From the NCBI GenBank assembly GCA_029862125.1, contig JAOTXY010000009.1, forward strand, positions 2,597 through 66,596: a stretch of 64,000 nt of DNA, read 5' to 3'. A model generated the notes under the pieces. That model was not told the DNA's origin. It did no database searches and was given only the letters and a program-made list of their open reading frames with translations. This DNA is from Gammaproteobacteria bacterium (GTDB lineage Bacteria > Pseudomonadota > Gammaproteobacteria > GCA-001735895). Shown here in pieces: positions 1 through 64,000 of this stretch; position 1 is the stretch's first letter; each line of letters begins with the position of its first letter. A program made the position numbers and the translations under genes.

Positions 1-512
1 GCAAGGCTTTCCTGCGCAGCCCGGTCGATTTTCGCCGTATCAGCTCACGCTTCAGTAACAAGCGCTGGCACCCGGTATTGTCCAAGTGGCGTTCACACAA
101 GGGTGTCGACTATGCCGCCAAACGCGGTACCCCGGTACGTGCCGCCGGTGATGGCAAGATTATCTTCGCCGGCAAGAAAGGTGGCTACGGCCGCCTCGTG
201 GTAATCCGGCATGGTGGACGTTATACCACGGCGTATGGGCATTTGAATGGTTACGCCCGGGGCACCCGCAGCGGTAAAAAGGTCAAGCAGGGCCAGATCA
301 TCGGTTATGTCGGCAGCTCGGGTGTGGCCACCGGACCGCACCTGCACTACGAATTTCGTGTCAACGGAGTACACCGTAACCCGCTAACGGTCAAGCTGCC
401 CGAAGCCAAGCCGGTTAACTCTGCTTATCTCTCCCACTTCAAAGAGAAGACCCAGGTTTATCTGTCAATGTTGCGCCTGATGGATGGCACATTGGCCGAC
501 AATTCGCAGTGA
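1..512 (+). CDS. M23 family metallopeptidase (LytM/MepM-like), C-terminal part; gene begins upstream of the window
   Basis: Open in-frame from position 3 with no upstream stop. M23 catalytic-region motifs are present: HKGVDYAA...GTPVRAAGDGKIIFAG...GPHLHYEFR. M23 peptidase directly upstream of anmK is the arrangement seen in Pseudomonas. Confidence 0.75.
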   Translation, partial: KAFLRSPVDFRRISSRFSNKRWHPVLSKWRSHKGVDYAAKRGTPVRAAGDGKIIFAGKKGGYGRLVVIRHGGRYTTAYGHLNGYARGTRSGKKVKQGQIIGYVGSSGVATGPHLHYEFRVNGVHRNPLTVKLPEAKPVNSAYLSHFKEKTQVYLSMLRLMDGTLADNSQ

Positions 513-1633
513 ATTCAAGCTCCGGCAGCGAGGTGTATGTCGGCCTGATGTCCGGCACCAGCCTCGATGGAATCGATGTCGCGATTGTCGATTTTGGAAA
601 TTCCCCCCCGCGTATAATTTATTGCCACACAACGCCATACCCGGACTCTGTACGCCAGCGCCTGCACAACCTGTGCCAGTCACCATCGACCACGCTGGAC
701 CTCCTATACGGTCTGGATGCAGAGTTGGGCGAGCTCTACGCGGAAGCCGTTAACCAGGCGTTAGAACTCGCATCCCTCGATACCGCCGGGGTTGCGGCAC
801 TGGGATGCCACGGGCAGACGATACGACATAGCCCGGATTCAGCGATGCCCTATACGGCCCAGATAGGGGACCCCAATCGTATTGCGGCGCTCACCGGAAT
901 AACCACGGTTGCAGATTTCAGGCGCAAGGATATCGCCCTGGGTGGCCAGGCGGCGCCGCTGGCACCCGCCTTTCATCGATTCCTGTTTCGATCAGGTGAC
1001 GAAAATCGTGGGCTGATCAATATCGGGGGCATCGCCAATATCAGCTACTTACCAGCCGACACCATGCAACCCGTGCTTGGCTTTGATACCGGACCCGGCA
1101 ACACTTTACTCAACTACTGGAACGAAAAGCACCAGGGGTCGGCGTTCGACGATGCGGGAACCTGGGCAAGCAGCGGCGTCGTTATCGACAGTCTGCTCGA
1201 GAAAATGATTTCCACAGAAGATTACTTTCATCTCGATCCCCCCAAGTCTACCGGCACCGAATTTTTCAACCCGAACTGGTTACTAAAATTCATAGATGAA
1301 AAATACAAGGCAAACGACGTCCAGGCCACGTTAGTCGAATTAACCGCAGTCACGATAGCCAATGCCATATCGCAATTACCGCAGCGGTTAGAGAGCATTT
1401 ATGTTTGTGGTGGAGGCGCGCACAACCATTATCTGCTCGAGCGCCTCGAAGCAAATTTCGCGCAAGGAAAGCTGGCAACAACCGAGGCACTCGGCCTGGA
1501 TCCGGATTTTGTCGAAGCAGCGGCATTTGCCTGGCTCGCACGCGAGCGTATCAACCTGCGAACCGGCAATATTCCCGAGGTAACACAGGCAAAACATGCC
1601 GGCATTCTAGGCGGTATATACGTTTCAGGCTGA
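509..1633 (+). CDS. anmK: anhydro-N-acetylmuramic acid kinase
   Basis: 374 aa. N-terminus YVGLMSGTSLDGIDVAIVDF and overall length and architecture are typical of AnmK. Start overlaps the upstream stop as ATGA. Confidence 0.9.
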   Translation: MNSSSGSEVYVGLMSGTSLDGIDVAIVDFGNSPPRIIYCHTTPYPDSVRQRLHNLCQSPSTTLDLLYGLDAELGELYAEAVNQALELASLDTAGVAALGCHGQTIRHSPDSAMPYTAQIGDPNRIAALTGITTVADFRRKDIALGGQAAPLAPAFHRFLFRSGDENRGLINIGGIANISYLPADTMQPVLGFDTGPGNTLLNYWNEKHQGSAFDDAGTWASSGVVIDSLLEKMISTEDYFHLDPPKSTGTEFFNPNWLLKFIDEKYKANDVQATLVELTAVTIANAISQLPQRLESIYVCGGGAHNHYLLERLEANFAQGKLATTEALGLDPDFVEAAAFAWLARERINLRTGNIPEVTQAKHAGILGGIYVSG

Positions 1634-1740
1634 GTAAAACACGCTCGAATGTGACCTTGTTTACATAATTAAGCCGATTTTGGGTCGCCACCACATGTCA
1701 AATATTGACCTATAATGGTATACTTTGAGCTTGGTATCTA

Positions 1741-2517
1741 ATGGGAAGATCGATGGGCGTCGCAAGGAAAGTTTTCGCAATATCAGCTTGTATATGGCTG
1801 GCGAACGGCACCGCACGGGCAGACTTTGTCGGTCTGAACATCGGCTCCAGCCAATGGGCCCCGGCTTCCTACACCTCGTTCAACAACTCTGACCCCGATA
1901 GTTTTGATGTGGTCGACGACCTGGAACTGGAAAATCCGGAACAGTCTTCGATGGTGCTTATCCTCGAGCATCCAATTACCGCGCTGCCCAATTTCAAGTA
2001 CCAGGGCTATAACCTGGATTCGTCAGACTATTCAAACTTCCCTTCGGATCTGCGTTTAAACGGAGAACCCTTGAATTCCGGTGACGGGATTACCTCCAGC
2101 ATTGATCTCACCCAGGACGATATCGTGCTCTACTACCAGCTGCCCAGCAGCAACCGGATGAATCTTGACCTGGGTGTTGATTTGAAACGCTTCGACGGCG
2201 AGATATCGCTTGACGGCACCGATAGCACCCGTGTTTTTGTTAATGAAACGATACCGCTGCTTTATCTCTCGGCACGTTACGATCTGTCCAACAGCGGTTT
2301 TTACGTTGGTGCCCATATCAATTCCAACATTATCGACCTGGGCTTAAGCAAAAGCAGCGCCCAGGACTCGACCATCATGCTGGGTTATGACTCCGGCAAC
2401 GGCCTCGGTATCGAGGGGGGCTTCAAGTATTTCTCGCTCGACCTGGACGATGTCGACCAGCCCGATGCCGATCTCGAATATGACGGCATTTACCTGAACG
2501 GTCACTTCAGCTTTTAA
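1741..2517 (+). CDS. hypothetical outer-membrane beta-barrel protein (signal peptide, C-terminal aromatic residue)
   Basis: 258 aa with an N-terminal signal-like segment (AISACIWLANGTARA). Alternating hydrophobic patterns and a C-terminus ...YLNGHFSF ending in Phe are typical of OMP beta-barrels. No recognisable family. Confidence 0.5.
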   Translation: MGRSMGVARKVFAISACIWLANGTARADFVGLNIGSSQWAPASYTSFNNSDPDSFDVVDDLELENPEQSSMVLILEHPITALPNFKYQGYNLDSSDYSNFPSDLRLNGEPLNSGDGITSSIDLTQDDIVLYYQLPSSNRMNLDLGVDLKRFDGEISLDGTDSTRVFVNETIPLLYLSARYDLSNSGFYVGAHINSNIIDLGLSKSSAQDSTIMLGYDSGNGLGIEGGFKYFSLDLDDVDQPDADLEYDGIYLNGHFSF

Positions 2518-2637
2518 TCTCCGCTGAAAATTCAGCAAAACTTCAGTTTTTAATCAGGGTTCTTTCAGGCTCTCTGCATAGCCTTTGCATTACAGGATGA
2601 CCTGTGATGACTGCACACAAGCAGAGGAGAAACTGAA

Positions 2638-3606
2638 ATGATATACCCAAAGATACCAATAATTTTTCTGGCAGCAGCGATGAGCGCGCCTACGCTGGCA
2701 ATCGCCGATGACGACGAGCTGGAGTTCGATGAGGCTTACCTGTATTTCGAGCTAAATGATACCGATGGCGATCTCGGCATTCACGGCAAGGTCGATGGCG
2801 GCCCGTGGAAAAAGGTGAAAATTGAAGGCCCCAACGACCGCACCCTGCTGAAGATCAGGGCCCGGTCCAAGCTGGCGCGCCAAGGCATGACGGAGCTGTT
2901 CTTCGAAAGTGCCGAACCTACTTTCGATGAACTGCATCCGGTGGATTTTTTCAATCGCTTCCCGGAAGGCGAGTACGAATGGGAGGGACTGACTCTCGAA
3001 TACGAGGAAATCGAAGGCGAGGTCTACCTGTCGCATGTCATGCCGGCAGCCCCGGTGGTCACCGGTGTCGGCGACCTGCTGGAGGGTGATAACCCTGGAT
3101 TTGCTATCGAGATTGAGGACGGCGAGGAAGAAGTCGCCAAACAGTGCTGGGAGGTAGAAGCCGATGATAACGGAGACGTAGTCATCTCGTGGAGGGCCGT
3201 CACAATGTCGCACAAGGATATGTGGGATGTTGATCCGCAACCTCTACTTTTAGGAGAGATCCTCCGGTATGATGAAGACGAGGAACCGGAGAGGAAATTT
3301 CCGCTGGGGGATCCAGGTTCTTTTACGGAGGATGATCTCGAATACTACGAATTTGTCGCTGAAATCGACGATACGGAATACAAATCGACTGCCGTTATTC
3401 CGCCCGGCACCACTTCATGGACGGTCCCCGCGGAAGTTATTACTCTGGCGAATGAAGAAGGAGAGGGAGAGGTCAAGTTTGAAATTATCGTCAGGGCTAA
3501 ATCCCCTGAAGTCATGGAGGACGATGGTGACCTTGTAAAATCCAAGCCCGGTAACCAGTCGGCTGTTGAAGACTGCTTCGAAATTTATGAAGAGGATGAC
3601 GAGTAG
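2638..3606 (+). CDS. hypothetical secreted, highly acidic (Asp/Glu-rich) protein
   Basis: 322 aa with signal peptide MIYPKIPIIFLAAAMSAPTLAIA. Extremely D/E-rich throughout (DDDELEFDE..., ...YEEDDE at the C-terminus). Followed by a strong terminator. Confidence 0.5.
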   Translation: MIYPKIPIIFLAAAMSAPTLAIADDDELEFDEAYLYFELNDTDGDLGIHGKVDGGPWKKVKIEGPNDRTLLKIRARSKLARQGMTELFFESAEPTFDELHPVDFFNRFPEGEYEWEGLTLEYEEIEGEVYLSHVMPAAPVVTGVGDLLEGDNPGFAIEIEDGEEEVAKQCWEVEADDNGDVVISWRAVTMSHKDMWDVDPQPLLLGEILRYDEDEEPERKFPLGDPGSFTEDDLEYYEFVAEIDDTEYKSTAVIPPGTTSWTVPAEVITLANEEGEGEVKFEIIVRAKSPEVMEDDGDLVKSKPGNQSAVEDCFEIYEEDDE

Positions 3607-3616
3607 TTATTAGCCT

Positions 3617-3650
3617 AGATCCTCTCCCGCAAGGGAGAGGATCCTTTTTT
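3617..3650 (+). terminator. rho-independent terminator
   Basis: agatcctctccc-gcaa-gggagaggatc perfect 11-12 bp stem followed by a TTTTTT run, immediately after the stop of the acidic-protein gene. Confidence 0.65.
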
Positions 3651-3666
3651 GTCTAAAATAACCGAT

Positions 3667-4461
3667 ATGAACACAATCAAGACTACAGCGTTAACGTTTA
3701 TCACAATTGTCGCATGCGTAATGCTGCTGCTGACGCCGGATTCCTACCGTGACGAGGCACTCGGCAGCATGCTGCCCACCACGCAGGAAATGGCACCGAT
3801 AAACCATCCGCAAACAGCTTTCCGTTACGAGCACAAGCAACCCGTAGCGGCCGATTTGAAGGAATCGCTACCGGTCGTTCAGAAAAAGCCTGAATCCTCA
3901 GTAACCTCGACAATTGAAACAAAGCCAGTTGACTGGGCACTGATTATGTACCCGGAGCTTGCCCGCATCGAGGCGCTGGAGAATCAATCCGTGTATACAG
4001 CACTCGGTGAGCTGTCATTGATGCTGACCAGCGACGACCCGGTGATTCGCCTGGCGGCGATTGAATCGCTCGGGGACATGACCAATCAGGCTACATTACC
4101 GGCGCTTACGGCGGCCTTGAACGACCCCAATCCGCAGTTGCGTATTGCAGCGCTCGAGGCACTGGCTGCACAGGAAGATGAATCAGCGGTGAGCAGTATC
4201 GAGCCCTACCTGTACGATGAGGACAGCAAGGTCAAGTTAGCCGCGATCGACGCACTCACCTATCTCGAGAGCGAAACCGCAGTGCCAGCTTTGGCAGGAC
4301 TCCTATCCGACCAGGATGTAAGAATCAGGCATCACGCGGTCAACGCGCTGGGTGATATTGGTGGGGAATACGCGATTTCGTATCTATTGCAGGCGCGCTA
4401 CGATCCGGACGAGCGGATCCGGGCGAACGCGGAGTCTATTCTGGGTGAACTGGAAAGTTAG
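3667..4461 (+). CDS. HEAT/PBS-lyase-like repeat protein with N-terminal membrane anchor or signal peptide
   Basis: Repeated LAAIESLGD / LRIAALEALA / VKLAAIDALTY / IRHHAVNALGDIG units are the HEAT-like repeat signature. N-terminal hydrophobic segment TALTFITIVACVMLLL. The tracked ORF begins at a TTG inside the terminator T-run; the ATG at 3667 is the more likely start. Confidence 0.6.
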   Translation: MNTIKTTALTFITIVACVMLLLTPDSYRDEALGSMLPTTQEMAPINHPQTAFRYEHKQPVAADLKESLPVVQKKPESSVTSTIETKPVDWALIMYPELARIEALENQSVYTALGELSLMLTSDDPVIRLAAIESLGDMTNQATLPALTAALNDPNPQLRIAALEALAAQEDESAVSSIEPYLYDEDSKVKLAAIDALTYLESETAVPALAGLLSDQDVRIRHHAVNALGDIGGEYAISYLLQARYDPDERIRANAESILGELES

Positions 4462-4471
4462 GAGCTGCTGG

Positions 4472-4855
4472 CTAAATCGAGAATGAAGCGCCGCAACCAC
4501 AAGTCGAGGTTGCATTCGGATTATTAACCACGAACATCGCACCTTCGAGGCCCTCGCGATAGTCGACCTCCGAACCCGCCAGTAACTGGTAGCTTTTCTG
4601 GTCGATAATCAGGGTAACGCCGTCTTTTTCAACGGTTTTATCAGCCGACTTGACTTCTTCGTCGAGCGAAAAAGTGTACTGGAAACCGGAGCAACCGCCA
4701 CCGTAGACCGAAACCCGCAGCATCAGGTCAGGATTTCCTTCCTCGGCCTGGATCGCCTTGAGTTTCTTTACCGCGGAATCGGAAAATTCAAGCATTACCT
4801 CACCGGAAGCGGGTCCCAGTGCCATGCCAAAATTCGCGTCGATGATTACTTCCAT
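4472..4855 (-). CDS. erpA: iron-sulfur cluster insertion protein ErpA (HesB/IscA family)
   Basis: GGGCSGFQY ... [12 protein letters not shown]-terminal motifs, near-identical in pattern to ErpA. True start may be the internal Met (MALGP..., giving 117 aa). Confidence 0.85.
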
Positions 4856-4905
4856 ACCGTTACTCGTTAAAACTGTGTCTCAAACGCTCAATATACCACT
4901 TAGAG

Positions 4906-5364
4906 TCAGCTTTCTGCCACTGGTTCGGCGTTGCCGCTGTCGTGATTATTGCCATCACCCTGGTTATTGGACTTGTCCTCAAGGCGTTTTGGCAACTGTT
5001 GGCCCTGTGGCTGATGCACCAGGCCACCGTTGACTTCGGCACCGATCGCCATTTCGATCAGGTTATAGTAAACACTACCCTTGATCCTCGATTTCGGCGC
5101 CAGCTCGACGCGTGTCGACCCATAAACGTCACCGATAATCTCTCCATTGAGCACCATATTCGGTACCTTGACTTCGCCTTCGATACAACCAAATTCACTC
5201 AGTATCAAGATAGCGGTGCTACCCTGTTCGGCGATTACGTTGCCTTTGATCGTCCCATCCACATGCAAACCACCGGCAAACACAAGATCACCATTGATAA
5301 CAGTACCTTGTCCCACCAGTGTGTCGATTCGAGCAGCGCTAAACCCTTTCTTTCTACCAAACAT
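4906..5364 (-). CDS. bactofilin (CcmA-like polymer-forming cytoskeletal protein)
   Basis: 152 aa. Repetitive beta-helix pattern GDLVFAGGLHVDGTIKGNV...GCIEGEVKV...GEIIGDV typical of bactofilin (DUF583). Confidence 0.8.
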   Translation of the reverse strand: MFGRKKGFSAARIDTLVGQGTVINGDLVFAGGLHVDGTIKGNVIAEQGSTAILILSEFGCIEGEVKVPNMVLNGEIIGDVYGSTRVELAPKSRIKGSVYYNLIEMAIGAEVNGGLVHQPQGQQLPKRLEDKSNNQGDGNNHDSGNAEPVAES

Positions 5365-6090
5365 TTAAACTCCTTCGGACAACACTCGCGTCCATGATAT
5401 TGTTTCTGAGAATGATTTCACCTTCTTTGTAGTTGGTTTGATGCCTATTTCAACTTCAAAAGGCATAAAATCGTCCGGCAAAGTAATATCACCCTCAAAA
5501 ACCTGGAAGTATCGAAATGAGAACTTGGTGACTTTCTCTGAATTATCAATGGCCAAATCAGACAATTTCAACTCGCTGACACTGCCAGCTCGTTCTCCAC
5601 GGATTCGGACAATAGCACCGCCACTAATCTTTTTGGTGCTTTTGCCATTCTTGGTCAGAATCATTTTATAACTGTATTGATTCTGATTATTCTTTTTGCG
5701 CATTTCGAAAGACTGCAGGTTAACGCCTAAAGCTGCATCTTTGGGGGATACAATGCCTCGATAAAATACCAGTTCTTCTTTTTGCGCTAACAGTTCCTGC
5801 TGCAGTTTTACGAGCTCCTGGTTGGCCAGATCGTAGGCATCACGTTCGACCTTGCTACTACCGTCGAGATGTGCATTTTTTTGCAACAGGTTCTGGTTGC
5901 GACTCTGCAACTCTTCAATACGACTAATCAGGGTCTCACGCTCCAGCTCCAAATGCTCAAGTTCATAAGACTGGTATCCCCGGCCCAGGTAAAAAAACAT
6001 CGCCATCAATGCAATCAATAGCACGACGATAAGCCAAATCTTCCAGGGCTTATGCTGCCTTACCTGGAATCCTCCATGCAGGCTGCTCAT
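5365..6090 (-). CDS. hypothetical membrane-anchored coiled-coil protein
   Basis: 241 aa. One N-terminal TM helix ([20 protein letters not shown]) followed by heptad-rich [26 protein letters not shown] and related segments. Sits in the conserved erpA-argC neighbourhood. Confidence 0.5.
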
Positions 6091-7115
6091 GGCATCATCC
6101 CCGGGGCTTCAAGCCCGACAGTTTCATCCAGGTCAAACATCAGGTTCATATTCTGGATCGCCTGTCCGGCCGCACCTTTGACCAGGTTATCCTCAACCGA
6201 TAACACGACATATTTTTGGGCGCTCTCCAGGAAATGGACTGCCAGGCGACAGATATTGATACCGCGCACACTGCGGGTCTCGGGATGTGAACCTGCGGGC
6301 ATAACATCGACGAAAGGTTCATCGCGGTAATAATCCTCGAACTGGTTCTGTACCTGGTCAGCCGAGCCCCGGGCATCCGCGTAGACAGTTGCATGAATAC
6401 CGCGAATCATCGGCATCAGGTGCGGTGTAAATACGAGGTCGGCGGCTGCATCAAGGGTTTGCAAAATTGCCCTGATTTCTGGCAGATGGCGATGTCCGGA
6501 TACCGCGTAAGCCTTGACCGATTCAGTCACTTCGCAAAAAGCCGTTCCAATACTGGCATTGCGCCCGGCGCCACTGGTACCCGACTTGCAGTCGGCAATG
6601 ATTGACCCGGGATCGATTAACCCGTTTGCCAAGAGTGGCATCAGGGCGAGTATAACCGATGTCGGATAGCAGCCAGGGTTTGCGACCAGGCGCGCACCAC
6701 GAATTGCCTCGCGGTTCAATTCGGGTAATCCATAGACCGCCTCGTCAACCAGCTCCGGACAGGCGTGGGTTGCTCCATAGCATTGTTCCCAGGTCGGGAC
6801 GTGCTTGATCCTGAAATCCGCGGCCAGATCTATAACCCGGACCCCGGCTTCTAGCAGTTCCGTGGCCTGAGACATCGCGGTGGTGTTCGGTGTCGCAAAA
6901 AAGACAAGATCACAGTCCCGATAGGAATTTACCGAGGGTTCGCTGTAATTCAAATCAACCACCCCCCTCAGATTCGGAAACAGTTCGGCGACTGCGCAGC
7001 CCGCTTGTGAGCGAGAAGTAATAACTTCAACTTTCGCTTGTGGATGCAGGGCAAGCAGGCGCATCAATTCCACGCCGGTATACCCGGTGCCACCAACTAT
7101 TCCAAGCTTAATCAT
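6087..7115 (-). CDS. argC: N-acetyl-gamma-glutamyl-phosphate reductase
   Basis: 342 aa. N-terminal Rossmann motif [16 protein letters not shown], overall ArgC architecture, active-site Cys region GCYPTS. Confidence 0.9.
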
Positions 7116-7233
7116 TCTATTGTTTCGATCATGCCGCTAAAATGGACGCAGCATTATACATTGACTGCATTTTGGGACCATTAAAATACTACAGTTTACA
7201 GTCATTTAGCACACCTTTCTAAGAGATTCTTTA

Positions 7234-7656
7234 ATGATTTGGATAAAAGCATTTCACATTATATTTATGGTGGCCTGGTTTGCCGGCATTTTTTACCTGC
7301 CACGCCTGTTTGTTAACCATGCAATGGCCGAAGAAGAAGATGTCAAGGCTCGCCTGGTCCTGATGGAAGGCAAGCTTTACCGCTTCATCACTCCGTGGAT
7401 GCTACTGACCATTGTTTTCGGGTTATGGCTACTGTTCGACTACGCCTGGGCCGCCTTTTCCCACATGTGGTGGCTGCATTTGAAACTGGTGCTGGTGGTA
7501 CTGCTTATCGGCTACCATTTTTACTGCGGCAAAATCATTCGTGATTTCGCCAACGGTCGTTGCCAGCGTTCACACGTCTGGTTTCGCTGGTTCAATGAAT
7601 TACCGGTGCTGATATTGTTTGTGGTGGTCATTCTGGCCGTGGTAAAGCCGTTTTAG
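7234..7656 (+). CDS. hemJ: protoporphyrinogen IX oxidase HemJ (CopD-like, UPF0093)
   Basis: 140 aa polytopic membrane protein. MIWIKAFHIIFMVAWFAGIFYLPRLFV is the conserved HemJ N-terminus. Positioned next to argC as in Pseudomonas. Confidence 0.8.
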   Translation: MIWIKAFHIIFMVAWFAGIFYLPRLFVNHAMAEEEDVKARLVLMEGKLYRFITPWMLLTIVFGLWLLFDYAWAAFSHMWWLHLKLVLVVLLIGYHFYCGKIIRDFANGRCQRSHVWFRWFNELPVLILFVVVILAVVKPF

Positions 7657-7747
7657 GCACGGGGCCGAATACAGGCAGATAGGTGTATTCCTCGATATTG
7701 CATCACAATTACAAGATCCCGGATAAGCGCTTCGCGCTTTCCGGGAT

Positions 7748-7768
7748 GAGGCCGCTTTTGGCGGCCTC
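7748..7768. terminator. GC-rich hairpin between convergent hemJ and ptsP (terminator-like, no T-run)
   Basis: gaggccgc-tttt-gcggcctc 8-bp stem overlapping the ptsP stop codon, preceded by a second palindrome aagcgc-ttc-gcgctt. Confidence 0.3.
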
Positions 7769-10028
7769 ACTTACCAGCGCGCAGGAAGCCGCCTAGACCG
7801 CGCTCATCCAGTTTGCCAGCGTACATTTCACGAATCAGGAATGCATCCGGGAGGGCAAGCGCCTGCTGCAGAAGTTCGGTCAATTCAGCATGACTAAAGG
7901 ACATAATGACTTTTTTCGCACGTAGCAGGCTACCGACACTCATCGACAGACTATCGATCCCCATACCCAGTAAAGCCATTACCCCGAGTGGATCGCCCGC
8001 CAGTTCCCCACAAACGCTTACCGGGGTATCGCTGGCTTCTGCACCCTGGACTATCTGGCACATGGCCTTCAACACCGCCGGGTGCAGCGACGAGTAAAGC
8101 TCGGCTACATTTTCATTGTTTCGATCTACCGCAAGCAGGTACTGGGTTAAATCGTTAGTTCCGATTGATACAAAATCGACAAGCGCGCAGATATCTTCAA
8201 TCTGGTAAACAGCCGAGGGCACCTCTATCATTGCACCGATCTTGGGTAGCCATATTTTTTCGCCCACCTCTTCCTCGATTTCAGCGCGCACCCGGTTGAT
8301 CAAAACCAGCGACTCTTCCAGCTCACCTTTACCGCTAATCATCGGCAGCAAGATCTCGAGATTATTGATACCGACGTTGGCCCTGATCATCGCACGCACC
8401 TGGGTCACAAAAATCTCCGGGTGATCCAGTGTTATCCGGACACCGCGCCAACCCAGGAACGGATTGGCTTCGGAAATCGGAAAATAGCTGAGCGGCTTGT
8501 CTCCACCAACATCGAGCGTGCGCAGCACCACCGGCATCCCTTGGAAAGTTTCAAGCACGTTATGGTAAATGAGGTACTGTTCTTCCTCACTCGGGAAACG
8601 ATCACGAATCTGAAACGGGATCTCGGTGCGATACAATCCCACCCCTTCGGCACCACTGCGTAACGACGGCGTGTGATCAGACATCAGTCCCGAATTAACC
8701 ATTAACGAGACCTGGTGCTGATCGGTCGTTACCGCGGGCTGATTTTTTATGACGAGCAAATCCTGCTCGATCGCGGCTTCTTCTTTCAGGTACTGTTTGT
8801 ACTCGGCAAGAATCGACTTATTCGGGTTGACATAGGCTGATCCACTATAACCATCCACGACCAGGTTAACCCCGTCGAGCTTCTTTACCGGAAGGTTGGG
8901 TACCCCCATGACTGCCGGAATGCCCAGTGCATGCGCCAGTATCGCGACATGTGAGGAACTACTGCCATGCGTCGACACGATGCCACTCAGGCAATCCAGG
9001 GGCACATCGGCCAGATCCGTAGCCGTGACCTCATCACCAACGAGAATAGTTTGCTCGGGAAAATCGAGGTAAAGACTCTGCTCGAGCATTAATTTTCGTA
9101 ATACCCGTAATCCGAGATCACGTATGTCGTTCGCGCGCTCGGCCAGGTAGCGATCCTCCATCTGCGTAAATACGTAAGCATGCTGCTCAATCGTATCTCG
9201 CCAACTGGACGGCGCCCAGTTACCGGCGTTGATACCCTTCTCGGTGTCTTCAATCAGGGAACCACCGGTCAACATCTGTGCATAAGCCAGAAACAGCGCA
9301 CATTCTTCTTCGGGAAGCGAGGCACGCATTTTTTCTGCCTGCTCGGTCAACTCCGTGCAAACCTTGCCCACGGCAGCCCGAAAACTTTTCATTTCGCCGT
9401 CAATATCGTCAGTTTTCTTATCTGGGACCGACTCGAGATTCACGCCGCGATTAAGCACCATGGCAACACCAATGGCCATTCCCGGAGCGCCCGCCACCCC
9501 TTTGATCATGTGGGTGCTGGTTTCGGTACTAACACGACCCTTGCTTTCGGCACGTTCAATCGAGGTCGCAAGTTGCGCGGCGAGCGTTGTTAAAAACGCC
9601 TCTTCGTCTTCGTTGAAAGCATTTTTCGCACGCTGAACTGAAATAACACCCAGCACTTCACGGTGTGCGATTATCGGTACCCCAAGCATAATCGGAAAAT
9701 CAACTTCGCCGGAATCGGGAACCAGCAAAAATTTCTTGTGCTTCGGGGCATCGATCAGGTTCATCGACTCCGCCCTGGCGGCAATCGTGCCGATCAAGCC
9801 CTGGCCCAGCTTTCGTTCAACGTTGCCAATTATTGCCGGGTTTAATCCTTTGCTCGCCTGCAGGAGCATAACCCCGGGATCGCCCTCCTTCGCCAGGAAA
9901 ATAGAACAGGCTTGCGCGTTCAGGTCCTGCATCAGACTCTCGGTGATCAACACCAGCGCACTATCGATATCAGGGGCCCGGTTAACCTCCTGAACGATAC
10001 GTTGCAGCCTGTGAATCATCGATGCCAA
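7767..10028 (-). CDS. ptsP: phosphoenolpyruvate-protein phosphotransferase PtsP (GAF domain + enzyme I; nitrogen-PTS EI-Ntr)
   Basis: 753 aa. N-terminal GAF-like domain aligns with E. coli PtsP; C-terminal EI domains carry the phosphohistidine region. TTG start is preceded by GGGGGAAG 6 bp upstream. Confidence 0.9.
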   Translation of the reverse strand: MASMIHRLQRIVQEVNRAPDIDSALVLITESLMQDLNAQACSIFLAKEGDPGVMLLQASKGLNPAIIGNVERKLGQGLIGTIAARAESMNLIDAPKHKKFLLVPDSGEVDFPIMLGVPIIAHREVLGVISVQRAKNAFNEDEEAFLTTLAAQLATSIERAESKGRVSTETSTHMIKGVAGAPGMAIGVAMVLNRGVNLESVPDKKTDDIDGEMKSFRAAVGKVCTELTEQAEKMRASLPEEECALFLAYAQMLTGGSLIEDTEKGINAGNWAPSSWRDTIEQHAYVFTQMEDRYLAERANDIRDLGLRVLRKLMLEQSLYLDFPEQTILVGDEVTATDLADVPLDCLSGIVSTHGSSSSHVAILAHALGIPAVMGVPNLPVKKLDGVNLVVDGYSGSAYVNPNKSILAEYKQYLKEEAAIEQDLLVIKNQPAVTTDQHQVSLMVNSGLMSDHTPSLRSGAEGVGLYRTEIPFQIRDRFPSEEEQYLIYHNVLETFQGMPVVLRTLDVGGDKPLSYFPISEANPFLGWRGVRITLDHPEIFVTQVRAMIRANVGINNLEILLPMISGKGELEESLVLINRVRAEIEEEVGEKIWLPKIGAMIEVPSAVYQIEDICALVDFVSIGTNDLTQYLLAVDRNNENVAELYSSLHPAVLKAMCQIVQGAEASDTPVSVCGELAGDPLGVMALLGMGIDSLSMSVGSLLRAKKVIMSFSHAELTELLQQALALPDAFLIREMYAGKLDERGLGGFLRAGK

Positions 10029-10052
10029 TGTTTACTTCCCCCGAAGAATAAT

Positions 10053-10544
10053 TTAATCGCTAGCCGGTGCGGCTGTTGTCGGCAACCTGGGCTCCAATTG
10101 TGCCAGTGCGCACTGGTACACGCGGCGCTTGAAAAAGACGACGTTTTCAACCGGGTACCAGTAATCAACCCATTCCCAGTGATCGAACTCCGGCTTTGCG
10201 GATGCACTCAAATCGAAACTGTGCTCACCGGAGTCCAGTTGCAACAGGTACCATAGCTGTTTCTGACCGATACAGCGCGGCTCGGAGCGACGCATCAGCC
10301 GTCTGGGCAGCTTGTAGCGTAACCAGCTATCCGTGGCAGCCAGCAACGAAACATGACCAGACTCGAGCCCGGTTTCCTCCCAGAGTTCGCGATACATGGC
10401 ATCCCTGGGATTTTCATCAGCGGCGATTCCACCTTGAGGAAATTGCCACGCATCCTGCCCGATACGCCGCGCCCACATTACCTGCCCGGCACTGTTGCAT
10501 AGTATTATTCCGACATTTGCGCGGTAGCCATCTTTATCGATCAT
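10053..10544 (-). CDS. rppH: RNA pyrophosphohydrolase RppH (NudH)
   Basis: Starts [17 protein letters not shown]..., matching the E. coli RppH N-terminus, with Nudix box RELWEETG. Tracked ORF extends 14 codons upstream; MIDKDGY is chosen by homology. Confidence 0.9.
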
Positions 10545-10636
10545 TTCGCTGGTCGCTGTAAATCGTTTAGAATCTTGGCCGCCCATTCTGACATAGACTT
10601 TTGGAACCCATCAAGCTGAGACGCTGGAAACAAGCC

Positions 10637-11290
10637 ATGACACTCGCGATTTTCGATCTTGACCATACCCTGCTTACCGGCGATAGCGACTATCTCTGGG
10701 GTGAATACATGGTTGAAAATAACATTGTTGACGAGCAAAAATTCCGCGCTCGCAACAAGGTTTTCTACCAGGAATATCAGCGTGGAACGCTCGATAACGA
10801 GCGTTACCTGAAATTCGCGCTCGAACCCCTGACACATTTCACTATTGAAGAACTGTATACCTGGCGGGCGGACTATGTGGAAAAATGGATTAAACCGCTA
10901 ATCGCTCCCGGTGCCGCGAAATTACTCGACAGTCATCGCGCCAGCAACCACGAACTGCTCATTATCAGTGCAACCCACCTGTTTATTACCGAACCGATTG
11001 CGCAATTGCTCGAGGTGCCGACCGCACTGGCTACAGAGCCCGAAATCATCGATAACCGTTACACCGGTCGTTATCTCGGCACTCCGACTTACCAGGAAGG
11101 TAAGGTTACCGTGCTAACAGAATGGCTCGGCGACAGCGATCATAGTCTCAATGGCAGTTATTTTTACAGCGATTCGATCAACGATATTTCATTACTCGAA
11201 TTGGTCGATAACCCGAAAGCGGTCAACCCGGATGATGAATTGAAAGTCATCGCCGAAGACCGCAACTGGGAAATCATCGACCTGCTCTGA
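10637..11290 (+). CDS. HAD-IB family hydrolase (phosphoserine-phosphatase-like)
   Basis: MTLAIFDLDHTLL (DxD motif I), later SATHLFI and C-terminal YSDSINDISLL motif IV. Conserved ptsP/rppH neighbour in pseudomonads. Confidence 0.7.
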   Translation: MTLAIFDLDHTLLTGDSDYLWGEYMVENNIVDEQKFRARNKVFYQEYQRGTLDNERYLKFALEPLTHFTIEELYTWRADYVEKWIKPLIAPGAAKLLDSHRASNHELLIISATHLFITEPIAQLLEVPTALATEPEIIDNRYTGRYLGTPTYQEGKVTVLTEWLGDSDHSLNGSYFYSDSINDISLLELVDNPKAVNPDDELKVIAEDRNWEIIDLL

Positions 11291-11342
11291 TGTCGGGGAG
11301 ATGTCCTGCTACAAGGACATCGATGAAATAGCCTGAAACAAG

Positions 11343-11909
11343 CTAGGCCTTGGGCAGCGTAACCCCTTTCTGTCCCTGGTATTTGCCACCCCGATCCTTA
11401 TAGGAAGTTTCGCAGACTTCATCGGATTCGTAGAACAGCATTTGCGCGATGCCTTCGTTAGCGTAAATCTTTGCCGGTAGCGGGGTTGTATTTGAAAATT
11501 CGAGCGTCACATGCCCCTCCCATTCGGGCTCCAGCGGAGTAACATTGACAATAATACCGCAACGGGCATAAGTGGATTTACCAAGGCAGATCGTCAGTAC
11601 GCTGCGAGGTATGCGGAAGTATTCCACGGTGCGCGCCAGCGCAAATGAATTCGGCGGGATAATGCAAACGTCGGATTGAACATCAACGAAACTTTCGTCA
11701 GCGAAATTTTTTGGATCAACAATCGCGGAGTTAATGTTGGTAAAAATCTTGAATTCGTCGGCGCAACGAACATCGTAGCCGTAACTCGAGGTGCCATAAG
11801 AAATGATACGGCCGTTTTCTGATTCCCGGACCTGTCCGGATTCGAAGGGCTCGATCATACCTTCTGCCGCCGCCATTCGACGAATCCATCGGTCCGATTT
11901 AATGCTCAC
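11343..11909 (-). CDS. dcd: dCTP deaminase
   Basis: 188 aa with [14 protein letters not shown]-terminus and conserved Dcd core; length typical. Confidence 0.9.
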
Positions 11910-12074
11910 AGGCTTATCTCTGAAAAAGGCGGATTATATCCGCTCCGGGGTACAGGCGTCGATGCAGATTCGATCTTTTAGCATCGCCGGAACCTGATTT
12001 TATCGATTCTAAAGCGCCTTGAATTGCTGCTAAAAAGATTTAAGGCATTCTGACGGTATGCCGATATCTTTATA

Positions 12075-14417
12075 ATGGCTGTTTTTACTCAAACCCGGCC
12101 CAACCCCACGACCTGGCTCAGGAAACTGAGGCAGATGCTGCGCTTTCGCCTCGCGCGTAAATTGTTCCTGGTCGTTTTTGCGGCCATAGTGGTGATCGAG
12201 TTTATTATTGTTTTTCCGTCGTACGGCAATTACGAGTCGTCATTGTTGGCGAATTATCGAGAGGTCGCCCGCGTCGCCGCTTCTGCGGCACTTACCCACC
12301 ATTCTCATGAGAGCATGGCGATCGCTTCAGATCTTGAAAACCTGATTGCCGCCGATCCGCGCCTAGTAGGTGCAAGTGCATTCGATGCCAGTGGAAACTC
12401 GATCGCTAGCGCGGGCGAAACCGTAGAGTTCATACCTGATGAAGAGCAGCGTATGCATGCCGACCTATCGGGTCATGCACCACGTTACGAGCTTTATTTT
12501 TCATCCACGGAACTAGGGATCGAGACCGATTTGATCTTGCGCATGAATGCCGTCCCGATCAAGAAGGATTTGAACCGATTCTTGTTTCGGATTCTTGGAC
12601 TTACCCTGATTATCTGCGCGGTCGCCGGTTCCATCGTGTTTATCTATGTTGTATTTAACCTGATATATCCGCTCGAAGAAATTCATGAAAGCCTGAAGCA
12701 GGCGAAACTCGACCCGGTACGCGCTGACGAAAACAATATTCGTCATGCACGCAAGGATGAGCTTGGCGCAACCATCGATCTGCTTAACGATGCGTTGCGA
12801 GAAATCGGTGAAAGCCATCGTTCCGATGTGGCATTTCAGGAACAGCGCCTGCATGACTTTGCCGAGTCAGGTTCCGACTGGTTTTGGGAGATGGACGAAA
12901 ATCTTTGTTTCACCTACTTTTCCGAAAGCTTTGAAGCGGTATCGGGAGTATCTCCGCAAAAACTACTGGGAAAAACGCGTGCCGAATCCGGTATACCGAA
13001 TATGCCGGTGAAAGCATTTAATGAGCATCTAAGCACACTTGAAAATCGGGAGCCATTTAGGAGTTTCATTCATCCCCGTGACAAGGATGACGGCACCAGG
13101 GTATGGCTCTCGATTAGCGGTAAGCCAGTGTTCGATGCCGATGGACGATTTCTCGGTTATCGCGGATCTGGATCCGACATCACAGTGTTGTACGAGGCTC
13201 AGCAGGAACTGGTCGAGGCCAAGGAAGATGCGGAACAGAGCAACAGGGCAAAATCAGAATTTCTCGCCATCATGAGCCATGAAATCCGCACACCGATGAA
13301 CGGTGTAATCGGGATGACCGATTTGCTGATCGACAGTGGTTTAGACGACAAGCAAAAACAGTACGCCGAGATTATCCAGGATTCAGGTACCGCGCTGCTG
13401 AGAATTATCAACGATATTCTTGACCTGTCCCGCCTCGAAGCAAGACGCATAACCCTTGAACAGGCCGAATTCGAATACTCCAGCGTGGTCACGGGGGTAA
13501 TCGATATTCTGGAACCGCAGGCCAGGGAGAAAGAACTGGTGCTCACCTACGATATCGCTCCCGAGGTACAGGCCGACTACGTTGGTGATTACGGACGATT
13601 GCGCCAGGTCATGGTCAACCTTGTCGGCAATGCAATCAAGTTTACCCAGGAAGGTACTATTTCTATCGAGGTCACACGTGTTGGCGGCGATGATCAAAAG
13701 CCCAGGCTACGTACCGAAATCAACGATACCGGGGCTGGCATTCCAGCTGGCTCGATCGCCAGGTTATTCAAAAGTTTTACCCAGGTCGATGCTTCAACCT
13801 CGCGTAAGTTCGGCGGTACTGGCCTTGGTCTTGCAATTTGTCGCAAGATCATTGAGGCCATGGGTGGTGAAATCGGAGTCTCCAGTACCGAGGGCGAAGG
13901 TAGCCAGTTCTGGTTTGAAATCTCGCTACCATGCGTCGACCCGAACGCTTATGACGAAGATCGTGACGACACCATTACGATTATCCCCGGCCAGCAGTTC
14001 AGGGCCGACAAGACAGGTGCCCAGCTGCGCATTCTGGTGGTAGACGACGTGCCTGTGAACCTGGTCGTGGTCGAGAAAATGCTGGATAGCATTGGATACC
14101 AGGTAGAATCTGTCAGCAACGGATTCGAGGCCGTCGACGCCGTTAAAGCAAAACACTATGACCTGATTTTCATGGATATCCAGATGCCTGAGATGGACGG
14201 CTATGAGGCCACGCGTCAGATTCGCGCGCTCGGTCCAGTCGCCAGTAGCATCCCGATTGTGGCGATTACTGCGAACACCCAGGATGGCGATCGAAAGGCC
14301 TGTATCGCGGCTGGCATGAATGACTATATCGCCAAACCATTTGTTAAAAAGCAACTCGCCAGGTTGCTTAATCTTTACTTTCCCCCCGCAGAACTGGGCG
14401 CCCGTAAAGCCGGTTAA
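12075..14417 (+). CDS. hybrid sensor histidine kinase/response regulator (TM-PAS-HisKA-HATPase-REC)
   Basis: 780 aa. N-terminal TM helices, HisKA H-box [19 protein letters not shown] boxes (VGNAIKFT ... [13 protein letters not shown]), C-terminal receiver [10 protein letters not shown]...[14 protein letters not shown]. Confidence 0.85.
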
Positions 14418-15311
14418 CTATATGCTACGCTCACAAAAATGCTCATAGAGTGCATCACTGAAAACCTTGACCCGTCTTGAAACCAGGCGACCGGGAGGAT
14501 AGACCGCATACATACCGACTTCCGGGCGCGGATACTCTGTCAAAATCGCAACCAGGTCACCTGTCTCGATATAATCCTGCAGAAATGCCACCGGGCCACT
14601 CACGATCGCATGACCGCAGCTGGCGACCGCAGCCAGAAACTCGCCATTGTTTGCACTGAGCCGATATTTCATCCTTGGGCTAAAACGCTTTCCATCTTCT
14701 TCGTAGAACCACTGGCGACCTACCGCAACATTACTGTAAACGAGCACTTCGTGCTGCGCCAGTTCTGCCGGGTGGTGCGGTTCACCATGCTGTTTGAGAT
14801 AATCCGGACTCGCGCAAACGCTAAAATGCACGCTCGCAAGTTTACGCGCTCTCAAGCCTGAATCCTGTAACTCCCCAATCCGTATGGCCAGGTCTATATT
14901 CTCCTCGATCAGGTCAACCTGGCGGTCATTGAGATCAATATCGATACTGATATCACGATGGTCGGCAAGGAATTTGCTGATCGGTTCCGCCAACTGGCCG
15001 ACACCAAAGCCGAGCGGCAGCGCCAGCCTTATGCGTCCGGATACTTCGCACTGGGTATCAACAACCAGTTGCTCGGCCTCGTTTAGATCCGCCAGGATTT
15101 GCGTTGCGCGTTGATAGAACTCCTGGCCGGCCTCGGTCAAAGACTGACGCCTGGTGGTGCGCTGTAACAGTTGCACCCCGAGACGCTTTTCAAGCTCACT
15201 GACACGCCGACTCACCATCGACTTCACAATGCCTAGTTTTTCACTTGCATTGCTGAAACCTCGAAAATCCACCACTGCTACAAATGATTCAAGTTCTTCA
15301 AAGCGATTCAT
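14418..15311 (-). CDS. LysR-family transcriptional regulator
   Basis: 297 aa. N-terminal HTH FVAVVDFRGFSNASEKLGIVKSMVSRRVSELEKRLGVQLLQR plus a LysR substrate-binding domain. Divergent from the doxX-azoR-pirin operon. Confidence 0.85.
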   Translation of the reverse strand: MNRFEELESFVAVVDFRGFSNASEKLGIVKSMVSRRVSELEKRLGVQLLQRTTRRQSLTEAGQEFYQRATQILADLNEAEQLVVDTQCEVSGRIRLALPLGFGVGQLAEPISKFLADHRDISIDIDLNDRQVDLIEENIDLAIRIGELQDSGLRARKLASVHFSVCASPDYLKQHGEPHHPAELAQHEVLVYSNVAVGRQWFYEEDGKRFSPRMKYRLSANNGEFLAAVASCGHAIVSGPVAFLQDYIETGDLVAILTEYPRPEVGMYAVYPPGRLVSRRVKVFSDALYEHFCERSI

Positions 15312-15410
15312 ATTGTTCTCATTTTTGAAACTTTAATTTCTATATTCGATTATTTATTTAATTTTAAGAACAATAATAATACCCGTATTAATCACTACGA
15401 GGCAAATGAA

Positions 15411-15815
15411 ATGAATTCAAACTCTTTAACCAACATCTCCATGCTCTCCGCCCGTGCCATGCTTGCGGTAGTTTTCATCATCGCAGGATTCAGCAAGCTT
15501 GGTGCCGGTTACGCGGGTACCCAGGCTTACATGGAATCGGTGGGGCTACCCGGCCTGCTATTGCCAGCCGTGATCGGGCTCGAGATCCTGGGCGGAATCG
15601 CAATTTTGATTGGTTTCCAGACCAGGTTTGCCGCATTGTTGCTGGCCGGTTTTACCCTGCTGGCCGCGGTATTGTTCCATAGCGATTTCAGCCAGCAAAT
15701 GCAGACGATTTTATTCATGAAAAATATCGGCCTCGCCGGTGGATTCCTGTTGCTGGTGGCACAGGGACCGGGTGACTGGGCCTTCAATCCACAATCAAAA
15801 TTGGAGGTAGCTTAG
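15411..15815 (+). CDS. DoxX family membrane protein
   Basis: 134 aa with four predicted TM helices and the DoxX-like pattern (RAMLAVVFIIAGFSKL ... GLEILGGIAILIGF). Confidence 0.7.
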   Translation: MNSNSLTNISMLSARAMLAVVFIIAGFSKLGAGYAGTQAYMESVGLPGLLLPAVIGLEILGGIAILIGFQTRFAALLLAGFTLLAAVLFHSDFSQQMQTILFMKNIGLAGGFLLLVAQGPGDWAFNPQSKLEVA

Positions 15816-15817
15816 TC

Positions 15818-16429
15818 ATGCAAGAGACAAACCGTATTTTACAACTCGACGCCAGTGCCAACCCCGCTGGTGCGAGCAGCAAAAGACTCGGTGACTACCT
15901 GCTAGAGCAGTTGAAGCAGGTTAATCCGGCCGGAGAAATGAAGGTTCGCGATCTGAACCAGGACCTGTCATTCATAGACAGCAGCTGGATAGCCGCCAAT
16001 TTTTCCGCTCCGGACGATCGTAAACCCGCTCAGTCTGCGCACCTGGCTTTTTCCGATCAACTCATTGAAGAGCTTAAGTGGGCTGACCATATCGTGTTGA
16101 CCACACCGATGTACAACTTCGGCGTTCCGGCAACCCTGAAAGCCTGGATCGACCTGGTTTGCCGCGCTGGCGTGACCTTTCGTTACGGCCCCAATGGACC
16201 ACAAGGGCTGCTCGAGGGCAAGCACGCAGACATCATCATTACCACGGGTGGTGTGCCACTGGCGAGCCCGGTAGACTTTGTCAGCGGTTACCTGAAGCAG
16301 GTCTTTAGTTTCATCGGCATCGATGATGTCAATATCGTCGGGGCCGACCAGATGAACCTCGATGCCGAGGCAAGCTTTGCCAAAGCGAAGTCAGAAATCG
16401 AACAGCAATATTCAGCCATTGCGGCCTAG
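15818..16429 (+). CDS. azoR: FMN-dependent NADH:quinone oxidoreductase / azoreductase
   Basis: 203 aa. ILQLDASANPAGASSKRL N-terminus and PMYNFGVPATLKAWIDLV flavodoxin-like motif typical of AzoR. Confidence 0.8.
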   Translation: MQETNRILQLDASANPAGASSKRLGDYLLEQLKQVNPAGEMKVRDLNQDLSFIDSSWIAANFSAPDDRKPAQSAHLAFSDQLIEELKWADHIVLTTPMYNFGVPATLKAWIDLVCRAGVTFRYGPNGPQGLLEGKHADIIITTGGVPLASPVDFVSGYLKQVFSFIGIDDVNIVGADQMNLDAEASFAKAKSEIEQQYSAIAA

Positions 16430-16439
16430 GAGCAAACCA

Positions 16440-17285
16440 ATGAACACACGTAAAGCTCAACAAGTCATTACCGGGCAGGCAACAACCGACGGTGCCGGCG
16501 TGGACCTGGTGCGCGTTATCGGACAACCAGCACTAATGGATCTCGATCCGTTTTTGCTACTCGATGCGTTTCGGTCGGATGATCCCAACGACTATATCGC
16601 TGGCTTCCCACCGCATCCGCATCGGGGTTTCGAGACCGTAACCTACCTGCTCAACGGCCGCATGCGCCACAAGGATAATACCGGCAACGAAGGGGTCATC
16701 GAGCCCGGCGGCATACAGTGGATGACAGCCGGCAGCGGCATCGTGCATTCAGAGATGCCGGAACAACAGGATGGTCTGCTGGAAGGCTTTCAACTGTGGA
16801 TCAACCTGCCGAGTGCTCACAAGATGGACAGGCCGGCATACCAGGAGCATGACGCCACCAATATTCCGACCGAAACCAGGGAAGGCGCCACGCTCAAGGT
16901 AATCAGTGGCGTGACTTCTCAAGGCACGACCGGGCCCGTCACTCAACCACTTACCGACCCGGTTTACCTTGATGTAACGCTGCAGCCTGATAGCGAGTTC
17001 AACGAAATCCTTGCCGCCGATCACAATGCGTTTGTCTACGTTATTAGTGGCCAGCTCGTACTTGAGGATACTGACGGAGATCGGGTTGACCTCGGCTGCG
17101 ATCAACTAGCAGTACTCAGCAAGGGCGATAATGTAGCGCTGCGGAGTGGTGATCAGGCAAGCCGTTTTTTACTGGTCGCCGGTAAGCCGCTAAACGAACC
17201 GGTGGCGCGCGGCGGCCCGTTCGTAATGAATACTGCAGCCGAGGTGCGCCAGGCATTCAGCGATTACCAGCGCGGCAACTTCTAA
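16440..17285 (+). CDS. pirin family protein
   Basis: Bicupin with metal-binding motif FPPHPHRGFETVTYLLNG...HKDNTGN...HSEMP. Start chosen at MNTRKAQ (16440); the tracked ORF extends upstream into azoR. Confidence 0.85.
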   Translation: MNTRKAQQVITGQATTDGAGVDLVRVIGQPALMDLDPFLLLDAFRSDDPNDYIAGFPPHPHRGFETVTYLLNGRMRHKDNTGNEGVIEPGGIQWMTAGSGIVHSEMPEQQDGLLEGFQLWINLPSAHKMDRPAYQEHDATNIPTETREGATLKVISGVTSQGTTGPVTQPLTDPVYLDVTLQPDSEFNEILAADHNAFVYVISGQLVLEDTDGDRVDLGCDQLAVLSKGDNVALRSGDQASRFLLVAGKPLNEPVARGGPFVMNTAAEVRQAFSDYQRGNF

Positions 17286-17340
17286 TACCATTCCCGGGCA
17301 ATCGAGCATCGTACAGAACGGAATTACCAACCCAGGATAG

Positions 17341-18012
17341 TCAGCTACACTTTGAGTCGCCGCAATTAAGGCAGGTAAGGCAGTTGTCGAGACTGACTAC
17401 GGCGCGAGTTTGACATTTTTTGCACAGCTGTGCGGAGCTGGGGAATTCATCATCAGTCGAATCACCCTGTTGATCGTCAAACTCGCGGCGCTTGGCATCC
17501 AGGAATTCCTGTTGTTGCTGATCGGGCCGGCTCTGCTTTAGCATACCGATGGCAACCATGTGCTGCTCGATGACGTCGCCGATTTCGGCCACGATCGACG
17601 GCGTATAACGCCCTCCTTTTTTGAAATATCCTCCCTGTGGATCGAACACGCTGCGCAACTCATCGACCAGAAAAGTGACATCACCACCCTTGCGAAACAC
17701 CGCCGACAAAATCCGTGTCAACGCGATAATCCATTGAAAGTGCTCCATATTCTTTGAATTGATAAATATTTCGAAGGGTCGGCGCAATTCGTGTTCGGTG
17801 CCCGGGTTCAAGGTGATGTCATTAATCGTAACGTACAGCGCGTGTTCCGAGAGCGGCGTCTTTATCTTGTAGGTAGTGCCCTGCAGGGCTTCCGGCCGCG
17901 CCAGGTTTTCATGCATATGGATAACCTCGGCGCTTATCGGGTCACCCGGCTTTACCGCAGACTGCTCCACCACTTCGGATTTAACAATTTTCTGATCTAT
18001 TTTGATGCCCAT
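17341..18012 (-). CDS. nrdJb: class II (adenosylcobalamin-dependent) ribonucleotide reductase, C-terminal subunit NrdJb
   Basis: About 224 aa, starting MGIKIDQ with a GGAG SD. Cys-rich C-terminal tail CKKCQTRAVVSLDNCLTCLNCGDSKCS typical of the NrdJ C-terminus. Directly follows nrdJa with a 25-bp gap, like the split nrdJa/nrdJb of P. aeruginosa. Confidence 0.75.
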   Translation of the reverse strand: MGIKIDQKIVKSEVVEQSAVKPGDPISAEVIHMHENLARPEALQGTTYKIKTPLSEHALYVTINDITLNPGTEHELRRPFEIFINSKNMEHFQWIIALTRILSAVFRKGGDVTFLVDELRSVFDPQGGYFKKGGRYTPSIVAEIGDVIEQHMVAIGMLKQSRPDQQQQEFLDAKRREFDDQQGDSTDDEFPSSAQLCKKCQTRAVVSLDNCLTCLNCGDSKCS

Positions 18013-18037
18013 AGTTACTCCAATTTGAATCTGGCGC

Positions 18038-20194
18038 CTAGAGTTTTCCGTAGTAACCTTCCTTGAGCGCTTCGTGAAGATTCGCGGCAGTGTGTATTTC
18101 ACCATCGTATTCAACGGCTTCATCACCCCTGACCTCTATCGTGTTGCCGTCAGCAAGCGTAAAACGATAAAAAGTGCTGGAAAGATCCTCGCTCTTCACC
18201 AACACGCCCTGGAACGCGGCCGGATTGTAGCGAAAAGTGGTGCAGCCCTTCAGTTTTTTGCGGTAAGCCTGAAGATAAATGTCTTTGAAATCCTCGAATG
18301 GAAAGTCCGTCGGCACGTTTGCTGTTTTCGAAATCGAGGAATCAATCCAGGTTTGCGCTGCCGCCTGCACGTCGACGTGCTGTTGCGGTGTAATGTCGTC
18401 GGCACTGACGAAATAGTCCGGCAACATCGAATTCGATTCACTGTCGGCAGGCATGGCGTCCGCGTCTACCAGCTGCCGGTAGGCCAGTAGCTCATATGAG
18501 AAGACATCGACCTTTTGCTTGCTCTTTTTGCCGTTGCGAATCACGTTGCGCGCGTAGTGATGGGCAAAGCTGGGTTCGATACCATTGCTGACATTGTTGC
18601 CGAGCGACAACGCGATGGTGCCAGTTGGCGCAATTGAACTATGGTGGGTAAACCGCGCGCCCTGCTCTGCCAACGCCGCTACCAGATCGGGCTCGAATTC
18701 GGCGAGTTGCTGCAGGTAACGACTGTAGCGCGCATGCAGAACCTTGCCCTTGACACACATTCCAACTTTCCAGCCATCGTCACGCATTTCGGGCCGTCGG
18801 CGCAGCATCGCTTCGTCGACACTGAAATCCTCTTCCATAATAGGTGCTGATCCTTTTTCGCGCGACAATTCGAGCGCAGCCTGCCACCCGGTGAGCGCAA
18901 GCTCTCGACTCACCCGCGCAGTGAATTCTAGCGAATCTTTGGAGCCGTAAATGATCCGCAGCATCGTCTGGGCCGATCCCAGCCCCAGAAAACCCATGCC
19001 GTGACGCCGCTTGCGCGTAATCTCTTGCTGCTGCTGCGGCAACGGTAATCCATTGATTTCGACCACGTTATCCAGCATGCGGGTAAACACCGCGACCACT
19101 TCGCGAAACTTCTCCCAGTCAAACCTGGCTTGCGAGGTAAACGCATTGCTGACGAAGGCGGTCAGGTTGATAGAACCGAGCAGACAGGCACCATAGGACG
19201 GTAGACCTTGCTCGCCGCAAGGGTTGGTGGCGCGAATGGTTTCGCAAAACCAGTTGTTGTTCATTTCGTTGTAGCGATCGATCAGGATAAAACCAGGTTC
19301 GGCAAAATCGTAAGTCGAACGCATGATCGTATCCCACAGCTCACGCGCGCTGACATGGCGATAAACACGGCAGGCCACCTGTCCGACGTTATTGCAGATG
19401 TAACGTTCGGCTCCTGGCCAACCGCGCCAGATCACCTGCTCTCGGTCAGTCAGGTCGAGAGTTTCATCCTCAACCTCCTCCTGCGTAAGCGGGAAGGCAA
19501 GCGCCCAATCCCGATCCTTGATCACCGCCCGCATAAACTCATCGGTGATCAGCAACGACAAATTGAATTGCCGCAAGCGTCCATCCTCACGCTTGGCCTC
19601 GATGAATTCGAAAACGTCCGGGTGACCAACGTCGAAGGTGGCCATCTGCGCACCGCGACGACCGCCAGCGGAAGAGATGGTGAAACACATACGATCGAAA
19701 ATATCCATGAACGACAGCGGCCCGGAAGTGTGGGCACCGGCGCCCGAGACATAAGCACCGCGGGGTCGCAACGTCGAAAATTCATAACCGATCCCGGCGC
19801 CGGATTTGAGCGTAATGCCGGCTTCGTGCAGTTTTGTCAGTATGCCGTCCATCGAGTCGTCTATTCTGTCCGACACGGTGCAGTTAATCGTCGAGGTCGC
19901 AGGTTTGTGTGCCTGAGCACCGGCATTTGACATGATGCGACCAGCCGGAATGGCGCCGTGCTGCAACGCCCACAGAAAGCGCTCATACCAGTGCTTTCGC
20001 AATTCGGGGCTCTCTTCGAGATCAGCCAACGCACGGGCAACCCGACGGTAGCTATCGTTTATATCCTGGTCTACCGCAAGGCCACCGCGGTCTTTCAGCT
20101 GGTATTTCTGCGCCCAGATTTCCTGCGAGGCGTGTTGCAGTGGAATACCAACAGCCGGTGGATTGGCGGCTGTCAGTTTGTCAGTGAAACTCAT
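18038..20194 (-). CDS. nrdJa: class II ribonucleotide reductase large catalytic subunit NrdJa
   Basis: 718 aa. RNR catalytic core (GAIPAGRIMSNAG..., NPCGEQ active-site region, ten-stranded barrel length) but lacking the C-terminal redox tail, which is encoded by the downstream gene. Confidence 0.85.
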   Translation of the reverse strand: MSFTDKLTAANPPAVGIPLQHASQEIWAQKYQLKDRGGLAVDQDINDSYRRVARALADLEESPELRKHWYERFLWALQHGAIPAGRIMSNAGAQAHKPATSTINCTVSDRIDDSMDGILTKLHEAGITLKSGAGIGYEFSTLRPRGAYVSGAGAHTSGPLSFMDIFDRMCFTISSAGGRRGAQMATFDVGHPDVFEFIEAKREDGRLRQFNLSLLITDEFMRAVIKDRDWALAFPLTQEEVEDETLDLTDREQVIWRGWPGAERYICNNVGQVACRVYRHVSARELWDTIMRSTYDFAEPGFILIDRYNEMNNNWFCETIRATNPCGEQGLPSYGACLLGSINLTAFVSNAFTSQARFDWEKFREVVAVFTRMLDNVVEINGLPLPQQQQEITRKRRHGMGFLGLGSAQTMLRIIYGSKDSLEFTARVSRELALTGWQAALELSREKGSAPIMEEDFSVDEAMLRRRPEMRDDGWKVGMCVKGKVLHARYSRYLQQLAEFEPDLVAALAEQGARFTHHSSIAPTGTIALSLGNNVSNGIEPSFAHHYARNVIRNGKKSKQKVDVFSYELLAYRQLVDADAMPADSESNSMLPDYFVSADDITPQQHVDVQAAAQTWIDSSISKTANVPTDFPFEDFKDIYLQAYRKKLKGCTTFRYNPAAFQGVLVKSEDLSSTFYRFTLADGNTIEVRGDEAVEYDGEIHTAANLHEALKEGYYGKL

Positions 20195-20432
20195 ACTCGG
20201 AACTTACCCCGTGCCAACCGGAACGACTACCATATATCGTATCCAACTATGGCTTAAGTACCGGTATCTAGTGTTTCAGTATTATTGTTCCGACTGGCGG
20301 GATCATTGATCTATATCAATTCAGGACTTCGAATCTTTACAAATTTCCTGGCTTGCCTGGCTGCTGGAATTTGCGAGGATTACAGGATCTGTTTTTGCGC
20401 AGGATGACCTGAAACGGCGAAGCTATTTCAGG

Positions 20433-21521
20433 TCAGTTATTCTGGATTACGATATTGGGGAAGGCGGCCGAGTGATCGCGCGCCTTGGTGGCGAGCTTGG
20501 CCGCGGTCTTGCGCGCTACTTCGCGGTATATTGCAGCAATCGGACTATCCGCCATCGCGGCCACGGTGGGATTACCGCTATCGGACTGTTCCCGAATGTG
20601 AATGTCGAGCGGCAGCGAGCCGAGCAAATCGACACCGTGTTCAGCTGACATGCGCGCACCACCGCCTTCACCGAAAATAGGTTCGCTGTGCCCACACTGG
20701 CTACAGATATGAATGCTCATGTTCTCGATGACGCCAAGCACTGGAACTTCGACCTTTTCGAACATTTTCAGCCCCTTGCGCGCGTCCAGCAGAGCAATGT
20801 CCTGCGGGGTCGTAACGATGACCGCGCCACTGACCGGTATCTTCTGCGCCAGCGTTAACTGGATGTCGCCAGTGCCAGGAGGTAAATCGATTATCAGGTA
20901 ATCGACATCAATCCAACGGGTGTCATTGAGTAATTGCTCGAGTGCCTGGGTGACCATCGGCCCGCGCCAGATCATTGGCGTATCTTCCTCCACCAGGTAA
21001 CCGATCGACATCGACTGGATGCCGTGACCGACCATTGGCTCGAGACTCTTACCATCGGACGACTCGGGCTGGCCCTTACAACCGAGCATGCGCGGAATAC
21101 TGGGCCCATAGATATCGGCGTCAAGAATACCAACCGTCGCACCTTCAGCCTGCAACGCAAGGGCGAGATTAACCGCGGTCGTCGACTTGCCCACGCCACC
21201 TTTACCGGAGGCGACCGCGATGACATTCTTGATCCCCGTCAGGGGTTTCAAATTCTGCTGCACGGCATGCGACTTGACCTGGCTCGAAACTTCTACCTCG
21301 ACCGACCCAATGCCGTCGAGGTCACTCAACGCCGCCTCGATTTCCTGTTTCAGCGAAGCGAAATAACCCGCCGCCGGGTAGCCCAGCTGAATCTGGATCT
21401 TGCAGTTGTCTCCATCCGCTTCGATCGACTTGACGGCCTTGCTCGAGACCAGGTCGGTTTCCATGTTGGGGTCTATGACCTGACCCAGCTTCGTTTCAAT
21501 CTGCGATTTTTCGATTGCCAT
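20433..21521 (-). CDS. apbC: iron-sulfur cluster carrier ATPase ApbC/Mrp
   Basis: 362 aa. Walker A VASGKGGVGKSTTAVNLALAL, CxxC pair CSQCGH, N-terminal DUF59-like domain. Confidence 0.9.
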   Translation of the reverse strand: MAIEKSQIETKLGQVIDPNMETDLVSSKAVKSIEADGDNCKIQIQLGYPAAGYFASLKQEIEAALSDLDGIGSVEVEVSSQVKSHAVQQNLKPLTGIKNVIAVASGKGGVGKSTTAVNLALALQAEGATVGILDADIYGPSIPRMLGCKGQPESSDGKSLEPMVGHGIQSMSIGYLVEEDTPMIWRGPMVTQALEQLLNDTRWIDVDYLIIDLPPGTGDIQLTLAQKIPVSGAVIVTTPQDIALLDARKGLKMFEKVEVPVLGVIENMSIHICSQCGHSEPIFGEGGGARMSAEHGVDLLGSLPLDIHIREQSDSGNPTVAAMADSPIAAIYREVARKTAAKLATKARDHSAAFPNIVIQNN

Positions 21522-21671
21522 GCTTAAAGTATCTATTTTCAGGGTTTCTGAATCGAGCGCGCATTTTACCCGAGCCGGTCAAGAAATATCACTTAGTTTT
21601 TATGTGAATGTTCTATACAGCGCCTGGTACAGCACCTAAAATACGTCGCTTTAACCAGGCCAGTCGATTCG

Positions 21672-23705
21672 ATGAGTTCCAAATCCCGCCAGATCGTGGT
21701 GACCAGCGCGCTGCCTTATGCCAATGGTCCGATCCATATCGGCCACATGCTCGAGTACGTGCAGACCGACATCTGGGCACGTTTTCAGAGGTTGCGCGGT
21801 CACGAATGCATCTACGTGTGCGCAGATGATGCCCATGGCACGCCAATCATGCTGCGCGCGCAGGCAGAAGGGATTACCCCGGAAGCATTAATTGAACGCA
21901 TGCACAAGGAACACCTGCAGGACTTTACCGATTTTGGCGTCGCTTTCGATAATTACTACAGTACCCATTCCGACGAGAATCGCTTTTTCGCCGAGTACAT
22001 CTATACCCGGCTGAAACAAGCCGGGCATATCCGAACGCGCGTCATCTCACAGGCTTATGACCCGACAGCGGAAATGTTCCTGCCGGATCGATTTATCAAG
22101 GGTGAGTGCCCTAACTGCGGTGCCGGCGATCAGTATGGTGACAATTGTGAAAACTGCGGCGCTACCTATGATCCCACCGAGCTCAAAAATCCAGTATCGG
22201 TGGTCAGCGGGGAAACCCCGATCGAAAAGGATTCGGAACAGTATTTCTTCAAACTGGAAGACTTTGAAGACATGCTCAAAGCCTGGTTCGCCGCCGGGCA
22301 CGTGCAAACCGAAATCGCCAACAAGATGAACGAATGGCTCGATGAAGGTCTCAAGGACTGGGACATTTCGCGCAACGCGCCCTACTGGGGTTTCGAAATC
22401 CCGGACGCGCCGGGTAAATATTTTTACGTCTGGCTGGACGCACCGATTGGTTACATGGCCAGTTTCAAACACTGGTGCAAGGCGACCGGGCATGACTTCG
22501 ATGAATACTGGAATGCCGATAGCAAGCACGAGCTTTACCATTTCATTGGCAAAGATATCGCTCGCTTCCATACCATGTTCTGGCCAGCGATGCTGCATGG
22601 CGCCGGTTTCCGCAAGCCGACTGCGGTTTATTGCCATGGATTCCTGACCGTGGATGGACAAAAAATGTCAAAGTCGCGCGGCACCTTTATCATGGCTCGC
22701 ACTTATCTTGAACATTTGAATCCCGAATACCTGCGCTATTACTTTGCCGCCAAGCTCGGTCCCGGGATCGACGACATCGACCTGAATCTCGAGGATTTCA
22801 CAACCCGCGTCAATTCTGACCTGGTAGGCAAACTGGTGAACATTGCCAGTCGTTGCGCCGGATTTATTAACAAAAGCTTTGATGGCAAGCTTGCCGCCAA
22901 ACTCTCCAGCGAAGATTTGAGCCAAAAAATTCTCGCAGCCGCAGAACCGATTGCCGATTATTATGAGAACCGCGAATTCGGTAAGGCCATGCGCGACATC
23001 ATGGCACTGGCGGATAAAGTCAACCAGTACATAGACGAAAAACAGCCCTGGGTAGCCATCAAGGACCCGGCGCGTGCGTCCGAGGTACAGGATGTCTGCA
23101 GCATCGGGTTGAATTGCTTTCGTCAGTTGATCATTTTGCTGAAACCCGTTTTGCCGAAGCTGGCGGCGCAGTCAGAGGAATTCCTCATTGCCGGAAATCT
23201 CGGCTGGTCCGACCTTGGCGACAACCTGCTGGATCACGGTATTAATCGATTCAAACCCCTGATGACCCGAATCGAGCCGATATTTATCGAACGCATGATT
23301 GAGGCGACAAAAGAAGACCTCGCCACGGAGCAGAAAATGCAGCAAACCTCGAGCGACCCATCGATCGAAGCCATCGCAACCGAGATCGGTTATGACGACT
23401 TCGCCAAACTGGATTTCCGTATTGCAAAAATCGTCGCCGCCAAACGCGTCGAAAAATCCGACAAGCTGCTGCAGCTCACCCTCGATATCGGTAGCGAGAC
23501 CCGCAACGTGTTTGCCGGAATCAGCAACGCCTACCAACCCGAGGACCTGGAAGGCAAGCTCACGGTGATGGTTGCCAACCTGGCCCCGCGCAAGATGCGC
23601 TTTGGTATTTCCGAAGGCATGGTGCTGGCAGCCGGTTCCGGTGAAACCGAACTCTACATCCTGAGCCCGGACTCGGGCGCTAAACCGGGAATGCGAGTCA
23701 GCTAG
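21672..23705 (+). CDS. metG: methionine--tRNA ligase
   Basis: 677 aa. HIGH motif ([12 protein letters not shown]), KMSKS, zinc knuckle CPNCG...CENCG, C-terminal tRNA-binding (EMAP/Trbp111-like) domain. Confidence 0.95.
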
Positions 23706-24968
23706 TTGTTTTCACGTCTGATTGCAGCCAGCCTCTTGCTCGCGGGCATCGCCGCATCGCCTACGCATGCGATCGACTCCAAGCAAATCTACCAGCTCAA
23801 CCAGGAGCGCGTATTCCAGGTCCGCGTGCTCAATCGTGAAACCGGCAAGAAATCCAGTATCGGATCGGGTTTTATCGTCGGTGACGGTAGCCAGGTCGCG
23901 ACCAACTACCACGTTGTCGGCCAGGTCATCCTCGAACCCGAGCTGTTTTACATTTCTTACGTCGGCAAGGACGGACAGGAAGGCGAGTTAGAGTTGCTGG
24001 GTCTCGACGTTGCCCGTGACCTTGCCCTGCTCGGTGCCGACAAGCCCATTGGCGAAGCGATCAAGATGAGTCCGCTGCCGCCACGCGGAGCACCGATTTA
24101 CGCGATGGGGAATCCACTGGACCTGGGACTGACTATCGCGGTTGGCACCAATGGCGGAATTTTAAACCAGACCGATGATAGTCGTATCCTGTTCTCGGGG
24201 AGTCTGAACCCGGGCATGAGCGGCGGTCCCACCTTCAACGACCAGGGTGAAGTCATCGGCATCAACGTCGCCACCGCGCGTAATGACATCAGTTTTATTG
24301 TACCGTCAAAATTTTTAAATGACTTGATCGAGCAGTCGAATACCGATGCATTCAGCAGCGACCAAGATCTCAAGCTCGAAGTCGCGCGGCAGGTGCTGGC
24401 TTACGAAAACAGCTACATTGAGCAATTGCTGGAGAACGACTGGCCGAAACTCGACCTGCGCCAGTTCAATTTACCCGGCATCATCTCGCCAACCGTGCGT
24501 TGCTGGGACAATAGCGCCAAGCTCAGCACCATTGTGCGCTACAAACGTTACCAGATTCGTTGCGCCAACAAGAACCACGTCTATCTGGATGTAGACAACA
24601 AGTTCGTTGGCGAATTGACCTACGAGTATTTCTGGCTCGAATCGGAAGATCTCAACGCGATCCAGTTTTATAACCTCTATGAAAATCTGAACAAGGATCA
24701 AATCGACTCAAAAATCGATCGCGACATCGTCAGCAATTTCAATTGCCGCACCTGGTTTGTCGAGGTCTCCGCGCAGGAACTTAAAGGTAATCTATGTCGA
24801 CGAGAGTACGTCGAATACAAGGGCATGAGCGATGTTCTTTTTACAGCGGCCCTCACGGGCCATAAAAACCAGGGATTTTTCATTACACTGATTATGACGG
24901 GCGTTGATTACTCGTCAACCCTGCCGCTGATTCAAAAATTCCTGGAGCAATCCGAATGGAAGCCCTGA
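23706..24968 (+). CDS. secreted trypsin-like serine peptidase (S1 family)
   Basis: 420 aa. Signal peptide LIAASLLLAGIAASPTHA, catalytic His region GSGFIVGDGSQVATNYHVV, Ser region GMSGGPTFNDQGEVIGIN. TTG start immediately after, and in frame with, the metG stop codon. Confidence 0.7.
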   Translation: MFSRLIAASLLLAGIAASPTHAIDSKQIYQLNQERVFQVRVLNRETGKKSSIGSGFIVGDGSQVATNYHVVGQVILEPELFYISYVGKDGQEGELELLGLDVARDLALLGADKPIGEAIKMSPLPPRGAPIYAMGNPLDLGLTIAVGTNGGILNQTDDSRILFSGSLNPGMSGGPTFNDQGEVIGINVATARNDISFIVPSKFLNDLIEQSNTDAFSSDQDLKLEVARQVLAYENSYIEQLLENDWPKLDLRQFNLPGIISPTVRCWDNSAKLSTIVRYKRYQIRCANKNHVYLDVDNKFVGELTYEYFWLESEDLNAIQFYNLYENLNKDQIDSKIDRDIVSNFNCRTWFVEVSAQELKGNLCRREYVEYKGMSDVLFTAALTGHKNQGFFITLIMTGVDYSSTLPLIQKFLEQSEWKP

Positions 24969-25912
24969 TACTCGAAATCAACACCCGGGGATTGCATCGA
25001 TATGAACAAATCGATGCCGAGGTAACCACGATCGGGCGTGCCCTGGATAACGATATCATTCTTTCTGATCCAACCGTTGCACCACATCACCTTAAGATAA
25101 TACGCTACGGTGAGAATTCGCTTGAACTGGTCAACCTGGCCGAGGTAAACCCGACTCGCATCGACAACAGGCGGGTGGATTCACTGGTCACTGAGAAGTT
25201 ACCGTTAAACCTCGAAATCGGTCGTATCCAGGCGCAACTGTTACCGCGCAATTATGCAGTTTCCGCGACCCGTTCCCTGGCCGGCAAGGGTAAAAGCAGC
25301 CACCTGTTCGGGCATGCTTACTGGACGGTCATACTTGTCCTGATTTGCCTGTTTGTTGGCGGTCTCGAATTTTTTCTCAACTCCTACACCAGTTTCAAAT
25401 GGAGCGAATTATTCAAGCACGTGTTACGAGAAAGCGTATTGACGATTGGTGTTTTCGTGCTCGCGTTATCGATACTCGAACGCCTGCTGGTCAATCGATG
25501 GGAAATCAGGCAACTGGTTACCTCGGTATGCCTGGTTTACCTGCTTTATTACTTCGCATCGATTTTTACCTACGAACTGAGCTACCTGTTCACTGCGAAC
25601 TGGCCGGCGACGCTGTTTCGCTTTGGCTGGCACCTGCTGATCATCCCGGGTGCGGTCGTACTCTACCTGGTCCATATATCGCATTTAAAACGAAACCGCA
25701 GCATTTTACTGGCCATCCTGATTGCAAGTCCCATCGCGGTACCCTCGATCCTGCAAAGCCCGGAGTTGAGGGCCATGCTGGACGATTTCAGTTCATCTGC
25801 GAGATACCAGAACAGCCTCAGTTCGCTAAACTGGCATCTGAAAAAAACAGTAACCATTGAAAGCTTCATCGAGCAGGCCGAAGATCTTGAAGCCGGCGAG
25901 TTCGCCGACTGA
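24956..25912 (+). CDS. FHA-domain protein with C-terminal multi-pass membrane region
   Basis: N-terminal FHA signature (TIGRALDNDIILSDPTVAPHHLKI) followed by about 6 hydrophobic helices. Overlaps the protease gene by 13 bp. Confidence 0.65.
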   Translation: MEALILEINTRGLHRYEQIDAEVTTIGRALDNDIILSDPTVAPHHLKIIRYGENSLELVNLAEVNPTRIDNRRVDSLVTEKLPLNLEIGRIQAQLLPRNYAVSATRSLAGKGKSSHLFGHAYWTVILVLICLFVGGLEFFLNSYTSFKWSELFKHVLRESVLTIGVFVLALSILERLLVNRWEIRQLVTSVCLVYLLYYFASIFTYELSYLFTANWPATLFRFGWHLLIIPGAVVLYLVHISHLKRNRSILLAILIASPIAVPSILQSPELRAMLDDFSSSARYQNSLSSLNWHLKKTVTIESFIEQAEDLEAGEFAD

Positions 25913-25989
25913 GCAAGCATTAGTCAATTTAATAAAGACCTCGGGTAATATCGGTATTTTTCACAAGTTCCAGGCCTTATAATTCGACG

Positions 25990-26571
25990 ATGTCAGAATA
26001 CCTGTTACTTTTAATTGGCACGGTGTTTGTCAACAACATCGTGCTGGTCAAATTCCTCGGGCTTTGTCCGTTTATGGGTGTCTCACGCAAAGTCGAGACC
26101 GCCATCGGTATGAGCGCGGCAACAACTTTCGTACTGACCCTGTCGGCAATACTGAGTTACCTGATCAATAACTGGATCCTGTCACCGCTGGATCTCGAGT
26201 ACCTGCGCACTATCGCCTTCATTATCGCAATTGCCGCCGTCGTCAATTTCACCGAAATGGTGGTGCACAAAACCAGCCCGCTGCTTTACAACGTGCTTGG
26301 TATTTTTTTACCGCTGATAACCACCAACTGCGCGGTGCTGGGCGTGGCGCTGATTAATGTCCAGGAGCAAAACAGTTTTCTCGAATCAGTAGTCTATGGT
26401 TTCGGAGCCGCGCTCGGCTTCTCATTGGTATTAATCCTGTTCGCAGCCATGCGTGAGCGCATCAATGTCGCCGATGTGCCAGCCCCGTTCAGGGGCTCAG
26501 CGATCGGCCTTGTTACCGCGGGACTGATGTCGCTGGCCTTCATGGGGCTCGGCGGCCTGGTCAAGGTCTAA
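25990..26571 (+). CDS. rnfA: electron transport complex subunit RnfA/RsxA
   Basis: 193 aa polytopic. [32 protein letters not shown] is the conserved RnfA N-terminus. Confidence 0.9.
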
Positions 26572-26574
26572 ACC

Positions 26575-27135
26575 GTGTTTGTCGCAATTTTAACCATCAG
26601 CCTGATGGCTGGAGTATTTGGCCTGGTACTCGGCTACGCGGCGATACGTTTCAAGGTTGAAGGCAATCCGATCGTCGATCAAATCGACGCACTGCTGCCG
26701 CAGACTCAATGCGGACAATGCACCTACGCGGGTTGCCGACCCTATGCCGAGGCCATCGCAAACGGAGAAGCACCCATCAATCAATGCCCCCCGGGTGGAC
26801 AGGCGACAATCGTTGCACTTTCCAACCTGCTCGATACCGAGGTGCTCGACCTCAACGCAGAGCTTGGTGAGCATCTTGAAATTCCTCTGCTGGCGGTGAT
26901 TGACGAGCAAATATGTATTGGTTGCACGCTCTGCATCCAGGCCTGCCCGGTCGACGCCATCCTCGGCGCAGCCAAGCAAATGCACACGGTGATTGCCGAC
27001 GAGTGCACGGGCTGCAAACTCTGCCTGCCCCCCTGTCCGGTCGATTGCATCGACATGGTTCCCACCGAGCAATCCATCGACGACTGGAAATGGCCGGCAC
27101 CGTTAGACCCGCTGGAACTAGTACAGGATGCTTAA
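26575..27135 (+). CDS. rnfB: electron transport complex subunit RnfB/RsxB (Fe-S)
   Basis: [30 protein letters not shown] plus two 4Fe-4S ferredoxin CxxCxxCxxxCP motifs. Confidence 0.9.
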
Positions 27136-28675
27136 GCTACATCATTTTCACGGTGGCCTGCGGCTCGACGGACATAAAGCCAAGTCGCTGCAACGAGGAT
27201 TACTACAGGCAACTTTACCCGAACGCCTGTTCCTGCCGTTAAGGCAACACATCGGTGATCACAATAAGCCCCGGGTCGAGATCGGTGAGCGGGTGCTGAA
27301 GGGCCAGGTAATCGCCTCGGATTCCGCGTTGATTTGCGCCGCAGTACACGCGCCGACCTCGGGTACCATCAGAGCAATAGAAAACTACCCGGTGGCACAC
27401 CCGTCGGGGAAAATCGATACCTGTATCGTCATCGACGTCGATGGCGATGACCAGGGCGTCGAGCCAAACCCGGCAGACCTCGAGAGCCTGGCGCCCATTG
27501 AATTGATCGAGCTGATTTGTCGCGCCGGCATCGTCGGACTCGGCGGTGCGGTTTTTCCGACCTCGCCAAAGTTGTCGCGCGGCAAGGTGCAGGGTATAGA
27601 CACCTTGATCATCAACGGGGTCGAGTGCGAACCCTATATTACCTGCGACGATATCCTGATGCGCTTCAACGCGGCCGAAGTGATTCGTGGCAGCGGCTAC
27701 CTGCAGCGAATCCTGGCACCACGAACCACGTATATCGCAATTGAAGATAACAAGCCGGAAGCTATCGCGGCCATGGCGAAGGCGCTGGCCGAGCATCCTC
27801 TGCCAGACACTGAAATTATTCCGATTCCGACGATTTATCCCTCCGGCGGTGAAAAACAACTGGTCCAGATTCTGACCGGGAAAGAGGTGCCACATGGTCA
27901 GCTGGCGTTTGATATTGGTATTTTCTGCCAAAATGTCGGTACTTGCGCTGCCATCACGCGTGCACTCGAAATGGACGAACCCCTGATCTCCCGCGTGGTC
28001 ACAATTACCGGCGACAATATTGCGCACCCCGGGAACTGGGAGGCTCGACTGGGCACACCGATCAACCACCTGATTGAACTCGCCGGAGGTTATCAGCATG
28101 AAGCCAGTGGGCACCTGGTCATGGGTGGATCGATGATGGGATTTGCGCTTTCCGGTAGCGATGTTCCGATTGTTAAGGCAAGTAACTGCATCATGGTGAT
28201 GCGCGAGGAAACCATTCCGAAATCACCGGGCTACCACGATGAATGTATCCGTTGCAGCAAGTGTGCCGAGGTATGCCCGGCACAATTGTTACCCCAGCAA
28301 CTCTATTGGCATGCGCGTGCCAAAGCCTACGAGCGCACCCGGGAATTTCACCTGTTTGACTGTATTGAATGCGGTTGCTGTTCTACGGTTTGCCCGAGCA
28401 GAATTCCGCTGGTGCAATACTATCGTGCCGCCAAAAGTGAAATTCGCGCGACGCGAAAGGCACAATTCAAGTCCGATCGCGCACGCCTTAGATTCGAGTT
28501 TCGTGAAAAGCGACTGCTGTTGAAAAAACAGCAAGATGAAGAGCGGCGACGGCTGAAACGCGAGGCCCTGCAAAAGAAAAAAGCCGGGGCCGGCAATGGA
28601 AAACCCCAGGCAGACCCGGTCCAGGCCGCACTGGACAGGGTCAAGGCGCGCAAGAAACTGGCGCAGGAAGACTAG
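27128..28675 (+). CDS. rnfC: electron transport complex subunit RnfC/RsxC
   Basis: 515 aa. NADH-binding GGAVFPT, ferredoxin cysteines [12 protein letters not shown] / [12 protein letters not shown], basic repeat tail. Confidence 0.9.
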
Positions 28676-28677
28676 TT

Positions 28678-29700
28678 TTGGCCAACGTCATCGTCTCGTC
28701 GCCCTACGTTGCCCAGGGCAGTACGCTCAAACGCCTGATGATCCAGGTCATCGTTGCCCTGCTGCCCGGCACGATCGCATATGCCTGGTATTTCGGGCCC
28801 GGTGTCATCATTAATATTTGCCTCGCGGTGCTGTTAGCACTGGCGTTCGAGGCAGGCATCCTGAAATTACGCGCCAAACCGGTAATGCCACACCTGACCG
28901 ATTTCAGCGCGGTAGTGGCGGCCTGGTTGTTCGCGTTGTGTCTGCCGATGCACACTCCCTGGTGGCTGGTACTGGTCGGTATCGGTTTCACCATGGTAGC
29001 CGGAAAACATCTGTACGGTGGACTCGGGTTCAACCCTTTCAACCCTGCCATGGTGGGTTACGTGGTCCTGTTAATTTCGTTTCCACGGGAAATGACAACC
29101 TGGTATTTACCGAGCTCGGTGAGCGGTGAAACCCTGAGTCTAAAGGAGGCACTGGCTTACACTTTCGGCGGTGCCGATATTCAGCAGTGGGATGCGCTGA
29201 GTTCGGCAACCCCGCTGGACCAGGTCAAAACCGCTGTTGCACAGGGCATCACCGTCGGCGAGATTCGACTGTCACCGGTATTCGGGGAATATGGCGGCAA
29301 GGGCTGGGAGTGGATAGCCTTCTGGTGGTTCATCGGTGGGCTGTGGCTGCTGGCGTCGCGGACAATCCGATGGCATATTCCGGTTGCATTGCTAAGTGCC
29401 GTACTCGTAATGTCCCTGCTGTTCTACCTGGTCAACCCTGAAACCTACAATTCACCCCTGTTTCACCTGCTCTCGGGCGCAGTCATAATCGGCGCCTTTT
29501 TCATAGCTACCGACCCGGTTACCGCCGCCACCACCGATAGCGGGCGGATTTACTATGGCCTGCTGATCGGCTGTCTGATTTATATCATCCGTGTCTGGGG
29601 TGGTTATCCCGACGGCGTCGCATTCGCCGTGTTGCTAGCGAACATGTGTGTACCACTGATCGACTATTACACGCAGCCACGGGTATATGGCGAAAAATGA
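28678..29700 (+). CDS. rnfD: electron transport complex subunit RnfD/RsxD
   Basis: 340 aa polytopic with the conserved flavin-attachment region. Alternative (TTG) start. Confidence 0.9.
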   Translation: MANVIVSSPYVAQGSTLKRLMIQVIVALLPGTIAYAWYFGPGVIINICLAVLLALAFEAGILKLRAKPVMPHLTDFSAVVAAWLFALCLPMHTPWWLVLVGIGFTMVAGKHLYGGLGFNPFNPAMVGYVVLLISFPREMTTWYLPSSVSGETLSLKEALAYTFGGADIQQWDALSSATPLDQVKTAVAQGITVGEIRLSPVFGEYGGKGWEWIAFWWFIGGLWLLASRTIRWHIPVALLSAVLVMSLLFYLVNPETYNSPLFHLLSGAVIIGAFFIATDPVTAATTDSGRIYYGLLIGCLIYIIRVWGGYPDGVAFAVLLANMCVPLIDYYTQPRVYGEK

Positions 29701-30320
29701 TTACGATCAGCCGGCGGCAGATTCTTATTTCGGGGATATTTCTATGGCTATTCGCAGTCGCCGGCACAACCCTGGTCGCGTTTACGGAGTATAGCTCCCG
29801 GGAAGCAATTATCGAAAACGAGCGCCAGGTATTGTTGCGTAACCTTTATGCGCTGCTACCCAGGGATAAGCTCGATAACGATATTGCGGAGGATATACTG
29901 GAACTGCCTGCCTCTCCCCTGCTTGGCACTGATGCGGCTTCGATCGTCTACCGCGCGCGCCTTGACGGAGATCCTGCCGCGGCAATATTCAATAGCATCG
30001 CGCCCAATGGTTACAACGGCAAGATACATTTACTGGTCGGGGTCTACAGCAACGGCAAGCTGGCAGGGGTACGCGTGGTCAAACATGCTGAAACCCCGGG
30101 ACTGGGTGACGCCGTCGAGATCAGGAAGTCACCATGGATCAAAAGTTTCGACGGTAAATCGCTCACTAATCCAGACCCTTCCGGCTGGCGCGTAAAACGC
30201 GACGGCGGTGAGTTCGACCAGTTTACCGGTGCGACTATCACACCGCGGGCGGTGGTTACGGCAGTGCGCAACACGCTGCTGTACTATCAACAAAACGCTG
30301 ATATGATTTTTAAACAATGA
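29697..30320 (+). CDS. rnfG: electron transport complex subunit RnfG/RsxG
   Basis: ATG at 29697 overlaps the rnfD stop (ATGA). Single N-terminal TM helix and FMN-binding domain pattern ([31 protein letters not shown]). Confidence 0.85.
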
Positions 30321-30991
30321 CGACTTCACGCGAAATTACCCGTGACGGGCTTTGGGGCAACAATGTTGCACTGGTGCAGTTGCTCGGACTTTGTCCGTTG
30401 CTCGCGGTAACCAGTACGGTTGTCAACGGCATAGGTCTCGGCATTGCCACGCTGATCACGCTGGTACTTTCAAACACGATCGTTTCATTGATCCGCGGTT
30501 TCGTGCGCAAGGAAGTCAGGCTACCGGTATTTGTGCTGATCATCGCGTCCGTAGTGACGATAATAGAACTGTCGATGCAAGCCCTGTTTTATGACCTTTA
30601 CCTGGTGCTCGGCATTTTCATTCCGCTTATTGTCACCAATTGTGCAATTATCGGTCGCGCCGAGGGTTTCGCGTCCCGCAACCCGGTCGGACCTGCCGCG
30701 CTCGATGGACTGATGATGGGACTGGGGTTCCTGGTAGTGCTGGCATTGCTTGGGGCGTTGCGCGAAGTTATCGGCTTCGGCACGCTGTTCGCCAACGCTG
30801 AACTGATGTTCGGTGACGGTGCCCAGACGCTGCAAATCCAGTTCAACGAGGACTACCCTGGATTCCTGCTCGCGATTTTACCGCCAGGCGCTTTCTTCGG
30901 CCTGGCGGCCCTGATTGTCGTCAAGAACTGGCTGGATCTGCGGCCACGGGAAAAACAGGAGATTATAGAAGCGGCGCCCGAGACGGTATGA
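30317..30991 (+). CDS. rnfE: electron transport complex subunit RnfE/RsxE
   Basis: 224 aa. [20 protein letters not shown] conserved N-terminus, RnfA paralogue. Confidence 0.9.
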
Positions 30992-31623
30992 ACCCGCAAA
31001 AGCGATATGAAATCTTTAGCCGCCTGCGCGAACATATCCAGGCGCCGCGCTCGGAACTTGAATACCGTTCTAATTTCGAACTATTAATTGCAGTGCTGCT
31101 TTCGGCACAGGCAACCGACATCAGCGTCAATAAGGCTACCACGCAACTGTACCCGGTGGCGAATACCCCGGAAAAAATGCTGGCGCTCGGTGAAAACGGT
31201 ATCAAGCAATACATCAAGACCATCGGGTTATTCAATACCAAGGCCAAAAACATCATCGCCACCTGCCGGATCCTGATCGAGCAATATGAATCGCAGGTGC
31301 CTGAAGACCGGGTGGCGTTGGAAAAATTACCCGGGGTTGGGCGTAAAACTGCCAACGTGGTGTTAAACGTCGCTTTTGGTCATCCCACGATCGCGGTCGA
31401 TACGCATATTTTCCGGGTCTCCAATCGCACCGGTATCGCACCCGGCAAAGACGTGCTTGTGGTAGAAAAGAAACTGCTTAAATTTGTACCCGACCAGTTC
31501 AAACTCGACGCCCACCACTGGTTGATCCTGCATGGACGCTATACCTGCATTGCGCGCAAGCCGCGATGCGGCAGCTGCATAATCGAAGACCTATGCGAAT
31601 TCAAGCAAAAGAACATTGAGTAG
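30988..31623 (+). CDS. nth: endonuclease III
   Basis: 211 aa. HhH-GPD motif ([13 protein letters not shown]), 4Fe-4S cluster loop [17 protein letters not shown]. Follows rnfE as in E. coli. Confidence 0.9.
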
Positions 31624-31635
31624 GTAAGGTTTAAT

Positions 31636-32052
31636 ATGTTTCAGTCGCGAGATGAAGTGCGCCAGGTTTACTTCGACGTCTGGCAAAAAATGCAGCAGAA
31701 AATGCTGCTTGAGCCGATGGAGGCCTTGATCGCTGACGTTATCGAGGCCCACCCCGACTACCACTCTCTGCTTGAGGCCGATGCTGAGGTCAGGCAACAG
31801 GACTTTACTCCAGACCAGGGTCAGACCAACCCGTTTCTGCACATGGGAATGCATATCGCGTTGCGCGAGCAGGCTGGCACGGATCGACCCCCGGGGATCA
31901 AGGTCGTCTATCAAAAACTGGTTTCGGCTAAAGGCCAACATGAAGCCGAACACACCATGATGGAGTGTCTCGGGCAGGCACTTTGGAACGCCCAACGCAA
32001 TAACCAGGCCCCCGACGAGGCTGGCTACCTCGACTGTTTGCAAAAGCTGTAA
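31636..32052 (+). CDS. DUF1841-like hypothetical protein
   Basis: 138 aa with MFQSRDEVRQVYFDVWQKM... conserved N-terminus, matching the small protein found next to nth in many gammaproteobacteria. Confidence 0.55.
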   Translation: MFQSRDEVRQVYFDVWQKMQQKMLLEPMEALIADVIEAHPDYHSLLEADAEVRQQDFTPDQGQTNPFLHMGMHIALREQAGTDRPPGIKVVYQKLVSAKGQHEAEHTMMECLGQALWNAQRNNQAPDEAGYLDCLQKL

Positions 32053-32115
32053 AACCGAATTTACCTGACGCTGATTCGACTATAAGCTAGCGCCCTGACG
32101 AGCTGGAATAAAGGC

Positions 32116-32619
32116 ATGGCCGATCCATTCAAACTACTGGTGCTACCCGGGGACGGTATCGGACCCGAAGTGGGAAACGACTATCCGCATATCGAACTCG
32201 AACATCTGTACACCGATAACGCGCTTTATCAAATGATGCAGTGTCCAACCGCGTTCGACGTGGTGCTCGCCGATAATATTTTCGGTGACATTGCTTCAGA
32301 CCTGGTCGCGACTTATGCAGGGTCACTTGGCATGCTACCCTCGGCTTCATTGCAGGGACTGAATTCCGGTAAACCGGCAATTTATGAGCCGGTGCACGGC
32401 ACGGCACCCGATATCGCGGGCCAGGGGATTGCCAATCCGATCGGCACTATCCTTAGCGTCGCGATGCTGTTTGAATACAGCATGCAGCGCAAGGACCTGG
32501 CTCAGCGTCTCGAATGCGCCGTGGATAATTGCCTGCAGGCGGGTGTCATCAGTGCAGACCTCGGAGGCCAGGCCGGAACTGGCCAGATCGGTGAAAAAAT
32601 TCTTTCAGCTTTGGACTAG
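32116..32619 (+). pseudogene. 3-isopropylmalate/tartrate dehydrogenase-family (LeuB-like) remnant with a large in-frame internal deletion
   Basis: 167 aa. The LeuB N-terminal motif LLVLPGDGIGPEV is joined directly to the C-terminal third of the fold (HIELEHLYTDNA...FDVVLADNIFGDIASD...GSLGMLPSASL...YEPVHGTAPDIAGQGIANP). About 200 residues of the middle of a normal ~360-aa enzyme are missing. Confidence 0.55.
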
Positions 32620-32628
32620 AGGACGAAA

Positions 32629-34233
32629 ATGAATAGCAGCAGTGATCTCAATGTCGGCGAAGCGACGATAAAACTGCTTGAAGCATACGGCGTCGATACA
32701 ATATTCGGCATACCCGGTGTGCACACGCTGGATTTTTGCAGGGGTCTTAATCAGAGCCATATTCAGCACATACAGGCGCGTAATGAACAGGGCGCCGGAT
32801 TTATGGCTGATGGTTACGCGCGCGCTTCCGGCCGACCCGGGATTGCACTGGTGATCTCCGGACCGGGCGTTACCAATGCCCTCACCGCAATCGGCCAGGC
32901 CTACGCCGACAGTATCCCGGTGTTGATGCTTTCTAGCGATGCGGCCAGTTACACCCTGGGCAAGGGATGGGGTTGCCTGCACGAAGTTCCGAGCCTGACG
33001 GACACCACGGCGCCGCTCACCGCGTTTTCCGCATGCGCGATGACACCCGAAGAGGTCCCCGGCCTGATCGCGAAAGCATTTTCGGTATTTTCCAGCGAAC
33101 GCCCGCGGCCGGTACATATCGCAATTCCGATCGACGTACTGGCGATGCCGGCGGGTGGCGAATGGGAGGCTGTCGAGTTACCCGCGCGTCCGGCACCAAC
33201 GGCAAAGAAAATAGAACGCGCTTGCGAGCTTTTAAGCGCGGCAAAGCAGCCGATGATCTGTGTCGGCGGTGGCGCCTGGCTGGCCAGCGACGCAATCACC
33301 GGGATCGCGGAAAAACTAGGTGCTGCCGTCATCGGCAGTAACGCCGGCAAGGGTATCATCGATGATTCACATCCGCTTTCCCTGAGCGCGGGTACGGTGC
33401 GCGGTGAAGTCCAGCAATACCTGAAAAATGCCGACGTCGTGCTCGCGGTTGGCACCGAGTTATCCGAAGTCGACAGCTTTGTTGAAACGCTCGAAATCAA
33501 CGGCAAAATAATCCGTATCGATCTTGATTCGCGCAAAATGAACGACCTTTACCCGGCCGAGGTGGCAATCATCGGTGGCGCCAAAACCACTACCGAGGCG
33601 ATCGCCCGACAACTCGGGGAAGTCAAAGCCCGTGCTGAAACCGTCGCCGAGGTTGCCGGTTTGAGACAGGAAATTCGTGACAACCTGAGTGAAAGCGAGG
33701 TTCGGCACTGCAAGACCCTCGATGTCCTGCGGGCTGCGCTGCCGTCCGACACTGTCGTTATGGGAGATATCTGCCAGCTGGTTTACACGGGATCATTCGC
33801 ATTTGACGTGCCGAAGCCAAGGCTCTGGCATTACCCGGCCGGCTACTGCACGCTGGGTTGCGGGCTACCCGATGCAATTGGCGCCAAGCTCGCCTTGCCG
33901 GATAAGCCCGTGGTCACCTTCGCCGGTGACGGCGGCTTCATGTTCACGGTGCAGGAACTGGTCACCGCAGCTGAACTCGGGCTGGCACTGCCCATAATCC
34001 TCTGGAACAACGACGGTTTAAAGCAAATCCAGGACGATATGAAACTACGTGACATCGAGCTGGTGGGGGTCACCGGGATCAATCCGGATTTTATCGCCCT
34101 GGCACAATCCTGTGGTTGCCATGCACTCAAAATCGACAGCGCGCAAAGTCTTACCGATGCCGTTAAAGCGGCTTTCAAGGCTGACCGTCCGACGCTGATC
34201 GAAGTGAAAGAATTCGATGCCTGGTTGAACTAA
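32629..34233 (+). CDS. thiamine-pyrophosphate-dependent enzyme (acetolactate synthase / benzoylformate decarboxylase superfamily)
   Basis: 534 aa, three-domain TPP fold: N-terminal IFGIPGVHTLDF, central domain, C-terminal GDGGFMF TPP-binding motif. Confidence 0.75.
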   Translation: MNSSSDLNVGEATIKLLEAYGVDTIFGIPGVHTLDFCRGLNQSHIQHIQARNEQGAGFMADGYARASGRPGIALVISGPGVTNALTAIGQAYADSIPVLMLSSDAASYTLGKGWGCLHEVPSLTDTTAPLTAFSACAMTPEEVPGLIAKAFSVFSSERPRPVHIAIPIDVLAMPAGGEWEAVELPARPAPTAKKIERACELLSAAKQPMICVGGGAWLASDAITGIAEKLGAAVIGSNAGKGIIDDSHPLSLSAGTVRGEVQQYLKNADVVLAVGTELSEVDSFVETLEINGKIIRIDLDSRKMNDLYPAEVAIIGGAKTTTEAIARQLGEVKARAETVAEVAGLRQEIRDNLSESEVRHCKTLDVLRAALPSDTVVMGDICQLVYTGSFAFDVPKPRLWHYPAGYCTLGCGLPDAIGAKLALPDKPVVTFAGDGGFMFTVQELVTAAELGLALPIILWNNDGLKQIQDDMKLRDIELVGVTGINPDFIALAQSCGCHALKIDSAQSLTDAVKAAFKADRPTLIEVKEFDAWLN

Positions 34234-34242
34234 GCTTTCAGT

Positions 34243-35964
34243 ATGAAACCCAGGCCACAGCAAACGATGCAGCGCATGCTGGCGATATCGCTAGTAGGCC
34301 TGGTGGTGGGATTGATTGCATCGTTTGCAACCATCGGTTTCGTCGAGCTGGTACGTTATCTAACCGATATTCTCTACGTCAGCCCATCCAGCCGAGCGCA
34401 TATGGAAGGTGGCCATCTCGGCTTGATCACGATCGCGGTACTAACTATCGGTGGCCTGGTAGTGGGTCTTATCCTGCAATTCGGGGTAAGCGAGAATAAC
34501 TCCTTCGGACCGCCCGATACAATTTACGCGGTGCAATTACATGAACGCCTGCCTCCACCGGTGGCCGGGGTAACAACTACCATAGCAGCCATTTTATCCC
34601 TGGGTTGCGGCGCCTCGGTCGGGCAGTACGGACCACTGGTATACCTCGGCACGCTGGTTGGCCAGGTCTGCAATCGTTTGCCGTTCGGCCTGCGCGACGT
34701 ACGCAACATCGCTATTGCCTGTGGCGTTGCCGCGGCAATTTCGACAGCCTTCAACGCCCCGATCGCGGCCCTGATCTTCACTCATGAAGTTATTCTGCGT
34801 CATTACTCACTACGCATGTTCGCCGCGGTAACCGTTGCCAGCGCCTGTGGATACCTCGTCGCGAACGTTATTTTCGAACACCCGCCTTTATTCCTGATCA
34901 GTTTTGAAAGCAGTTTTCGCGGCGTTGAGTTCTTCCTGTTTGCAATCGAGGGTATCGCCTGCGGCGTGCTTGCTGTCGTTTTCATGAAACTACTACAGCA
35001 GGCAGCGCAATTATCACGGCGAATAAAAGTGCCCGCGGCCTTCAAGCCGATGGCTGCAGGCTTCGTGGTGTCGCTGGTAACCTTGCAGGTGCCGGAAGTG
35101 CTGGGTGCCGGACAGGAAGTTTTCCGCCTGGCTTCGCTGGGTGGCACCTACAGCGCCGATGCATTGCTATTGATCCTGGTCGCAAAGCTGCTGGTTACGG
35201 TTCTTTGTATCGGTTTCGGATTTGCCGGTGGTGTCATATTTCCAGCGCTGTTGATCGGGGTCCTGTTTGGTGCCCTGTTCGCACTGTTGGTCCCCGAATT
35301 ATTGTTAAGTGATTATTCCGGGGTTTCGGCCTATGCAGTTTGTGGCATGGTCGCGGTCATGAGTCCGGTAATCGGCGCACCGATGACCGCGCTGCTGTTC
35401 GTATTCGAGTTCACGCGCAGCTACGAAATCACGATCGCTGCAATGGTCGCTATCGTGTTTGCCAACCTGATCGCTTTTAGATGGTATGGGCGTTCACTTT
35501 ACGATAGTCAGCTCACCGCACGAGGTATCGATCTTTCGATGGGACGCGAACGTGCCTACCTTATGCATCGCAAGGTGGCGGCCTTTGTGACCGAGTCACT
35601 TCCGGTGGTCTCGCAAAACGCCGACCTGGGTGTTTTACGCGCGCAAATGGCTGCAAAGTCGACCTCGACTGCAGTGGTTGTCGATGATGACAACCGCTAC
35701 CTGGGCCATGTTTTACAACATCAATTGCAAGGGCAGGATGACAACGAGACGGTTGGTTCTATCGATCTCCAGCGGGGAGGTGAATTTCACGAGGCAACCA
35801 GCATCTGGGAAGCAATGGAATTCATGCGCAGCTATATCGGCGAGGCGATCGCGGTAGTCGATCGCCGCAGCGGACAATACCTCGGTGCGGTCCCCGAGGC
35901 GGTGGTAATCAACGCTTATCTCGACGCGGCCCAGGAATTACGTCGAGAAGAGTACGAGGTATAA
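34243..35964 (+). CDS. ClC-family chloride channel / H+-Cl- antiporter with C-terminal CBS pair
   Basis: 573 aa. GSGIP-like selectivity motif region (GCGASVGQYGP), GxFxP (GGVIFPAL), about 10-12 TM helices, then a soluble CBS-like C-terminus. Confidence 0.8.
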   Translation: MKPRPQQTMQRMLAISLVGLVVGLIASFATIGFVELVRYLTDILYVSPSSRAHMEGGHLGLITIAVLTIGGLVVGLILQFGVSENNSFGPPDTIYAVQLHERLPPPVAGVTTTIAAILSLGCGASVGQYGPLVYLGTLVGQVCNRLPFGLRDVRNIAIACGVAAAISTAFNAPIAALIFTHEVILRHYSLRMFAAVTVASACGYLVANVIFEHPPLFLISFESSFRGVEFFLFAIEGIACGVLAVVFMKLLQQAAQLSRRIKVPAAFKPMAAGFVVSLVTLQVPEVLGAGQEVFRLASLGGTYSADALLLILVAKLLVTVLCIGFGFAGGVIFPALLIGVLFGALFALLVPELLLSDYSGVSAYAVCGMVAVMSPVIGAPMTALLFVFEFTRSYEITIAAMVAIVFANLIAFRWYGRSLYDSQLTARGIDLSMGRERAYLMHRKVAAFVTESLPVVSQNADLGVLRAQMAAKSTSTAVVVDDDNRYLGHVLQHQLQGQDDNETVGSIDLQRGGEFHEATSIWEAMEFMRSYIGEAIAVVDRRSGQYLGAVPEAVVINAYLDAAQELRREEYEV

Positions 35965-35967
35965 ACA

Positions 35968-36795
35968 TTGGATTTTTATCAAATGATCATCAACCAGGCC
36001 GCCAACGCGCTCGATGAAGATGTCGGCAGTGGCGATATCAGTGCAGAGTTGATCGACGCAAACACGCTGCTGGAAACCGAGCTGCTGGTGCGCGAGGACG
36101 CGGTACTCTGCGGCTGCCAATGGTTCGACGAGGTTTTTCGTCAATGCGATGACAGGATTAACATCCGATGGCAAGCGCAGGACGGTGATGCGGTGACCTC
36201 GAATGCTGTTGTATGCGAGGTTTCGGGCCCGGCACGTGGTCTGCTTACCGCCGAGCGCGCCGCGTTGAATTTTTTACAGACGCTCTCCGGAACTGCAACC
36301 CTGACACGAAGCTACGTCGACAAAATAAAACACACCGACTGTAAAATTCTCGACACTCGTAAAACCATCCCTCAACTCCGTTACGGACAAAAGTATGCGG
36401 TGCTGTGCGGCGGCGGCAGTAATCATCGCATCGGACTGTTCGATGCCTTTTTGATCAAGGAAAATCACCTTGCTGCCAGCGACGGAATTGCCCGTGCCGT
36501 ATCACGTGCGCGCCAGATTCACCCGGATAAGTTTCTCGAGGTCGAGGTTGAAAACCTGGAGCAATTGCAACAGGCGATTGACGCCGGGGTTGAGCGTGCC
36601 CTGCTCGATAATTTCTCTATTCCCGTAATGCAGCGCGCGGTCGAACTCAATAATCGACATATCGAACTCGAAGCTTCGGGTAATATCGACCTGGAAAACC
36701 TTGTCGAATACGCTGAAACCGGCGTTGACTTTATCTCCATCGGCGCGCTCACCAAAAATCTGCGCGCGATCGACTTCTCACTGCGTTATCGTTAA
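35968..36795 (+). CDS. nadC: nicotinate-nucleotide diphosphorylase (quinolinate phosphoribosyltransferase)
   Basis: Colinear with E. coli NadC (TAERAALNFLQTLSG, LDTRKT, YAVLCGGGSNHRIGLFDAFLIKENH, GVDFISIGALTK). Start uncertain: TTG at 35968 or ATG at 35983. Confidence 0.85.
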   Translation: MDFYQMIINQAANALDEDVGSGDISAELIDANTLLETELLVREDAVLCGCQWFDEVFRQCDDRINIRWQAQDGDAVTSNAVVCEVSGPARGLLTAERAALNFLQTLSGTATLTRSYVDKIKHTDCKILDTRKTIPQLRYGQKYAVLCGGGSNHRIGLFDAFLIKENHLAASDGIARAVSRARQIHPDKFLEVEVENLEQLQQAIDAGVERALLDNFSIPVMQRAVELNNRHIELEASGNIDLENLVEYAETGVDFISIGALTKNLRAIDFSLRYR

Positions 36796-37146
36796 GCGGG
36801 TTCCCTGAATCCGGCAATAATTCATTGCTGTCACTTTATCGGGGAAGCGCATTAAGTACATAGCGCTCCCGGCCAATCAATTCAGCTTATACCTGACTAT
36901 CCGTCAAACCTATAGCATCCGTTGGCGAAAACAATTTTCTTGCCCCCGGCAGCTGATCTATGCTCCCTGCCGGACCAGCATTTAATCAGGAAACCGGAAA
37001 TCATTCGCTAAATAAGTATTCATTATTCTGCTATTATTTAATGTTTAAAGTTTACATTAAACAATCAGTAAATAGCTGATTGTAGGAGTCCAGGCATAAG
37101 CGGAAGTGGCATTCTGATCAACCTGATAGGTGGCGTCGCCCTCCTA

Positions 37147-38808
37147 TTGTGGGGCTTGCGCATGGTAAGGGTTGGCATGTCCGAAAGCTGGGGTAGCGAA
37201 ATTCGTAGCGCCTTAGGGGCCAGCCTGAATAATCGTTTCAAAGCCTTCTTCTCCGGTATTGGCGTGACCATGTTGTTGCAAAGCAGCAGTGCCACCGCCT
37301 TGCTGACATCATCGTTTAGCGGCCAGGGTATCCTCACCACCGCAACCGCACTTGCGATACTGCTTGGAGCCGATGTCGGCACCACCCTCGTGGCGCAGGT
37401 TCTAACCTTCGACCTATCGGCCCTGTCACCACTACTGATTGCCCTGGGCGTAGCTTTGTTTACATACTCTCCGGGGGGACGCACGCGCGACATCGGACGC
37501 CTGCTGCTGGGTATTGGCATGATGCTGCTAGCGCTGAAGCTGATCGTTACGGCCTCGCTACCGATGCGCGAATCTTTAATCATCCAGCAGATATTTGTCG
37601 CCCTCGGCGAAGACCTGATACTGGCCGTGATTTTCGGCGCGATTATTGCCTGGGCATCGCATTCGAGCCTCGCAACTGTTTTGCTCGTGATCGCACTCGC
37701 CAGCACCAAGTCGCTGGACATCACCGTCGCCTTCGCCTTTATACTGGGTGCCAATATCGGCGGTGCGATTCCACCATTGATTGCCACCCTCGGCGCCAAC
37801 CGTACAGCAAGGCAACCACCATTGGGAAACCTGCTGTTTAGAATATGTGGTGTCGTGATCGCGTTACCTTTCGTCGGTATGATCGCCAACGAGCTCTCAC
37901 CGCTTGAGATCAGCCATGCACGCCAGATCGCAAACTTTCACATGCTTTTCAATATCACTCTGGCAGTACTTTGCTTTCCCCTGATCAACCACATGGTTGC
38001 TCTCACCGCGCGCATGATTCCCGAAGACAAGAAAGTGATTGACGAGATGCAACCCAGGGATCTTGACCGCGGTGCCTTCGAAACGCCCCTGGTGGCTTTA
38101 GTCAATGCCGAACGCGAGGTTTTGCGTATGGGAGAAGTCGTTGAACGCATGTTCCGCAATTCTTTTATTGCGCTCAAGAAGAACGACCACCAGCTGGCGA
38201 AGCGTAGTCGCAAGATGGATCAGGTAGTAAACCAGTATTACGATAACGTGAAACGCTACCTGACTGCATTGGCGCGCGAAACACTCGGTGAAAAGGAAAG
38301 CAGGCGCTGTAATGAAATTTTAAGTTTTGCGACCAACCTGGAACACATCGGCGACATTATTTCGGGGGACCTGATTCGCAATATCCTGCGCAAAAAACTG
38401 GTCCCTGGTAACAAGATGTCGACGCAGGATCGCAAGGACATCAATAATCTCTATCGGCCGGTGTTATCGACATTCCAGTTATCATTGAGCGTTTTTACAT
38501 CGTCCGATATCGCCATGGCGCGGCAATTGCTGGCCAGAAAATACAAGTTCATCAAGCGAGAAAAAAAGGCGGTAACGAATCACCTGCAAAAAATTCGTGA
38601 CGACTCGCATTACGATTCACAACTGAGCGCCATGCAGCTCGACGTGCTGCGGGACCTCAGACGCATCAACTCGTACCAGGCCGCGGTCGCCTACCCGATT
38701 CTGGAAGAAGCCGGCCAGTTGCGCAGCAGTCGCCTGCGTCGCAGCAAGTCGGACAAAGTCGCATTCCCACGGGTCAAAGGCACCATGAAAGCTTCGATCA
38801 GCAGCTAA
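37147..38808 (+). CDS. Na+/phosphate cotransporter family protein (NptA-like, with C-terminal PhoU-like domains)
   Basis: Two Na/Pi-cotransporter repeats (LQSSSATALLT..., LGANIGG...) and a C-terminal PhoU-like helical domain. The frame is open upstream to 37072, encoding GILINLIGGVALLL, which looks like part of the first TM. No ATG/GTG there, so the true start is unresolved and 37147 (TTG) is a minimum. Confidence 0.7.
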   Translation: MWGLRMVRVGMSESWGSEIRSALGASLNNRFKAFFSGIGVTMLLQSSSATALLTSSFSGQGILTTATALAILLGADVGTTLVAQVLTFDLSALSPLLIALGVALFTYSPGGRTRDIGRLLLGIGMMLLALKLIVTASLPMRESLIIQQIFVALGEDLILAVIFGAIIAWASHSSLATVLLVIALASTKSLDITVAFAFILGANIGGAIPPLIATLGANRTARQPPLGNLLFRICGVVIALPFVGMIANELSPLEISHARQIANFHMLFNITLAVLCFPLINHMVALTARMIPEDKKVIDEMQPRDLDRGAFETPLVALVNAEREVLRMGEVVERMFRNSFIALKKNDHQLAKRSRKMDQVVNQYYDNVKRYLTALARETLGEKESRRCNEILSFATNLEHIGDIISGDLIRNILRKKLVPGNKMSTQDRKDINNLYRPVLSTFQLSLSVFTSSDIAMARQLLARKYKFIKREKKAVTNHLQKIRDDSHYDSQLSAMQLDVLRDLRRINSYQAAVAYPILEEAGQLRSSRLRRSKSDKVAFPRVKGTMKASISS

Positions 38809-38866
38809 ACGCCGGTTGCATCGATTTAGCAAGTGATCAGGTAGTAATAGTTTCTGGATAAAGGCT

Positions 38867-39283
38867 ATGAAAATCATTAGCAAACATTTTTTACTGCTGG
38901 GACTTATCCTGGTATCGATGAGCGTCTACGCGTCGGACGCCAAGGTCCGTGATGCAGACGAGGCTGCCGGCAAATGGCTCGCCCTGATCGATGGCCGCCA
39001 GTACCTGGATTCGTGGAACCAGGCGGCTTCATTGTTTAAGCAGCAGGTCAGCGCCGACAACTGGTTACAAGCGATAAGCGCCGCGCGTCAACCCCTCGGG
39101 GCCATGATCAGTCGTAAGCTAGTTTCGGCAACCTACGCAACCAGTCTGCCGGGCGCCCCCGACGGTGAGTACGTGGTACTGCAGTATCAAACCAGGTTCA
39201 AGTTTAAAAAAAGTGCGGTTGAAACCGTCACCCCGATGCTTGATAACAAGCGCTGGCGCGTTTCCGGTTACTACGTTCGTTAA
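38867..39283 (+). CDS. DUF4019-like secreted hypothetical protein
   Basis: 138 aa with signal peptide (LLLGLILVSMSVYA). Pattern WLALIDGRQYLDSW...VVLQYQTRFK...KRWRVSGYYV matches the DUF4019 family by recollection. Confidence 0.5.
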   Translation: MKIISKHFLLLGLILVSMSVYASDAKVRDADEAAGKWLALIDGRQYLDSWNQAASLFKQQVSADNWLQAISAARQPLGAMISRKLVSATYATSLPGAPDGEYVVLQYQTRFKFKKSAVETVTPMLDNKRWRVSGYYVR

Positions 39284-39366
39284 ACACCTGTTTTGAACAA
39301 ACAGGCGGTCATCGAAAATATTGAGCAACGACTATCCACATCAGATATTGAGGCAGGAGTAATCCC

Positions 39367-39834
39367 ATGTTGAACTGGTTAAAAAATCTCTTCTCCCCAC
39401 CCGAACCTGCCGGCCCGCCGCGACTGATTCAGCGCTTCGATGGATCCCAGGCAACCATAAGCAGCGGTTCGATAATCGCTGACGCCGAGGGATGGCACAT
39501 CAACACCGATGAATCCGTGACTGTTCAGCTGTTTGAGCTGGATCCCGGTGATATTGAAAACGGCCTGGTGACTTACAAGGCTTCAATTAAATCCGAAGCA
39601 GTTAAAAAACAGGGCTACCTGGAAATGTGGTGTCGATTGCCGGGAAAGGGGGAGTTTTTTTCCAAGGGTTTGAATAACACGGTCAAAGGCAGCAATGACT
39701 GGGCTAGCTACGAAATCCCCTTTTACCTGAAAAAGGAACAGAACCCTGACCTGCTAAAACTGAACTTCACACTCGAAGGCGGTGGCAAAGTCTGGCTCAA
39801 GGATATCGAAGTCAGCTTCACCCCGTTCAAGTAG
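39367..39834 (+). CDS. hypothetical protein
   Basis: 155-aa ORF with reasonable SD (GAGG 8 bp upstream). No recognisable family. Confidence 0.4.
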   Translation: MLNWLKNLFSPPEPAGPPRLIQRFDGSQATISSGSIIADAEGWHINTDESVTVQLFELDPGDIENGLVTYKASIKSEAVKKQGYLEMWCRLPGKGEFFSKGLNNTVKGSNDWASYEIPFYLKKEQNPDLLKLNFTLEGGGKVWLKDIEVSFTPFK

Positions 39835-39842
39835 GTCTTGTT

Positions 39843-40484
39843 TCAAGCTTTCAACACTTGCAGGCGTTCGAGGGTGCCTATATCGGCCCAGCTTCCACGG
39901 AACAATTCACCCGTGACTTGTTGTTGACTCGCCGCAACATGCAACATCGGAGCGAGTGCATGCTTGCCCGGTGTCAGTCCTTCGAAAAAGCTGCTATGGA
40001 ACTGCGCAATACCGCTGAAGGTGTAGCACGGCGAGCCGTTATTACCGACCGTCGATTCTTGCAGGCTAAAATCCCCGTCTGCATTGTGTTGCGGATTTTC
40101 AACCAGCACCAAGTGCGCCATGCTGTCTAATTGCCGTAGCCGTGCAAAGTCGTAGTCGGTAAAAATGTCAGCGTTAATGGTGATAAAACGCTCACCCAGT
40201 AGCGGTAAAGCCTGCAAGATACCGCCCGCGGTTTCGAGTGCCTCGGGTTCATCGCTGTATTCGATAGCAAGATTGAAATTGGTTCCGTCACCAAGGAAGT
40301 CGCGAATCTGATTCCCAAGCCAGCTGAGGTTGACGACAATCCCGGTGAATCCCGCCCGGGACAGGGCTTCGAGATGATGCACGATCAGCGGTTTGCCCTG
40401 CACTTCGAGCAGGGGTTTCGGAACAGTATCCGTTAGTGGACGCATGCGCTCGCCCCTTCCAGCGGCCAGGATCATTGCTTTCAT
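39843..40484 (-). CDS. murU: N-acetylmuramate alpha-1-phosphate uridylyltransferase MurU
   Basis: 213 aa. MKAMILAAGRGERMRPLT nucleotidyltransferase N-terminus and near-colinear similarity to Pseudomonas putida MurU. Immediately downstream of amgK. Confidence 0.8.
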   Translation of the reverse strand: MKAMILAAGRGERMRPLTDTVPKPLLEVQGKPLIVHHLEALSRAGFTGIVVNLSWLGNQIRDFLGDGTNFNLAIEYSDEPEALETAGGILQALPLLGERFITINADIFTDYDFARLRQLDSMAHLVLVENPQHNADGDFSLQESTVGNNGSPCYTFSGIAQFHSSFFEGLTPGKHALAPMLHVAASQQQVTGELFRGSWADIGTLERLQVLKA

Positions 40485-40491
40485 AACTTGT

Positions 40492-41487
40492 TCAAGATGG
40501 TATCAGCGCTCCTGCGCGCTGGTTCAACTTCAGTTGCTCTATGATCGAGAGCAAGCCTACCATAGACGTTTCCGCGGCACCGGCCTGGTTCACATAGTCG
40601 AGCGTACGCGGTATATCTTTCAGGTATCTCGGTTTTCCGTCACGGATATTAAGACGCGCAAATATCCCGATCGCCTTGAGATGACGTTGTATTCCCATCA
40701 GGTTAAACCAGCGCATGAACTGCGCGGCTTTGACGTCAACCAGCTCGTGGACGCACGCAGATTCGTAATAATCCAGTGCCAGCTGATCGACATGCGCCGG
40801 GGGCCAGGCAATGTAGCAATCTCGCAGCAACGAAACCAGGTCGTAGGTAATCGGCCCTTTAACCGCGTCCTGAAAATCCAGGATCCCCGGATTGTGCGTG
40901 TCGACTTTCATCAGGTTACGCGAATGGTAATCGCGGTGTACAAATACCTGCGGCTGCTCCAGTGCATTTTCAACCAGCGCCTGCTTGATCGACTGCCAGC
41001 TCGACTGCTGCGCCGGGTCGAGCGAAATACCAAGCTGTCTGCCAAGAAACCAGTCATGAAACAGATCGAGCTCCTGGTTCAACAGGGCTTCATCATAGTT
41101 CGGTAAATCTTCGGCATCGATACGGCTTTGCATCAACAACAGGGCCGCGAGCGCATCTGCGTATAGCGAACCTTCACTTTCCGGGTTAAGTTGCGAGAGA
41201 TAGTCGTTGCGTCCGAAATCGGTCAGAACCAGGAATCCCTCGGCCAGGTTCTGGGCAATGATTGCGGGCGCGTTTAAATCGGCATCACGTAGTTTTTGTG
41301 CGACCGCGATGAAGGGCCCGCAGGACTCCTTGTCCGGTGGCGCATCCATTACAATCCGCGATCCATCACCCGCCTCCAGCCTCAGATAACTACGAAAACT
41401 GGCGTCCTCGGAGGCGGCACTCAGGCTGTAATCCCGATAACCGAGTTGATCCAGCCAATGTTTTAATTGATTCGATCTATCGCTCAT
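40492..41487 (-). CDS. amgK: N-acetylmuramate/N-acetylglucosamine kinase AmgK (aminoglycoside-phosphotransferase fold)
   Basis: 331 aa. APH-like catalytic motif VFVHRDYHSRNLM, Brenner-type region. Conserved amgK-murU pairing. Confidence 0.8.
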   Translation of the reverse strand: MSDRSNQLKHWLDQLGYRDYSLSAASEDASFRSYLRLEAGDGSRIVMDAPPDKESCGPFIAVAQKLRDADLNAPAIIAQNLAEGFLVLTDFGRNDYLSQLNPESEGSLYADALAALLLMQSRIDAEDLPNYDEALLNQELDLFHDWFLGRQLGISLDPAQQSSWQSIKQALVENALEQPQVFVHRDYHSRNLMKVDTHNPGILDFQDAVKGPITYDLVSLLRDCYIAWPPAHVDQLALDYYESACVHELVDVKAAQFMRWFNLMGIQRHLKAIGIFARLNIRDGKPRYLKDIPRTLDYVNQAGAAETSMVGLLSIIEQLKLNQRAGALIPS

Positions 41488-41562
41488 ATGGCGGTTGCGG
41501 CTGCGATTCTGTTAAAAGGCCGGTATTATCCGGTTTTTAATTACACAAACGCAATAGATCTA

Positions 41563-42345
41563 ATGAGCGCAATTGAAAACCTGCTCCAGGTAATGAAGGA
41601 TTTACGTCACCCGGATAACGGCTGTCCCTGGGATATCCGTCAAACCAGCGCTTCGATCGCCGGCTACACGCTGGATGAAACCCACGAATTGCTCGACGCG
41701 ATCGAGCGCGACGACACACAGAACCTGAAGGAAGAACTGGGCGATCTGCTGTTTAACATCGTGTTTCATGCGCGTATTGCTGAAGAACAGGGCCAGTTCA
41801 CTTTCGATGATGTCGCCCAGGGGATCACCGATAAAATGCTGCGCCGTCACCCGCACGTTTTCGGTGACACACGTGATCAGGAGTTTAACGATGAAACCCT
41901 GTCACAACAGTGGCAGACACTCAAGCAACAGGAAAAGTCGAACCAGGCAAGGCCGGAGCTGGGTGAAGACTCTGGCTCCAACTCGGCCATTTACCGTGCC
42001 CGCCAGATCCAGAAGGATGCCGCCGTTTTTGGCTTCGACTGGCCGGACATAAGTCCGGTGTTCGATAAACTCGAGGAAGAACTGGCGGAGTTAAAGCACG
42101 CTTTCAGCACCGGCGACAGCCGGGCCATCAGCGACGAGATCGGAGACCTGATGTTTGTTTGCATTAATCTCGCTCGCCACGCCAGGGTTAACGCCGAAAT
42201 GTCACTGCGTAATACCAATCAAAAATTCCTGCGCCGCTTTGCTTACGTGCAGCAACAAATGGCGAACGCCGGTATCGAAATGGATCAGCAGCAGCTCGAA
42301 CAGATGGAATACTTCTGGCAGGAATCCAAGAGCACGGTCGGATGA
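41563..42345 (+). CDS. mazG: nucleoside triphosphate pyrophosphohydrolase MazG
   Basis: Tandem MazG domains (EETHELLDAIE...ELGDLLF and EELAELK...EIGDLMFV). Start chosen at MSAIENLL by homology; the tracked ORF extends 32 codons upstream. Confidence 0.85.
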   Translation: MSAIENLLQVMKDLRHPDNGCPWDIRQTSASIAGYTLDETHELLDAIERDDTQNLKEELGDLLFNIVFHARIAEEQGQFTFDDVAQGITDKMLRRHPHVFGDTRDQEFNDETLSQQWQTLKQQEKSNQARPELGEDSGSNSAIYRARQIQKDAAVFGFDWPDISPVFDKLEEELAELKHAFSTGDSRAISDEIGDLMFVCINLARHARVNAEMSLRNTNQKFLRRFAYVQQQMANAGIEMDQQQLEQMEYFWQESKSTVG

Positions 42346-42355
42346 AAGCTAAAAC

Positions 42356-42943
42356 ATGACCAGAAGCAGGATACAAACCGAACAACGAATCCTCGATGCG
42401 GTGGGTGCAATTTTGCTCGATCAGGGTTACCCCGCGGTTGGTATTAACGCGATTGCGCGCCAGGCTGGTTGCGATAAGGTCTTGATTTACCGTTATTTTG
42501 GCGGTTTTGACGAATTACTGCTGGCATTCGCGGAAACCACCACCCTGTGGTGGGAAGTGGATGAAATTTTAACCGAAACAGCTGCCGAGTGTGCTGAAAT
42601 CGCGCTACCCGATTTCCTGCAACGCTTGCTCAACCGCTATGTCACCGCACTGGAATCACGCCCGATGGCGCTTGAAATTATGGCCTGGGAAATGTCGGAG
42701 CAAAACAACCTGACCAATACGCTGGCGCGTATACGCGGCGAGCGGGGCATGGAGCTAGTGAAACGGATCCGTGCTTTTTATCATCAACCGAACATCGACA
42801 TCGGTGGCGTTCTAGGCGTATTTGGCGCTTCCATAAACTACCTGGTGATTCGAACGCGCAAACAATCGCAGCAATACAAGGTCGAGGAATGGTGGCGACT
42901 GCAACAGACCATAGGCAAGCTGCTGCAGGCATATGCCGACTGA
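42356..42943 (+). CDS. TetR/AcrR-family transcriptional regulator
   Basis: 195 aa. N-terminal HTH ILDAVGAILLDQGYPAVGINAIARQAGCDKVLIYRYFGG. Confidence 0.75.
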   Translation: MTRSRIQTEQRILDAVGAILLDQGYPAVGINAIARQAGCDKVLIYRYFGGFDELLLAFAETTTLWWEVDEILTETAAECAEIALPDFLQRLLNRYVTALESRPMALEIMAWEMSEQNNLTNTLARIRGERGMELVKRIRAFYHQPNIDIGGVLGVFGASINYLVIRTRKQSQQYKVEEWWRLQQTIGKLLQAYAD

Positions 42944-43439
42944 CACCCCGGATGTAATGCGCCTTGCCGACATCGGTGCTACCGGACTCGTCCGGCTATT
43001 GGCAGAATTCGGATTGATATTAGAACACTGTCCCGCTAACCAACCCATTCCGCACAGCTACTGGGGGGAACAGGAAGCCGGCCTGAAATACAATCGCCTG
43101 TACGCCCGCGATGACACCCCGCTGCATTCCATCCTGCACGAGGCCTGCCATTTCATCTGCCTTGACCCTGCACGGCGCGGAGAGCTTGATACCAACGCTG
43201 GTAGCGACGAAGCCGAAGAAAACGCGGTTTGTTACCTGCAAATACTGCTCGCAGACGAGGTCGAAGGATTCGGGCGTGAACGCATGTTCACAGACATGGA
43301 TACCTGGGGATATAGTTTTCGGCTTGGCTCAAGTAGAGCCTGGTTCGAAGATGACGCCGACGATGCAATTCGCTGGCTGATAAGCCACAACCTGTTGGAT
43401 TCTCGACAACTAACCACAAGTCAACTCCGACAAGCATAA
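42933..43439 (+). CDS. hypothetical protein with HExxH-like motif (HEACH)
   Basis: 168 aa, overlapping the TetR stop by 11 bp. ILHEACHFICLDP resembles a zincin-type motif but is non-canonical. No confident family. Confidence 0.45.
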   Translation: MPTDTPDVMRLADIGATGLVRLLAEFGLILEHCPANQPIPHSYWGEQEAGLKYNRLYARDDTPLHSILHEACHFICLDPARRGELDTNAGSDEAEENAVCYLQILLADEVEGFGRERMFTDMDTWGYSFRLGSSRAWFEDDADDAIRWLISHNLLDSRQLTTSQLRQA

Positions 43440-43606
43440 AACGACCCTCAATACGGCTTCAAAAGGAGTCTTATAAACCCGTAATTATCGCAACTTGCGG
43501 CTAAAGATTTAGTCCTGTCGACCGATACCCCTATACGAGCAGAGTCGTAATTCAACTCTAAACTCCAAATTTACACGATCACAGGTTAGCGAGCAGGAGC
43601 AACTGG

Positions 43607-44362
43607 GTGGATATCGCATCAATTGTTGGATTTATACTGGCCTATATCATTATCGCGACAGCGATAAGCCTCGGCGGCCCGTTCGTATTATTTGTCAATG
43701 CACCCTCCCTGTTGATAGTGGTGGGTGGAACCTTCGCAGTTACGCTGATGCGCGTCACCATCGCCAATTTCCTCGGCTCTTTCAAAATTGGTTTGAAAGG
43801 TTTCTTTTATAAGCTCGACCGCCCACAAAACCTGATCGATGAATCGGTCGAGCTCGCCAATATTGCGCGCAAGGAAGGCATCCTGGCACTGGAAGGCCGC
43901 GAAATCGGCAACGGTTTCCTGGAACGCGGTATCAGCCTGTGCATAGACGGTCATGCCCCGGAAGTGGTCAAGGGATTGCTCGCCAAAGATATCAACATGT
44001 CAATCGAACGCCACACCGTTGGCGCCGATATGTTCAAGGCAATGGCAGTCTATGCGCCGGCGATGGGCATGATCGGAACCCTGATCGGCCTGGTACAGAT
44101 GCTGGCAAACATGTCGGACCCCGCTGCAATCGGCCCGGCCATGGCGGTCGCACTATTGACCACCCTATACGGCGCAATAATCGCCAACGCGTTTGCCTCG
44201 CCACTGTCGGAAAAACTAGTCCTGATCAGTGGATACGAAAAACTCAACAAGGACCTGATCCTCGAGTCGATCAATGGTATCCAGGAAGGTACCAATCCTC
44301 GCGTTTTGAAACAGTTACTGAACGCCTACCTCCCGGAAAGCAAGCGCCAGGAAGACGAGTAG
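43607..44362 (+). CDS. motA: flagellar motor stator protein MotA/PomA family
   Basis: 251 aa, four TM helices, conserved plug/cytoplasmic loop (RKEGILALEGRE) and C-terminal TM3-TM4 region GPAMAVALLTTLYGAIIAN. Confidence 0.8.
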   Translation: MDIASIVGFILAYIIIATAISLGGPFVLFVNAPSLLIVVGGTFAVTLMRVTIANFLGSFKIGLKGFFYKLDRPQNLIDESVELANIARKEGILALEGREIGNGFLERGISLCIDGHAPEVVKGLLAKDINMSIERHTVGADMFKAMAVYAPAMGMIGTLIGLVQMLANMSDPAAIGPAMAVALLTTLYGAIIANAFASPLSEKLVLISGYEKLNKDLILESINGIQEGTNPRVLKQLLNAYLPESKRQEDE

Positions 44363-44371
44363 GGCTTTGCG

Positions 44372-45283
44372 ATGAACGAGGAATGCGATTGCCCACCATG
44401 TGAGAAAGGCCTACCCCCCTGGCTTGCTACTTTCGCTGACATGATGGCGCTGTTGATGTGCTTTTTCGTGTTGCTGTTGTCATTCGCGGAAATGGATGTA
44501 CTCAAGTACAAGCAGGTGGCGGGTGCGATGAAGCTTGCCTTCGGTGTGCAGCGTATCGTTAAAGCTACCGAGATTCCGAAAGGTACCAGCGTCATTGCCA
44601 AGCAGTACAGCCCGGGCACACCCACCGAGGTAACGCCGCTCGAAATAATGCGTGAAAAAACCACCGATGATACCAAGACCAATCTCGATTTTAACGATTC
44701 CAAATCACGCAATGATGGCGGCATGGGCGAAGCCGAAGCCGAGGCGATCGCCCAGCAAAAGGCCCAGCGTGAAGCACAGGCAGAGGCCGAGGAGCTGCAG
44801 GACGAGTTGTCCGAGGCTATTGGTGACGGCCTGGTCGAGGTTGAGGCCTATAACGACCGTGTCTTGATACGAATTCGCGAGCGCGGCTCCTTCGGTTCCG
44901 GATTCGCAGAGCTGCAAACGAAATTCCTGCCCATACTGAAGCAGATTGCGGACGTTCTGAATCAGCGTGACGGGCACTTTGTTATCGCCGGGCATACCGA
45001 CGACATCCCCATCGAAACCCGCCGTTTCCGTTCCAACTGGGACCTGTCGGCCGCACGTGCAGCAAGCGTGGTTCATTATTTTATCCAGGAAGGTGATGTT
45101 GATCCCGAGCGCATGGAAATCAGGGCGATGGCAGACAATGAGCCGATTGTACCCAATGACAGTTGGGAGAATCGTGCCAAGAACCGCCGCGTGGAAATCA
45201 GCGTCCTGCATGGTAACCGAATCCCGATTGCAGGGCAGTCGCCCTCGGAAAACGTCGATTACGTTGTGCAGCCGGACGGTTAG
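44372..45283 (+). CDS. motB: flagellar motor stator protein MotB (OmpA-like peptidoglycan-binding C-terminus)
   Basis: 303 aa. N-terminal TM with the essential Asp region WLATFADMMALLMCFFVLL; C-terminal OmpA-like motif (NWDLSAARAASVVHYF...NRRVEI). Confidence 0.8.
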   Translation: MNEECDCPPCEKGLPPWLATFADMMALLMCFFVLLLSFAEMDVLKYKQVAGAMKLAFGVQRIVKATEIPKGTSVIAKQYSPGTPTEVTPLEIMREKTTDDTKTNLDFNDSKSRNDGGMGEAEAEAIAQQKAQREAQAEAEELQDELSEAIGDGLVEVEAYNDRVLIRIRERGSFGSGFAELQTKFLPILKQIADVLNQRDGHFVIAGHTDDIPIETRRFRSNWDLSAARAASVVHYFIQEGDVDPERMEIRAMADNEPIVPNDSWENRAKNRRVEISVLHGNRIPIAGQSPSENVDYVVQPDG

Positions 45284-45291
45284 GACCTAGC

Positions 45292-45861
45292 ATGACTGAC
45301 GAAAGACGACGCTATTTTCGCATCGAAGACGAAGCCCTCGTGGCGTTAGAGCGTATTGACAAGGCAACGATTGAAGATCGTCTCGAAGACTTCTGGACCA
45401 ACGAGCACGAGTTTTCAATACGCAACAACTATAATTTTCAGATTGAACAACATATTGCTGATCGCCACAAAATCGACAGTAAGATGCCGGAACTGGGTCG
45501 TTACCTCGGAGTGCTGGAAGAACAGGTTGATCGTCTCACTGACAAACTCATTGACGATAAAAACGACCAGGCAATGACACAAAAGTCAGTTAACCTCAGC
45601 GCCCAGGGAATTGCTTATTTTGACGACCAGGCCCCCGAGCAGGACGAACTGGTTGAATTGAAATTAAAACTATTGCCCTCCGGATTCAGGCTTGTCATTA
45701 TTGCCAGGGTCGTACTGGTAGAAAAGGATCGCGGCCAGGACCAGGGTAAACATCGTATTTCACTGGATTTCGAAAACCTGCACGAAGCTGACCGCGAAAT
45801 ACTGATCAAGCATATGCATGGCAAACAAATGGAATCATTGAGTAGCACACAGGAAACTTAG
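45292..45861 (+). CDS. PilZ-domain protein (putative c-di-GMP receptor)
   Basis: 189 aa. N-terminal RRRYFRIEDE (RxxxR motif). No second PilZ motif was identified. Immediately downstream of motB. Confidence 0.6.
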   Translation: MTDERRRYFRIEDEALVALERIDKATIEDRLEDFWTNEHEFSIRNNYNFQIEQHIADRHKIDSKMPELGRYLGVLEEQVDRLTDKLIDDKNDQAMTQKSVNLSAQGIAYFDDQAPEQDELVELKLKLLPSGFRLVIIARVVLVEKDRGQDQGKHRISLDFENLHEADREILIKHMHGKQMESLSSTQET

Positions 45862-45867
45862 GCAGAG

Positions 45868-47307
45868 ATGACCGAACAAGCAGCGTCCTCCTGGTTATCC
45901 TCTCATCATGAAATTGTTCCCGCCTTAGAAATCTTTCATCGTCGGGCACTGGAAACGCTCGAAGACCACACTAAAACCGTTCGCGACCTGGCAGATATAA
46001 TCTCGCTCGATCCCGGCATGAGCGTATCGCTGTATCACGAAGTTAACTCCAGGCTGCGCGATAGTGACAAGCATCCAGTGGAATCGGTTCATTCCGCCTT
46101 GAGCCTGCTTAGCGACAGTGCCATTGCCGACCTGGTGATGCAGCACAAGGTTCTTGATCAGACGCATCCGGACGCGCGACGGCGGCAGAGTTACCATCAG
46201 TTGATGAGCCGGACTTTTCACCTGCTGGCACAACTCGAGCGCTTTATTACCTTGCAGGGGATCCACTCTATCTACGAAGTCCGCAGTGCGGCAGTGCTGC
46301 ACAACATCGGTGAATTCTGTGCCTGCCTGTTCGATCACGAACATTACCAGCAGTACCAGGATAAATTCCGTGCGCTGGGAAGTGATGCTAACAGTGCGAA
46401 ACCCGTTTTCGGTTTCGATTTTCATGAACTCGGGCGCCAGTACGCCGCGAAATCCTATTTACCGGCACTGGTAACCGAATCGCTCGACGAGAACATACCA
46501 TCCGGGCGCAAGGCGCGCCTGATTCAACTTGCAGCCGATGTTTCCCACCAGGCTGAAGTAGGCTGGTATCACTCTTCGATGAAAGCAACCGAAGAGGTAT
46601 GTGCGGCTTACCTGAACCAGTCGCTCGACGGATTTCACAAACATTTGCAGGCAGTGGCTATCGAATCTGCACGCAACAGCCCGTTCGACGACGTATTGCC
46701 CGCTGCGACTCGCCTGATTATGCTGCCCGATCGTGAAGCCCCGGTGCAAACGAAACCGGCCATCGTCGACGATCTTGAAGCTGGCGGCCATGAATTCGAA
46801 AACCGCGTTAAGGCCTTGCTGCAAACGGCGCAACCAACCCAGTCACAGCTGCTGGATCTTCTGCTGAATCACTTGCATGACGATTTACACCTGACACGGG
46901 TTGTATTGATGTTGCTGTCAAAGGATAAATCCAGGCTCGGTACCCGCGCCGGCAGAGGGATAGATCAACATTCTCCCATCAAGACACTGGTCATCGATAT
47001 CAGCAAGGAAAGTGTGCTTAAAACACTGCTTGGTAAACCCCAGTCTATATGGATAGAGCCGGACGAATACCAGAAATACGAGGCCGCGCTGCCAGCCAAG
47101 TTCAAGGCCAGCTTCCTGCATGAAAGCTTTTTCCTGATGTCACTATTCATCGGCAACAACCCGGTTGGAATGTTGTTTTGCGATCGTGCGCATGCGGTCA
47201 CCCGGCTCGACAAGGTGACCTACGTGAAATTCAAATCGGCAATCACACTGACCAGCAAGGCGCTGGCCTACCTGTCTAAGCGGAGACGCCCTCCGGCGGC
47301 TCAGTAA
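45868..47307 (+). CDS. HDOD-domain signalling protein
   Basis: 479 aa. N-terminal pattern (LADIISLDPGMSVSLYHEVNS...LSLLSDSAIADLVMQH...HNIGEF) matches the HDOD domain; C-terminal ~200 aa of unknown type. Confidence 0.6.
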   Translation: MTEQAASSWLSSHHEIVPALEIFHRRALETLEDHTKTVRDLADIISLDPGMSVSLYHEVNSRLRDSDKHPVESVHSALSLLSDSAIADLVMQHKVLDQTHPDARRRQSYHQLMSRTFHLLAQLERFITLQGIHSIYEVRSAAVLHNIGEFCACLFDHEHYQQYQDKFRALGSDANSAKPVFGFDFHELGRQYAAKSYLPALVTESLDENIPSGRKARLIQLAADVSHQAEVGWYHSSMKATEEVCAAYLNQSLDGFHKHLQAVAIESARNSPFDDVLPAATRLIMLPDREAPVQTKPAIVDDLEAGGHEFENRVKALLQTAQPTQSQLLDLLLNHLHDDLHLTRVVLMLLSKDKSRLGTRAGRGIDQHSPIKTLVIDISKESVLKTLLGKPQSIWIEPDEYQKYEAALPAKFKASFLHESFFLMSLFIGNNPVGMLFCDRAHAVTRLDKVTYVKFKSAITLTSKALAYLSKRRRPPAAQ

Positions 47308-48205
47308 ACTCCTGGCCCACTGCGACCAGCCAGTCACGCAGACGTTGCGCAGCTTCGGATAGTGGACGAGTTTCGTCCCAGGTAAGATAAAAGGAACCCG
47401 GTGCCGGAATTTCCATCTCGCTGATACGAACCAGTTTGCCGCTTTGAATCAGCGCCCCGACCTGCGAATGCCAGCCCAGCACAATCCCCTGGTTTTCCTC
47501 GGCAGCCTGCAGCGCAACCACGTAATTATTGAAGCGACGAAAGTTCGCCTGTGAACTATCGCAGTCCCACTCTGCCATCCAGGCATCCCAGCCGGTCCAG
47601 GCCGGATCGACGCTATCCAGCTGAAGCAACGGAAACTGCAGTAACTCACGGGGCTGCAACCATTGGTGATCTGCGGCAAATCCGGGACCACAAACCGGGT
47701 AGATACGATCATCAAATAGTTTCACCGCCTGCTCGCCACGCCAGCCGCCATCGCCATAGCGAATTCGTATATCGGCGTTGACGAAGCCGCTGTCGCCCGG
47801 ATTATCCGAAATGGCATGATTCAAATTGATATCACGATACTGCTGCCAGAAGCCACCCAGGCGCGGCATCAACCATAGCGACGCAAAAGCGGTAGTCGCC
47901 GCAATGGTAACGTCCAGGCTTTGTGACCGGCTTCTGAATTCCTGGCATAGCCTGCCAATTTGTTGAAAGCTCGAACTTAAAACCTGGAATAGATCGATTC
48001 CCTCCGCGGTGAGTTCGACACCGCGGTGCAAGCGCTGGAACAATGCGCAATCCAGCTCGTTTTCCAGTGCCTTTACCTGGCGGCTGACTGCACCCAGCGT
48101 AACACCGAGTTCTGCAGCAGCAGCGGTAAAACTGCCTTGCCGGGCACAGGCATCGAAAGTGTTGAGTCCTGTGAGACTGGGAAGTTGGTAATAACGACGT
48201 GCCAT
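47276..48205 (-). CDS. LysR-family transcriptional regulator
   Basis: 309 aa. N-terminal HTH FDACARQGSFTAAAAELGVTLGAVSRQVKALENEL. Divergent from the Rieske oxygenase gene; 3' end overlaps the HDOD gene by 32 bp. Confidence 0.8.
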   Translation of the reverse strand: MARRYYQLPSLTGLNTFDACARQGSFTAAAAELGVTLGAVSRQVKALENELDCALFQRLHRGVELTAEGIDLFQVLSSSFQQIGRLCQEFRSRSQSLDVTIAATTAFASLWLMPRLGGFWQQYRDINLNHAISDNPGDSGFVNADIRIRYGDGGWRGEQAVKLFDDRIYPVCGPGFAADHQWLQPRELLQFPLLQLDSVDPAWTGWDAWMAEWDCDSSQANFRRFNNYVVALQAAEENQGIVLGWHSQVGALIQSGKLVRISEMEIPAPGSFYLTWDETRPLSEAAQRLRDWLVAVGQEFTEPPEGVSA

Positions 48206-48339
48206 AGCAATTACTAGAGTTTACCTTAAGTAAAGCCAAAAGGAAGTTTTTTAATATTGCCAACTCGGTTAATTCAGCGCAATGTTTACCTTTCCGAACT
48301 GCCCAACCAGTATTGGGCTTGATATTGAGGATAATACCT

Positions 48340-49515
48340 ATGAGCCAGACTTCAGCCCCGAGTATCGCCCTGGACGCCATCCTGCAGCCGATCGAAAAGG
48401 CGAATGGATTGCCCAACCAGGCATACACCAGCAACGATTTCCTGGCGCAGGAACGTGACCATGTGCTCGGCAAAAGCTGGGCCGGGCTCTGGTTTGCCAG
48501 CGACCTGCCCAAGAAGGGTTATGTCAAGCCAGTTGAATTCATGGGCCTGCCACTGGTCATCCTGCGCAACAAGCAGGATGAGATCAAGGTATTCCACAAC
48601 GTCTGCAGCCACCGCGGCATGATCCTGGTACACGATGAAATGGAAGTTCAGGGTGCGTTGCGCTGCAAGTACCACTCCTGGTCATACAATCTCGATGGCG
48701 AGCTCAAGGGTACGCCGCATCTCGGCGGGATCGGGCAGCAAAAGTTCGACGGCTTCAATCATTGCGATCACGGGCTGAAACCGGTGCGCTCGACCGTATG
48801 GATGGATGTTGTTTTTATCAATCTCTCCGGAGACGCACCTGATTTCGCCGATTACATCAAACCGCTGACTGAAAAATGGAGCCCCTTTCTTGGCGGTACC
48901 GGCCTCGATCGATTAAGAACCGCGGCCAATGGCAAGGGCATGAAGATCGAGGTGAACTCGAACTGGAAGCTTGCAGTGGAAAATTACTGCGAAAGCTATC
49001 ACCTGCCCTGGATTCACCCCAGTTTGAACACTTACTCCCGGCTTGAAGATCATTATCACATCATGTATGGCGATGACTTCGGTGGGCAAGGCAGCAACGC
49101 CTACCGTCTATACGACCAGGCTGGCACCGCGTTACCGCGCTTCCCCGAGTGGCCCGAGGACAGGCTTGAACAGGCCGAATACGTCTCGTTCTACCCGAAC
49201 GTGTTACTCGGAATCCAGGCCGACCACGCTTTCGCAATGATAATCGAACCCAGGGCCTGTGACCGGTCCGTCGAACACCTGCGCCTGTTCTACGTCGGCG
49301 ACGAAGCGCTTTCCGATGAACATGCAGCAAGCCGCACCGCCACCCTCGAATCCTGGCGCGTGGTATTCAGCGAAGATATCGATGCGGTCGAAGGCATGCA
49401 GCGCGGACGGCAGTCACCGGGTTACGGCGGCGGGGTGTTTTCACCGGTGATGGACAATCCAACCCATCACTTTCACCAATGGGTTGCGCGCAAGTTACAG
49501 TCTGCCCGGGGCTAG
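48340..49515 (+). CDS. Rieske [2Fe-2S] non-haem-iron oxygenase alpha subunit (GbcA/CntA-like ring-hydroxylating oxygenase family)
   Basis: Rieske motif CSHRGMILV...CKYHSWSY and mononuclear-iron region (YHLPWIHP). Start moved to ATG 48340, preceded by GAGG. Confidence 0.8.
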   Translation: MSQTSAPSIALDAILQPIEKANGLPNQAYTSNDFLAQERDHVLGKSWAGLWFASDLPKKGYVKPVEFMGLPLVILRNKQDEIKVFHNVCSHRGMILVHDEMEVQGALRCKYHSWSYNLDGELKGTPHLGGIGQQKFDGFNHCDHGLKPVRSTVWMDVVFINLSGDAPDFADYIKPLTEKWSPFLGGTGLDRLRTAANGKGMKIEVNSNWKLAVENYCESYHLPWIHPSLNTYSRLEDHYHIMYGDDFGGQGSNAYRLYDQAGTALPRFPEWPEDRLEQAEYVSFYPNVLLGIQADHAFAMIIEPRACDRSVEHLRLFYVGDEALSDEHAASRTATLESWRVVFSEDIDAVEGMQRGRQSPGYGGGVFSPVMDNPTHHFHQWVARKLQSARG

Positions 49516-51497
49516 GAGCCCAGATCGCGAAATAAGGCACCACGCGCAATAGGCCAGATTCCCCGACTCAGCGCGCGGCCGGCTTCGAACAAGACGTAGC
49601 TTTGACCACCGTAGTGAGGCAGGGGTCGCAGCAGTGATTTCAGGTCATTGGTATTCGCAGCCGACACCACCACTACCGCCGCCCCGTTAGCGCGGCGCGT
49701 GGTCCAGACCTCGGCAGAATAGGCCACCTTCGGCAATGCGGATGGTCGCTTCAGTCCTAACAGCTTCAAATCTTCGTTCAACCGGTCGTGGGTGGTGATG
49801 AGCAACAGCGAGTTGCCCGGTTGTTGCGCTGCGGCCAGGTTATCAAACCGAGGCTGCGTATCCATTAACCTTGATGCCAGGTTTCGTGCAGCCGCGGTAA
49901 ATTCAGCATCGTTGGACGCGATCAGAGTGCGGGTCTCGGGATCCAGCGTCACGTCTCGCAGGATCGGCGGTGTCTCGTTTTGATGCAGGCGCCGAAACAC
50001 ATCGCTATCGGGGTCGGCCTGGAAATAGAGTGGTTTTGTCGGTGTAACAAACTCGACTAGAGTTAAGGTATCGTCGATGGTTATGTCATATTGCCGGGTA
50101 CCGTCGACCGTTGTCAGCGACACGGGTAGCTGGAAGCGATAGCCGGTAACCGGTTGTAGAATCTCGACCCGGGTACGGAAACCCGCCTCATCCTGGTTGA
50201 CACTATGCGCACCGAGACTCAGTCGAGGTGCCCCGGAACGCAACAGCCATTGCGCGAAGAACCAGTCGAGATCCTGCCCCGCTGCACGCTCGAAGGCGAC
50301 CTGTAAATCCCGCCAGCTGGCGGTGTCGTGTTTGTGCTTTTGCCAAAAGCCACGCAAGCCATCGTCAAACGCGGCCTGGCCTATTTCCCGTGTCAGCATG
50401 TGAAAAATAAAGGCAACCTTGTTATATCCAATCACCTGGGCCGCCTGGTGCTGCTTCGAGGTAAAGGCTGTTACCGGCTGATCACGCTCCGCGGGCAGGG
50501 CTGCATAATCGCGCAACCATTTTATACGCATGGACTGCGCCGCCTCCCCGCCCTGGTCAGCAGCGAGTGCGTAATCGGCGAGATAAGTGGTCAAACCTTC
50601 CGCCCAGTTGCCGCTGGCGTAATCGACCGATACCGCGTTCCCCCACCAGTTATGCAACACCTCGTGCGCCAGCGATCGCGTGCGCATGAATGGCAACGGA
50701 ATTACCTGGCGCCCGACATAGGTAAGATTTGGGAATCCCAAACCCACCGGTATCGGCGCCGAAATAACATGGAAGTCGGAATATGGATAGTCACCGATAC
50801 TTTGCTGGTAGCGCTGGATATAGCTATCGGCAGCCTCAAGGTAGGTTTCGGCCAGTGGGACGAGATCCTCGTGAAAATAGGTGCGTAAGCGCAGTCCGTT
50901 GCCAAGCCGTTCCGCCACCTGGTATGGCCCGACAAATAGTGACGGTGGTTCGCCCGGATTTAGCGTCTCAAAGGTCGATATGTAAACGTCTTCAGTTAGT
51001 TGCTCGCTAACCAGCTTTCCGGTCGCGACCGCACGCTGCCCGACCGGAACCGTTACCGTGAGACGGTAGCTTGTGCGACCACCCTCATCCCGGGGAATCC
51101 AGGCATCGTATCCCGGCAGGAAAAAACCATCGTCACCGCTGCTGCTGAGCAGAGCTGGCCAGGATTTCTGTTGAGAATCCCGTGCCGGCACTTCACCGCG
51201 CAGGGTAAATTGAAGCTCGTGCGTATTGCGATCCGGAAGTGCCAGCCAGTACTCCAGGCCTTGCACCAGTGGCCTCACTTCCTGTCCGTCGAGTAACAGG
51301 CTTTCAACACCGAGCCAGGCGGCAAGTTGAAACTGGTAGCGTTCACGTCCACTAACCCGCAGCCTGTCTTTAATCAGTATTTCAGCGGTATCGGTTTTCA
51401 GCACAACTTCGATCGAGTGCTCAACTGCCGGGCTCGAGGCCTGTGCCAACTGTTGAGCGCCCGCAAAACAAAACAATGCGGCGAGAATGCATCGCAT
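49512..51497 (-). CDS. secreted M1-family zinc metallopeptidase (aminopeptidase N-like)
   Basis: Signal peptide MRCILAALFCFAGAQQLAQA, HEXXH-(18)-E zinc motif HEVLHNWWGNAVSVDYASGNWAEGLTTY. Start chosen at MRCIL (51497). Confidence 0.8.
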   Translation of the reverse strand: MRCILAALFCFAGAQQLAQASSPAVEHSIEVVLKTDTAEILIKDRLRVSGRERYQFQLAAWLGVESLLLDGQEVRPLVQGLEYWLALPDRNTHELQFTLRGEVPARDSQQKSWPALLSSSGDDGFFLPGYDAWIPRDEGGRTSYRLTVTVPVGQRAVATGKLVSEQLTEDVYISTFETLNPGEPPSLFVGPYQVAERLGNGLRLRTYFHEDLVPLAETYLEAADSYIQRYQQSIGDYPYSDFHVISAPIPVGLGFPNLTYVGRQVIPLPFMRTRSLAHEVLHNWWGNAVSVDYASGNWAEGLTTYLADYALAADQGGEAAQSMRIKWLRDYAALPAERDQPVTAFTSKQHQAAQVIGYNKVAFIFHMLTREIGQAAFDDGLRGFWQKHKHDTASWRDLQVAFERAAGQDLDWFFAQWLLRSGAPRLSLGAHSVNQDEAGFRTRVEILQPVTGYRFQLPVSLTTVDGTRQYDITIDDTLTLVEFVTPTKPLYFQADPDSDVFRRLHQNETPPILRDVTLDPETRTLIASNDAEFTAAARNLASRLMDTQPRFDNLAAAQQPGNSLLLITTHDRLNEDLKLLGLKRPSALPKVAYSAEVWTTRRANGAAVVVVSAANTNDLKSLLRPLPHYGGQSYVLFEAGRALSRGIWPIARGALFRDLGS

Positions 51498-51501
51498 ATT
51501 C

Positions 51502-52719
51502 TTACTCAAAGCTTTGTGGAAACCTGGCCTGTAGTTCGATCGATTTATCACCGCGTAAAATTTGCAGCGGCAGCCAGGTGCCCGGTGCCTGGCGCTGAAT
51601 AATCTCGATCAGCGCTGAATTTGTCACCGTTTTAAAACCCGCAGCTGATTGAATGACATCGCCTTCAACAATTCCACTTTTGGCGGCAACACTGTCGGCG
51701 ACTACCTGCATAACGCGCACCCCTTCATCGCCGCTTTCAATCATGACACCCAGAAGCGGCCGTGGCGGAGCAGCCGCCCCAATTTCCTCGTCAACCACGA
51801 ACACCGCGGTGGCTAATTCTGCGGGTAGCGGATCACATTGATCGTCCGAATCAATCGGCAACAGCACATCGACATCCCCGATACCCATGTCAGCAAGTTG
51901 GTGCGGAATGCCATAGCCATACTCGAGATGGCCCCGGCCAATTATTCCGACCACGATTGCGGTCGGGTCGCGCCGATGAGCTGCGGCCAGCGCGTCAGCC
52001 ATGGCGCGATCCCAGGTCAGTTGCGCCTCGACAAAATTCGAAAAAGCCTCGCTGCGCAAAACCTCGTCTAGGTCCGGCTCGGCCGATTTATCGTCTTCAG
52101 CCCCGTCACCCATGCTTAGCTTGTAGGCATATAGTTCGGCCAGCGAGTTACGGTAATCATCGCTGGCCGGTGCCGGGTCCGACAGGCCCATGCGCTGTTC
52201 TTCGCTCAGCGCCTGCCAGCCTTTCTCGCCAACCTGCGACACCAGTTCCCGATCGATATTCAAAGCAATAGTCGGCAGTCGATTAAGGCGCGCGAAATGC
52301 AGCAAGGGCAGGTAAAAGCCGGCATCGTAGCCCCAGACCTTTTGCCACTCGGACTGCTCGAGGAATTCCTTTTCGGTCAATTTTCCCATACTCCAGGCAT
52401 CGAGCACCGTTTGCTTGCTGCGTGGCATCATTTCAAGTCCGACCACCATGTTGGTATTGCGCGAATGCAATGCCGACAGCATGTACTGCTGCCATCGATG
52501 ATGCGCCATGCTGGTGTGAGACTCACCCAACAACACAATTCGAGAGCGCTCAAGCCGCTTGAAAACCTGCTCGACTGCCAGGGTTTCGCCGTTGGCGGGA
52601 TCGAGCCAATGCGCGATGCGATGATCGCAGCTGCCAGCGGTCTCACCGGCCTGGGCCGGGTTGAAATGGAACAGCAACAGGCAGGCTAAAACAAGGTAAG
52701 TCCTTGCACTGATAATCAT
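51502..52719 (-). CDS. ChaN/Tiki-like (haem-binding, CofD-fold) lipoprotein fused to a C-terminal PDZ domain
   Basis: Signal peptide MIISARTYLVLACLLLF, ChaN-like motif RIVLLGESHTSMAHH, C-terminal PDZ-like segment GVMIESGDEGVRVMQVVADSVAAKSGIVEGDVIQSAAG. 4-bp gap to the M1 peptidase gene. Confidence 0.6.
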   Translation of the reverse strand: MIISARTYLVLACLLLFHFNPAQAGETAGSCDHRIAHWLDPANGETLAVEQVFKRLERSRIVLLGESHTSMAHHRWQQYMLSALHSRNTNMVVGLEMMPRSKQTVLDAWSMGKLTEKEFLEQSEWQKVWGYDAGFYLPLLHFARLNRLPTIALNIDRELVSQVGEKGWQALSEEQRMGLSDPAPASDDYRNSLAELYAYKLSMGDGAEDDKSAEPDLDEVLRSEAFSNFVEAQLTWDRAMADALAAAHRRDPTAIVVGIIGRGHLEYGYGIPHQLADMGIGDVDVLLPIDSDDQCDPLPAELATAVFVVDEEIGAAAPPRPLLGVMIESGDEGVRVMQVVADSVAAKSGIVEGDVIQSAAGFKTVTNSALIEIIQRQAPGTWLPLQILRGDKSIELQARFPQSFE

Positions 52720-52819
52720 CGAGTTAATACTCCTTGTGTAGCGGCCAGATACGGTGTAGTTGATACGGTTAAACATCAAACCGGGATCAGTGGCCTATCC
52801 TTCGACAAGCAGGCCAGTC

Positions 52820-53533
52820 CTAGGGTTCAACCAGGGCAAGGCTGATGCGCTTGTTCTGCCTGCCCTTGTTCTTGAGACCGGTAACGACGAGCTCGCCAAT
52901 CTCGGCGGTATTACGCACATGGGTGCCGCCACAGGGCTGGTAGTCGGTATTCTCGATCGAAATGGTCCGCACCGTTCCATGCCCACGCGGCGGTTGTACC
53001 GACATGGTCCGTACCAGCTCGGGCTTTTGATCGAGTTCCGCGTCGGTTATCGCGCCAATGGTGACCGGTATCGCCTTGTCGATCAGTGCGTTCAATTTCG
53101 CGGTCAGCTGCTCCTTGTCGACGACCTCCCCTTGCAGATCGAAATCAAGCCTGCTCTCGGTTTCACCGACGGCACCACCGGTAGCCTGGGCGCTAATCAG
53201 CGAACACACCAGGTGCATGCTGGTATGCATGCGCATCAGGCGATGCCGCCGCTGCCAGTCAATTTCCATATCGACCTTATCATTGACTTGTATCGCGCTT
53301 AAGTCGTCGTCTTCGAGAATATGGACAATATTATGGCGATCGTCGGCATAGCGGGTATCGACAACCCGATAATCGCGTGCGTTAATCGTCAGGCGACCGC
53401 TGTCACCAGGCTGGCCACCGCCAAGCGGATAAAAAATCGTCGCAGCGAGTATTACGCCGTTGTCGAGAACCTCTACTACCTCGCTACCGAGTGTCTTCTG
53501 ATAGCTGTCTTGATAAAATACTTTTTCGGTCAT
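52820..53533 (-). CDS. alanyl-tRNA editing protein AlaX-M-like (free-standing AlaRS/ThrRS second additional domain)
   Basis: 237 aa. Zinc-binding HxxxH...CGGTH pattern (HTSMHLV ... QPCGGTHV) typical of trans-editing AlaX proteins. Confidence 0.8.
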   Translation of the reverse strand: MTEKVFYQDSYQKTLGSEVVEVLDNGVILAATIFYPLGGGQPGDSGRLTINARDYRVVDTRYADDRHNIVHILEDDDLSAIQVNDKVDMEIDWQRRHRLMRMHTSMHLVCSLISAQATGGAVGETESRLDFDLQGEVVDKEQLTAKLNALIDKAIPVTIGAITDAELDQKPELVRTMSVQPPRGHGTVRTISIENTDYQPCGGTHVRNTAEIGELVVTGLKNKGRQNKRISLALVEP

Positions 53534-53599
53534 CGTTGAGCCCTGCCGGTTATGCGATGATTTTTACCCACCCGGAACTGCGAAGCAAGTCAATAGCCC

Positions 53600-54676
53600 G
53601 TGAATTCTATTCCGCAAACCAGTCGTAAAATCATCCATATCGATGCGGACTGCTTTTATGCCGCGGTCGAAATACGCGACAATCCGGCGCTCAAGGGCAA
53701 ACCGATTGCGGTTGGTGGCAGCGCGACACGACGTGGCGTTATTGCGACCGCAAGCTACGAGGCGCGCAAGTTCGGGATACATTCAGCCATGGCGAGTGCG
53801 ACCGCGATCAAACGCTGCCCGCAACTGATCCTGATTCCCGGACGCATGTCAGTGTATCGCGAAGCTTCCCGCCAGATGCACGAAATTTTTGCCGAGTATA
53901 CCGATCTGATCGAGCCATTATCTCTCGATGAAGCATTTCTCGACGTCTCTGATTGTCCGCGTTGCCGCGGCAGCGCTACCCTGATCGCGCAGGAAATTCG
54001 TGGACGTATCGCGGCAGTCATCGGTATTACTGTCTCGGCCGGTATCGCATCCAACAAGTTTATCGCCAAGGTCGCGAGCGACCTGAACAAGCCTAACGGT
54101 CAGTACGTGGTCACCCCGGACCAGGTCGACGAATTTCTTTACCAGCTGCCCGTCAGTCGAATCTGGGGTGTCGGCAAGGTTACCGCGCAGCGACTCGAAC
54201 AAAAGGGGATTAAAACCTGCGGCGACGTGCGCGCATACGATGTCTTCCAGTTTGTGCAGGAGTTCGGACAGTTCGGCGAACATATCCATAAGCTCGCACA
54301 TGGAATCGACACACGTCCGGTGGTTTCAGAATGGAGACGAAAATCGGTCAGTGTCGAACACACCTATGACGAAGACCTGCCCGATCTTGAAAGCTGCCAG
54401 AACAGGATACCCGCCCTGATCGAATCACTGCAGCCACGGCTGGAGCGCCTCGACGAAGATTACCGCATTCAGAATTGTTTCCTCAAGATGAAATTTTTCG
54501 ACTTCAATCAAACCACGGTAGAACGGCAACTGACCGGGCCTAACTACACCGACTACGCGATGCTATGCGAAGAAGCCTGGCTGCGTGGCAAAGCCCCGGT
54601 TCGCCTGCTGGGTATTGGGGTGCGCCTGCTCGACCTGACCGACAGCAGCGGTCAGATGGACCTGTTTGAAGATTGA
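53600..54676 (+). CDS. dinB: DNA polymerase IV
   Basis: RKIIHIDADCFYAAVEIRDNPALKGKPIAVGG near-identical to the E. coli DinB N-terminus; full Y-family architecture. GTG start. Confidence 0.9.
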   Translation: MNSIPQTSRKIIHIDADCFYAAVEIRDNPALKGKPIAVGGSATRRGVIATASYEARKFGIHSAMASATAIKRCPQLILIPGRMSVYREASRQMHEIFAEYTDLIEPLSLDEAFLDVSDCPRCRGSATLIAQEIRGRIAAVIGITVSAGIASNKFIAKVASDLNKPNGQYVVTPDQVDEFLYQLPVSRIWGVGKVTAQRLEQKGIKTCGDVRAYDVFQFVQEFGQFGEHIHKLAHGIDTRPVVSEWRRKSVSVEHTYDEDLPDLESCQNRIPALIESLQPRLERLDEDYRIQNCFLKMKFFDFNQTTVERQLTGPNYTDYAMLCEEAWLRGKAPVRLLGIGVRLLDLTDSSGQMDLFED

Positions 54677-54787
54677 GAACAAAAACAAAATATTTACTCT
54701 TGTTTTTATTTATCAAATAGTTATGATCGCATTCAAATGTAAGTTAAGAATAAACGCTGCTAACTTATTGAGCATAGGTCAGGACAG

Positions 54788-54976
54788 ATGAGCAAAAAAA
54801 CACGGGCACCCCAATTCGAATCACTGATTTCGTCACCCTGGGCCAGGTCCCCAGACAACTCCTATTACGGCGATCCCCGATACGTGAACAAGGAACAGCA
54901 TGGGTTAGAGGACATCGAACGCGACAAAACCGACGAAGACGGCGTCGAGCAAGTTGTGATTCTCGGATACAACTAA
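54788..54976 (+). CDS. small hydrophilic hypothetical protein (62 aa)
   Basis: Only a weak SD-like AGGACAG upstream, in a 480-bp AT-rich intergenic region; highly charged sequence; no family recognised. Confidence 0.25.
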   Translation: MSKKTRAPQFESLISSPWARSPDNSYYGDPRYVNKEQHGLEDIERDKTDEDGVEQVVILGYN

Positions 54977-55157
54977 CCGCAAAGCCGCATTAAATCGGCC
55001 AAATCACCCTCCTCAGTTACTAAAGCAGAGCTTGCTGGCCCGTTTCCTTTTCAGACTCATCCCGATTTGACAAATGTCAGCACGGCGGACAAAGAGTTGC
55101 AATATAATCCAGTCGTATTTTTAGCATTTTGCTATCAATCCAGGATAGGGGGAACAA

Positions 55158-56150
55158 ATGAAACCATTTAAAACAAATGCTCTGGCATCGATAAAATCAG
55201 CAGGCATCGGATCAGCTTGTCTCGCACTGTTCGGGGCGGGTCTTCTGGGTATTAGCCAGCCGGCACAATCCGATCTCCTGCTTTCCGGCCATGTTGCCTA
55301 CAATGCCGTCGATCGAGATTCAGAAGACGACATCGTGTTTCAGCGCAATGGATTTACCGAGAGCCGCTTTAGCCTGGTCTATGTAAAAGAACTTGAAGGT
55401 GGCAGGGCTATCGAAGTGGTAGAGGAAATCGGAATTGGCGAAGCTGAAGGCGCACTCGACTCCCGACGCCAGGAAGTCATCTACAAAGGTGATTTTGGCG
55501 GTTTCCGTTTCGGTCAGGGTAACGACGCGGGAGACGGCAATCTGAACGGTGATCTGTCGGGTACCACCGTGATCCAGCCGATGGCGTCAAATGCTGCTGC
55601 CCTGGACTACGACAGCGACAATTACAACGGCTTCGATCCAGGTCGGGGCGAGCGAATTCGCTATGATTCACCCAGGCTCGGCGATGGCGCGATCGTTTCT
55701 GCCCAACTTGGCGAAGATGATGAGATCGAAATAGGCCTGCGTTACAACACCGTAATTAAAGATGGCAAATTTCGTGTCGGTGCATTCATGACCAACACTA
55801 ACTCGGACATAGACGAGGATTCTTTCGGTATACTGGTCGCCTATGCGCTGGAAAACGGCTGGAACTTCGCCGTTTCTACATCGAGCAAGGATAACTCGGC
55901 AACCAATGGAGACGATGGTGATTTCGCCGCATTCAAGGTCGGCTATAAAACCGGTATGCATGCGGTTAGCTTCCTCTCGGGAACCTCTGAAAATCCCGGT
56001 AACCCGGTTGAAACAGACGCTGTCGGCATCGCCTATGTCTACCTGTGGGACACAGGCATAGAACTTTACGCGGCAGTGCATGAATTCGATTCCGACGACA
56101 ATGATGTCGATGAAGACTTCGTAGTATTCGGTACACGGGTGAAGTTCTGA
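55158..56150 (+). CDS. outer-membrane porin-like beta-barrel protein
   Basis: 330 aa. Signal peptide (GSACLALFGAGLLGISQPAQS), Gly/Asp-rich alternating pattern, C-terminal ...FGTRVKF ending in Phe. Confidence 0.6.
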   Translation: MKPFKTNALASIKSAGIGSACLALFGAGLLGISQPAQSDLLLSGHVAYNAVDRDSEDDIVFQRNGFTESRFSLVYVKELEGGRAIEVVEEIGIGEAEGALDSRRQEVIYKGDFGGFRFGQGNDAGDGNLNGDLSGTTVIQPMASNAAALDYDSDNYNGFDPGRGERIRYDSPRLGDGAIVSAQLGEDDEIEIGLRYNTVIKDGKFRVGAFMTNTNSDIDEDSFGILVAYALENGWNFAVSTSSKDNSATNGDDGDFAAFKVGYKTGMHAVSFLSGTSENPGNPVETDAVGIAYVYLWDTGIELYAAVHEFDSDDNDVDEDFVVFGTRVKF

Positions 56151-56258
56151 CACTAGTCCTTTTGGATATCCAGGGCTCAAAGCGAGCACCTCGCCTGAGT
56201 CGTGGCGTGTAATTTTTATGTTACTCTTGCGCGCTTCCCTGACGGTTTGTTATCACCA

Positions 56259-56609
56259 ATGAAAAATACGGCAACGTCAATAATCCTGTTGATTAGCTTA
56301 CTCGGTATCGTGTCCTGCGCTACCACATCAGCGCAGGATGAAGACTTCGCAATTTATGGTGAGGAGCCCGAAGGACCAGGTGTGTTCAGTGGCGAAAGCG
56401 GTGAAATTGTCTTGTCGCCAGGCGAAACGACTGAACAGAATGCAAAAGAAGGGGCGGCAACATCGTCCAGTATTTCGGCAAGCGAGGCGGAAGAATTTAA
56501 CGCATTCAAACGTTGGCTTAAATCGAAGCAGGCACAGGACGAGAGCTACCAGGAATTTCAGCACTGGTTGAAGTACGAAGAATACCGGCGCTTGCAGGAT
56601 CCCCTTTGA
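56259..56609 (+). CDS. hypothetical lipoprotein
   Basis: Start chosen at MKNTATSIILLISLLGIVSC (lipobox-like LGIVSC). Acidic mature region, C-terminal W/Y-rich helix. Confidence 0.4.
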   Translation: MKNTATSIILLISLLGIVSCATTSAQDEDFAIYGEEPEGPGVFSGESGEIVLSPGETTEQNAKEGAATSSSISASEAEEFNAFKRWLKSKQAQDESYQEFQHWLKYEEYRRLQDPL

Positions 56610-56668
56610 CGCCGAACTAGCCTGGCATCACCACATACTGTCTTTCTGGAAACGGAAATTCGAGCCCT

Positions 56669-57385
56669 ATGACAAACGAAATCCTGTTGGTACTGTTAGC
56701 ATTCGGCACCTCGACGCTGACCGCAATCACCGGTATTGGCGGTGGCATGATGCTGATTGCAATCATGCCGGGTTTTTTGCCAGCAGCGGCTATCGTGCCT
56801 GTTCACGGGATCGTACAGCTGTTTTCCAATTCGAGTCGTGCTTTTTTCGGCTTGCGATTTCTGCAATGGGAATTCGTACTCGCATTTATCTCGGGCTCGA
56901 TCATAGGCGGCCTCATCGCTGCGGGAATCACGCAGGAAATCAATCTTGAATATACACCATTAATTATTGCAGCCTACATCCTGTTCACAGTCTGGGGACC
57001 CAAACTGGAGTTTAAAAAACCGGTAAAGGGTGAATTTTTGCTCATCGGCGCAGTACAGACCGGATTGAGCATGATGGTTGGGGCAACCGGCCCATTGGGC
57101 CAGGCCGCATTATTGCGCCGGGGCCTGCAACGCGATGCACTGGTTGTTACCGCTGCATTGATGATGACTTTCACCCACCTGATAAAAATCATGCTGTTCG
57201 CCCTGCTGGGTTTTTCCTTTATCAGCTACTGGCAAATTATTATCGGCATGTCAGTTGCCGTAGTCGCCGGCGCCCTGCTCGGCACCCATATCCGCTATAA
57301 AATTCCAGAAGACGTGTTTCGCAAGGCACTTAAGTGGGCGCTGACGCTGTTGGCACTGCGCATGATCTATATCACGCTAGCCTGA
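56669..57385 (+). CDS. TSUP (TauE/SafE) family anion exporter
   Basis: 238 aa with about 7-8 TM helices and duplicated motifs (ITGIGGGMMLIAIMPGFL). Confidence 0.75.
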   Translation: MTNEILLVLLAFGTSTLTAITGIGGGMMLIAIMPGFLPAAAIVPVHGIVQLFSNSSRAFFGLRFLQWEFVLAFISGSIIGGLIAAGITQEINLEYTPLIIAAYILFTVWGPKLEFKKPVKGEFLLIGAVQTGLSMMVGATGPLGQAALLRRGLQRDALVVTAALMMTFTHLIKIMLFALLGFSFISYWQIIIGMSVAVVAGALLGTHIRYKIPEDVFRKALKWALTLLALRMIYITLA

Positions 57386-57559
57386 TATCTATCAGCGGAA
57401 CACGCGAAGCTCCTGCAGATTCCAAATAAAAGCGGACACTCGGTTATTAAGCTTCAGAGTCCGCTGACAATCCAAAACGGACATCGAATATATCCAGGCA
57501 GTTTGTGTCTGGCGTAAATATCCGGTACATAGGTGCGGGGTCGTTTTTGCTAAATCCAC

Positions 57560-58933
57560 TTATCGAATTACGATAAACAACGAACCACCGTTACGATCGA
57601 CTCGAAGCAGGACTGATGTCGTGCTCAGCTTCAATGCAGCTTTTAGCGATTTGATGTCGTATACCTTTCGTTTGTTGGCACCTACTATCACATCACCCTC
57701 ACGTAATCCGCTGTAGGCGGCAGCCGAATTGGGGGCTACCGCAACGACCAGCACCCCTTTGCCATCAGGATTGTTCTCGACGCGCAGCCCTTGTAGAAGC
57801 GGGATTAACTTTTCGACTTGCGCCTGTCGGGATTTAACCTCGCCGACCTTGACTGTCAGCTGCAATGAGTCGCCGTTTCGTAGTATTGTAAGTTGTACTT
57901 TGTCGCCAACTTCCTTGACACCGATTCTACTGCGCAGCTGGGCAGTCGATATGGTCGTTTTACCATCAGCCTCGATGATGATATCACCCAATTTGATTCC
58001 AGCACGGGCAGCAGGAGAGCCTTCAACGACATTGGTCACCAATACCCCGAACTGTCCTTTAGCCAGATCAAAGGCATCCCGAAGCTCGGGGGTTATGTCC
58101 TGGATTCCAACACCAATTTGCCCACGCCTGACTTCGCCATGCTCGATTATCTGTCGCATGCTTACCTTTGCCATGTTTATTGGAATCGCAAACCCAATAC
58201 CAATATTACCCCCCGCAGGCGAGATAATTGCGGTATTGATGCCCACCAGCTCACCCTTTAGATTGACGAGTGCACCCCCAGAGTTACCTGGGTTGATCGA
58301 TGCATCGGTTTGAATAAAATTTTCATATCCCTCGATGCCAAGACCGCTACGCCCGAGTGCACTAACAATGCCGGTGGTTACGGTCTGCCCCAATCCGAAT
58401 GGATTACCGATAGCGACGACGAAATCGCCGACTTCCAGCAGGCTCGAATCAGCAATCCTGGTCTCGGTTAAATCATCGGCATCAATTTCGAGTATCGCGA
58501 TGTCAAGTTCGGGGTCGGTTCCGACTATCTTGGCCTCATAATTCCGGCCGTCGACCAAAGATACGTGCACTTCATCAGCGTTCCTGACAACGTGATAATT
58601 GGTCATCACGATTCCATCACCCGCACTGACAATAACCCCGGAACCAGCACTCTGCTGGCGCTTGCGTGGCACTTGCTGCTCCGGTTGCGATTGATCTGGA
58701 ATATCAAAAAATTTGCGAAAAAAAGGATCATTCAATAATGGGTTGTAGCTGGACTCGCGTGTTGAGTAAGTCGAAATATTAACCACAGCAGGATTGACCT
58801 GCTTGAGCATCGGCGCTAACGAGGGGAAAGGCCTGCCCTGAGCGTCCGTGCCTGGAAGAACAGCCTGTGCCATCTGACAGGTCAGCATGAGCAGTAAAAA
58901 TAAAAATAACGGATGAGTTTGAATTTTTATCAT
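57560..58933 (-). CDS. periplasmic serine endoprotease DegP/DegQ/MucD family (trypsin domain + two PDZ domains)
   Basis: 457 aa. Signal peptide, catalytic triad regions (NYHVV..., DIAILEI, GNSGGALV), two C-terminal PDZ domains. Confidence 0.85.
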   Translation of the reverse strand: MIKIQTHPLFLFLLLMLTCQMAQAVLPGTDAQGRPFPSLAPMLKQVNPAVVNISTYSTRESSYNPLLNDPFFRKFFDIPDQSQPEQQVPRKRQQSAGSGVIVSAGDGIVMTNYHVVRNADEVHVSLVDGRNYEAKIVGTDPELDIAILEIDADDLTETRIADSSLLEVGDFVVAIGNPFGLGQTVTTGIVSALGRSGLGIEGYENFIQTDASINPGNSGGALVNLKGELVGINTAIISPAGGNIGIGFAIPINMAKVSMRQIIEHGEVRRGQIGVGIQDITPELRDAFDLAKGQFGVLVTNVVEGSPAARAGIKLGDIIIEADGKTTISTAQLRSRIGVKEVGDKVQLTILRNGDSLQLTVKVGEVKSRQAQVEKLIPLLQGLRVENNPDGKGVLVVAVAPNSAAAYSGLREGDVIVGANKRKVYDIKSLKAALKLSTTSVLLRVDRNGGSLFIVIR

Positions 58934-59006
58934 TACAATCTCCTATATTTTCAGCAACACCCAAGGGCTGACCAATACAAGGCCAGCCCTGTTCTTCAAT
59001 TATGAT

Positions 59007-59585
59007 CTACGAATTAATTGATATACGTTTTACCTCCTGATTCACGGTTTCACGACGGGGAATTTCAAGTCTCAATACGCCCTTATCAAGGTTAGCCTTG
59101 ATTTCATCAGCTATGGCGTCATCCGGCAGTGCCAGGGTCCGTTGAAATGATCCATAGCTGCGTTCGACACGATAATAATGCTTATCTTTATCTTCACTGC
59201 GCTCCTCCTTCTCCCCCTTAATGAGCAAAACATCATCCTTTAGCTCGAGCGACAGATCGGATTCAGTCAGGCCTGGTACATCGAGGCTGATCTCGTAACA
59301 GTTCGCATCACCCGATACATCAATTTGCGGTCGATAAAAATTTGACAGTCGTGCACCAGGTAAACCCATGGATTCCAGATTTGAAGCCAGCGATGGCATA
59401 CCGAACGACTTGAATGCATCGTCAAACCAGCGATCCATATTACGGTGCAGGCTCATCAGGGAACCTGGGCCCGCCTGTGGCAAGTTTTCAACTTCGCTGC
59501 GGCTAACCGGAATTTGGTTTCCCTTGCCAGCACCATTTTCCTCGTGTTTGAACCAGTTCCAGGGTTTAAGGTTTTCTAAGTTCAT
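59007..59585 (-). CDS. Hsp20/alpha-crystallin family small heat-shock protein
   Basis: 192 aa. Alpha-crystallin domain (DVSGDANCYEISLDVPGLTESDLSLELKDDVLLIKGEK...) and C-terminal I-x-I-like motif. Confidence 0.85.
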   Translation of the reverse strand: MNLENLKPWNWFKHEENGAGKGNQIPVSRSEVENLPQAGPGSLMSLHRNMDRWFDDAFKSFGMPSLASNLESMGLPGARLSNFYRPQIDVSGDANCYEISLDVPGLTESDLSLELKDDVLLIKGEKEERSEDKDKHYYRVERSYGSFQRTLALPDDAIADEIKANLDKGVLRLEIPRRETVNQEVKRISINS

Positions 59586-59652
59586 GTCAGTCTCCTGAAT
59601 AATTGCATATAAATTGGTGCCGCCTCGATAGAACGGCGTTTATCCTCATTTT

Positions 59653-59680
59653 ATTTAAGGTTAAGTAGGCAACTTTCAAG
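59653..59680 (-). promoter_or_regulatory. candidate sigma-32 (RpoH) heat-shock promoter for the hsp20 gene
   Basis: Minus strand reads CTTGAAA-(13 nt)-CCTTAAAT: perfect sigma-32 -35 consensus, partial -10 (CCCCATNT-like), about 65 nt upstream of the hsp20 ATG. Confidence 0.35.
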
Positions 59681-59776
59681 ACAGGGAAATTGACCCAGGT
59701 CAAATTCAAACCATATATCGATCAGTTCCCAAAAGTGGCCGCGTCATACGAGTAAAAATAGCTATTATCTTAATAG

Positions 59777-60304
59777 CTACTTGACGGCGATACAGGTGCA
59801 GGGTGCACGGTTTGCTACCTTGTGCGATACACTGCCAAGGAACAGACCTTTTAAATCGTTTAATCCACGTGAACCCATAATCACGCAGTCAATTTTTTCC
59901 TCATCGATACATTTCAGAATTCTATCGGCGGGATCACCAACTTCGAGACGGGCATCGACATTTTCAATGCCATTTCCCTCTGCAAGGCCTTTTGCTCCGT
60001 CAATGACATGGCGGCCTACCTCGATCAGTAACCGCGGTGATATCCCTGAATCCTGGAAGGCGGAATCCGTAGCCACGGTGATTCTATAGTCCATCGATCT
60101 CAAGCGTTCTATTTCGGTATTGACATGCGGTGCCAGTCCCTCAATTTCAGCAAACTGCTGCAGAGCGTCGATATTTTCAGAACGATGAGGTACGTGCAAT
60201 AGGACAAGCTCCGCATCGTATTTTTTAGCCATATCAATTGCCAGATCGAGTGCTTTGTGTGCATGATCTGAACCGTCGGTGGGACATAGTATCTTGTTAA
60301 ACAT
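59777..60304 (-). CDS. universal stress protein (UspA family)
   Basis: 175 aa. MFNKILCPTDGSDHAHKALDLAIDMAKKYDAELVLLHV ... C-terminal ATP-binding-type motif GSRGLNDLKGLFLGSVSHKV. Confidence 0.8.
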   Translation of the reverse strand: MFNKILCPTDGSDHAHKALDLAIDMAKKYDAELVLLHVPHRSENIDALQQFAEIEGLAPHVNTEIERLRSMDYRITVATDSAFQDSGISPRLLIEVGRHVIDGAKGLAEGNGIENVDARLEVGDPADRILKCIDEEKIDCVIMGSRGLNDLKGLFLGSVSHKVANRAPCTCIAVK

Positions 60305-60405
60305 GATAGGCCTCCGTAATATTCACCAAACCAAAAAAGTCACTTTACCCTGATAGCAATTTGGCATATTGACGCAGCTCAACGAGGATAAATTTATAAG
60401 CAAAT

Positions 60406-60495
60406 GTCCGCTTCTGGCTGAAGATTGCCGCTTGGCGATTACCTACAAGCGTCCGTTCTTGAGAGATGGCAGGCGTAGCGAGTGGTTTGATATTA
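60406..60495. repeat. cassette-associated ~90-bp repeat, copy A
   Basis: gtccgcttctggctgaag...gcgtccgtt...ggcaggcgtagcgagtgg aligns with copies B-D. Its right end overlaps the stop of the DUF4177-like ORF. A GTTGAGC (GTTRRRY) box lies at 60377-60383 on the minus strand. Confidence 0.55.
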
Positions 60496-60684
60496 GTCTA
60501 GTGGCCGAGTTATCTCCTCTGTTTCATCAATCTCTTTTGCGATGACGCTAGTATGGACATGCATACCATCGAATGCATCCGTGCGTCCGGCGCGAGACCA
60601 TCCATTTGATTCATAATAATTGATTTGCTCCTCAAGTTTGGTGATAGATAGGCACCGCAGTACTTTATATTCTATCCTGCTCAT
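60493..60684 (-). CDS. DUF4177-like small protein (63 aa), candidate cassette ORF
   Basis: IEYKVLRCL...LEEQINYYESNGWS resembles the DUF4177 pattern (EYK ... LNxxGxxGWEL). The C-terminal codons lie inside repeat copy A. Confidence 0.4.
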   Translation of the reverse strand: MSRIEYKVLRCLSITKLEEQINYYESNGWSRAGRTDAFDGMHVHTSVIAKEIDETEEITRPLD

Positions 60685-60919
60685 CTGTATCTTGGGTGAT
60701 TATTGATTTTGAAAACCTACCATCTTTGTCGGGTATGGACCTGATTGCGGCTCTTTGGTCACGAAAACATGATATTTTGTTCAGCTTAGAATTGTTGTGA
60801 ACAAGATCAAGCCCAGAGTCACCTATGACAAGTACCTTGTGAATATCTATGACCAGTAATCTAGGAGACTTTCGTAAGCCTCCCCATTATGGCAACAGTT
60901 CAAAACTAAAATTTTAGGC

Positions 60920-60990
60920 GTCTGCTTCTGGCCGTTCTCGGAAGCCTGAATAGCATTTTTCAGCGTCTCCTTTGGAGAAAACAGACGCTC
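60920..60990. repeat. cassette-associated repeat, copy B
   Basis: gtctgcttctggccg...gcctgaat...cagcgtctcctttggagaaaacagacgc aligns with copies C and D. Preceded by TTAGGC (60915-60920). A CGCTAAC box lies at 61150-61156. Confidence 0.55.
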
Positions 60991-61064
60991 AAACCCAAGT
61001 AATCAGCGGCGATTTACGACCCAATATAGATACTCAATCCCGTTCTCGTGGATACTGGTAATAG

Positions 61065-61082
61065 CTGACAGGTAGCTGTCAG
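61065..61082. repeat. perfect 7-bp stem hairpin (CTGACAG-gtag-CTGTCAG) inside the cassette-array spacer
   Basis: Read directly from the sequence. Followed at 61142-61180 by a direct repeat of aactcattcg flanking the CGCTAAC box. Confidence 0.4.
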
Positions 61083-61287
61083 TGCGCGTGAAACATCCAT
61101 TTGCTAGTTACAAATAGAACAGCCCCTACACTTGCAGCGGAAACTCATTCGCTAACATACTTGATGCGAACAACTCATTCGTTTCCTTTTAAATGAAAAT
61201 TTTACTCTTCGCTGTCTTTGTTGAAGTCTTAATTTCGCAAAAACTTATCTATACTTAATTCCTTAAGAGCGAGACCTTGAAATTCGT

Positions 61288-62001
61288 ATGAAGCGCGAGC
61301 TAAGTAACATTAAGGTCTCGATTGAATTAAGTCGAGACCAAATCATTGAGGGATACCTCAATGATGTGACGCCTACGAGTCAAGCGATTTCTGTTGCGAT
61401 ACTCCCAGCTAATCCAGAACTACCGATTCCAGGGACTAATTTAAACCTGCACTTTGAAATTCCTGGGGTAGATCCCCTGGTCCAAATACTCGCGGTGGTT
61501 AAAAAAGCGTGCAAAAAAAGTGGGAAATGTTTTCTCGATCTGGAGGTGATTGACTGGCATGAATTTCATCGCCACTTACCCTCGAATCTTTCCACCAACT
61601 TCAATCGACGGCGCCACTTTCGTGTCAACATGCCACGGCTAAATGAAACTGAAGTCTCGGTGCTGTCGATGCAGAGCGGGCGTTCGCTGAGCGCCACGAT
61701 GCTGGATATCTCTGTAAAAGGCAGCAAATTGTCCTTTGCTTTGGACGAGGCCCCGATTGTCGGCGAAACCCTTCGAATCAAGTTCTGCTTGCCAACGTCC
61801 GAATACCAACTCGAATTGTTGGCAACCGTAACCGGCCGATGGAAGATCAAGAACGCCAGGAATTGTGGCGTTGAATTTAAGGATAACTCACCGGCAGAAG
61901 AGAAACCTTTCTTAGCCCAGCAAAAATTGATATCTCAATACGTCATGGAACGTCAGCGGGAGTTGACCCGAATGGGTATTAAGACCGATTCTCGAGGGTA
62001 G
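61288..62001 (+). CDS. PilZ-domain protein (candidate c-di-GMP receptor), inverted candidate cassette ORF
   Basis: 237 aa. RRRHFRVNM (RxxxR) and DISVKGSKL (D/NxSxxG) motifs about 30 aa apart, as in PilZ domains. N-terminal about 100 aa unknown. Opposite strand to the other array ORFs. Confidence 0.55.
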   Translation: MKRELSNIKVSIELSRDQIIEGYLNDVTPTSQAISVAILPANPELPIPGTNLNLHFEIPGVDPLVQILAVVKKACKKSGKCFLDLEVIDWHEFHRHLPSNLSTNFNRRRHFRVNMPRLNETEVSVLSMQSGRSLSATMLDISVKGSKLSFALDEAPIVGETLRIKFCLPTSEYQLELLATVTGRWKIKNARNCGVEFKDNSPAEEKPFLAQQKLISQYVMERQRELTRMGIKTDSRG

Positions 62002-62252
62002 ATTCAGGTCGGTGAAATCTACAATTATACGATCGACGAATCCTACCTGATCTCAGGTTGTTAATAGACAGTTACACAGTTTTATCTACAGTCTCGCGAA
62101 ACTTGTCAGAATTTCGTAAAACGCTACATTTAGAAAAACCGGGGCAGGCTTAGTGAGCGACTTCCGTTTTCGATATGGACAATTGAGTATTTGATCGATG
62201 GAATGACCGCGACTTCAATCGATTCTCACTGTTAGTCTCCTGTTGATGTCGA

Positions 62253-62341
62253 GGGTCCGTAACTGGCCAAAGATTGCCTCCTGGCTCAGCCAGTTCAGGG
62301 TCTCCTTTGGAGGTAACAGACCTTCGTCATGGAATAATAGT
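62253..62341. repeat. cassette-associated repeat, copy D
   Basis: gggtccgtaactggccaaagattgcctcctg...cagggtctcctttggaggtaacagacc aligns with copies B and C. Preceded by GTTAGTC (62231-62237). GNAT ORF stop lies 24 bp to its right. Confidence 0.55.
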
Positions 62342-62364
62342 GCTCTGAAACTGCCCCAAATTCA

Positions 62365-62964
62365 TTACTCTACTGAACGAATCATCAGCAGGGCATTACC
62401 CTCGTAGTGAATCAACGGATGTGGGACTACTGGTGCTTGGTCCACCACGGTGTATCCCAGCATGTCGTACAGTTTTACAGCTCCCTTGTTCTGTTCAAAT
62501 GCTACCAATGACAAGGTTGTAAATTTGTTTTCCCCGGCTTGCTCGCTGGCTAAATACATTAATCGTGTCCCCAGCCCACGACCGCGATGTTGGGGGTATA
62601 ACGCGACGCCGCATACATACCAACTGTTTGGTTCTTCCAGATAAATGTAAGGTGCGAATACGTTTTCATCATCGGCAGCAGGACGATTTTTCGGATTTCT
62701 CGGTTCGGCCTCAGGCATGCCAAAGGCCAGCAACATACCGGCTACTTCACCATTTATTTCCAGGATAGTTGTATTGTTAAAAGAATAATCCCCATGGGGA
62801 TTTTGATAGGTCTGTTCACCAATGTCGAGTGGGTCACAATGCTCTATCTCGGCTTGTTCATGCCATTCAATTTCGGCAACTCCATCGGATGATATGGCAA
62901 TGAGCTTGGCAATGTCACGGGCATCGTCCCGGGTGGCGGTCCGGATTGCATATTCATGTGACAT
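62365..62964 (-). CDS. GNAT-family N-acetyltransferase, candidate cassette ORF
   Basis: 199 aa. Acetyl-CoA-binding motif region (VALYPQHRGRGLGTRLM) and overall GNAT length. Confidence 0.75.
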   Translation of the reverse strand: MSHEYAIRTATRDDARDIAKLIAISSDGVAEIEWHEQAEIEHCDPLDIGEQTYQNPHGDYSFNNTTILEINGEVAGMLLAFGMPEAEPRNPKNRPAADDENVFAPYIYLEEPNSWYVCGVALYPQHRGRGLGTRLMYLASEQAGENKFTTLSLVAFEQNKGAVKLYDMLGYTVVDQAPVVPHPLIHYEGNALLMIRSVE

Positions 62965-63009
62965 ATCAATTAACTTTGAAAAAAATATTGATTCAGATTA
63001 CCTATATTT

Positions 63010-63217
63010 CGCTAACACATGCGAGATACAGGATAACACCCCAGAGCATATAAAGAATTAACTCATGCTCCTTTGAATCGGTGAATATCGAATCACGACA
63101 TCTGCAAGGGTCCGCTTCTGGCCGAAGGTCGCCTCCTGAATTTCGCTTATGAGCGTCCGTTATCGGGAAGTTGGCAGCGCAGCGCGTGGCCTAGTCCGAC
63201 TGCATGGATTGTTAGGC
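63010..63217 (-). repeat. long (208-bp) attC-like element: CGCTAAC ... repeat core (63108-63205) ... GTTAGGC
   Basis: Terminal 7-mers are near-perfect inverted repeats matching the integron R''/R' consensus (RYYYAAC/GTTRRRY). Inner boxes catgcgag / ctgcatgg are complementary apart from one extra base. On the minus strand the upstream ORF's TGA stop lies 3 bp from GCCTAAC. Confidence 0.5.
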
Positions 63218-63220
63218 CTT

Positions 63221-63718
63221 TCACTCAATTATCTCTATTGATTCAAGGATGCTGCTTACGATGCTCTCACTTGTTCCCGTGAAAGGCCAATGTGAAACAT
63301 GAAGATCTATACAAATACCATCCTTTGCAAAATATGCATGGCCATTTGCCGTTTTGAAAGCTTGACCTTTATATTCTCCTCCAGATTGATGTGTGGCGTA
63401 GTATGCTTTAGTGTCATTTCGGGTTTTAATAGTGGATTTAACCATCACCGGGTTTGCTTGAGCTTTGGCCCAGAAAGCTTTGAAGCATTCCTCATTGTTA
63501 CTCGATGTCTCAATTTCACTGTTAACACTTATCGTAACTCCTGTTTCAACGCTAGATCCCAAGTATCGAATAATCCTATTTCTAGTTTTCATTTCAATAT
63601 TTGTAATCGGAGGTGTCTCTAGCTTCAATGTCCAGTTTTCATTTGGCATGGTAATGTAGGTTTCTTCCGCATTTGCGACGGGGGATAAAACCAACGCCAG
63701 TACAAATAGCAATCTCAT
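63221..63718 (-). CDS. secreted hypothetical protein, candidate cassette ORF
   Basis: 165 aa. Signal peptide MRLLFVLALVLSPVANA; no family recognised. Start preceded by GAGGAAAT 7 bp upstream and directly by a GTTAGGC box. Confidence 0.45.
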   Translation of the reverse strand: MRLLFVLALVLSPVANAEETYITMPNENWTLKLETPPITNIEMKTRNRIIRYLGSSVETGVTISVNSEIETSSNNEECFKAFWAKAQANPVMVKSTIKTRNDTKAYYATHQSGGEYKGQAFKTANGHAYFAKDGICIDLHVSHWPFTGTSESIVSSILESIEIIE

Positions 63719-63734
63719 GGGTATTTCCTCGTGG

Positions 63735-63795
63735 GCCTAACGCCTCGCATCAGCGGTTTGCCGTAGGCAGGTCCGACTGCATGCGCTTGTTATGT
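63735..63795 (-). repeat. 61-bp attC-like recombination site candidate
   Basis: Plus strand: GCCTAAC-gcctc-GCATCAG-(23 nt loop)-CTGCATGC-gctt-GTTATGT, i.e. R''-spacer-L''-loop-L'-spacer-R' with L''/L' complementary except for one extra base. The 3' 25 nt match copy C (gtccgactgcatg..GTTAgG). Confidence 0.55.
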
Positions 63796-63799
63796 GCAT

Positions 63800-64000
63800 T
63801 CAGCTGTTTGGTGAATTTGCACATTTTTCTTTCCCTTCTGAGAATGAGTGTTCCAGTAAGTTAATTTCAAGAACACTGTCTTCCTGTTCGACTCCAGACA
63901 AACAGAACTTGATCTGGTATCTGCCTGTCCACTCTGACCTTATATTTTCTGCAGTTATACCGCCATCATTTGAAATTTTTGTGGTAACGACATGATTTCG
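63800..64000 (-). CDS. 3' end of an ORF that starts beyond the window (candidate next cassette ORF)
   Basis: Minus-strand frame open from 64000 to the TGA at 63800-63802 (…EINLLEHSFSEGKEKCANSPNS*). The stop is 4 bp from the ACATAAC box of the attC-like element. No start codon within the window. Confidence 0.3.
   Translation of the reverse strand, partial: RNHVVTTKISNDGGITAENIRSEWTGRYQIKFCLSGVEQEDSVLEINLLEHSFSEGKEKCANSPNS

Follow-up and report, generated by a model that had tools for sequence, protein, structure and literature searches.

We found that a secreted, highly acidic protein (ACID) and an exported HEAT-repeat protein (HEAT) are encoded by a self-contained cassette that carries its own regulatory elements and that lies, in the DNA analysed here, between the housekeeping genes anmK and erpA. 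The window, by which we mean the whole 64-kb stretch that was analysed, holds three ORFs on the same strand between these two genes, as an earlier note on this DNA had described (Table 1). We regard the region as probably two independent things, namely a resident outer-membrane beta-barrel gene of the TIGR04219 family (OMP) and the ACID-HEAT cassette. There is good support for a unit that runs from about 2531 to 4461 in the window and includes a promoter array, a -10 box, a hairpin in the 5'-UTR, ACID, a terminator and HEAT, with no further ORFs.

Table 1. Features of the anmK-erpA region, with positions counted from the first nucleotide of the window
Feature	Position	Strand	Description
anmK	509-1633	+	Left housekeeping flank; Pfam AnmK 433 bits, NCBIfam 475 bits versus cut-off 367
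OMP (ORF1), TIGR04219 outer-membrane beta-barrel gene	1741-2517, likely start ATG 1753	+	NCBIfam profile, junction residency
Array	2531-2568	+	Four TTCAG pentamers with exact 11-bp spacing (TTCAGCAAAACTTCAGTTTTTAATCAGGGTTCTTTCAG); putative OmpR-family response regulator site
-10 hexamer TAGCCT (predicted)	2579-2584	+	TAnnnT at fixed offset after the array; puts repeat 3 over the -35
Stem-loop	2588-2609	+	Stem of 9 bp, placed where the ACID mRNA is predicted to begin; folding energy, covariation
ACID (ORF2)	2638-3606	+	Secreted, highly acidic, two beta-sandwich domains
Intrinsic terminator between ACID and HEAT	3618-3653	+	GATCCTCTCCC-GCAA-GGGAGAGGATC then T6; dG -22.5 kcal/mol
HEAT (ORF3)	3667-4461 (ORF 3649-4461)	+	Exported, signal-anchored; ~80-aa variable linker; about five PBS/αRep-type HEAT repeats
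erpA	4472-4855	-	Right housekeeping flank; NCBIfam ErpA 158 bits versus cut-off 117

In Pseudomonas, anmK and erpA are neighbours, which we take to be PA0665 and PA0666, and the earlier note had accordingly proposed an insert of 2.8 kb. In this lineage the variable part is shorter, about 1.95 kb (2518-4471), because the OMP gene is also present at anmK-erpA junctions that are empty of ACID and HEAT (L081, L082 and L083; L numbers designate the loci compared). On the other side the HEAT gene is convergent with erpA and separated from it by 10 nt. The OMP product, 258 aa as called, has a signal-like N-terminus (...WLANGTARA/DFVGL) and ends in ...GHFSF, so that both its signal peptide and its last, aromatic residue are of the kind common in BAM substrates. 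It had been thought to belong to no nameable family, which is not the case: it passes the curated cut-off of NCBIfam TIGR04219 over its full length (130.4 bits versus 105, residues 10-258 on profile positions 2-234 of 234). The downstream ATG listed in Table 1 is its likely start, since homologs are 253-254 aa long.

OMP is a resident of the junction in this gammaproteobacterial lineage and lies outside the cassette. Per-gene identities demonstrate that its divergence tracks that of the housekeeping flanks, whereas the divergence of ACID and HEAT is decoupled from them. When the window is compared with locus L010, OMP is 97% and anmK 98% identical, while ACID is 73% (N-domain) and 45% (C-domain) and HEAT 61% identical; the OMP distance is only 0.04, yet ACID of this locus ranks tenth at 0.39. 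The second-closest ACID to that of the window (distance 0.26) comes from the non-syntenic locus L001. This locus, where PepSY and an AlgE-like porin accompany ACID-HEAT, is on chromosome CP070646, about 180 kb away from an empty junction (L081). Distances of OMP and ACID are correlated with r=0.16, and those of ACID and HEAT moderately, with r=0.46.

The three genes had previously been read as one three-component envelope scaffold, with the barrel in the outer membrane, the acidic protein in the periplasm or at the surface, and the HEAT protein anchored in a membrane. All three products do have envelope locations, as a TIGR04219 OMP, a protein with a Sec signal peptide and one with an export-type N-terminus, and the genes are direct neighbours with a common orientation, both in the window and at 11 or more related loci (L002, L006, L007, L010-L012, L015, L020, L029, L084 and L085), with no terminator between OMP and the cassette in a terminator scan. 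However, the empty sites largely refute this scaffold, as OMP holds the same junction alone, and conversely some 70 of 80 loci have ACID-HEAT but no TIGR04219 OMP. OMP also co-evolves with the flanks and not with ACID, and the cassette has its own promoter array, which begins 14 nt past the OMP stop codon and is missing from the empty sites. A generic partnership of ACID with barrels is conceivable from the barrels of other families near ACID in 30 of 47 loci, but we consider the trio itself very unlikely to be a functional unit.

ACID and HEAT, on the other hand, do co-occur: HEAT directly follows ACID on its strand at 54 of 72 loci, in many unrelated neighbourhoods, and at all 26 loci that bear the array. 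Approximately one quarter of ACID loci have no adjacent HEAT, and HEAT is therefore not obligatory for the ACID family. It seems fairly probable that the cassette was placed between the resident OMP gene and erpA and was later exchanged there by recombination. We could not find marks of a mobile element for the cassette (recombinase, transposase, terminal repeats, target-site duplication, or notable inverted or direct repeats flanking it), and no recombinase or transposase gene was recurrent across 80 loci. The cassette would represent a regulated two-gene operon for which chromosomes of almost the same background can trade versions with no help from mobile-element machinery.

The array is the sole match to its pattern in the 64 kb, and no match was obtained in 100 shuffles. 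Across loci it is always directly upstream of ACID; in 32 of 57 loci it spans roughly -107 to -70 relative to the start of ACID (background 0.06 per 260 nt). The TCAG cores are invariant in 29 of 29 sequences. TTAAG variants occur within the arrays of L004, L005 and L025-L027. Scanned alone in metagenomes, the bare pattern gave no ACID loci among 80 fetched matches and is unspecific at that scale. The 3' end of the OMP gene resembles the array over 16 nt, the sole flank-type repeat noted at the cassette. Past the array, at +11 to +16, there is a TAnnnT hexamer with A2 in 29 of 29 and T6 in 28 of 29 sequences, which suggests a -10 box and a start of transcription just downstream.

The stem-loop at the presumed start of the message has an MFE of -16.8 kcal/mol (z=-4.46), a stability reached by none of 200 shuffles. 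Both sides change in four of its nine pairs, with G-U intermediates, 87% of cells pair compared to 27-43% in slid controls, and its covariation score was reached by none of 500 shuffles. It has no match in Rfam. The strong terminator that had been noticed after ACID was recovered by our terminator scan as an 11-bp stem followed by a T-run, and its hairpin sequence is kept in 14 of 52 loci, which make up the cassette clade of the window and include the non-syntenic L001, L003-L005 and L008. Array, -10 box, hairpin and terminator are conserved and specific, and the array is probably the binding site of an OmpR-family response regulator.

ACID is an uncharacterised and widespread family (some 1,370 clusters when grouped at 50% identity), distributed across phyla (Gammaproteobacteria including chemosynthetic symbionts, Acidobacteriota, Planctomycetota, Myxococcota and others), for which we found no literature. 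The protein of the window is the only one of the three without a Pfam, NCBIfam or PDB relative, so the earlier view that it lacks a family stands for this gene; it has no Pfam match at E<=0.1, and fn3 was detected only in larger multidomain relatives. The 322-aa start and the signal peptide (...APTLAIA/DDD, aa 1-23) were correctly recognised, whereas the 308-aa NCBI call truncates the signal peptide. Residues ~25-139 form a family-specific N-domain with the invariant motif ELNDTDGDLGxHG, and residues ~140-316 an FN3-like C-domain, in which ~197-233 are a variable acidic insert. The two domains have generic Ig-like folds, similar in structure to the Fibronectin type III / Ig-like beta-sandwich and without resemblance to structurally characterised metal-binding proteins. 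The motif partly resembles canonical DxDxDG Ca2+ sites, in that its E-L-N-D-T-D-G-D-L-G contains DxDG and not the full D-x-[DN]-x-[DN]-G, and the N-domain is also found in giant proteins bearing RTX Ca-binding repeats.

As claimed, ACID is strongly rich in Asp and Glu, with 27.2% of the two in the mature form (pI 4.05) compared to 11-15% in neighbouring proteins; part of this is background, given that proteins of this organism are generally acidic (anmK pI 4.8). Overall acidity is a family trait (median 23-26% Asp+Glu) and many Asp, Glu and His positions are invariant, with invariant Cys residues in addition. The YEEDDE tail is indeed present in the window, but neither this tail nor the acidic middle insert is conserved in the family. 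From the conserved acidity and the invariant Asp, Glu and His, cation binding remains the most plausible reading of ACID, as first suggested. Another reading would make ACID an Ig-like protein secreted for adhesion or as part of a matrix, its variable surface shaped by diversifying selection, with HEAT serving to export or anchor it. To this we give the slimmest chance: apart from the Sec signal, ACID carries no motif for secretion or anchoring, its variable segment is a low-confidence acidic loop and not a folded surface, and the association with porins and regulators of the metal type would go unexplained.

HEAT likewise had been described as belonging to no nameable family, and it is a standard PBS/αRep-type HEAT protein, scoring 101.2 bits with Pfam HEAT_2 (cut-off 27.7), 74.6 with HEAT (23.5) and 49 with HEAT_PBS (20.9). 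Its hydrophobic N-terminus and repeats were correctly seen, but the repeats do not make up almost all of the protein; they occupy only residues ~105-270, after a signal-anchor plus variable linker at residues ~1-105. The downstream ATG (Table 1) is its likely start, and N-termini in the family read MDTIK or MNTIK. Across the family these are signal-anchors, cleavable AxA signal peptides or lipoboxes, with positive charge on the N side. In the PDB the best matches are engineered αRep binders (E=1e-49), and HEAT may well be a protein-binding partner of ACID. With PADLOC defence models OMP and ACID gave no match, and HEAT only generic HEAT-repeat matches.

Elsewhere (Thiodiazotropha and the Olavius Gamma-3 symbiont, among others) the array-bearing cassette has as neighbours a distinct two-component system of the OmpR type, an AlgE-like porin and a PepSY gene. 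Genes for PepSY, a response regulator (RR) and a sensor kinase (HK) adjoin the array-bearing cassettes of L008, L009, L014, L016-L019, L022-L030, L034 and L036, and the array is in the intergenic region shared by the divergent PepSY and ACID genes, beside the RR and HK genes. PepSY scored 29.2 bits with Pfam (cut-off 24) at array-bearing cassettes. More generally, a signalling module is found within 6 kb of ACID in 32 of 47 loci, and an outer-membrane barrel in 30 of 47. Such a small PepSY protein next to an HK and an RR, as in BqsRS/DbfQRS-like modules, occurs in other loci and not in the window. Within its 64 kb we found no cognate two-component system, PepSY gene or porin, and regulation here is therefore deduced from the conserved cis-element alone.

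The array-linked regulators are nearest to the heavy-metal subfamilies CzcS/CopS and CzcR/CopR, which are their best matches although below cut-off (HK 245.1 or 158.3 bits versus 292.6 for TIGR01386; RR 203.3 versus 279.2 for TIGR01387). The periplasmic domain of the array-linked HK is strongly acidic, and in 11 of these kinases it contains no [RHK]ExxE, i.e. no RExxE Fe(II)-sensing motif. We also considered the array-linked RR as an ortholog of PhoP and rejected this: these RRs share 36-41% identity with the PhoP proteins encoded at oprH-phoPQ loci, compared to 72-80% among themselves, and reach 148.7 bits with the E. coli PhoP equivalog (cut-off 336). In view of the heavy-metal scores below cut-off and the low identity to PhoP, we do not assign the signal to one cation or metal.

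Perhaps ACID does not buffer cations in general but serves, alone or together with HEAT, in the acquisition of iron or siderophores, as an accessory binding protein of the periplasm or surface that cooperates with an uptake channel of the outer membrane (TonB-dependent receptor, LbtU-like or AlgE-like porin). Distant ACID members are found directly beside ECF-σ/FecR/TonB-dependent receptor (transducer) sets in nine loci or beside barrels like siderophore porins, one of which (bb21) scores 89.5 bits with the LbtU siderophore porin family (cut-off 90). An iron connection is known for PepSY proteins and for systems of the BqsRS type (PMC4358008, PMC13522522, PMC12714742), and the invariant His and Cys of ACID would fit. 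However, neither a Fur box nor genes for siderophore biosynthesis or an ABC importer recur near the cassette, the TonB-linked members have no TTCAG array and mostly weak or no HEAT partners and may have diverged in function, and ACID resembles known iron- or heme-binding beta-sandwiches only in generic Ig topology. We regard the iron accessory as unlikely.

The tight linkage to HK, RR and PepSY genes in many loci might also mean that ACID and HEAT are signalling accessories that tune the sensor kinase from its periplasmic side, in the manner of PepSY/DbfQ, and are not the physiological output. PepSY, HK and RR form a recognised signalling unit and periplasmic modulators of two-component systems have precedent (PMC12714742); the HEAT scaffold, moreover, would be tethered at the inner membrane, the site of the HK sensor domain. 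Against this, no two-component system lies near the cassette in the window or in L001, and a strong regulated promoter with an internal terminator favours high ACID output, typical of an effector and not of a modulator needed in stoichiometric amounts. This alternative is, in our opinion, highly improbable.

We favour instead a cation- or metal-responsive envelope operon in which ACID would act as a polyanionic periplasmic cation binder. An OmpR-family two-component system, which for the cassette of the window would be encoded elsewhere in the genome, may sense a cation or metal signal at the envelope through its strongly acidic periplasmic sensor domain. The phosphorylated regulator would then bind the TTCAG array and activate the ACID-HEAT operon, and the intrinsic terminator would make ACID more abundant than the downstream HEAT product. 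ACID could build up as a buffer that binds cations, either in the periplasm or on the surface of the envelope, and HEAT, tethered to the inner membrane, could bind ACID through the repeat surface and so tether it or hand it over there. Both the regulator that binds the array and the signal it responds to are putative in this scheme, as are the binding of cations by ACID and its interaction with HEAT.

A broader formulation, put forward tentatively and with some doubt, is that ACID-HEAT is an unrecognised multi-phylum envelope system moving and recombining as one unit, in which ACID captures or buffers a specific divalent or trivalent cation in the periplasm, docked by HEAT as its membrane-tethered receptor, and which serves as the dedicated output of a new PhoP/BqsR-like, PepSY-associated clade of regulators recognising four copies of TTCAG. 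If true, the promoter, an mRNA stabiliser hairpin and an attenuating terminator would travel between genomes with the cassette. The ACID family gains a partner (a periplasmic HEAT protein), a defined cis-regulatory array and a candidate PepSY/HK/RR/porin module, and a 'hypothetical protein' becomes a tractable system for envelope cation and metal homeostasis in marine sediment and symbiotic bacteria.

Among the known systems, the TIGR04219 family has been annotated in outer-membrane and vesicle studies of Aeromonas and Photobacterium, and the OMP of the window is an ordinary full-length member with no distinguishing feature. HEAT shares its 31-residue repeat type with CpcE/F, NblB and αRep, but unlike the lyases and NblB it is exported or periplasmic and membrane-tethered, has no phycobiliprotein context, and stays far below their cut-offs (NblB 59.5 versus 300, CpcE 32.3 versus 330, CpeY 28.5 versus 600, CpcF 23 versus 220 bits).

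The array has the same core and spacing as the P. aeruginosa PhoP box, GTTCAGNNNNNRTTCAG (PMC3156716), and four-repeat arrays of this pattern are found upstream of the oprH-phoP-phoQ-like loci L127, L130, L134 and L143. Pseudomonas PhoPQ also resembles the proposed operon in its envelope response to divalent-cation status, which includes a small outer-membrane barrel. Measured against the PhoP consensus GTTCAG-N5-RTTCAG (PMC3156716), the TTCAG core and the 11-bp register occur four times, whereas the 5' G/R position, the base before each repeat, is mostly C, T or A and not G. In addition, the OMP of the window is upstream of the array and not under its control, and the array-linked regulators are only distantly PhoP-like, as given above.

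With BqsRS/CarSR of P. aeruginosa (bqsPQRST, whose periplasmic outputs include the OB-fold protein PA14_04180/CarO), the shared features are a PepSY gene beside an OmpR-type RR and HK and a direct repeat of a pentamer in an 11-bp register that overlaps the -35, the BqsR box being TTAAG-N6-TTAAG (PMC4358008). The top-induced output of that system is a small protein of the periplasm with a proposed role in cation binding (PMC4358008, PMC12714742). Here, in contrast, the core is TTCAG in four or more copies and not two, the HK has no RExxE, no two-component system adjoins the cassette in the window, and the outputs (Ig-like ACID and HEAT) have no relationship to CarO or CarP.

Periplasmic stress proteins under two-component control are already well known and ACID-HEAT is not a new kind of biology. 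SilE/PcoE with SilRS/PcoRS and ZraP with ZraSR are abundant charged exported proteins, induced by an HK/RR pair that senses a cation or metal, that bind the ion in the periplasm. ACID has no sequence or fold relationship to them, being a folded two-domain beta-sandwich and neither a disordered His/Met-rich peptide nor a helical protein like ZraP, and the HEAT partner has no counterpart there. It is the same logic that we propose for ACID, with an HK and RR that are nearest, below the cut-offs, to CzcS/SilS/CopS and CzcR/SilR/CopR.

The earlier note had described the three genes lying between anmK and erpA as a single envelope unit inserted at this junction. The observation was real but its parsing was wrong, as the junction holds a resident outer-membrane protein gene (ORF1, OMP) followed by a regulated two-gene cassette of about 1.95 kb, encoding an acidic secreted protein (ORF2, ACID) and a HEAT-repeat protein (ORF3, HEAT), and not one insertion. 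The descriptions of the individual products held up better. ORF1 has the signal-like N-terminus and the HFSF end, ORF2 is very acidic (mature form 27% Asp+Glu, pI 4.05) and opens with a signal peptide that ends AIA, before DDD, a strong terminator follows ORF2, and ORF3 combines a hydrophobic N-terminus with HEAT repeats. The statement that none belongs to a nameable family was correct for ACID, which has no relative in Pfam, NCBIfam or PDB, but not for ORF1, a full-length TIGR04219 outer-membrane beta-barrel protein (130 bits versus a cut-off of 105), nor for ORF3, whose HEAT repeats are of the PBS/αRep type.

Features of the anmK-erpA junction and of the ACID-HEAT cassette (window coordinates)
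Feature	Position	Remarks
M23 peptidase gene, 3' part	window start	
anmK	509-1633	+ strand; left flank
ORF1 (OMP)	1741-2517	same strand as ORF2 and ORF3
Four TTCAG pentamers	2531-2568	exact 11-bp spacing; first 14 nt past OMP stop codon
Putative -10 hexamer TAGCCT	2579-2584	TAnnnT at fixed offset from array
9-bp stem-loop	2588-2609	predicted 5' UTR of ACID mRNA; dG -16.8 kcal/mol, z=-4.5
ORF2 (ACID)	2638-3606	same strand as ORF1 and ORF3
ACID-HEAT terminator hairpin	3618-3653	
ORF3 (HEAT)	3649-4461	same strand as ORF1 and ORF2
erpA	4472-4855	convergent with ORF3
Bactofilin gene, DUF6776 gene, argC		beyond erpA, in that order

We gathered 80 genome loci encoding ACID relatives and searched every ORF with HMMs of the genes that recur nearby. 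In 72 loci enough sequence follows ACID to tell, and in 54 of these a co-oriented HEAT-repeat gene comes directly after it, so that this pair does stay adjacent in other genomes, but the TIGR04219 gene was confined to about 10 ACID loci, those sharing the anmK/erpA context. Looking up OMP homologs and then their contigs yielded three junctions (L081, L082 and L083) with the order tyrS< M23> anmK> OMP> erpA< bactofilin< DUF6776< argC<, where OMP is separated from erpA by only about 36 nt. The chromosome CP070646 holds both one of these empty junctions (L081) and, about 180 kb apart, an ACID-HEAT pair (L001) with genes for a PepSY protein and an AlgE-like porin after it. Between the window and locus L010, identity was 98% for M23, 98% for anmK and 97% for OMP; it was 73% and 45% for the N- and C-domains of ACID and 61% for HEAT. 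The ACID C-domain of the non-syntenic L001 is 72% identical to that of the window, and the window ACID is about equally distant (0.26) from L001 and from its nearest syntenic relative, L002, with the ACID of L010 ranking only tenth (0.39). OMP and ACID distances were uncorrelated among syntenic loci (r=0.16), and ACID and HEAT distances correlated moderately (r=0.46). The empty junctions, the per-gene identities and the distance analysis together lead us to conclude that OMP is the gene resident at the anmK-erpA junction and that ACID-HEAT is a separate pair, put into the junction and later swapped by recombination. The presence of OMP at empty junctions and the lack of correlation between OMP and ACID distances speak strongly against a three-gene unit, which we regard as very unlikely.

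The terminator hairpin between ACID and HEAT is nearly base-for-base the same across the cassette clade of the window (14 of 52 loci), including the non-syntenic L001, L003-L005 and L008. The mobile unit thus comprises the promoter array, the 5' hairpin, ACID, the terminator and HEAT. No mobility signature (repeats, TSDs, recombinases) was detected at the cassette or in the loci. The 3' codons and stop of OMP (ACTTCAGCTTTTAATC, 2504-2519) are 94% identical to a part of the array (ACTTCAGTTTTTAATC, 2540-2555) 36 nt further downstream, and empty sites have ...TTCAACTTTTAA at their end. Such microhomology may have directed the cassette to this spot, or it could be due to chance. Beyond erpA, the bactofilin and DUF6776 genes (4906-6090) are translationally coupled, with stop and start abutting at 5364/5365, and every syntenic locus keeps them between erpA and argC; they may be a conserved pair of cytoskeletal genes.

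The 120 nt 5' of ACID are more conserved than the adjoining coding DNA. The TTCAG array occurs only once in the 64-kb window, and none of 100 shuffles contains one. Of 57 loci with an assignable ACID start, 32 have it at roughly -107 to -70 relative to that start (background rate 0.06 two-repeat matches per 260 nt). It always lies directly upstream of ACID and is missing from the empty junctions. All four TCAG cores are invariant (29/29 sequences) and a TAnnnT hexamer occupies a constant position, +11 to +16 after the array (A2 in 29/29, T6 in 28/29), an offset that would put repeat 3 over the -35 position. Some genomes contain tandem ACID paralogs (L015:627-2576, L032:4599-6756, L035:67-1950), and in L015 each copy has a separate array, the first with five to six repeats.

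The family alignment and a conserved GAGGAG at 2624-2629 support the ATG at 2638 as the ACID start. The public annotation (P0001, 'hypothetical protein OER98_03335', 308 aa) begins 14 codons late (2638-2679), cutting off most of the signal peptide. The stem-loop is probably the 5' end of the ACID mRNA, whose transcription is predicted to start near 2591. Across 15 relatives it shows compensatory changes in four of nine pairs, with G-U intermediates, and its covariation score was matched by none of 500 shuffles. It may serve as a 5'-terminal stabiliser or as a regulatory hairpin; Rfam, queried with both the region and the entire window, gave nothing at or near threshold.

A candidate regulator came from Thiodiazotropha, the Olavius Gamma-3 symbiont, Ctena symbionts and several MAGs, where the array lies between ACID and divergent genes for a PepSY protein and an AlgE-like porin, with an OmpR-type response regulator and a HAMP/HisKA kinase adjoining. 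These regulators form a tight clade (mutual identity 72-80%), and the kinases have in common a conserved, very acidic periplasmic domain of 130 residues. The best family matches of both, under the cut-offs, were to the heavy-metal CzcS/SilS/CopS and CzcR/CopR subfamilies. In core and 11-bp register the array matches the P. aeruginosa PhoP box, GTTCAGNNNNNRTTCAG (PMC3156716); the base 5' of each repeat, G or R in the published consensus, is mostly C, T or A in the arrays. Its architecture is also that of the BqsR box, TTAAG(N)6TTAAG, a site overlapping the -35 (PMC4358008; PMC13522522). Modules of PepSY protein, kinase and regulator are recognised as a widespread unit of signalling, and in them the sensor is bound by the PepSY protein (PMC12714742). 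The periplasmic domains of 11 array-linked kinases were searched for the iron-sensing motif RExxE/HExxE and none has it, so they are not BqsS orthologs. Neither are the regulators PhoP orthologs, having only 36-41% identity to PhoP of the oprH-phoPQ-like loci from our metagenome scan. No cognate two-component system, PepSY gene or porin was found within the 64-kb window, which implies that the regulator of this cassette would be encoded elsewhere. The sole two-component gene of the window, a large hybrid histidine kinase/response-regulator ORF (12054-14414), is unrelated to the array-linked clade.

The bare four-repeat pattern was also scanned for in metagenome contigs. None of the 80 loci fetched among the matches listed had ACID downstream. 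Most were tandem repeats of 11-bp period or chance hits, and at that scale the bare pattern is not specific. The matches listed include Pseudomonas-like oprH-phoP-phoQ loci (L127:7724-7761, L130:3173-3210, L134:1607-1644, L143:3456-3493), with a small OMP beginning ...NFVGLTWGETSNN, then regulator and kinase, which indicates four in-register repeats there, beyond the published two-repeat PhoP box. An identical four-repeat array with a GATAAT -10 at the same offset was seen directly 5' of a regulator-kinase pair in an AT-rich, evidently unrelated organism (L108:1652-1689). This suggests that OmpR-family regulators use the TTCAG/11-bp box far outside Gammaproteobacteria.

The ACID family comprises 1,370 clusters at 50% identity in an exhaustive profile search, and its acidity is family-wide (median 23-26% D+E). 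Among the invariant residues are E38, N40, D41, D43, D45, H49 and D53, and further on E86, E90 and E93. The high-confidence structural model (pLDDT 85.5, pTM 0.82) has two beta-sandwich domains. The profile gave nothing at E<=1 against PDB sequences, fold searches with the full model and the N-domain alone gave only generic FN3/Ig-like matches and no functional analogue, and a literature search found nothing on the gene pair or the family. A toxin-immunity role, prompted by allele hypervariability, was rejected in view of the strong conservation of the ACID core between phyla, a variable part that consists of a disordered acidic loop, and the absence of a toxin domain. PADLOC reported no defence-system match. 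In some relatives the N-domain lies inside proteins of 500-1,400 aa with FN3 and RTX calcium-binding repeats, and the very large ones (P0227, 1422 aa; P0258, 1132 aa; P0208; P0197) look like secreted adhesin-like proteins. That ACID is itself adhesin-like we consider scarcely probable.

Every HEAT partner is equipped for export, by a signal-anchor in the clade of the window and by an AxA signal peptide or lipobox elsewhere, and has the kind of repeat on which the αRep artificial binders are based. By these sequence features, HEAT appears to be a periplasmic protein-binding scaffold. Bilin lyase and NblB were ruled out, scores being far under those cut-offs.

In the 47 loci that extend 5 kb or more to both sides, a signalling module lies within 6 kb in 32 (two-component system 23, ECF-sigma/FecR/TonB transducer set 9) and an outer-membrane barrel is present in 30 (AlgE-like 11, TonB-dependent receptor 9, LbtU-siderophore-porin-like 5, TIGR04219 3, other family 2). 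A 358-aa barrel adjoining ACID and a two-component system (L076:9380-10456, also L032, L052, L071 and L073) is a borderline LbtU siderophore-porin member (89.5 bits versus a cut-off of 90). TonB-independent siderophore porins are seldom annotated. The theme common to ACID loci is cation or metal sensing and transport across the envelope. With such neighbours, ACID(-HEAT) might be an accessory of iron uptake, which we regard as unlikely, or a modulator of the adjoining signalling systems, which seems very unlikely. Given the cation/metal theme and the conserved polyanionic character, we infer as the best-supported mechanism that ACID would be an inducible periplasmic cation-binding or buffering protein, and that the membrane-tethered HEAT protein would dock it. 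No structural or sequence feature proves metal binding. The cassette falls into a large, coherent family, uncharacterised so far, with a clear regulatory signature, and it belongs among the two-component-controlled envelope stress and homeostasis operons, a kind already known. The proposed role of ACID follows a logic like that of the BqsR-induced periplasmic OB-fold protein and of SilE, PcoE and ZraP.

Follow-up and report, generated by a model that had tools for sequence, protein, structure and literature searches.

A conserved gene pair downstream of metG encodes a PDZ-less HtrA-like protease and an FHA-domain membrane protein, a probable two-protein envelope module

Two adjacent genes at 23706-25912 (+ strand) of a Gammaproteobacteria bacterium appear to form a self-contained two-protein envelope module, in which a membrane-tethered protease complex would be made by coupled synthesis of its components; we put the probability of this reading at roughly 55%. 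The analysed DNA, referred to as the window, is a stretch of 64,000 nucleotides (GCA_029862125.1 JAOTXY010000009.1:2597-66596), and positions are counted from its first letter. The module consists of a Sec-exported S1C protease that lacks a PDZ domain and retains its triad, and of an inner-membrane partner with an FHA domain followed by five transmembrane helices.

The two genes are found together in 159 of 160 loci. All 80 genome loci located through the protease carry the FHA partner or are compatible with it, and the partner is present wherever the contig continues. One apparently unpaired locus, with a truncated protease and no FHA gene (L026), was traced to a stretch of N bases in its assembly. 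When metagenome loci were located through the FHA protein instead, the protease lies directly upstream in 79 of 80, and the other locus has only 100 nt of upstream sequence. This strict co-occurrence in both search directions marks the pair as a functional module, in support of the suggestion made in an earlier note on this DNA. Their order is constant in Gamma- and Betaproteobacteria and in one Desulfobulbales MAG, amid unrelated neighbours. From its ATG onwards the FHA gene shares 13 nt with the end of the protease gene, up to the TGA stop (24956-24968, + strand), as the earlier note had described, and the overlap is identical in 127 of the 152 loci compared (92/92 in the metG clade and 32/38 in the Chromatiaceae-like clade). 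A CTGGAG that stands 7 nt ahead of this ATG is a better Shine-Dalgarno (SD) match than the one before the protease start. The comparison thus makes translational coupling of the FHA gene to the protease probable on firmer grounds than a single sequence allowed.

Upstream, the pair abuts metG (21672-23705, + strand), which encodes a methionine-tRNA ligase of 677 residues (NF001100, 976 bits; PF09334, E 9.5e-160). The gene ends in PGMRVS followed by a TAG stop at 23703-23705, and both this C-terminus and the stop codon are kept in the junction alignment of relatives. The protease ORF begins with TTG at 23706, directly 3' of the TAG, with no intergenic base and in the frame of metG. This start, proposed in the earlier note, is supported by its recurrence in 47 of 51 loci from relatives with at least 74% identity. 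The gap between the metG stop and the TTG is 0 in 25 loci, +1 in 12, +2 in 6, +3 in 2 and -4 in 2, and the protease is in frame with metG in only 27 of the 51. In a sister sub-clade, the protease has an ATG of its own, 10-80 nt after metG. The only SD-like match upstream of the TTG is weak (-4.3 kcal/mol) and 14 nt away. As sequence features, the spacing of -4 to +3 nt, the weak SD match and the conservation are all compatible with termination-reinitiation, and the TAG/TTG junction (23703-23708, + strand), read from the sequence and from its relatives, is our proposed site for it. The recurrence of the TTG beside the metG stop and of the 13-nt overlap downstream argues that the arrangement is not due to chance. 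The comparative data therefore support the predicted coupling of the protease to metG, which is conserved in the clade, whereas the in-frame arrangement is accidental: since the frame differs among relatives, the frame relation is not under selection. A functional MetRS-protease readthrough product was rejected on this ground, and the variable gaps agree with the earlier view that such a fusion is not physiological.

Termination-reinitiation occurs at overlapping or abutting stop and start codons, for example at UGAUG junctions of the trpB-trpA type. The metG junction resembles these in that stop and start lie within a few nucleotides, the arrangement is conserved and the downstream gene lacks a good SD sequence. 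It differs in that UUG takes the place of AUG as the restart codon, and in that the upstream gene encodes an aminoacyl-tRNA synthetase, functionally unrelated to the downstream genes. It looks like a clean natural case of conserved stop-start coupling at UUG. Because spacing and frame drift while the UUG restart codon stays, the junction should be useful for re-initiation studies and for gene-start annotation.

Alternative starts for the protease are disfavoured, because only the TTG at 23706 keeps the conserved signal peptide. The nearest alternative is a TTG at codon 11, from which the presequence would be only 12 residues long. No downstream ATG or GTG with its own promoter, an objection anticipated in the earlier note, came to light: the next in-frame ATG is M121, which lies past two of the triad residues and would remove both. 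The resulting length of 420 residues is also the one independently called for most database homologues. Promoter and terminator scans gave counts not above those of shuffled controls, with no terminator or convincing promoter at the metG-protease junction, although the sequence would allow that an internal promoter may lie inside the 3' part of metG. No Rfam family reached its gathering score in the whole 64-kb window, so that the junction gave no sign of a riboswitch or leader.

The protease ORF (23706-24968, + strand) matches Trypsin_2 (PF13365, E 5.5e-21) over residues 53-186. Residues 1-22 (23706-23771, + strand), MFSRLIAASLLLAGIAASPTHA, followed by IDS, form a Sec-type signal peptide in which the basic residue, the hydrophobic core and an A-x-A-like site are conserved by alignment and hydropathy. 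The sequence pattern points to the putative cleavage site, and the signal peptide contains no lipobox Cys. The chymotrypsin-fold domain (23808-24341, + strand) is of the S1C (HtrA-like) type, and the catalytic triad H69, D105 and S172, the last within GMSGGP, is invariant in the homologue alignment. The closest solved relatives in the PDB are DegP, DegQ, DegS, HtrA1 and HhoA (E about 1e-10 to 1e-11, over the protease core only), and the best NCBIfam sequence matches are also HtrA-family S1C proteases. The protease shares with this family the periplasmic chymotrypsin-fold core, the His-Asp-Ser triad and the GNxGxSGGP-type motif. It differs in that it has no PDZ domain (no match at E up to 1), carries a PsbP/Mog1-like domain with four invariant cysteines instead, and is always partnered by the FHA membrane protein. 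Its scores stay far below the curated HtrA cut-offs (TIGR02037, TIGR02038, NF008189 and others; best 70.9 against 416.2 bits). The DegS model gives 39.9 bits against a cut-off of 422.95, and the MarP family NF033740 gives 40.7 bits (E 1.5e-10) against a cut-off of 250, placing the protease outside that family.

The C-terminal domain of the protease (residues 213-420; 24342-24965, + strand) matches no Pfam family. Judged by fold, it is an alpha-beta-alpha sandwich with an antiparallel sheet and belongs to the PsbP/Mog1/DcrB-like superfamily. Proteins of the PsbP/Mog1/DcrB/DUF1795 (Eag) fold, which include the periplasmic T6SS immunity proteins Tsi3 and TplEi, share 1-10% identity with it; unlike them, the present domain is joined to a protease, and it has conserved cysteines. 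These four invariant residues, C266, C286, C347 and C364, suggest stabilization by disulfides, which are predicted from the cysteine pattern.

The second protein begins with a cytoplasmic FHA domain (residues 1-100; 24956-25255, + strand). An HMM search recovers the FHA signature, the absence of which the earlier note had named as a weakness to look for: PF00498 scores above its gathering threshold and the FHA beta-sandwich fold is present. Hydropathy and an AF2 model agree on five transmembrane helices (residues 121-142, 149-178, 184-212, 216-241 and 246-266; 25316-25753, + strand) rather than the six counted earlier. The N-terminus is predicted to be inside and the C-terminus outside. This would place in the periplasm an acidic tail of 52 residues (267-318; 25754-25912, + strand), recognized by its charge and conserved positions. 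The motif F278...Y284...L288...F304 in the tail is common to the whole family, and the tail has a net charge of -6 in this protein, against a family-wide value of -3.9. The AF2 model has a pLDDT of 68 overall and of 45-55 over tail residues 281-296, so that the transmembrane helices and tail are to be read with moderate confidence. The tail is a candidate docking or cleavage segment.

Residue equivalents in the FHA domain were taken from Rad53 FHA1 (R70, S85, N107 and the structural H88). The ligand-binding face, G27, R28, H45 and N65, is invariant or nearly so in a family that diverges to about 20% identity; among 57 family representatives R28 is invariant and H45 and N65 are nearly so. At the position equivalent to the phosphate-contacting S85, the representatives have Ser (29), Cys (11), Asp (10) or Ala (7), and every member of the metG clade has Ala. 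Phosphothreonine recognition, assumed in the earlier note, is therefore doubtful for this protein, and in the metG clade the FHA domain probably makes a contact other than the classical phosphothreonine one. The kinase or phosphatase partner that the earlier note had thought worth seeking did not appear either: no Ser/Thr kinase or phosphatase gene lies beside the pair in the four clades compared, and a simple motif scan found no Hanks-kinase motif in the ORFs of the 64-kb window. Nor did the neighbourhood yield a substrate for the protease. With no kinase gene nearby and the Ser-to-Ala change throughout the clade, we only infer the function of the module as an envelope protease complex.

In the model that we favour, ribosomes that terminate on the MetRS reading frame would re-initiate at the TTG, giving low, constitutive synthesis of the protease tied to the translation of metG. 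Ribosomes that finish the protease would then re-initiate on the FHA gene, which would favour synthesis of both proteins in matched amounts. After export, the protease may use its PsbP-like domain to dock onto the membrane partner, at the periplasmic tail or at loops. The protease complex so formed would be tethered to the membrane, as a two-chain counterpart of the membrane-anchored DegS or MarP, and the cytoplasmic FHA domain could link it to a cytoplasmic protein. Members of the MarP (Rv3671c) family of Mycobacterium combine a polytopic membrane domain with a periplasmic S1 protease. The pair would resemble them in that a multi-pass membrane module works as one unit with a trypsin-fold protease outside the cytoplasm, but MarP is one polypeptide rather than the product of two genes, and it has neither an FHA domain nor a PsbP-like domain.

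The DegS-RseA pair of the sigma-E envelope stress response likewise combines a periplasmic S1C protease with a partner in the inner membrane, of which one domain binds protein in the cytoplasm and another segment lies in the periplasm, a likeness of architecture only. It raises the unlikely alternative of a regulated cascade running from outside to inside, in which the protease would cut the periplasmic tail of its partner upon an envelope signal, as DegS cuts RseA, and the cut would destabilize the partner and free the cargo of the FHA domain. The conserved and probably unstructured tail of a membrane partner with a cytoplasmic binding domain would fit such a cascade, as would the strict co-inheritance and apparent translational coupling of the two genes, and the PsbP-like domain could serve as a sensor in place of PDZ. 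However, no anti-sigma substrate, sigma factor or site-2 protease (RseP-type) gene was found among the neighbours in the four clades or among the scanned ORFs of the window, and the partner has an FHA domain rather than an anti-sigma domain. Five transmembrane helices make it an unusual substrate for intramembrane cleavage. In contrast to DegS, the protease is not itself membrane-anchored and lacks a PDZ sensor, and matched co-translation would be no less suited to a stable complex than to an enzyme and its substrate. A broader and equally speculative version would be a trans-envelope signalling device of a kind not described before, with regulated proteolysis independent of sigma factors. FHA binding, phospho-dependent in most lineages, would be transmitted through the five-helix partner to the docked protease, or in reverse, and synthesis would here be tied to MetRS through the UUG.

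The earlier note had favoured signalling or regulated proteolysis over housekeeping. This preference rests on inference, and vertical inheritance among core genes fits a constitutive envelope function equally well. In the corresponding reading, to which we assign a low probability, the membrane protein merely anchors or chaperones a PDZ-less HtrA paralogue, and its FHA domain is a phosphorylation-independent scaffold without signalling, as in YscD/PrgH of the T3SS. Inheritance of the pair is vertical and its places among core genes are fixed, its proposed expression through metG would be constitutive, and the phosphate-contacting Ser is lost in the clade and variable across the family. The lack of a kinase gene nearby points the same way, as does a match to the YscD cytoplasmic domain PF16697 just above its cut-off (35.3 against 33.2 bits). 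However, the conservation of G27, R28, H45 and N65 in spite of the divergence of the family argues for a conserved ligand. The FHA family profile also lies far closer to the canonical phosphothreonine-binding proteins OdhI, GarA and EmbR (E 2e-13) than to YscD (E 2.7e-3), and a canonical DegP/Q paralogue is already encoded separately elsewhere in the window. Other membrane-attached FHA proteins include FipA/FhaB (Rv0019c), Rv1747 and SctD (YscD/PrgH). The protein here is not an ABC transporter, and no T3SS or kinase genes lie near it. SctD has one transmembrane helix and large periplasmic ring-building domains, in place of which this protein has five helices and a short tail. An identity as SctD was rejected on these features, on a TIGR02500 score of 11.9 bits against a cut-off of 86, and on the absence of T3SS genes near the pair.

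The genomic setting bears on whether the pair acts specifically for the products of the neighbouring genes, either MetRS or the Rnf complex, for example in the maturation or turnover of Rnf subunits. An apbC/mrp-like gene, named from the translation of its ORF, diverges from metG (20433-21521, - strand) and stands beside it in every complete locus of the clade. Downstream of the pair follow rnfA, B and C, further rnf genes and nth (25990-31623, + strand); rnfA, B and C were traced by tblastn across the clade loci and named from translations, and rnfD, G, E and nth were read from ORF translations only. The order metG-pair-rnfABC is kept in every complete locus of the clade and no terminator was found in the spacer before rnfA (25913-25989), both of which would suit such a service. 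However, flanking by metG and rnf is confined to this clade, which is made up of marine-sediment and symbiont Gammaproteobacteria. Loci of the Chromatiaceae-like, Usitatibacter and Desulfobulbales clades have neither within 6 kb, and there the pair is accompanied by RdgC, ThiF, GTPases, TctC, RtcB, a T2SS-type ATPase or aconitase B. These unrelated flanks mark the metG linkage as a lineage trait rather than a functional tie, and the sister sub-clade, with its separate protease ATG, adds to this. Thus the position of the pair on the putative metG transcript, pointed out in the earlier note, is conserved, but a functional connection does not follow from it; synteny largely refutes the neighbour reading, which we consider very improbable. 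Scarcely credible, and refuted by the comparative data, is the explanation that the true start lies elsewhere and the ORFs are unrelated neighbours or part of a mobile or defence element: an ORF listing always takes the first start after a stop, and PADLOC returned a single weak match, of the trypsin domain to RT-Protease_XI, but the TTG persists despite shifting spacing and frame, other starts cost the signal peptide or two triad residues, the pairing is nearly universal, the PADLOC match reflects a generic protease core (the FHA protein has none), no plasmid match or compositional anomaly was found, and the stable core-gene positions led us to reject a defence element.

Our analysis defines an uncharacterised, strictly paired two-gene family in which the place of the HtrA PDZ domain is taken by a PsbP/Mog1-type domain. 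A search of the literature for FHA domains together with membrane partners and with trypsin-like or S1C proteases turned up no paper on the pair; one article that combines all the terms concerns unrelated vWA-MoxR conflict systems (PMC7159879). Through the proposed module, proteolysis in the periplasm would be linked to an FHA domain in the cytoplasm, and we found no paper that reports such a link. We regard the importance of the result as moderate, the domains all being of known kinds and the function a proposal. Clustering of the FHA-five-helix protein at 50% leaves dozens of distinct full-length representatives. The pair also occurs in MAGs of Usitatibacter, a genus with cultured species.

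Two overlapping genes, never found apart in the loci examined, encode an exported, apparently active S1C protease that carries a PsbP-type binding domain, and a five-TM FHA protein. In the window, metG (21672-23705, + strand; NF001100, 976 bits) ends in PGMRVS and a TAG stop codon. The 420-codon protease ORF on the same strand starts in frame at the adjacent TTG (23706) and ends with TGA at 24966-24968; Trypsin_2 matches its residues 53-186 (E 5.5e-21). The 318-codon FHA-membrane ORF (24956-25912, + strand) starts with ATG, overlaps the protease ORF by 13 nt and contains an FHA domain at residues 24-81 (E 1.6e-9), with a score of 38.5 bits (cut-off 20.7). HMM searches upheld the identities that the earlier note had assigned to all three genes, including the FHA signature, and the TTG after the metG stop and the 13-nt overlap are as it had read them. 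A divergent apbC/mrp-like gene (20433-21521) lies upstream of metG. Downstream of the pair, rnfA starts at 25990 and is followed by other rnf genes and nth. Neither a predicted terminator nor a consensus promoter lies in the 77-nt spacer before rnfA (25913-25989), so metG, the pair, the rnf genes and nth may be co-transcribed as one long operon.

The two genes were compared in 160 related loci. In all 80 genome loci found via the protease, the FHA-membrane gene follows wherever the contig continues, and in 79 of the 80 metagenome loci found via the FHA-membrane protein the protease directly precedes the FHA gene; the last contig extends just 100 nt beyond that gene on its 5' side. The protease gene always comes first. 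This comparative evidence indicates that the protease and FHA-membrane genes are one module, as the earlier note had proposed. The identical 13-nt overlap is present in 127 of 152 measurable loci, including all 92 of this clade (marine-sediment and symbiont Gammaproteobacteria with the metG-pair-rnf order) and 32 of 38 in a clade with just 46-50% protease identity. Its two frames read EW(K/R)P plus the stop codon and ME.L. Such rigidity, retained even between clades at 46-50% protease identity, is unusual. The Usitatibacter clade has a spacer of 11-44 nt between the genes. One genome locus (L026, CP070646.1) was considered as a protease without an FHA partner and rejected: a run of N (7129-7230) truncates the protease and unrelated sequence follows. 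It is an assembly join in a ‘complete chromosome’ MAG rather than a natural loss of the partner.

The protease triad His69, Asp105 and Ser172 (in GMSGGP) is invariant. The closest solved structures are DegP, DegQ, DegS, HtrA1 and HhoA, with matches limited to the protease core. The protease domain is of the S1C kind, but HMM searches found no PDZ domain and all HtrA equivalog scores are far below their cut-offs, which places the protein outside the HtrA family. Residues 213-420 match no Pfam family. Their AF2 model, for which gamma- and beta-clade sequences (23% identity) were aligned together, has a pLDDT of 81.7 and a pTM of 0.80. Four cysteines in this C-terminal part are invariant in both clades and lie on neighbouring strands, suggesting that they form two disulfides, which would fit a periplasmic location. 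Elsewhere in the window, a gene at 57560-58933 (- strand) specifies a canonical DegP/Q-type HtrA protease with Trypsin_2 and two PDZ domains, 37% identical to the pair’s protease over the catalytic core. The protease of the pair is therefore an additional, specialised PDZ-less paralogue.

In the membrane protein, hydropathy and the AF2 model each give five transmembrane helices after the FHA domain (121-142, 149-178, 184-212, 216-241 and 246-266), not the six of the earlier note, and an acidic tail of 52 residues extends beyond helix 5. Across 57 diverse members, the net charge is about +1.8 in loops 2 and 4, neutral to negative in loops 1 and 3, and -3.9 in the tail. This pattern favours a topology with the FHA domain in the cytoplasm and the tail in the periplasm. 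Tail residues Phe278, Tyr284, Leu288 and Phe304 are conserved family-wide in a region modelled with low confidence, which would fit a segment that becomes folded on a partner. Searched exhaustively, 1.84 billion cluster representatives gave 835 matches at E < 1e-3. Many among the top 150 listed are full-length proteins of 310-340 residues with 20-46% identity, and those looked up belong to uncultured bacteria, a Thiothrix MAG among them. Canonical phosphothreonine-binding FHA domains (OdhI, GarA, EmbR) match the family profile at E 2e-13, far better than YscD does, and Gly27, Arg28, His45 and Asn65 are invariant or nearly so. The phosphate-contacting serine, at position 42, is kept in only 29 of 57 representatives, and Ser42 forms occur in Usitatibacter and Thiothrix; all members of this clade have Ala instead. 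Classical phosphothreonine binding, and with it the recognition proposed in the earlier note, is therefore doubtful here.

The genomic facts are firm; from the sequences we infer the biology of the pair as follows. The protease and the membrane protein would form a membrane-tethered protease complex, in which the PsbP-like domain of the protease may dock on the predicted periplasmic tail or loops of the membrane protein. The FHA domain would link this complex to a cytoplasmic partner. The membrane protein could be an anchor and regulator, or could itself be the substrate of the protease, as in a DegS-RseA-like arrangement. DegS and MarP are functional analogies to the pair and not its relatives. 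The membrane protein has a true FHA fold but is not SctD/YscD, nor is it of the FipA type. Full-text literature searches found no description of the protease-FHA-membrane pairing: the domains are of known kinds, but their strictly conserved two-gene arrangement is undescribed.

All complete loci with an FHA protein at least 44% identical have apbC-metG upstream and rnfABC downstream. This metG-linked pair is carried by uncultured Gammaproteobacteria of marine sediments and by the Gamma 3 endosymbiont of Olavius algarvensis. The association with metG seen in the earlier note thus holds in this clade, but elsewhere the neighbours are unrelated. In the Chromatiaceae-like clade, RdgC, a ThiF-family gene and a rhodanese/P-loop protein lie upstream and two GTPase-DUF697 genes downstream. 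The pair is flanked by a GAF-MshEN-T2SS-type ATPase and aconitase B in a Desulfobulbales MAG, and by TctC, an SBP-GNAT protein and RtcB in Usitatibacter (Betaproteobacteria). The metG link is lineage-specific, and a specific role of the pair for MetRS or Rnf is unlikely because the synteny of other clades differs. Base composition over the pair is unremarkable and neither protein has plasmid matches. The pair accordingly behaves as a chromosomal module inherited vertically, which settled in the metG-rnfA gap of one lineage and later became compacted onto the metG stop. The comparative data rule out both an artefact and a mobile element. The neighbours in the clades examined include no recurring kinase, phosphatase, sigma factor or site-2 protease, and the Ser/Thr kinase or phosphatase partner envisaged earlier is thus not among them.

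In the Chromatiaceae-like clade, all complete loci among L051-L064 (~8180-11630) have, after the pair, a conserved 173-residue ORF without a Pfam match, then two tandem GTPase (MMR_HSR1)-DUF697 genes; the ORFs 3' of the pair in L052 are at 8182-8700, 8750-10240 and 10113-11522. Loci L025, L035, L039 and L047 (protease identity 65-75%) carry the MAG labels Haliangium, Urechidicola, Acidimicrobiia and Polaribacter and are most likely mis-binned contigs. All four show the metG-pair synteny of the Gammaproteobacteria; L025 and L035 have both apbC and rnf as well, L047 has rnf only and L039 neither.

Read from the TTG, the protease has a typical Sec signal peptide at its N-terminus (MFSRLIAASLLLAGIAASPTHA, then IDS). 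There is no earlier in-frame start, because the metG stop comes directly before the TTG. Further along, the TTG at codon 11 is the next start in this frame and would leave a 12-residue presequence without a basic residue. A later ATG or GTG with its own promoter had been considered as an alternative; the next in-frame ATG is Met121, past two of the three catalytic residues, and promoter-like sites show no excess over the shuffled expectation. The junction has no terminator-like site. Independent gene calls give a length of 420 residues for most homologues in the databases. When start codons were tabulated from the 160 fetched loci, TTG was found in 47 of the 51 with protease identity of at least 74%, at 0 (n=25), +1 (n=12), +2 (n=6), +3 (n=2) or -4 nt (TTGA overlap, n=2) from the metG stop. 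The shared frame in the window is incidental, because only 27 of these 51 loci keep it, and the fusion protein raised in the earlier note is not selected. Spacing and frame vary, yet the restart codon stays beside the metG stop, as would be expected if selection acts on translational coupling and not on a fusion protein. The base after the metG stop is T; in E. coli, a stop codon followed by T favours efficient termination. The anti-SD match before the TTG is weak and badly spaced (-4.3 kcal/mol, 14 nt), and the FHA gene has CTGGAG 7 nt 5' of its ATG. Ribosomes ending metG would re-initiate at the UUG, and protease synthesis would depend mainly on them. Restart at a UUG, coupled to an aminoacyl-tRNA synthetase gene, would make the junction a well-documented natural example of such coupling. 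In a sister sub-clade (65-70% identity) the protease usually starts with ATG (22 of 28 loci), 10-80 nt past metG. Across the whole 64-kb window, no Rfam family reached its gathering score, and no tRNA, rRNA or riboswitch was detected. Also in the window, on the - strand, is what looks like another candidate coupled envelope pair: the gene at 51502-52779, for a ChaN-like haem-binding protein that carries a C-terminal PDZ domain, runs into the start of the M1-family peptidase gene at 49512-51551, so that the two overlap.

Follow-up and report, generated by a model that had tools for sequence, protein, structure and literature searches.

A PomAB-type stator operon with a candidate dedicated c-di-GMP receptor of a split-barrel PilZ family

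What purpose is served by a pair of motor stator genes that is followed by a PilZ and a HDOD gene, in a region where the flagellum itself is not encoded? The question is raised by a 64-kb stretch of gammaproteobacterial DNA, referred to here as the window, in which four co-directional ORFs on the + strand (43607-47307) encode a PomA-like MotA, a PomB-like MotB, a PilZ protein and a HDOD protein. A reading made from the sequence alone had described this block as MotA, MotB with an OmpA-like C-terminus, PilZ and a 479-aa HDOD protein, and the ORFs together with their Pfam matches confirm it. The intergenic gaps read from the sequence are 9 nt (pomA-pomB), 8 nt (pomB-pilZ) and 6 nt (pilZ-hdod), the last two exactly as that reading had given them. 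We consider it fairly probable that these genes form a late-class flagellar operon, pomA-pomB-pilZ-hdod/gaf, with a σ28-type promoter, whose PilZ protein is the stator's dedicated c-di-GMP receptor. The features of the region are the following.

42356-42943, + strand: TetR-family regulator (Pfam TetR_N)
42933-43439, + strand: 168-aa protein with HExxH, overlapping the TetR gene
43502..43528, + strand: σ28 (FliA)-type promoter-like motif TAAAGATTTAGTCCTGTCGACCGATAC, ~105 nt 5' of the pomA start codon
43595..43599, + strand: Shine-Dalgarno AGGAG, 7 nt 5' of the pomA GTG start, read from the sequence
43607..44362, + strand: pomA-like stator channel subunit (MotA/PomA), 251 aa, GTG start
44372..45283, + strand: pomB-like stator subunit, 303 aa, with MotB plug, TM helix and OmpA-type peptidoglycan-binding domain
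45292..45861, + strand: stator-linked PilZ protein of tPilZ-like architecture, 189 aa
45307..45321, + strand: codons of the RxxxR c-di-GMP motif (R6-R7-Y-F-R10)
45358..45576, + strand: codons of the inserted helical hairpin, ~residues 23-95, between β1 and β2 (AF2 secondary structure)
45592..45609, + strand: codons of the [D/N]hSxxG c-di-GMP motif (N101-L-S103-A-Q-G106), conserved in representatives of the PilZ family
45868..47307, + strand: HDOD-GAF signalling protein, 479 aa, HDOD and GAF-like

Stator subunits, genomic context and promoter

The four-gene arrangement is not due to chance, since the same gene order is repeated in dozens of independent genomes. Flagellar structural genes, already reported as missing nearby from the sequence alone, are absent from the whole 64-kb span in the precomputed Pfam annotation of a near-identical 67-kb metagenome contig, which has 24 mismatches over 20.5 kb around the operon and diverges from the window only near the window's 3' end. 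The TetR and HExxH genes (42356..43439), conserved as immediate 5' neighbours of pomA in the closest clade alone, probably form a separate transcription unit, and the σ28 motif lies between this pair and pomA. The 168-aa HExxH protein has neither a Pfam nor a PADLOC match.

The PomA-like protein matches Pfam MotA_ExbB (84 bits) and, over residues 1-250, the NCBIfam PomA equivalog at 335.4 bits, ~6 bits short of its 341-bit cutoff, with MotP as the runner-up (200 bits). The PomB-like protein shows Pfam MotB_plug (61 bits) and OmpA (64 bits) matches, carries a conserved Asp within 'TFAD' of its TM helix and scores 365 bits (cutoff 259) with the NCBIfam MotB family PRK08944, followed by MotD at 167 bits. 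All the PilZ-linked stators tested from other genomes score best with the same two NCBIfam models and reach 347-400 bits with the PomA model, above its cutoff. Together the two subunits would form a flagellar motor stator unit of the PomAB (sodium) type. Two relatives carry the pomA-pomB-pilZ triad within the core flagellar cluster, in the order fliF-G-H-I-J-K, pomA, pomB, pilZ, fliL-M-N ... fliP ... flhB-flhA in locus L056 and pomA-pomB-pilZ-fliL-M-N-O-P-Q-R-flhB in locus L092.

There is a negligible probability that the pair serves a non-flagellar machine, be it a Zorya-type motor for defence, a motor for gliding or of the Tol/Exb kind, or a different 5:2 rotary system. Its MotB does match the PADLOC ZorB models weakly (<=77 bits), by way of the MotB/OmpA region that they have in common, but this proposal is effectively refuted by the PomA (335 bits) and PRK08944 scores, the MotB plug, a MotA devoid of a ZorA match and the flagellar neighbours in relatives, with fliK upstream and fliL-R/flhB downstream; the conserved σ28-type promoter also stands against it.

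The enterobacterial σ28 consensus is TAAAGTTT-N11-GCCGATAA, which the motif at 43502..43528 resembles. TAAAG-N15-CCGATA has a single exact match in the window when both strands are searched, and each of 27 related loci contains one such exact match at the corresponding site 5' of MotA. In a 12-locus alignment CTAAAGA and CCGATA form invariant islands within upstream sequence that is 55% identical, and the same alignment shows GCAGGAGCAAC and the GTG start codon to be conserved.

The sequence-only reading had taken the pair to be second-stator-like, possibly an alternative set for swarming or surface motility. In such a scheme an accessory stator with its own c-di-GMP brake would serve swarming or surface motility and the primary stator would be encoded elsewhere. 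It draws on the isolation of the operon in a window without flagellar structural genes, on MotL and FilZ, whose stator-adjoining PilZ genes are part of secondary, lateral flagellar systems (PMC8203827, PMC10304486), and on FlgZ, which acts on the accessory MotCD stator, as cited in PMC11725899. However, both subunits are of the PomA/PomB type and not of the MotCD or lateral MotAB type, the two relatives have the orthologous triad embedded in their core flagellar cluster, and the σ28-type promoter is conserved upstream. Standing alone is also no anomaly, as in Vibrio the stand-alone, σ28-controlled two-gene pomAB operon is the normal arrangement for the primary polar stator. The swarming proposal is thus left without support, and an accessory stator is regarded as unlikely.

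The PilZ protein

Pfam PilZ has been assigned to residues 91-174 only (32.4 bits; gathering score 22.5), and RRRYFRIEDE occupies residues 5-14. Lack of D/NxSxxG had been named earlier as a ground for abandoning the idea of a c-di-GMP control module; both RxxxR and [D/N]hSxxG are present. Of 54 family representatives with 22-59% identity to the window protein, 49-54 retain the residues of the two motifs: R6 occurs in 53, as does R10, and in the second motif N/D is found in 49, L/I in 52, S in 53 and G in all 54. This near-invariance at such divergence argues for selection on ligand binding, and the 189-aa protein is predicted to bind c-di-GMP as the dedicated receptor of the PomAB stator.

The AF2 model comprises β1, two long helices, the remaining barrel and a C-terminal helix, the insert being made up of helices 24-62 and 66-84 and a short helix 89-94. 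A strictly conserved heptad is seen in α3; positions 68, 71/72, 75, 79, 82 and 86 are hydrophobic and 93-100% conserved, with the 4-3-4-3-4 spacing of a heptad a/d pattern. Among PDB entries, the MotA-binding clutch MotI has in its PilZ domain the best sequence relative of the family (E 1.1e-5), the match being interrupted by the insert, with both flanks aligned (HMM 6-34 to MotI 97-125, HMM 105-192 to MotI 127-215). The earlier comparison with YcgR and FlgZ holds for a PilZ domain with c-di-GMP motifs but fails for the architecture, as the window protein lacks PilZN and its barrel is split by a two-helix insert in the manner of tPilZ proteins. With the Pfam tPilZ model (PF16823) there is no match to the window protein and a weak one to just 1 of the 54 representatives, and XCC6012 is not recovered by the family profile; the insert could therefore be convergent and not homologous to that of tPilZ. 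In the interlocking motif of tPilZ proteins, [DENH]x[KR]h[DEN], K/R is needed at the position that is Q78 in the window protein.

FlgX of Campylobacter jejuni is a tPilZ tetramer located beneath each MotA pentamer (PMC11725899). On this model the PilZ protein could be a constitutive structural subunit or chaperone that stabilises the stator ring independently of c-di-GMP, its motifs being vestigial, and the tPilZ-like fold and the tight operonic coupling of pilZ with pomAB would suit this role. However, FlgX and XCC6012 have lost the motifs, whereas the tPilZ protein PA2989 retains them and binds c-di-GMP (PMC11725899; 10.1101/814665). The almost invariant motifs of the present family place it with the latter, and we consider a purely structural role quite unlikely.

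Linkage to stators and the HDOD-GAF protein

The PilZ gene lies directly 3' of a PomA/PomB-type stator pair in 67-69 of the 73 loci that are informative, having sufficient upstream sequence. These range over uncultured marine Gammaproteobacteria, Thiorhodococcus and Thiocystis (Chromatiaceae), Methylococcales, Sedimenticolaceae and Oleispira, with PilZ identities of 28-96%, and the linkage is also seen in Methylohalobius crimeensis and two more contigs. PomAB is the one constant neighbour of PilZ across orders, with gaps of 0-30 nt or overlaps. Since the pairing is repeated across several orders of Gammaproteobacteria, this uncharacterised split-barrel PilZ family probably targets the stator directly. 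The linkage and the retained motifs also support the self-contained module of stator and c-di-GMP receptor proposed from the sequence.

Adjacency is no proof of target, as FilZ, encoded beside motAB, works through a CheW homologue and not through the stator (PMC10304486). The PilZ and HDOD-GAF proteins could likewise be co-expressed with the stator and target chemotaxis proteins, the rotor or transcription, for which FilZ on CheW, MapZ on CheR and YcgR on FliG/FliM (proposed) serve as models. Expression of flagellar genes is influenced by HDOD proteins such as GsmR and SadB (PMC6543031, PMC11004494), and four loci (L057, L076-L078) have a PilZ gene without an adjoining stator; in one of them a HDOD gene immediately precedes pilZ, and in one a REC gene immediately follows it. 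Such targets are nevertheless held to be improbable, given the constancy of PomAB as neighbour, the MotA-binding MotI domain as the closest structure-bearing sequence relative and the presence of the stator-binding FlgX in the family closest in fold.

The HDOD-GAF protein is made up of HDOD (~residues 1-270), a disordered linker (286-306) and a GAF-like α/β domain (307-472); the sequence-only reading had recognised the first of these domains and missed the last. Pfam HDOD matches residues 22-205 (52 bits) and the C-terminal 275 aa have no Pfam match. The AF2 model (pLDDT 85.8) was matched by Foldseek to the HDOD structures 3P3Q, 3HC1, 3M1T and 1VQR and to the GAF domains 3OOV and 3CI6 (TMt 0.69-0.77). 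In 35 of the 65 loci that are informative on this point, all of closer clades, pilZ is directly followed by the HDOD gene; the latter is missing from more distant clades and is hence not essential to the core module.

In the favoured reading of a late-class operon with its own c-di-GMP receptor, the two-helix coiled-coil hairpin between β1 and β2 probably drives oligomerisation of PilZ, by analogy with the tetramers of XCC6012, PA2989 and FlgX. The oligomer may dock at the cytoplasmic face of the PomA ring, as suggested by FlgX in Campylobacter and by the MotA-binding PilZ domains of YcgR and MotI, and c-di-GMP binding by the docked PilZ would change stator engagement or torque, in one direction or the other. 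HDOD-GAF, confined to this and nearer clades, would be an accessory sensor through which the stator-PilZ complex probably receives a second signal, either a small molecule or a protein.

Comparison with known systems

The window pair shares with the sodium-driven polar stator PomAB of Vibrio and Shewanella the best NCBIfam models, matching lengths, the MotB plug, the conserved TM Asp and the OmpA-type domain, the sodium-type assignment being made by sequence models with PomA below the equivalog cutoff. We know of no PilZ gene after the pomAB operons of these two genera.

The HDOD-GAF protein resembles the motility-tied HDOD proteins SadB, GsmR, Cj0248 and PFL_0554/PFL_5871 (PMC6543031, PMC11004494) in its non-catalytic HD-related domain, where H145-N146 replaces the HD dyad, and Cj0248 (1VQR) is among its structural matches. 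SadB is YbaK-like + HDOD and GsmR is REC + HDOD, whereas the window protein is HDOD with a C-terminal GAF-like domain, encoded in a stator operon; no description of such a protein in a stator operon was found in the literature.

The closest precedents for the operon are FlgX, MotL/FilZ and MotI. Like the window protein, FlgX is a stand-alone protein of ~160-190 aa whose barrel is split by two long helices that come after β1 and before β2. Both also have a C-terminal helix and are tied to the MotA/PomA stator, in the case of the window protein by gene linkage, but FlgX occurs in Campylobacterota alone and no similarity to the window family can be detected in its sequence. The tPilZ family (XCC6012 = PDB 3PH1/3RQA, PA2989, PlzB, Lpg1926; PF16823; 10.1101/814665; 10.1101/2020.02.11.943704) shares the ~60-70 aa insert of two helices, the second of which has a heptad repeat, the separation of the two c-di-GMP motifs by >90 residues, the stand-alone architecture and a basic/His-rich C-terminal helix. 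PA2989 and the 'cluster 12' tPilZ proteins also keep the binding motifs, and the differences lie in the PF16823 and XCC6012 mismatches and in Q at the interlocking position. In the tPilZ literature no report of a stator gene neighbourhood was found.

MotL (Shewanella putrefaciens) and FilZ (Pseudoalteromonas sp. SM9913) are single-domain PilZ c-di-GMP receptors that immediately adjoin stator genes and affect flagellar motility; the window protein is likewise single-domain and stator-adjoining, with a predicted receptor role. MotL, however, is a canonical uninterrupted PilZ of 144 aa and the window protein is of a different family with an insert, and both MotL and FilZ are encoded in clusters for secondary, lateral flagella, whose MotAB is of the proton type, whereas the present family is linked to PomAB-type stators. 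YcgR, MotI (YpfA, DgrA) and FlgZ have an N-terminal PilZN (YcgR_N), have no helical insert and are encoded outside the stator operon, the window protein being the opposite on each count; among them MotI has a MotA-binding PilZ domain that is the nearest of known structure to the window family in sequence.

Operon layout, promoter and stator type

The four co-directional genes that the sequence-only reading had described, a stator pair followed by PilZ and HDOD genes, have all been recovered on the plus strand with matching Pfam domains, and each of the four proteins scores above its respective Pfam gathering score. The intergenic gaps read off the sequence are 9, 8 and 6 nt. The operon and its immediate surroundings comprise the following features.

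42356-42943, TetR-family gene, overlapping the next ORF by 11 nt
42933-43439, ORF of 168 aa encoding an HExxH motif (SILHEACHF), unmatched in Pfam and PADLOC
43502-43528 (+), σ28-type promoter-like motif TAAAGATTTAGTCCTGTCGACCGATAC, some 105 nt 5' of the GTG start codon of pomA
43607-44362 (+), MotA/PomA ORF of 251 aa, GTG start, Pfam MotA_ExbB
44372-45283 (+), MotB/PomB ORF of 303 aa, Pfam MotB_plug and OmpA
45292-45861 (+), PilZ ORF of 189 aa, Pfam PilZ
45868-47307 (+), HDOD ORF of 479 aa, Pfam HDOD
47276-48205 (-), LysR-family gene, convergent with the HDOD gene and overlapping its 3' end by 32 nt
48313-49515 (+), Rieske/ring-hydroxylating oxygenase gene, divergent partner of the LysR gene

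The motif upstream of pomA matches TAAAGTTT-N11-GCCGATAA, the consensus of σ28 (FliA), and the operon is therefore assigned to the late flagellar regulon. Vibrio pomAB is under the same σ28 type of regulation. The pattern TAAAG-N15-CCGATA has a single exact match in the whole window when both strands are searched, and in 27 related loci it occurs once per locus and always shortly 5' of MotA. CTAAAGA and CCGATA stand out as invariant islands among 12 aligned upstream regions that share a mean identity of 55%, and the same invariance is seen in this alignment for the ribosome-binding site AGGAG and for the GTG start codon. No σ54 pattern was found upstream of pomA. A scan for σ70 promoters gave 8 promoter-like sites where 4.9±2.5 were expected and a scan for terminators gave 11 terminator-like sites where 6.9±3.1 were expected, none of them convincing at gene boundaries. 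A one-mismatch σ28-type pattern is also seen at 12041-12066 (+) of the window, 9 nt 5' of an ORF encoding a PAS-HisKA-REC hybrid kinase (12075-14417); it is probably a chance match, at least two matches having been obtained in 15 of 100 shuffles.

The MotA homologue aligns over residues 1-250 of 251 with the NCBIfam PomA equivalog NF006527 at 335.4 bits, 6 bits short of the cutoff of 341 bits. PomA is its best model by 135 bits, the runner-up being MotP with 200 bits, and the Pfam MotA_ExbB match is at 84 bits against a gathering score of 22.9. In five other genomes the PomA orthologues adjoining the PilZ family reach 347-400 bits, above the PomA cutoff, and PomA and PRK08944 are the best models for every PilZ-linked stator tested. 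The MotB homologue matches NCBIfam NF006508/PRK08944 with 365 bits (cutoff 259; runner-up MotD, 167 bits) and Pfam MotB_plug and OmpA with 61 and 64 bits, which places it in the PomB type. Its N-terminus (CDCPP...GLPPWLATFADMMALLMCFFVLLLSF), with TFAD in the N-terminal trans-membrane segment, is presumably closely similar to that of Vibrio PomB, the trans-membrane aspartate included. On these matches the pair is classified as a flagellar stator of the PomAB type and not as a MotCD-like, lateral or defence motor. Coupling to sodium is predicted from the similarity to the PomA and PomB models, with T158 and T186 of Vibrio PomA as the positions for a residue-level comparison.

A defence motor of the Zorya type has been rejected, the MotA homologue having no ZorA match in PADLOC; the ZorB matches of the MotB homologue are weak (maximum 77 bits in PADLOC) and reflect the MotB/OmpA region that the two have in common. 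The suggestion made from the sequence that the pair could be a second or alternative stator for swarming is not supported.

The ENA contig ERZ28013244:k141_1277118 is almost identical to the window, with 24 mismatches over the 20.5 kb surrounding the operon. Its precomputed Pfam annotation bears out the earlier remark that flagellar structural genes are lacking nearby, none being seen across the window span, and reveals no lateral flagellar cluster in this span. According to their source annotations, close relatives of the PilZ protein come from uncultured Gammaproteobacteria MAGs. The TetR and HExxH gene pair immediately 5' of pomA is conserved in the closest clade only, and the LysR/Rieske oxygenase arrangement next to the HDOD gene is also kept in close relatives. 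A complete rnfABCDGE-type (Rnf/Nqr-family) ion-translocating oxidoreductase cluster is located at about 25990-30991, 13 kb upstream of the operon, and may be relevant to sodium energetics. A block of DegP-like protease, HSP20 and Usp genes is present in two tandem copies in the ENA contig (12403-19066 of that locus, L088) and as a single copy in the window (57560-60304), in which a direct-repeat check was negative. The window and the ENA contig part ways near the 3' end of the window, and the GC content is down to 0.45-0.48 from 58 kb on.

A PilZ family with an interrupted barrel

The PilZ protein is a stand-alone PilZ of 189 aa with no other domain. The Pfam PilZ model (PF07238) matches it with 32.4 bits (gathering score 22.5) over residues 91-174 only, and also matches 54/54 representatives of the family. 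Both ligand motifs are present: the N-terminus opens directly with RxxxR (R6...R10), and N101-L-S-A-Q-G106 forms the second, [D/N]hSxxG motif. Binding of c-di-GMP is predicted from their conservation, which is pronounced among the 54 representatives although these are only 22-59% identical to the window protein: R6 and R10 are each kept in 53/54, N/D101 in 49/54, L/I102 in 52/54, S103 in 53/54 and G106 in 54/54. Such a pattern points to purifying selection on the c-di-GMP site of the family.

The canonical spacing of PilZ proteins, about 20-30 residues between the motifs within an uninterrupted six-strand barrel, is not seen in the window protein, in which 90 residues separate R10 from N101. 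The AlphaFold (AF2) model (pLDDT 77.6, 22 sequences) has β1 (11-21), helices 24-62, 66-84 and 89-94, five further strands and a C-terminal helix 165-188, so that the two long helices (24-62, 66-84) sit between β1 and β2 of the barrel, the arrangement that defines tPilZ proteins. A profile of the 54-member family recovers the PilZ domain of MotI (YpfA), a clutch of Bacillus subtilis that binds MotA, from the PDB (E 1.1e-5), with HMM 6-34 aligned to MotI 97-125 and HMM 105-192 to MotI 127-215; compared with a canonical PilZ, the family thus carries a neat insert of some 70 residues. Positions 68, 71/72, 75, 79, 82 and 86 of the second inserted helix (α3) are hydrophobic in 93-100% of the 54 representatives; the 4-3-4-3-4 spacing reads as a coiled-coil heptad, and a hydrophobic α3 heptad of this kind, which forms the core of the tetramer, belongs to the definition of tPilZ. 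The C-terminal helix (DREILIKHMHGKQ) has many His, Lys and Arg residues, as has been described for tPilZ (10.1101/814665). By analogy with tPilZ proteins, the window protein, modelled here as a monomer, may form a stable homotetramer.

With E allowed up to 10, the Pfam tPilZ model (PF16823) still has no match to the window protein; it matches only 1/54 representatives, and weakly (E 0.003), and the Oleispira homologue stays under the cutoff with E 0.026. XCC6012 was not recovered in PDB sequence-profile searches with the family. As both searches are negative, homology of the insert to that of tPilZ is argued from the fold only. At the site of the interlocking motif the window protein has E76-E-Q78-V-D80, with Q in the position of K/R; in the family, position 78 is K/R in 34/54, position 76 is E/N/D in 50/54 and position 80 is D/E/N in 41/54. 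Chen et al. argue against the use of this motif as a tPilZ criterion (PMC11725899). Considering the PF16823 mismatch, the failure to recover XCC6012 and the Q in the interlocking motif, we describe the protein as tPilZ-like in architecture and not as a member of the Pfam tPilZ family.

An exhaustive profile search has identified 1436 clusters (50% identity) at E ≤ 1e-3 and 690 at E ≤ 1e-10; nearly all of the best 150 matches listed are 185-215 aa long and align end to end. Family members P0410, P0419, P0423, P0425, P0432, P0445, P0449 and P0459 carry automatic JGI names, either 'predicted nuclease with TOPRIM domain', which looks wrong, or 'c-di-GMP-binding flagellar brake protein YcgR', which is imprecise because of the lack of a PilZN domain; no PilZN (YcgR_N)-type Pfam domain is found in the window protein at E up to 10.

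Conservation of the stator-PilZ linkage and the HDOD-GAF companion

A scan of GTDB species representatives with the PilZ family gave 79 loci, in which ORFs were called and searched with the window proteins. Among the 73 loci that are informative for the upstream stator (at least 1.75 kb upstream), MotA and MotB genes lie directly upstream on the same strand in 67 (strict filter) to 69 (listing). The linkage persists where PilZ identity has dropped to about 30%, as in Thiorhodococcus, Thiocystis, Methylococcales, Methylothermaceae, Sedimenticolaceae and Oleispira, and is also seen in three additional look-ups, which include the cultured Methylohalobius crimeensis with a pomB/pilZ overlap of 4 nt. 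Among the carriers of the triad whose genomes are complete or nearly so are OZ246012.1, OZ245051.1, M. crimeensis (GCA_000421465.1), Thiocystis violacea DSM 208 and Thiorhodococcus drewsii AZ1. The flanking genes vary by lineage, with birA in Methylococcales and radical-SAM genes in others, and the conserved unit is therefore pomA-pomB-pilZ. Other flagellar genes stand beside this triad in only one of the 79 genome loci, that of the complete MAG OZ246012.1 (L056), where it lies between fliF-G-H-I-J-K and fliL-M-N...fliP...flhB-flhA; in L092, one of the additional look-ups, the triad is followed by fliL-M-N-O-P-Q-R-flhB. The triad is thus joined to a core flagellar cluster in two genomes. The conserved linkage and the ligand motifs support and considerably strengthen the proposal, made from the sequence, of a stator and c-di-GMP control module.

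Four loci (L057, L076, L077 and L078) are exceptions to the stator linkage. L057 is the second paralogue within the MAG CALCSG01, with a REC-only gene next downstream and no stator near it; the other paralogue, L055, follows PomAB and has an HDOD gene next downstream. If the bin is clean, this pair contradicts the rule of a single tPilZ copy per genome. In L076 (4081-5703, Methylococcaceae), which has no MotAB, an HDOD-only gene (293 aa, Pfam HDOD 201 bits) is directly upstream of PilZ, an independent adjacency of HDOD and PilZ in a different taxonomic order. Four loci of Methylococcales and Methylothermaceae (L073, L074, L078 and L090) also have an orthologous HDOD-only gene (about 276 aa), which is encoded on the other strand at 3.5-4 kb downstream from the triad; a functional link of this distant gene to PilZ was considered and its position is probably due instead to lineage synteny (birA-coaX-SPOR-COX15-HDOD).

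The HDOD gene follows pilZ directly in 35/65 informative loci. PilZ identity is about 39% or more in every one of these 35, and the gene supplements the core triad in particular clades only. The protein matches Pfam HDOD (PF08668) with 52 bits against 22.9. Its AlphaFold model (pLDDT 85.8) comprises HDOD at about 1-270, a disordered linker (286-306) and an α/β domain (307-472, block pLDDT mostly 85-94). Foldseek matches the HDOD part to MmoQ (3P3Q), 3HC1, 3M1T and Cj0248 (1VQR), and the C-terminal domain to the GAF domains 3OOV, 3CI6, 3EEA and 2W3D (DosS) with TMt 0.67-0.77. Pfam GAF has no match to residues 205-479 at E up to 10; in the model, residues 307-472 have a GAF fold. The HD dyad is H145-N146, both residues being present in at least 90% of 34 aligned sequences, in line with HDOD being non-catalytic. 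Motility phenotypes are known for the HDOD proteins SadB, GsmR, Cj0248 and PFL_0554/PFL_5871 (PMC6543031, PMC11004494); the architectures of these proteins are unlike the HDOD-GAF of the window.

Proposed mechanism and comparison with known PilZ systems

Three published cases, FlgX, YcgR/MotI and MotL, are the basis of the mechanism proposed here. The PilZ protein would oligomerise through its heptad helix and dock on the PomA ring from the cytoplasmic side; binding of c-di-GMP to the docked protein could then alter stator engagement or torque, and the HDOD-GAF protein may provide a second input to the stator complex. A more far-reaching and rather doubtful possibility is that these PilZ proteins correspond to FlgX but respond to c-di-GMP: in many Gammaproteobacteria they would form coiled-coil tetramers that belong to PomAB-type stators as cytoplasmic subunits in near-stoichiometric amounts, with HDOD-GAF recruited as a second sensory input in one marine clade. 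If so, the stator complex itself, instead of a diffusible brake, would bind c-di-GMP as its ligand, and HDOD would gain its first concrete molecular partner. The cultured carriers Thiorhodococcus, Thiocystis and Methylohalobius make stator control by c-di-GMP through a tetrameric PilZ testable in culture.

Action of PilZ proteins on the stator is already known, as is a PilZ gene after motB in lateral systems. YcgR and MotI act on MotA (PMC10140304; as cited in PMC11725899). These proteins and FlgZ carry PilZN (YcgR_N) ahead of PilZ, unlike the window protein. MotL is a PilZ encoded after motB that tunes lateral motors (PMC8203827), whereas FilZ adjoins motAB but binds a CheW homologue and is a cautionary case (PMC10304486). 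Both share the position after motB with the window protein; they are uninterrupted PilZ proteins of about 144 aa beside lateral proton-type motAB, whereas the window encodes 189 aa with an insert and a stator of the PomAB type.

In Campylobacter, a tPilZ tetramer of FlgX lies beneath each MotA pentamer (Chen et al., PMC11725899). FlgX lacks the ligand motifs and occurs in a ubiA-flgX-flgW context in Campylobacterota, whereas the window protein retains them in a pomAB context in Gammaproteobacteria. FlgX and XCC6012 are without c-di-GMP motifs and PA2989 binds c-di-GMP (PMC11725899; 10.1101/814665; 10.1101/2020.02.11.943704); the family identified here keeps the site and is in this respect PA2989-like. 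Most tPilZ-like proteins have no function assigned in the papers cited here, and a stator neighbourhood for them is unmentioned in the Galperin and Chou analysis, the sequence-similarity-network preprint and the FlgX paper. A pomAB-pilZ operon of the window type is not described in the full texts searched, whose coverage of the literature is incomplete.

What is novel is the combination of a FlgX-like architecture with YcgR-like ligand motifs, the tie to a PomAB-type stator and the HDOD-GAF companion; the family and its linkage are new, the principle is not. The family of 1436 clusters, with its interrupted barrel and intact c-di-GMP motifs, provides the third gene of the pomAB operon across several gammaproteobacterial orders, and HDOD gains a candidate partner. 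Chen et al. left the link of tPilZ to 5:2 stators in other phyla to be investigated (PMC11725899); the pomAB-pilZ linkage bears on this question, the window and its relatives being comparative evidence for a link between tPilZ-like proteins and stators outside Campylobacterota.
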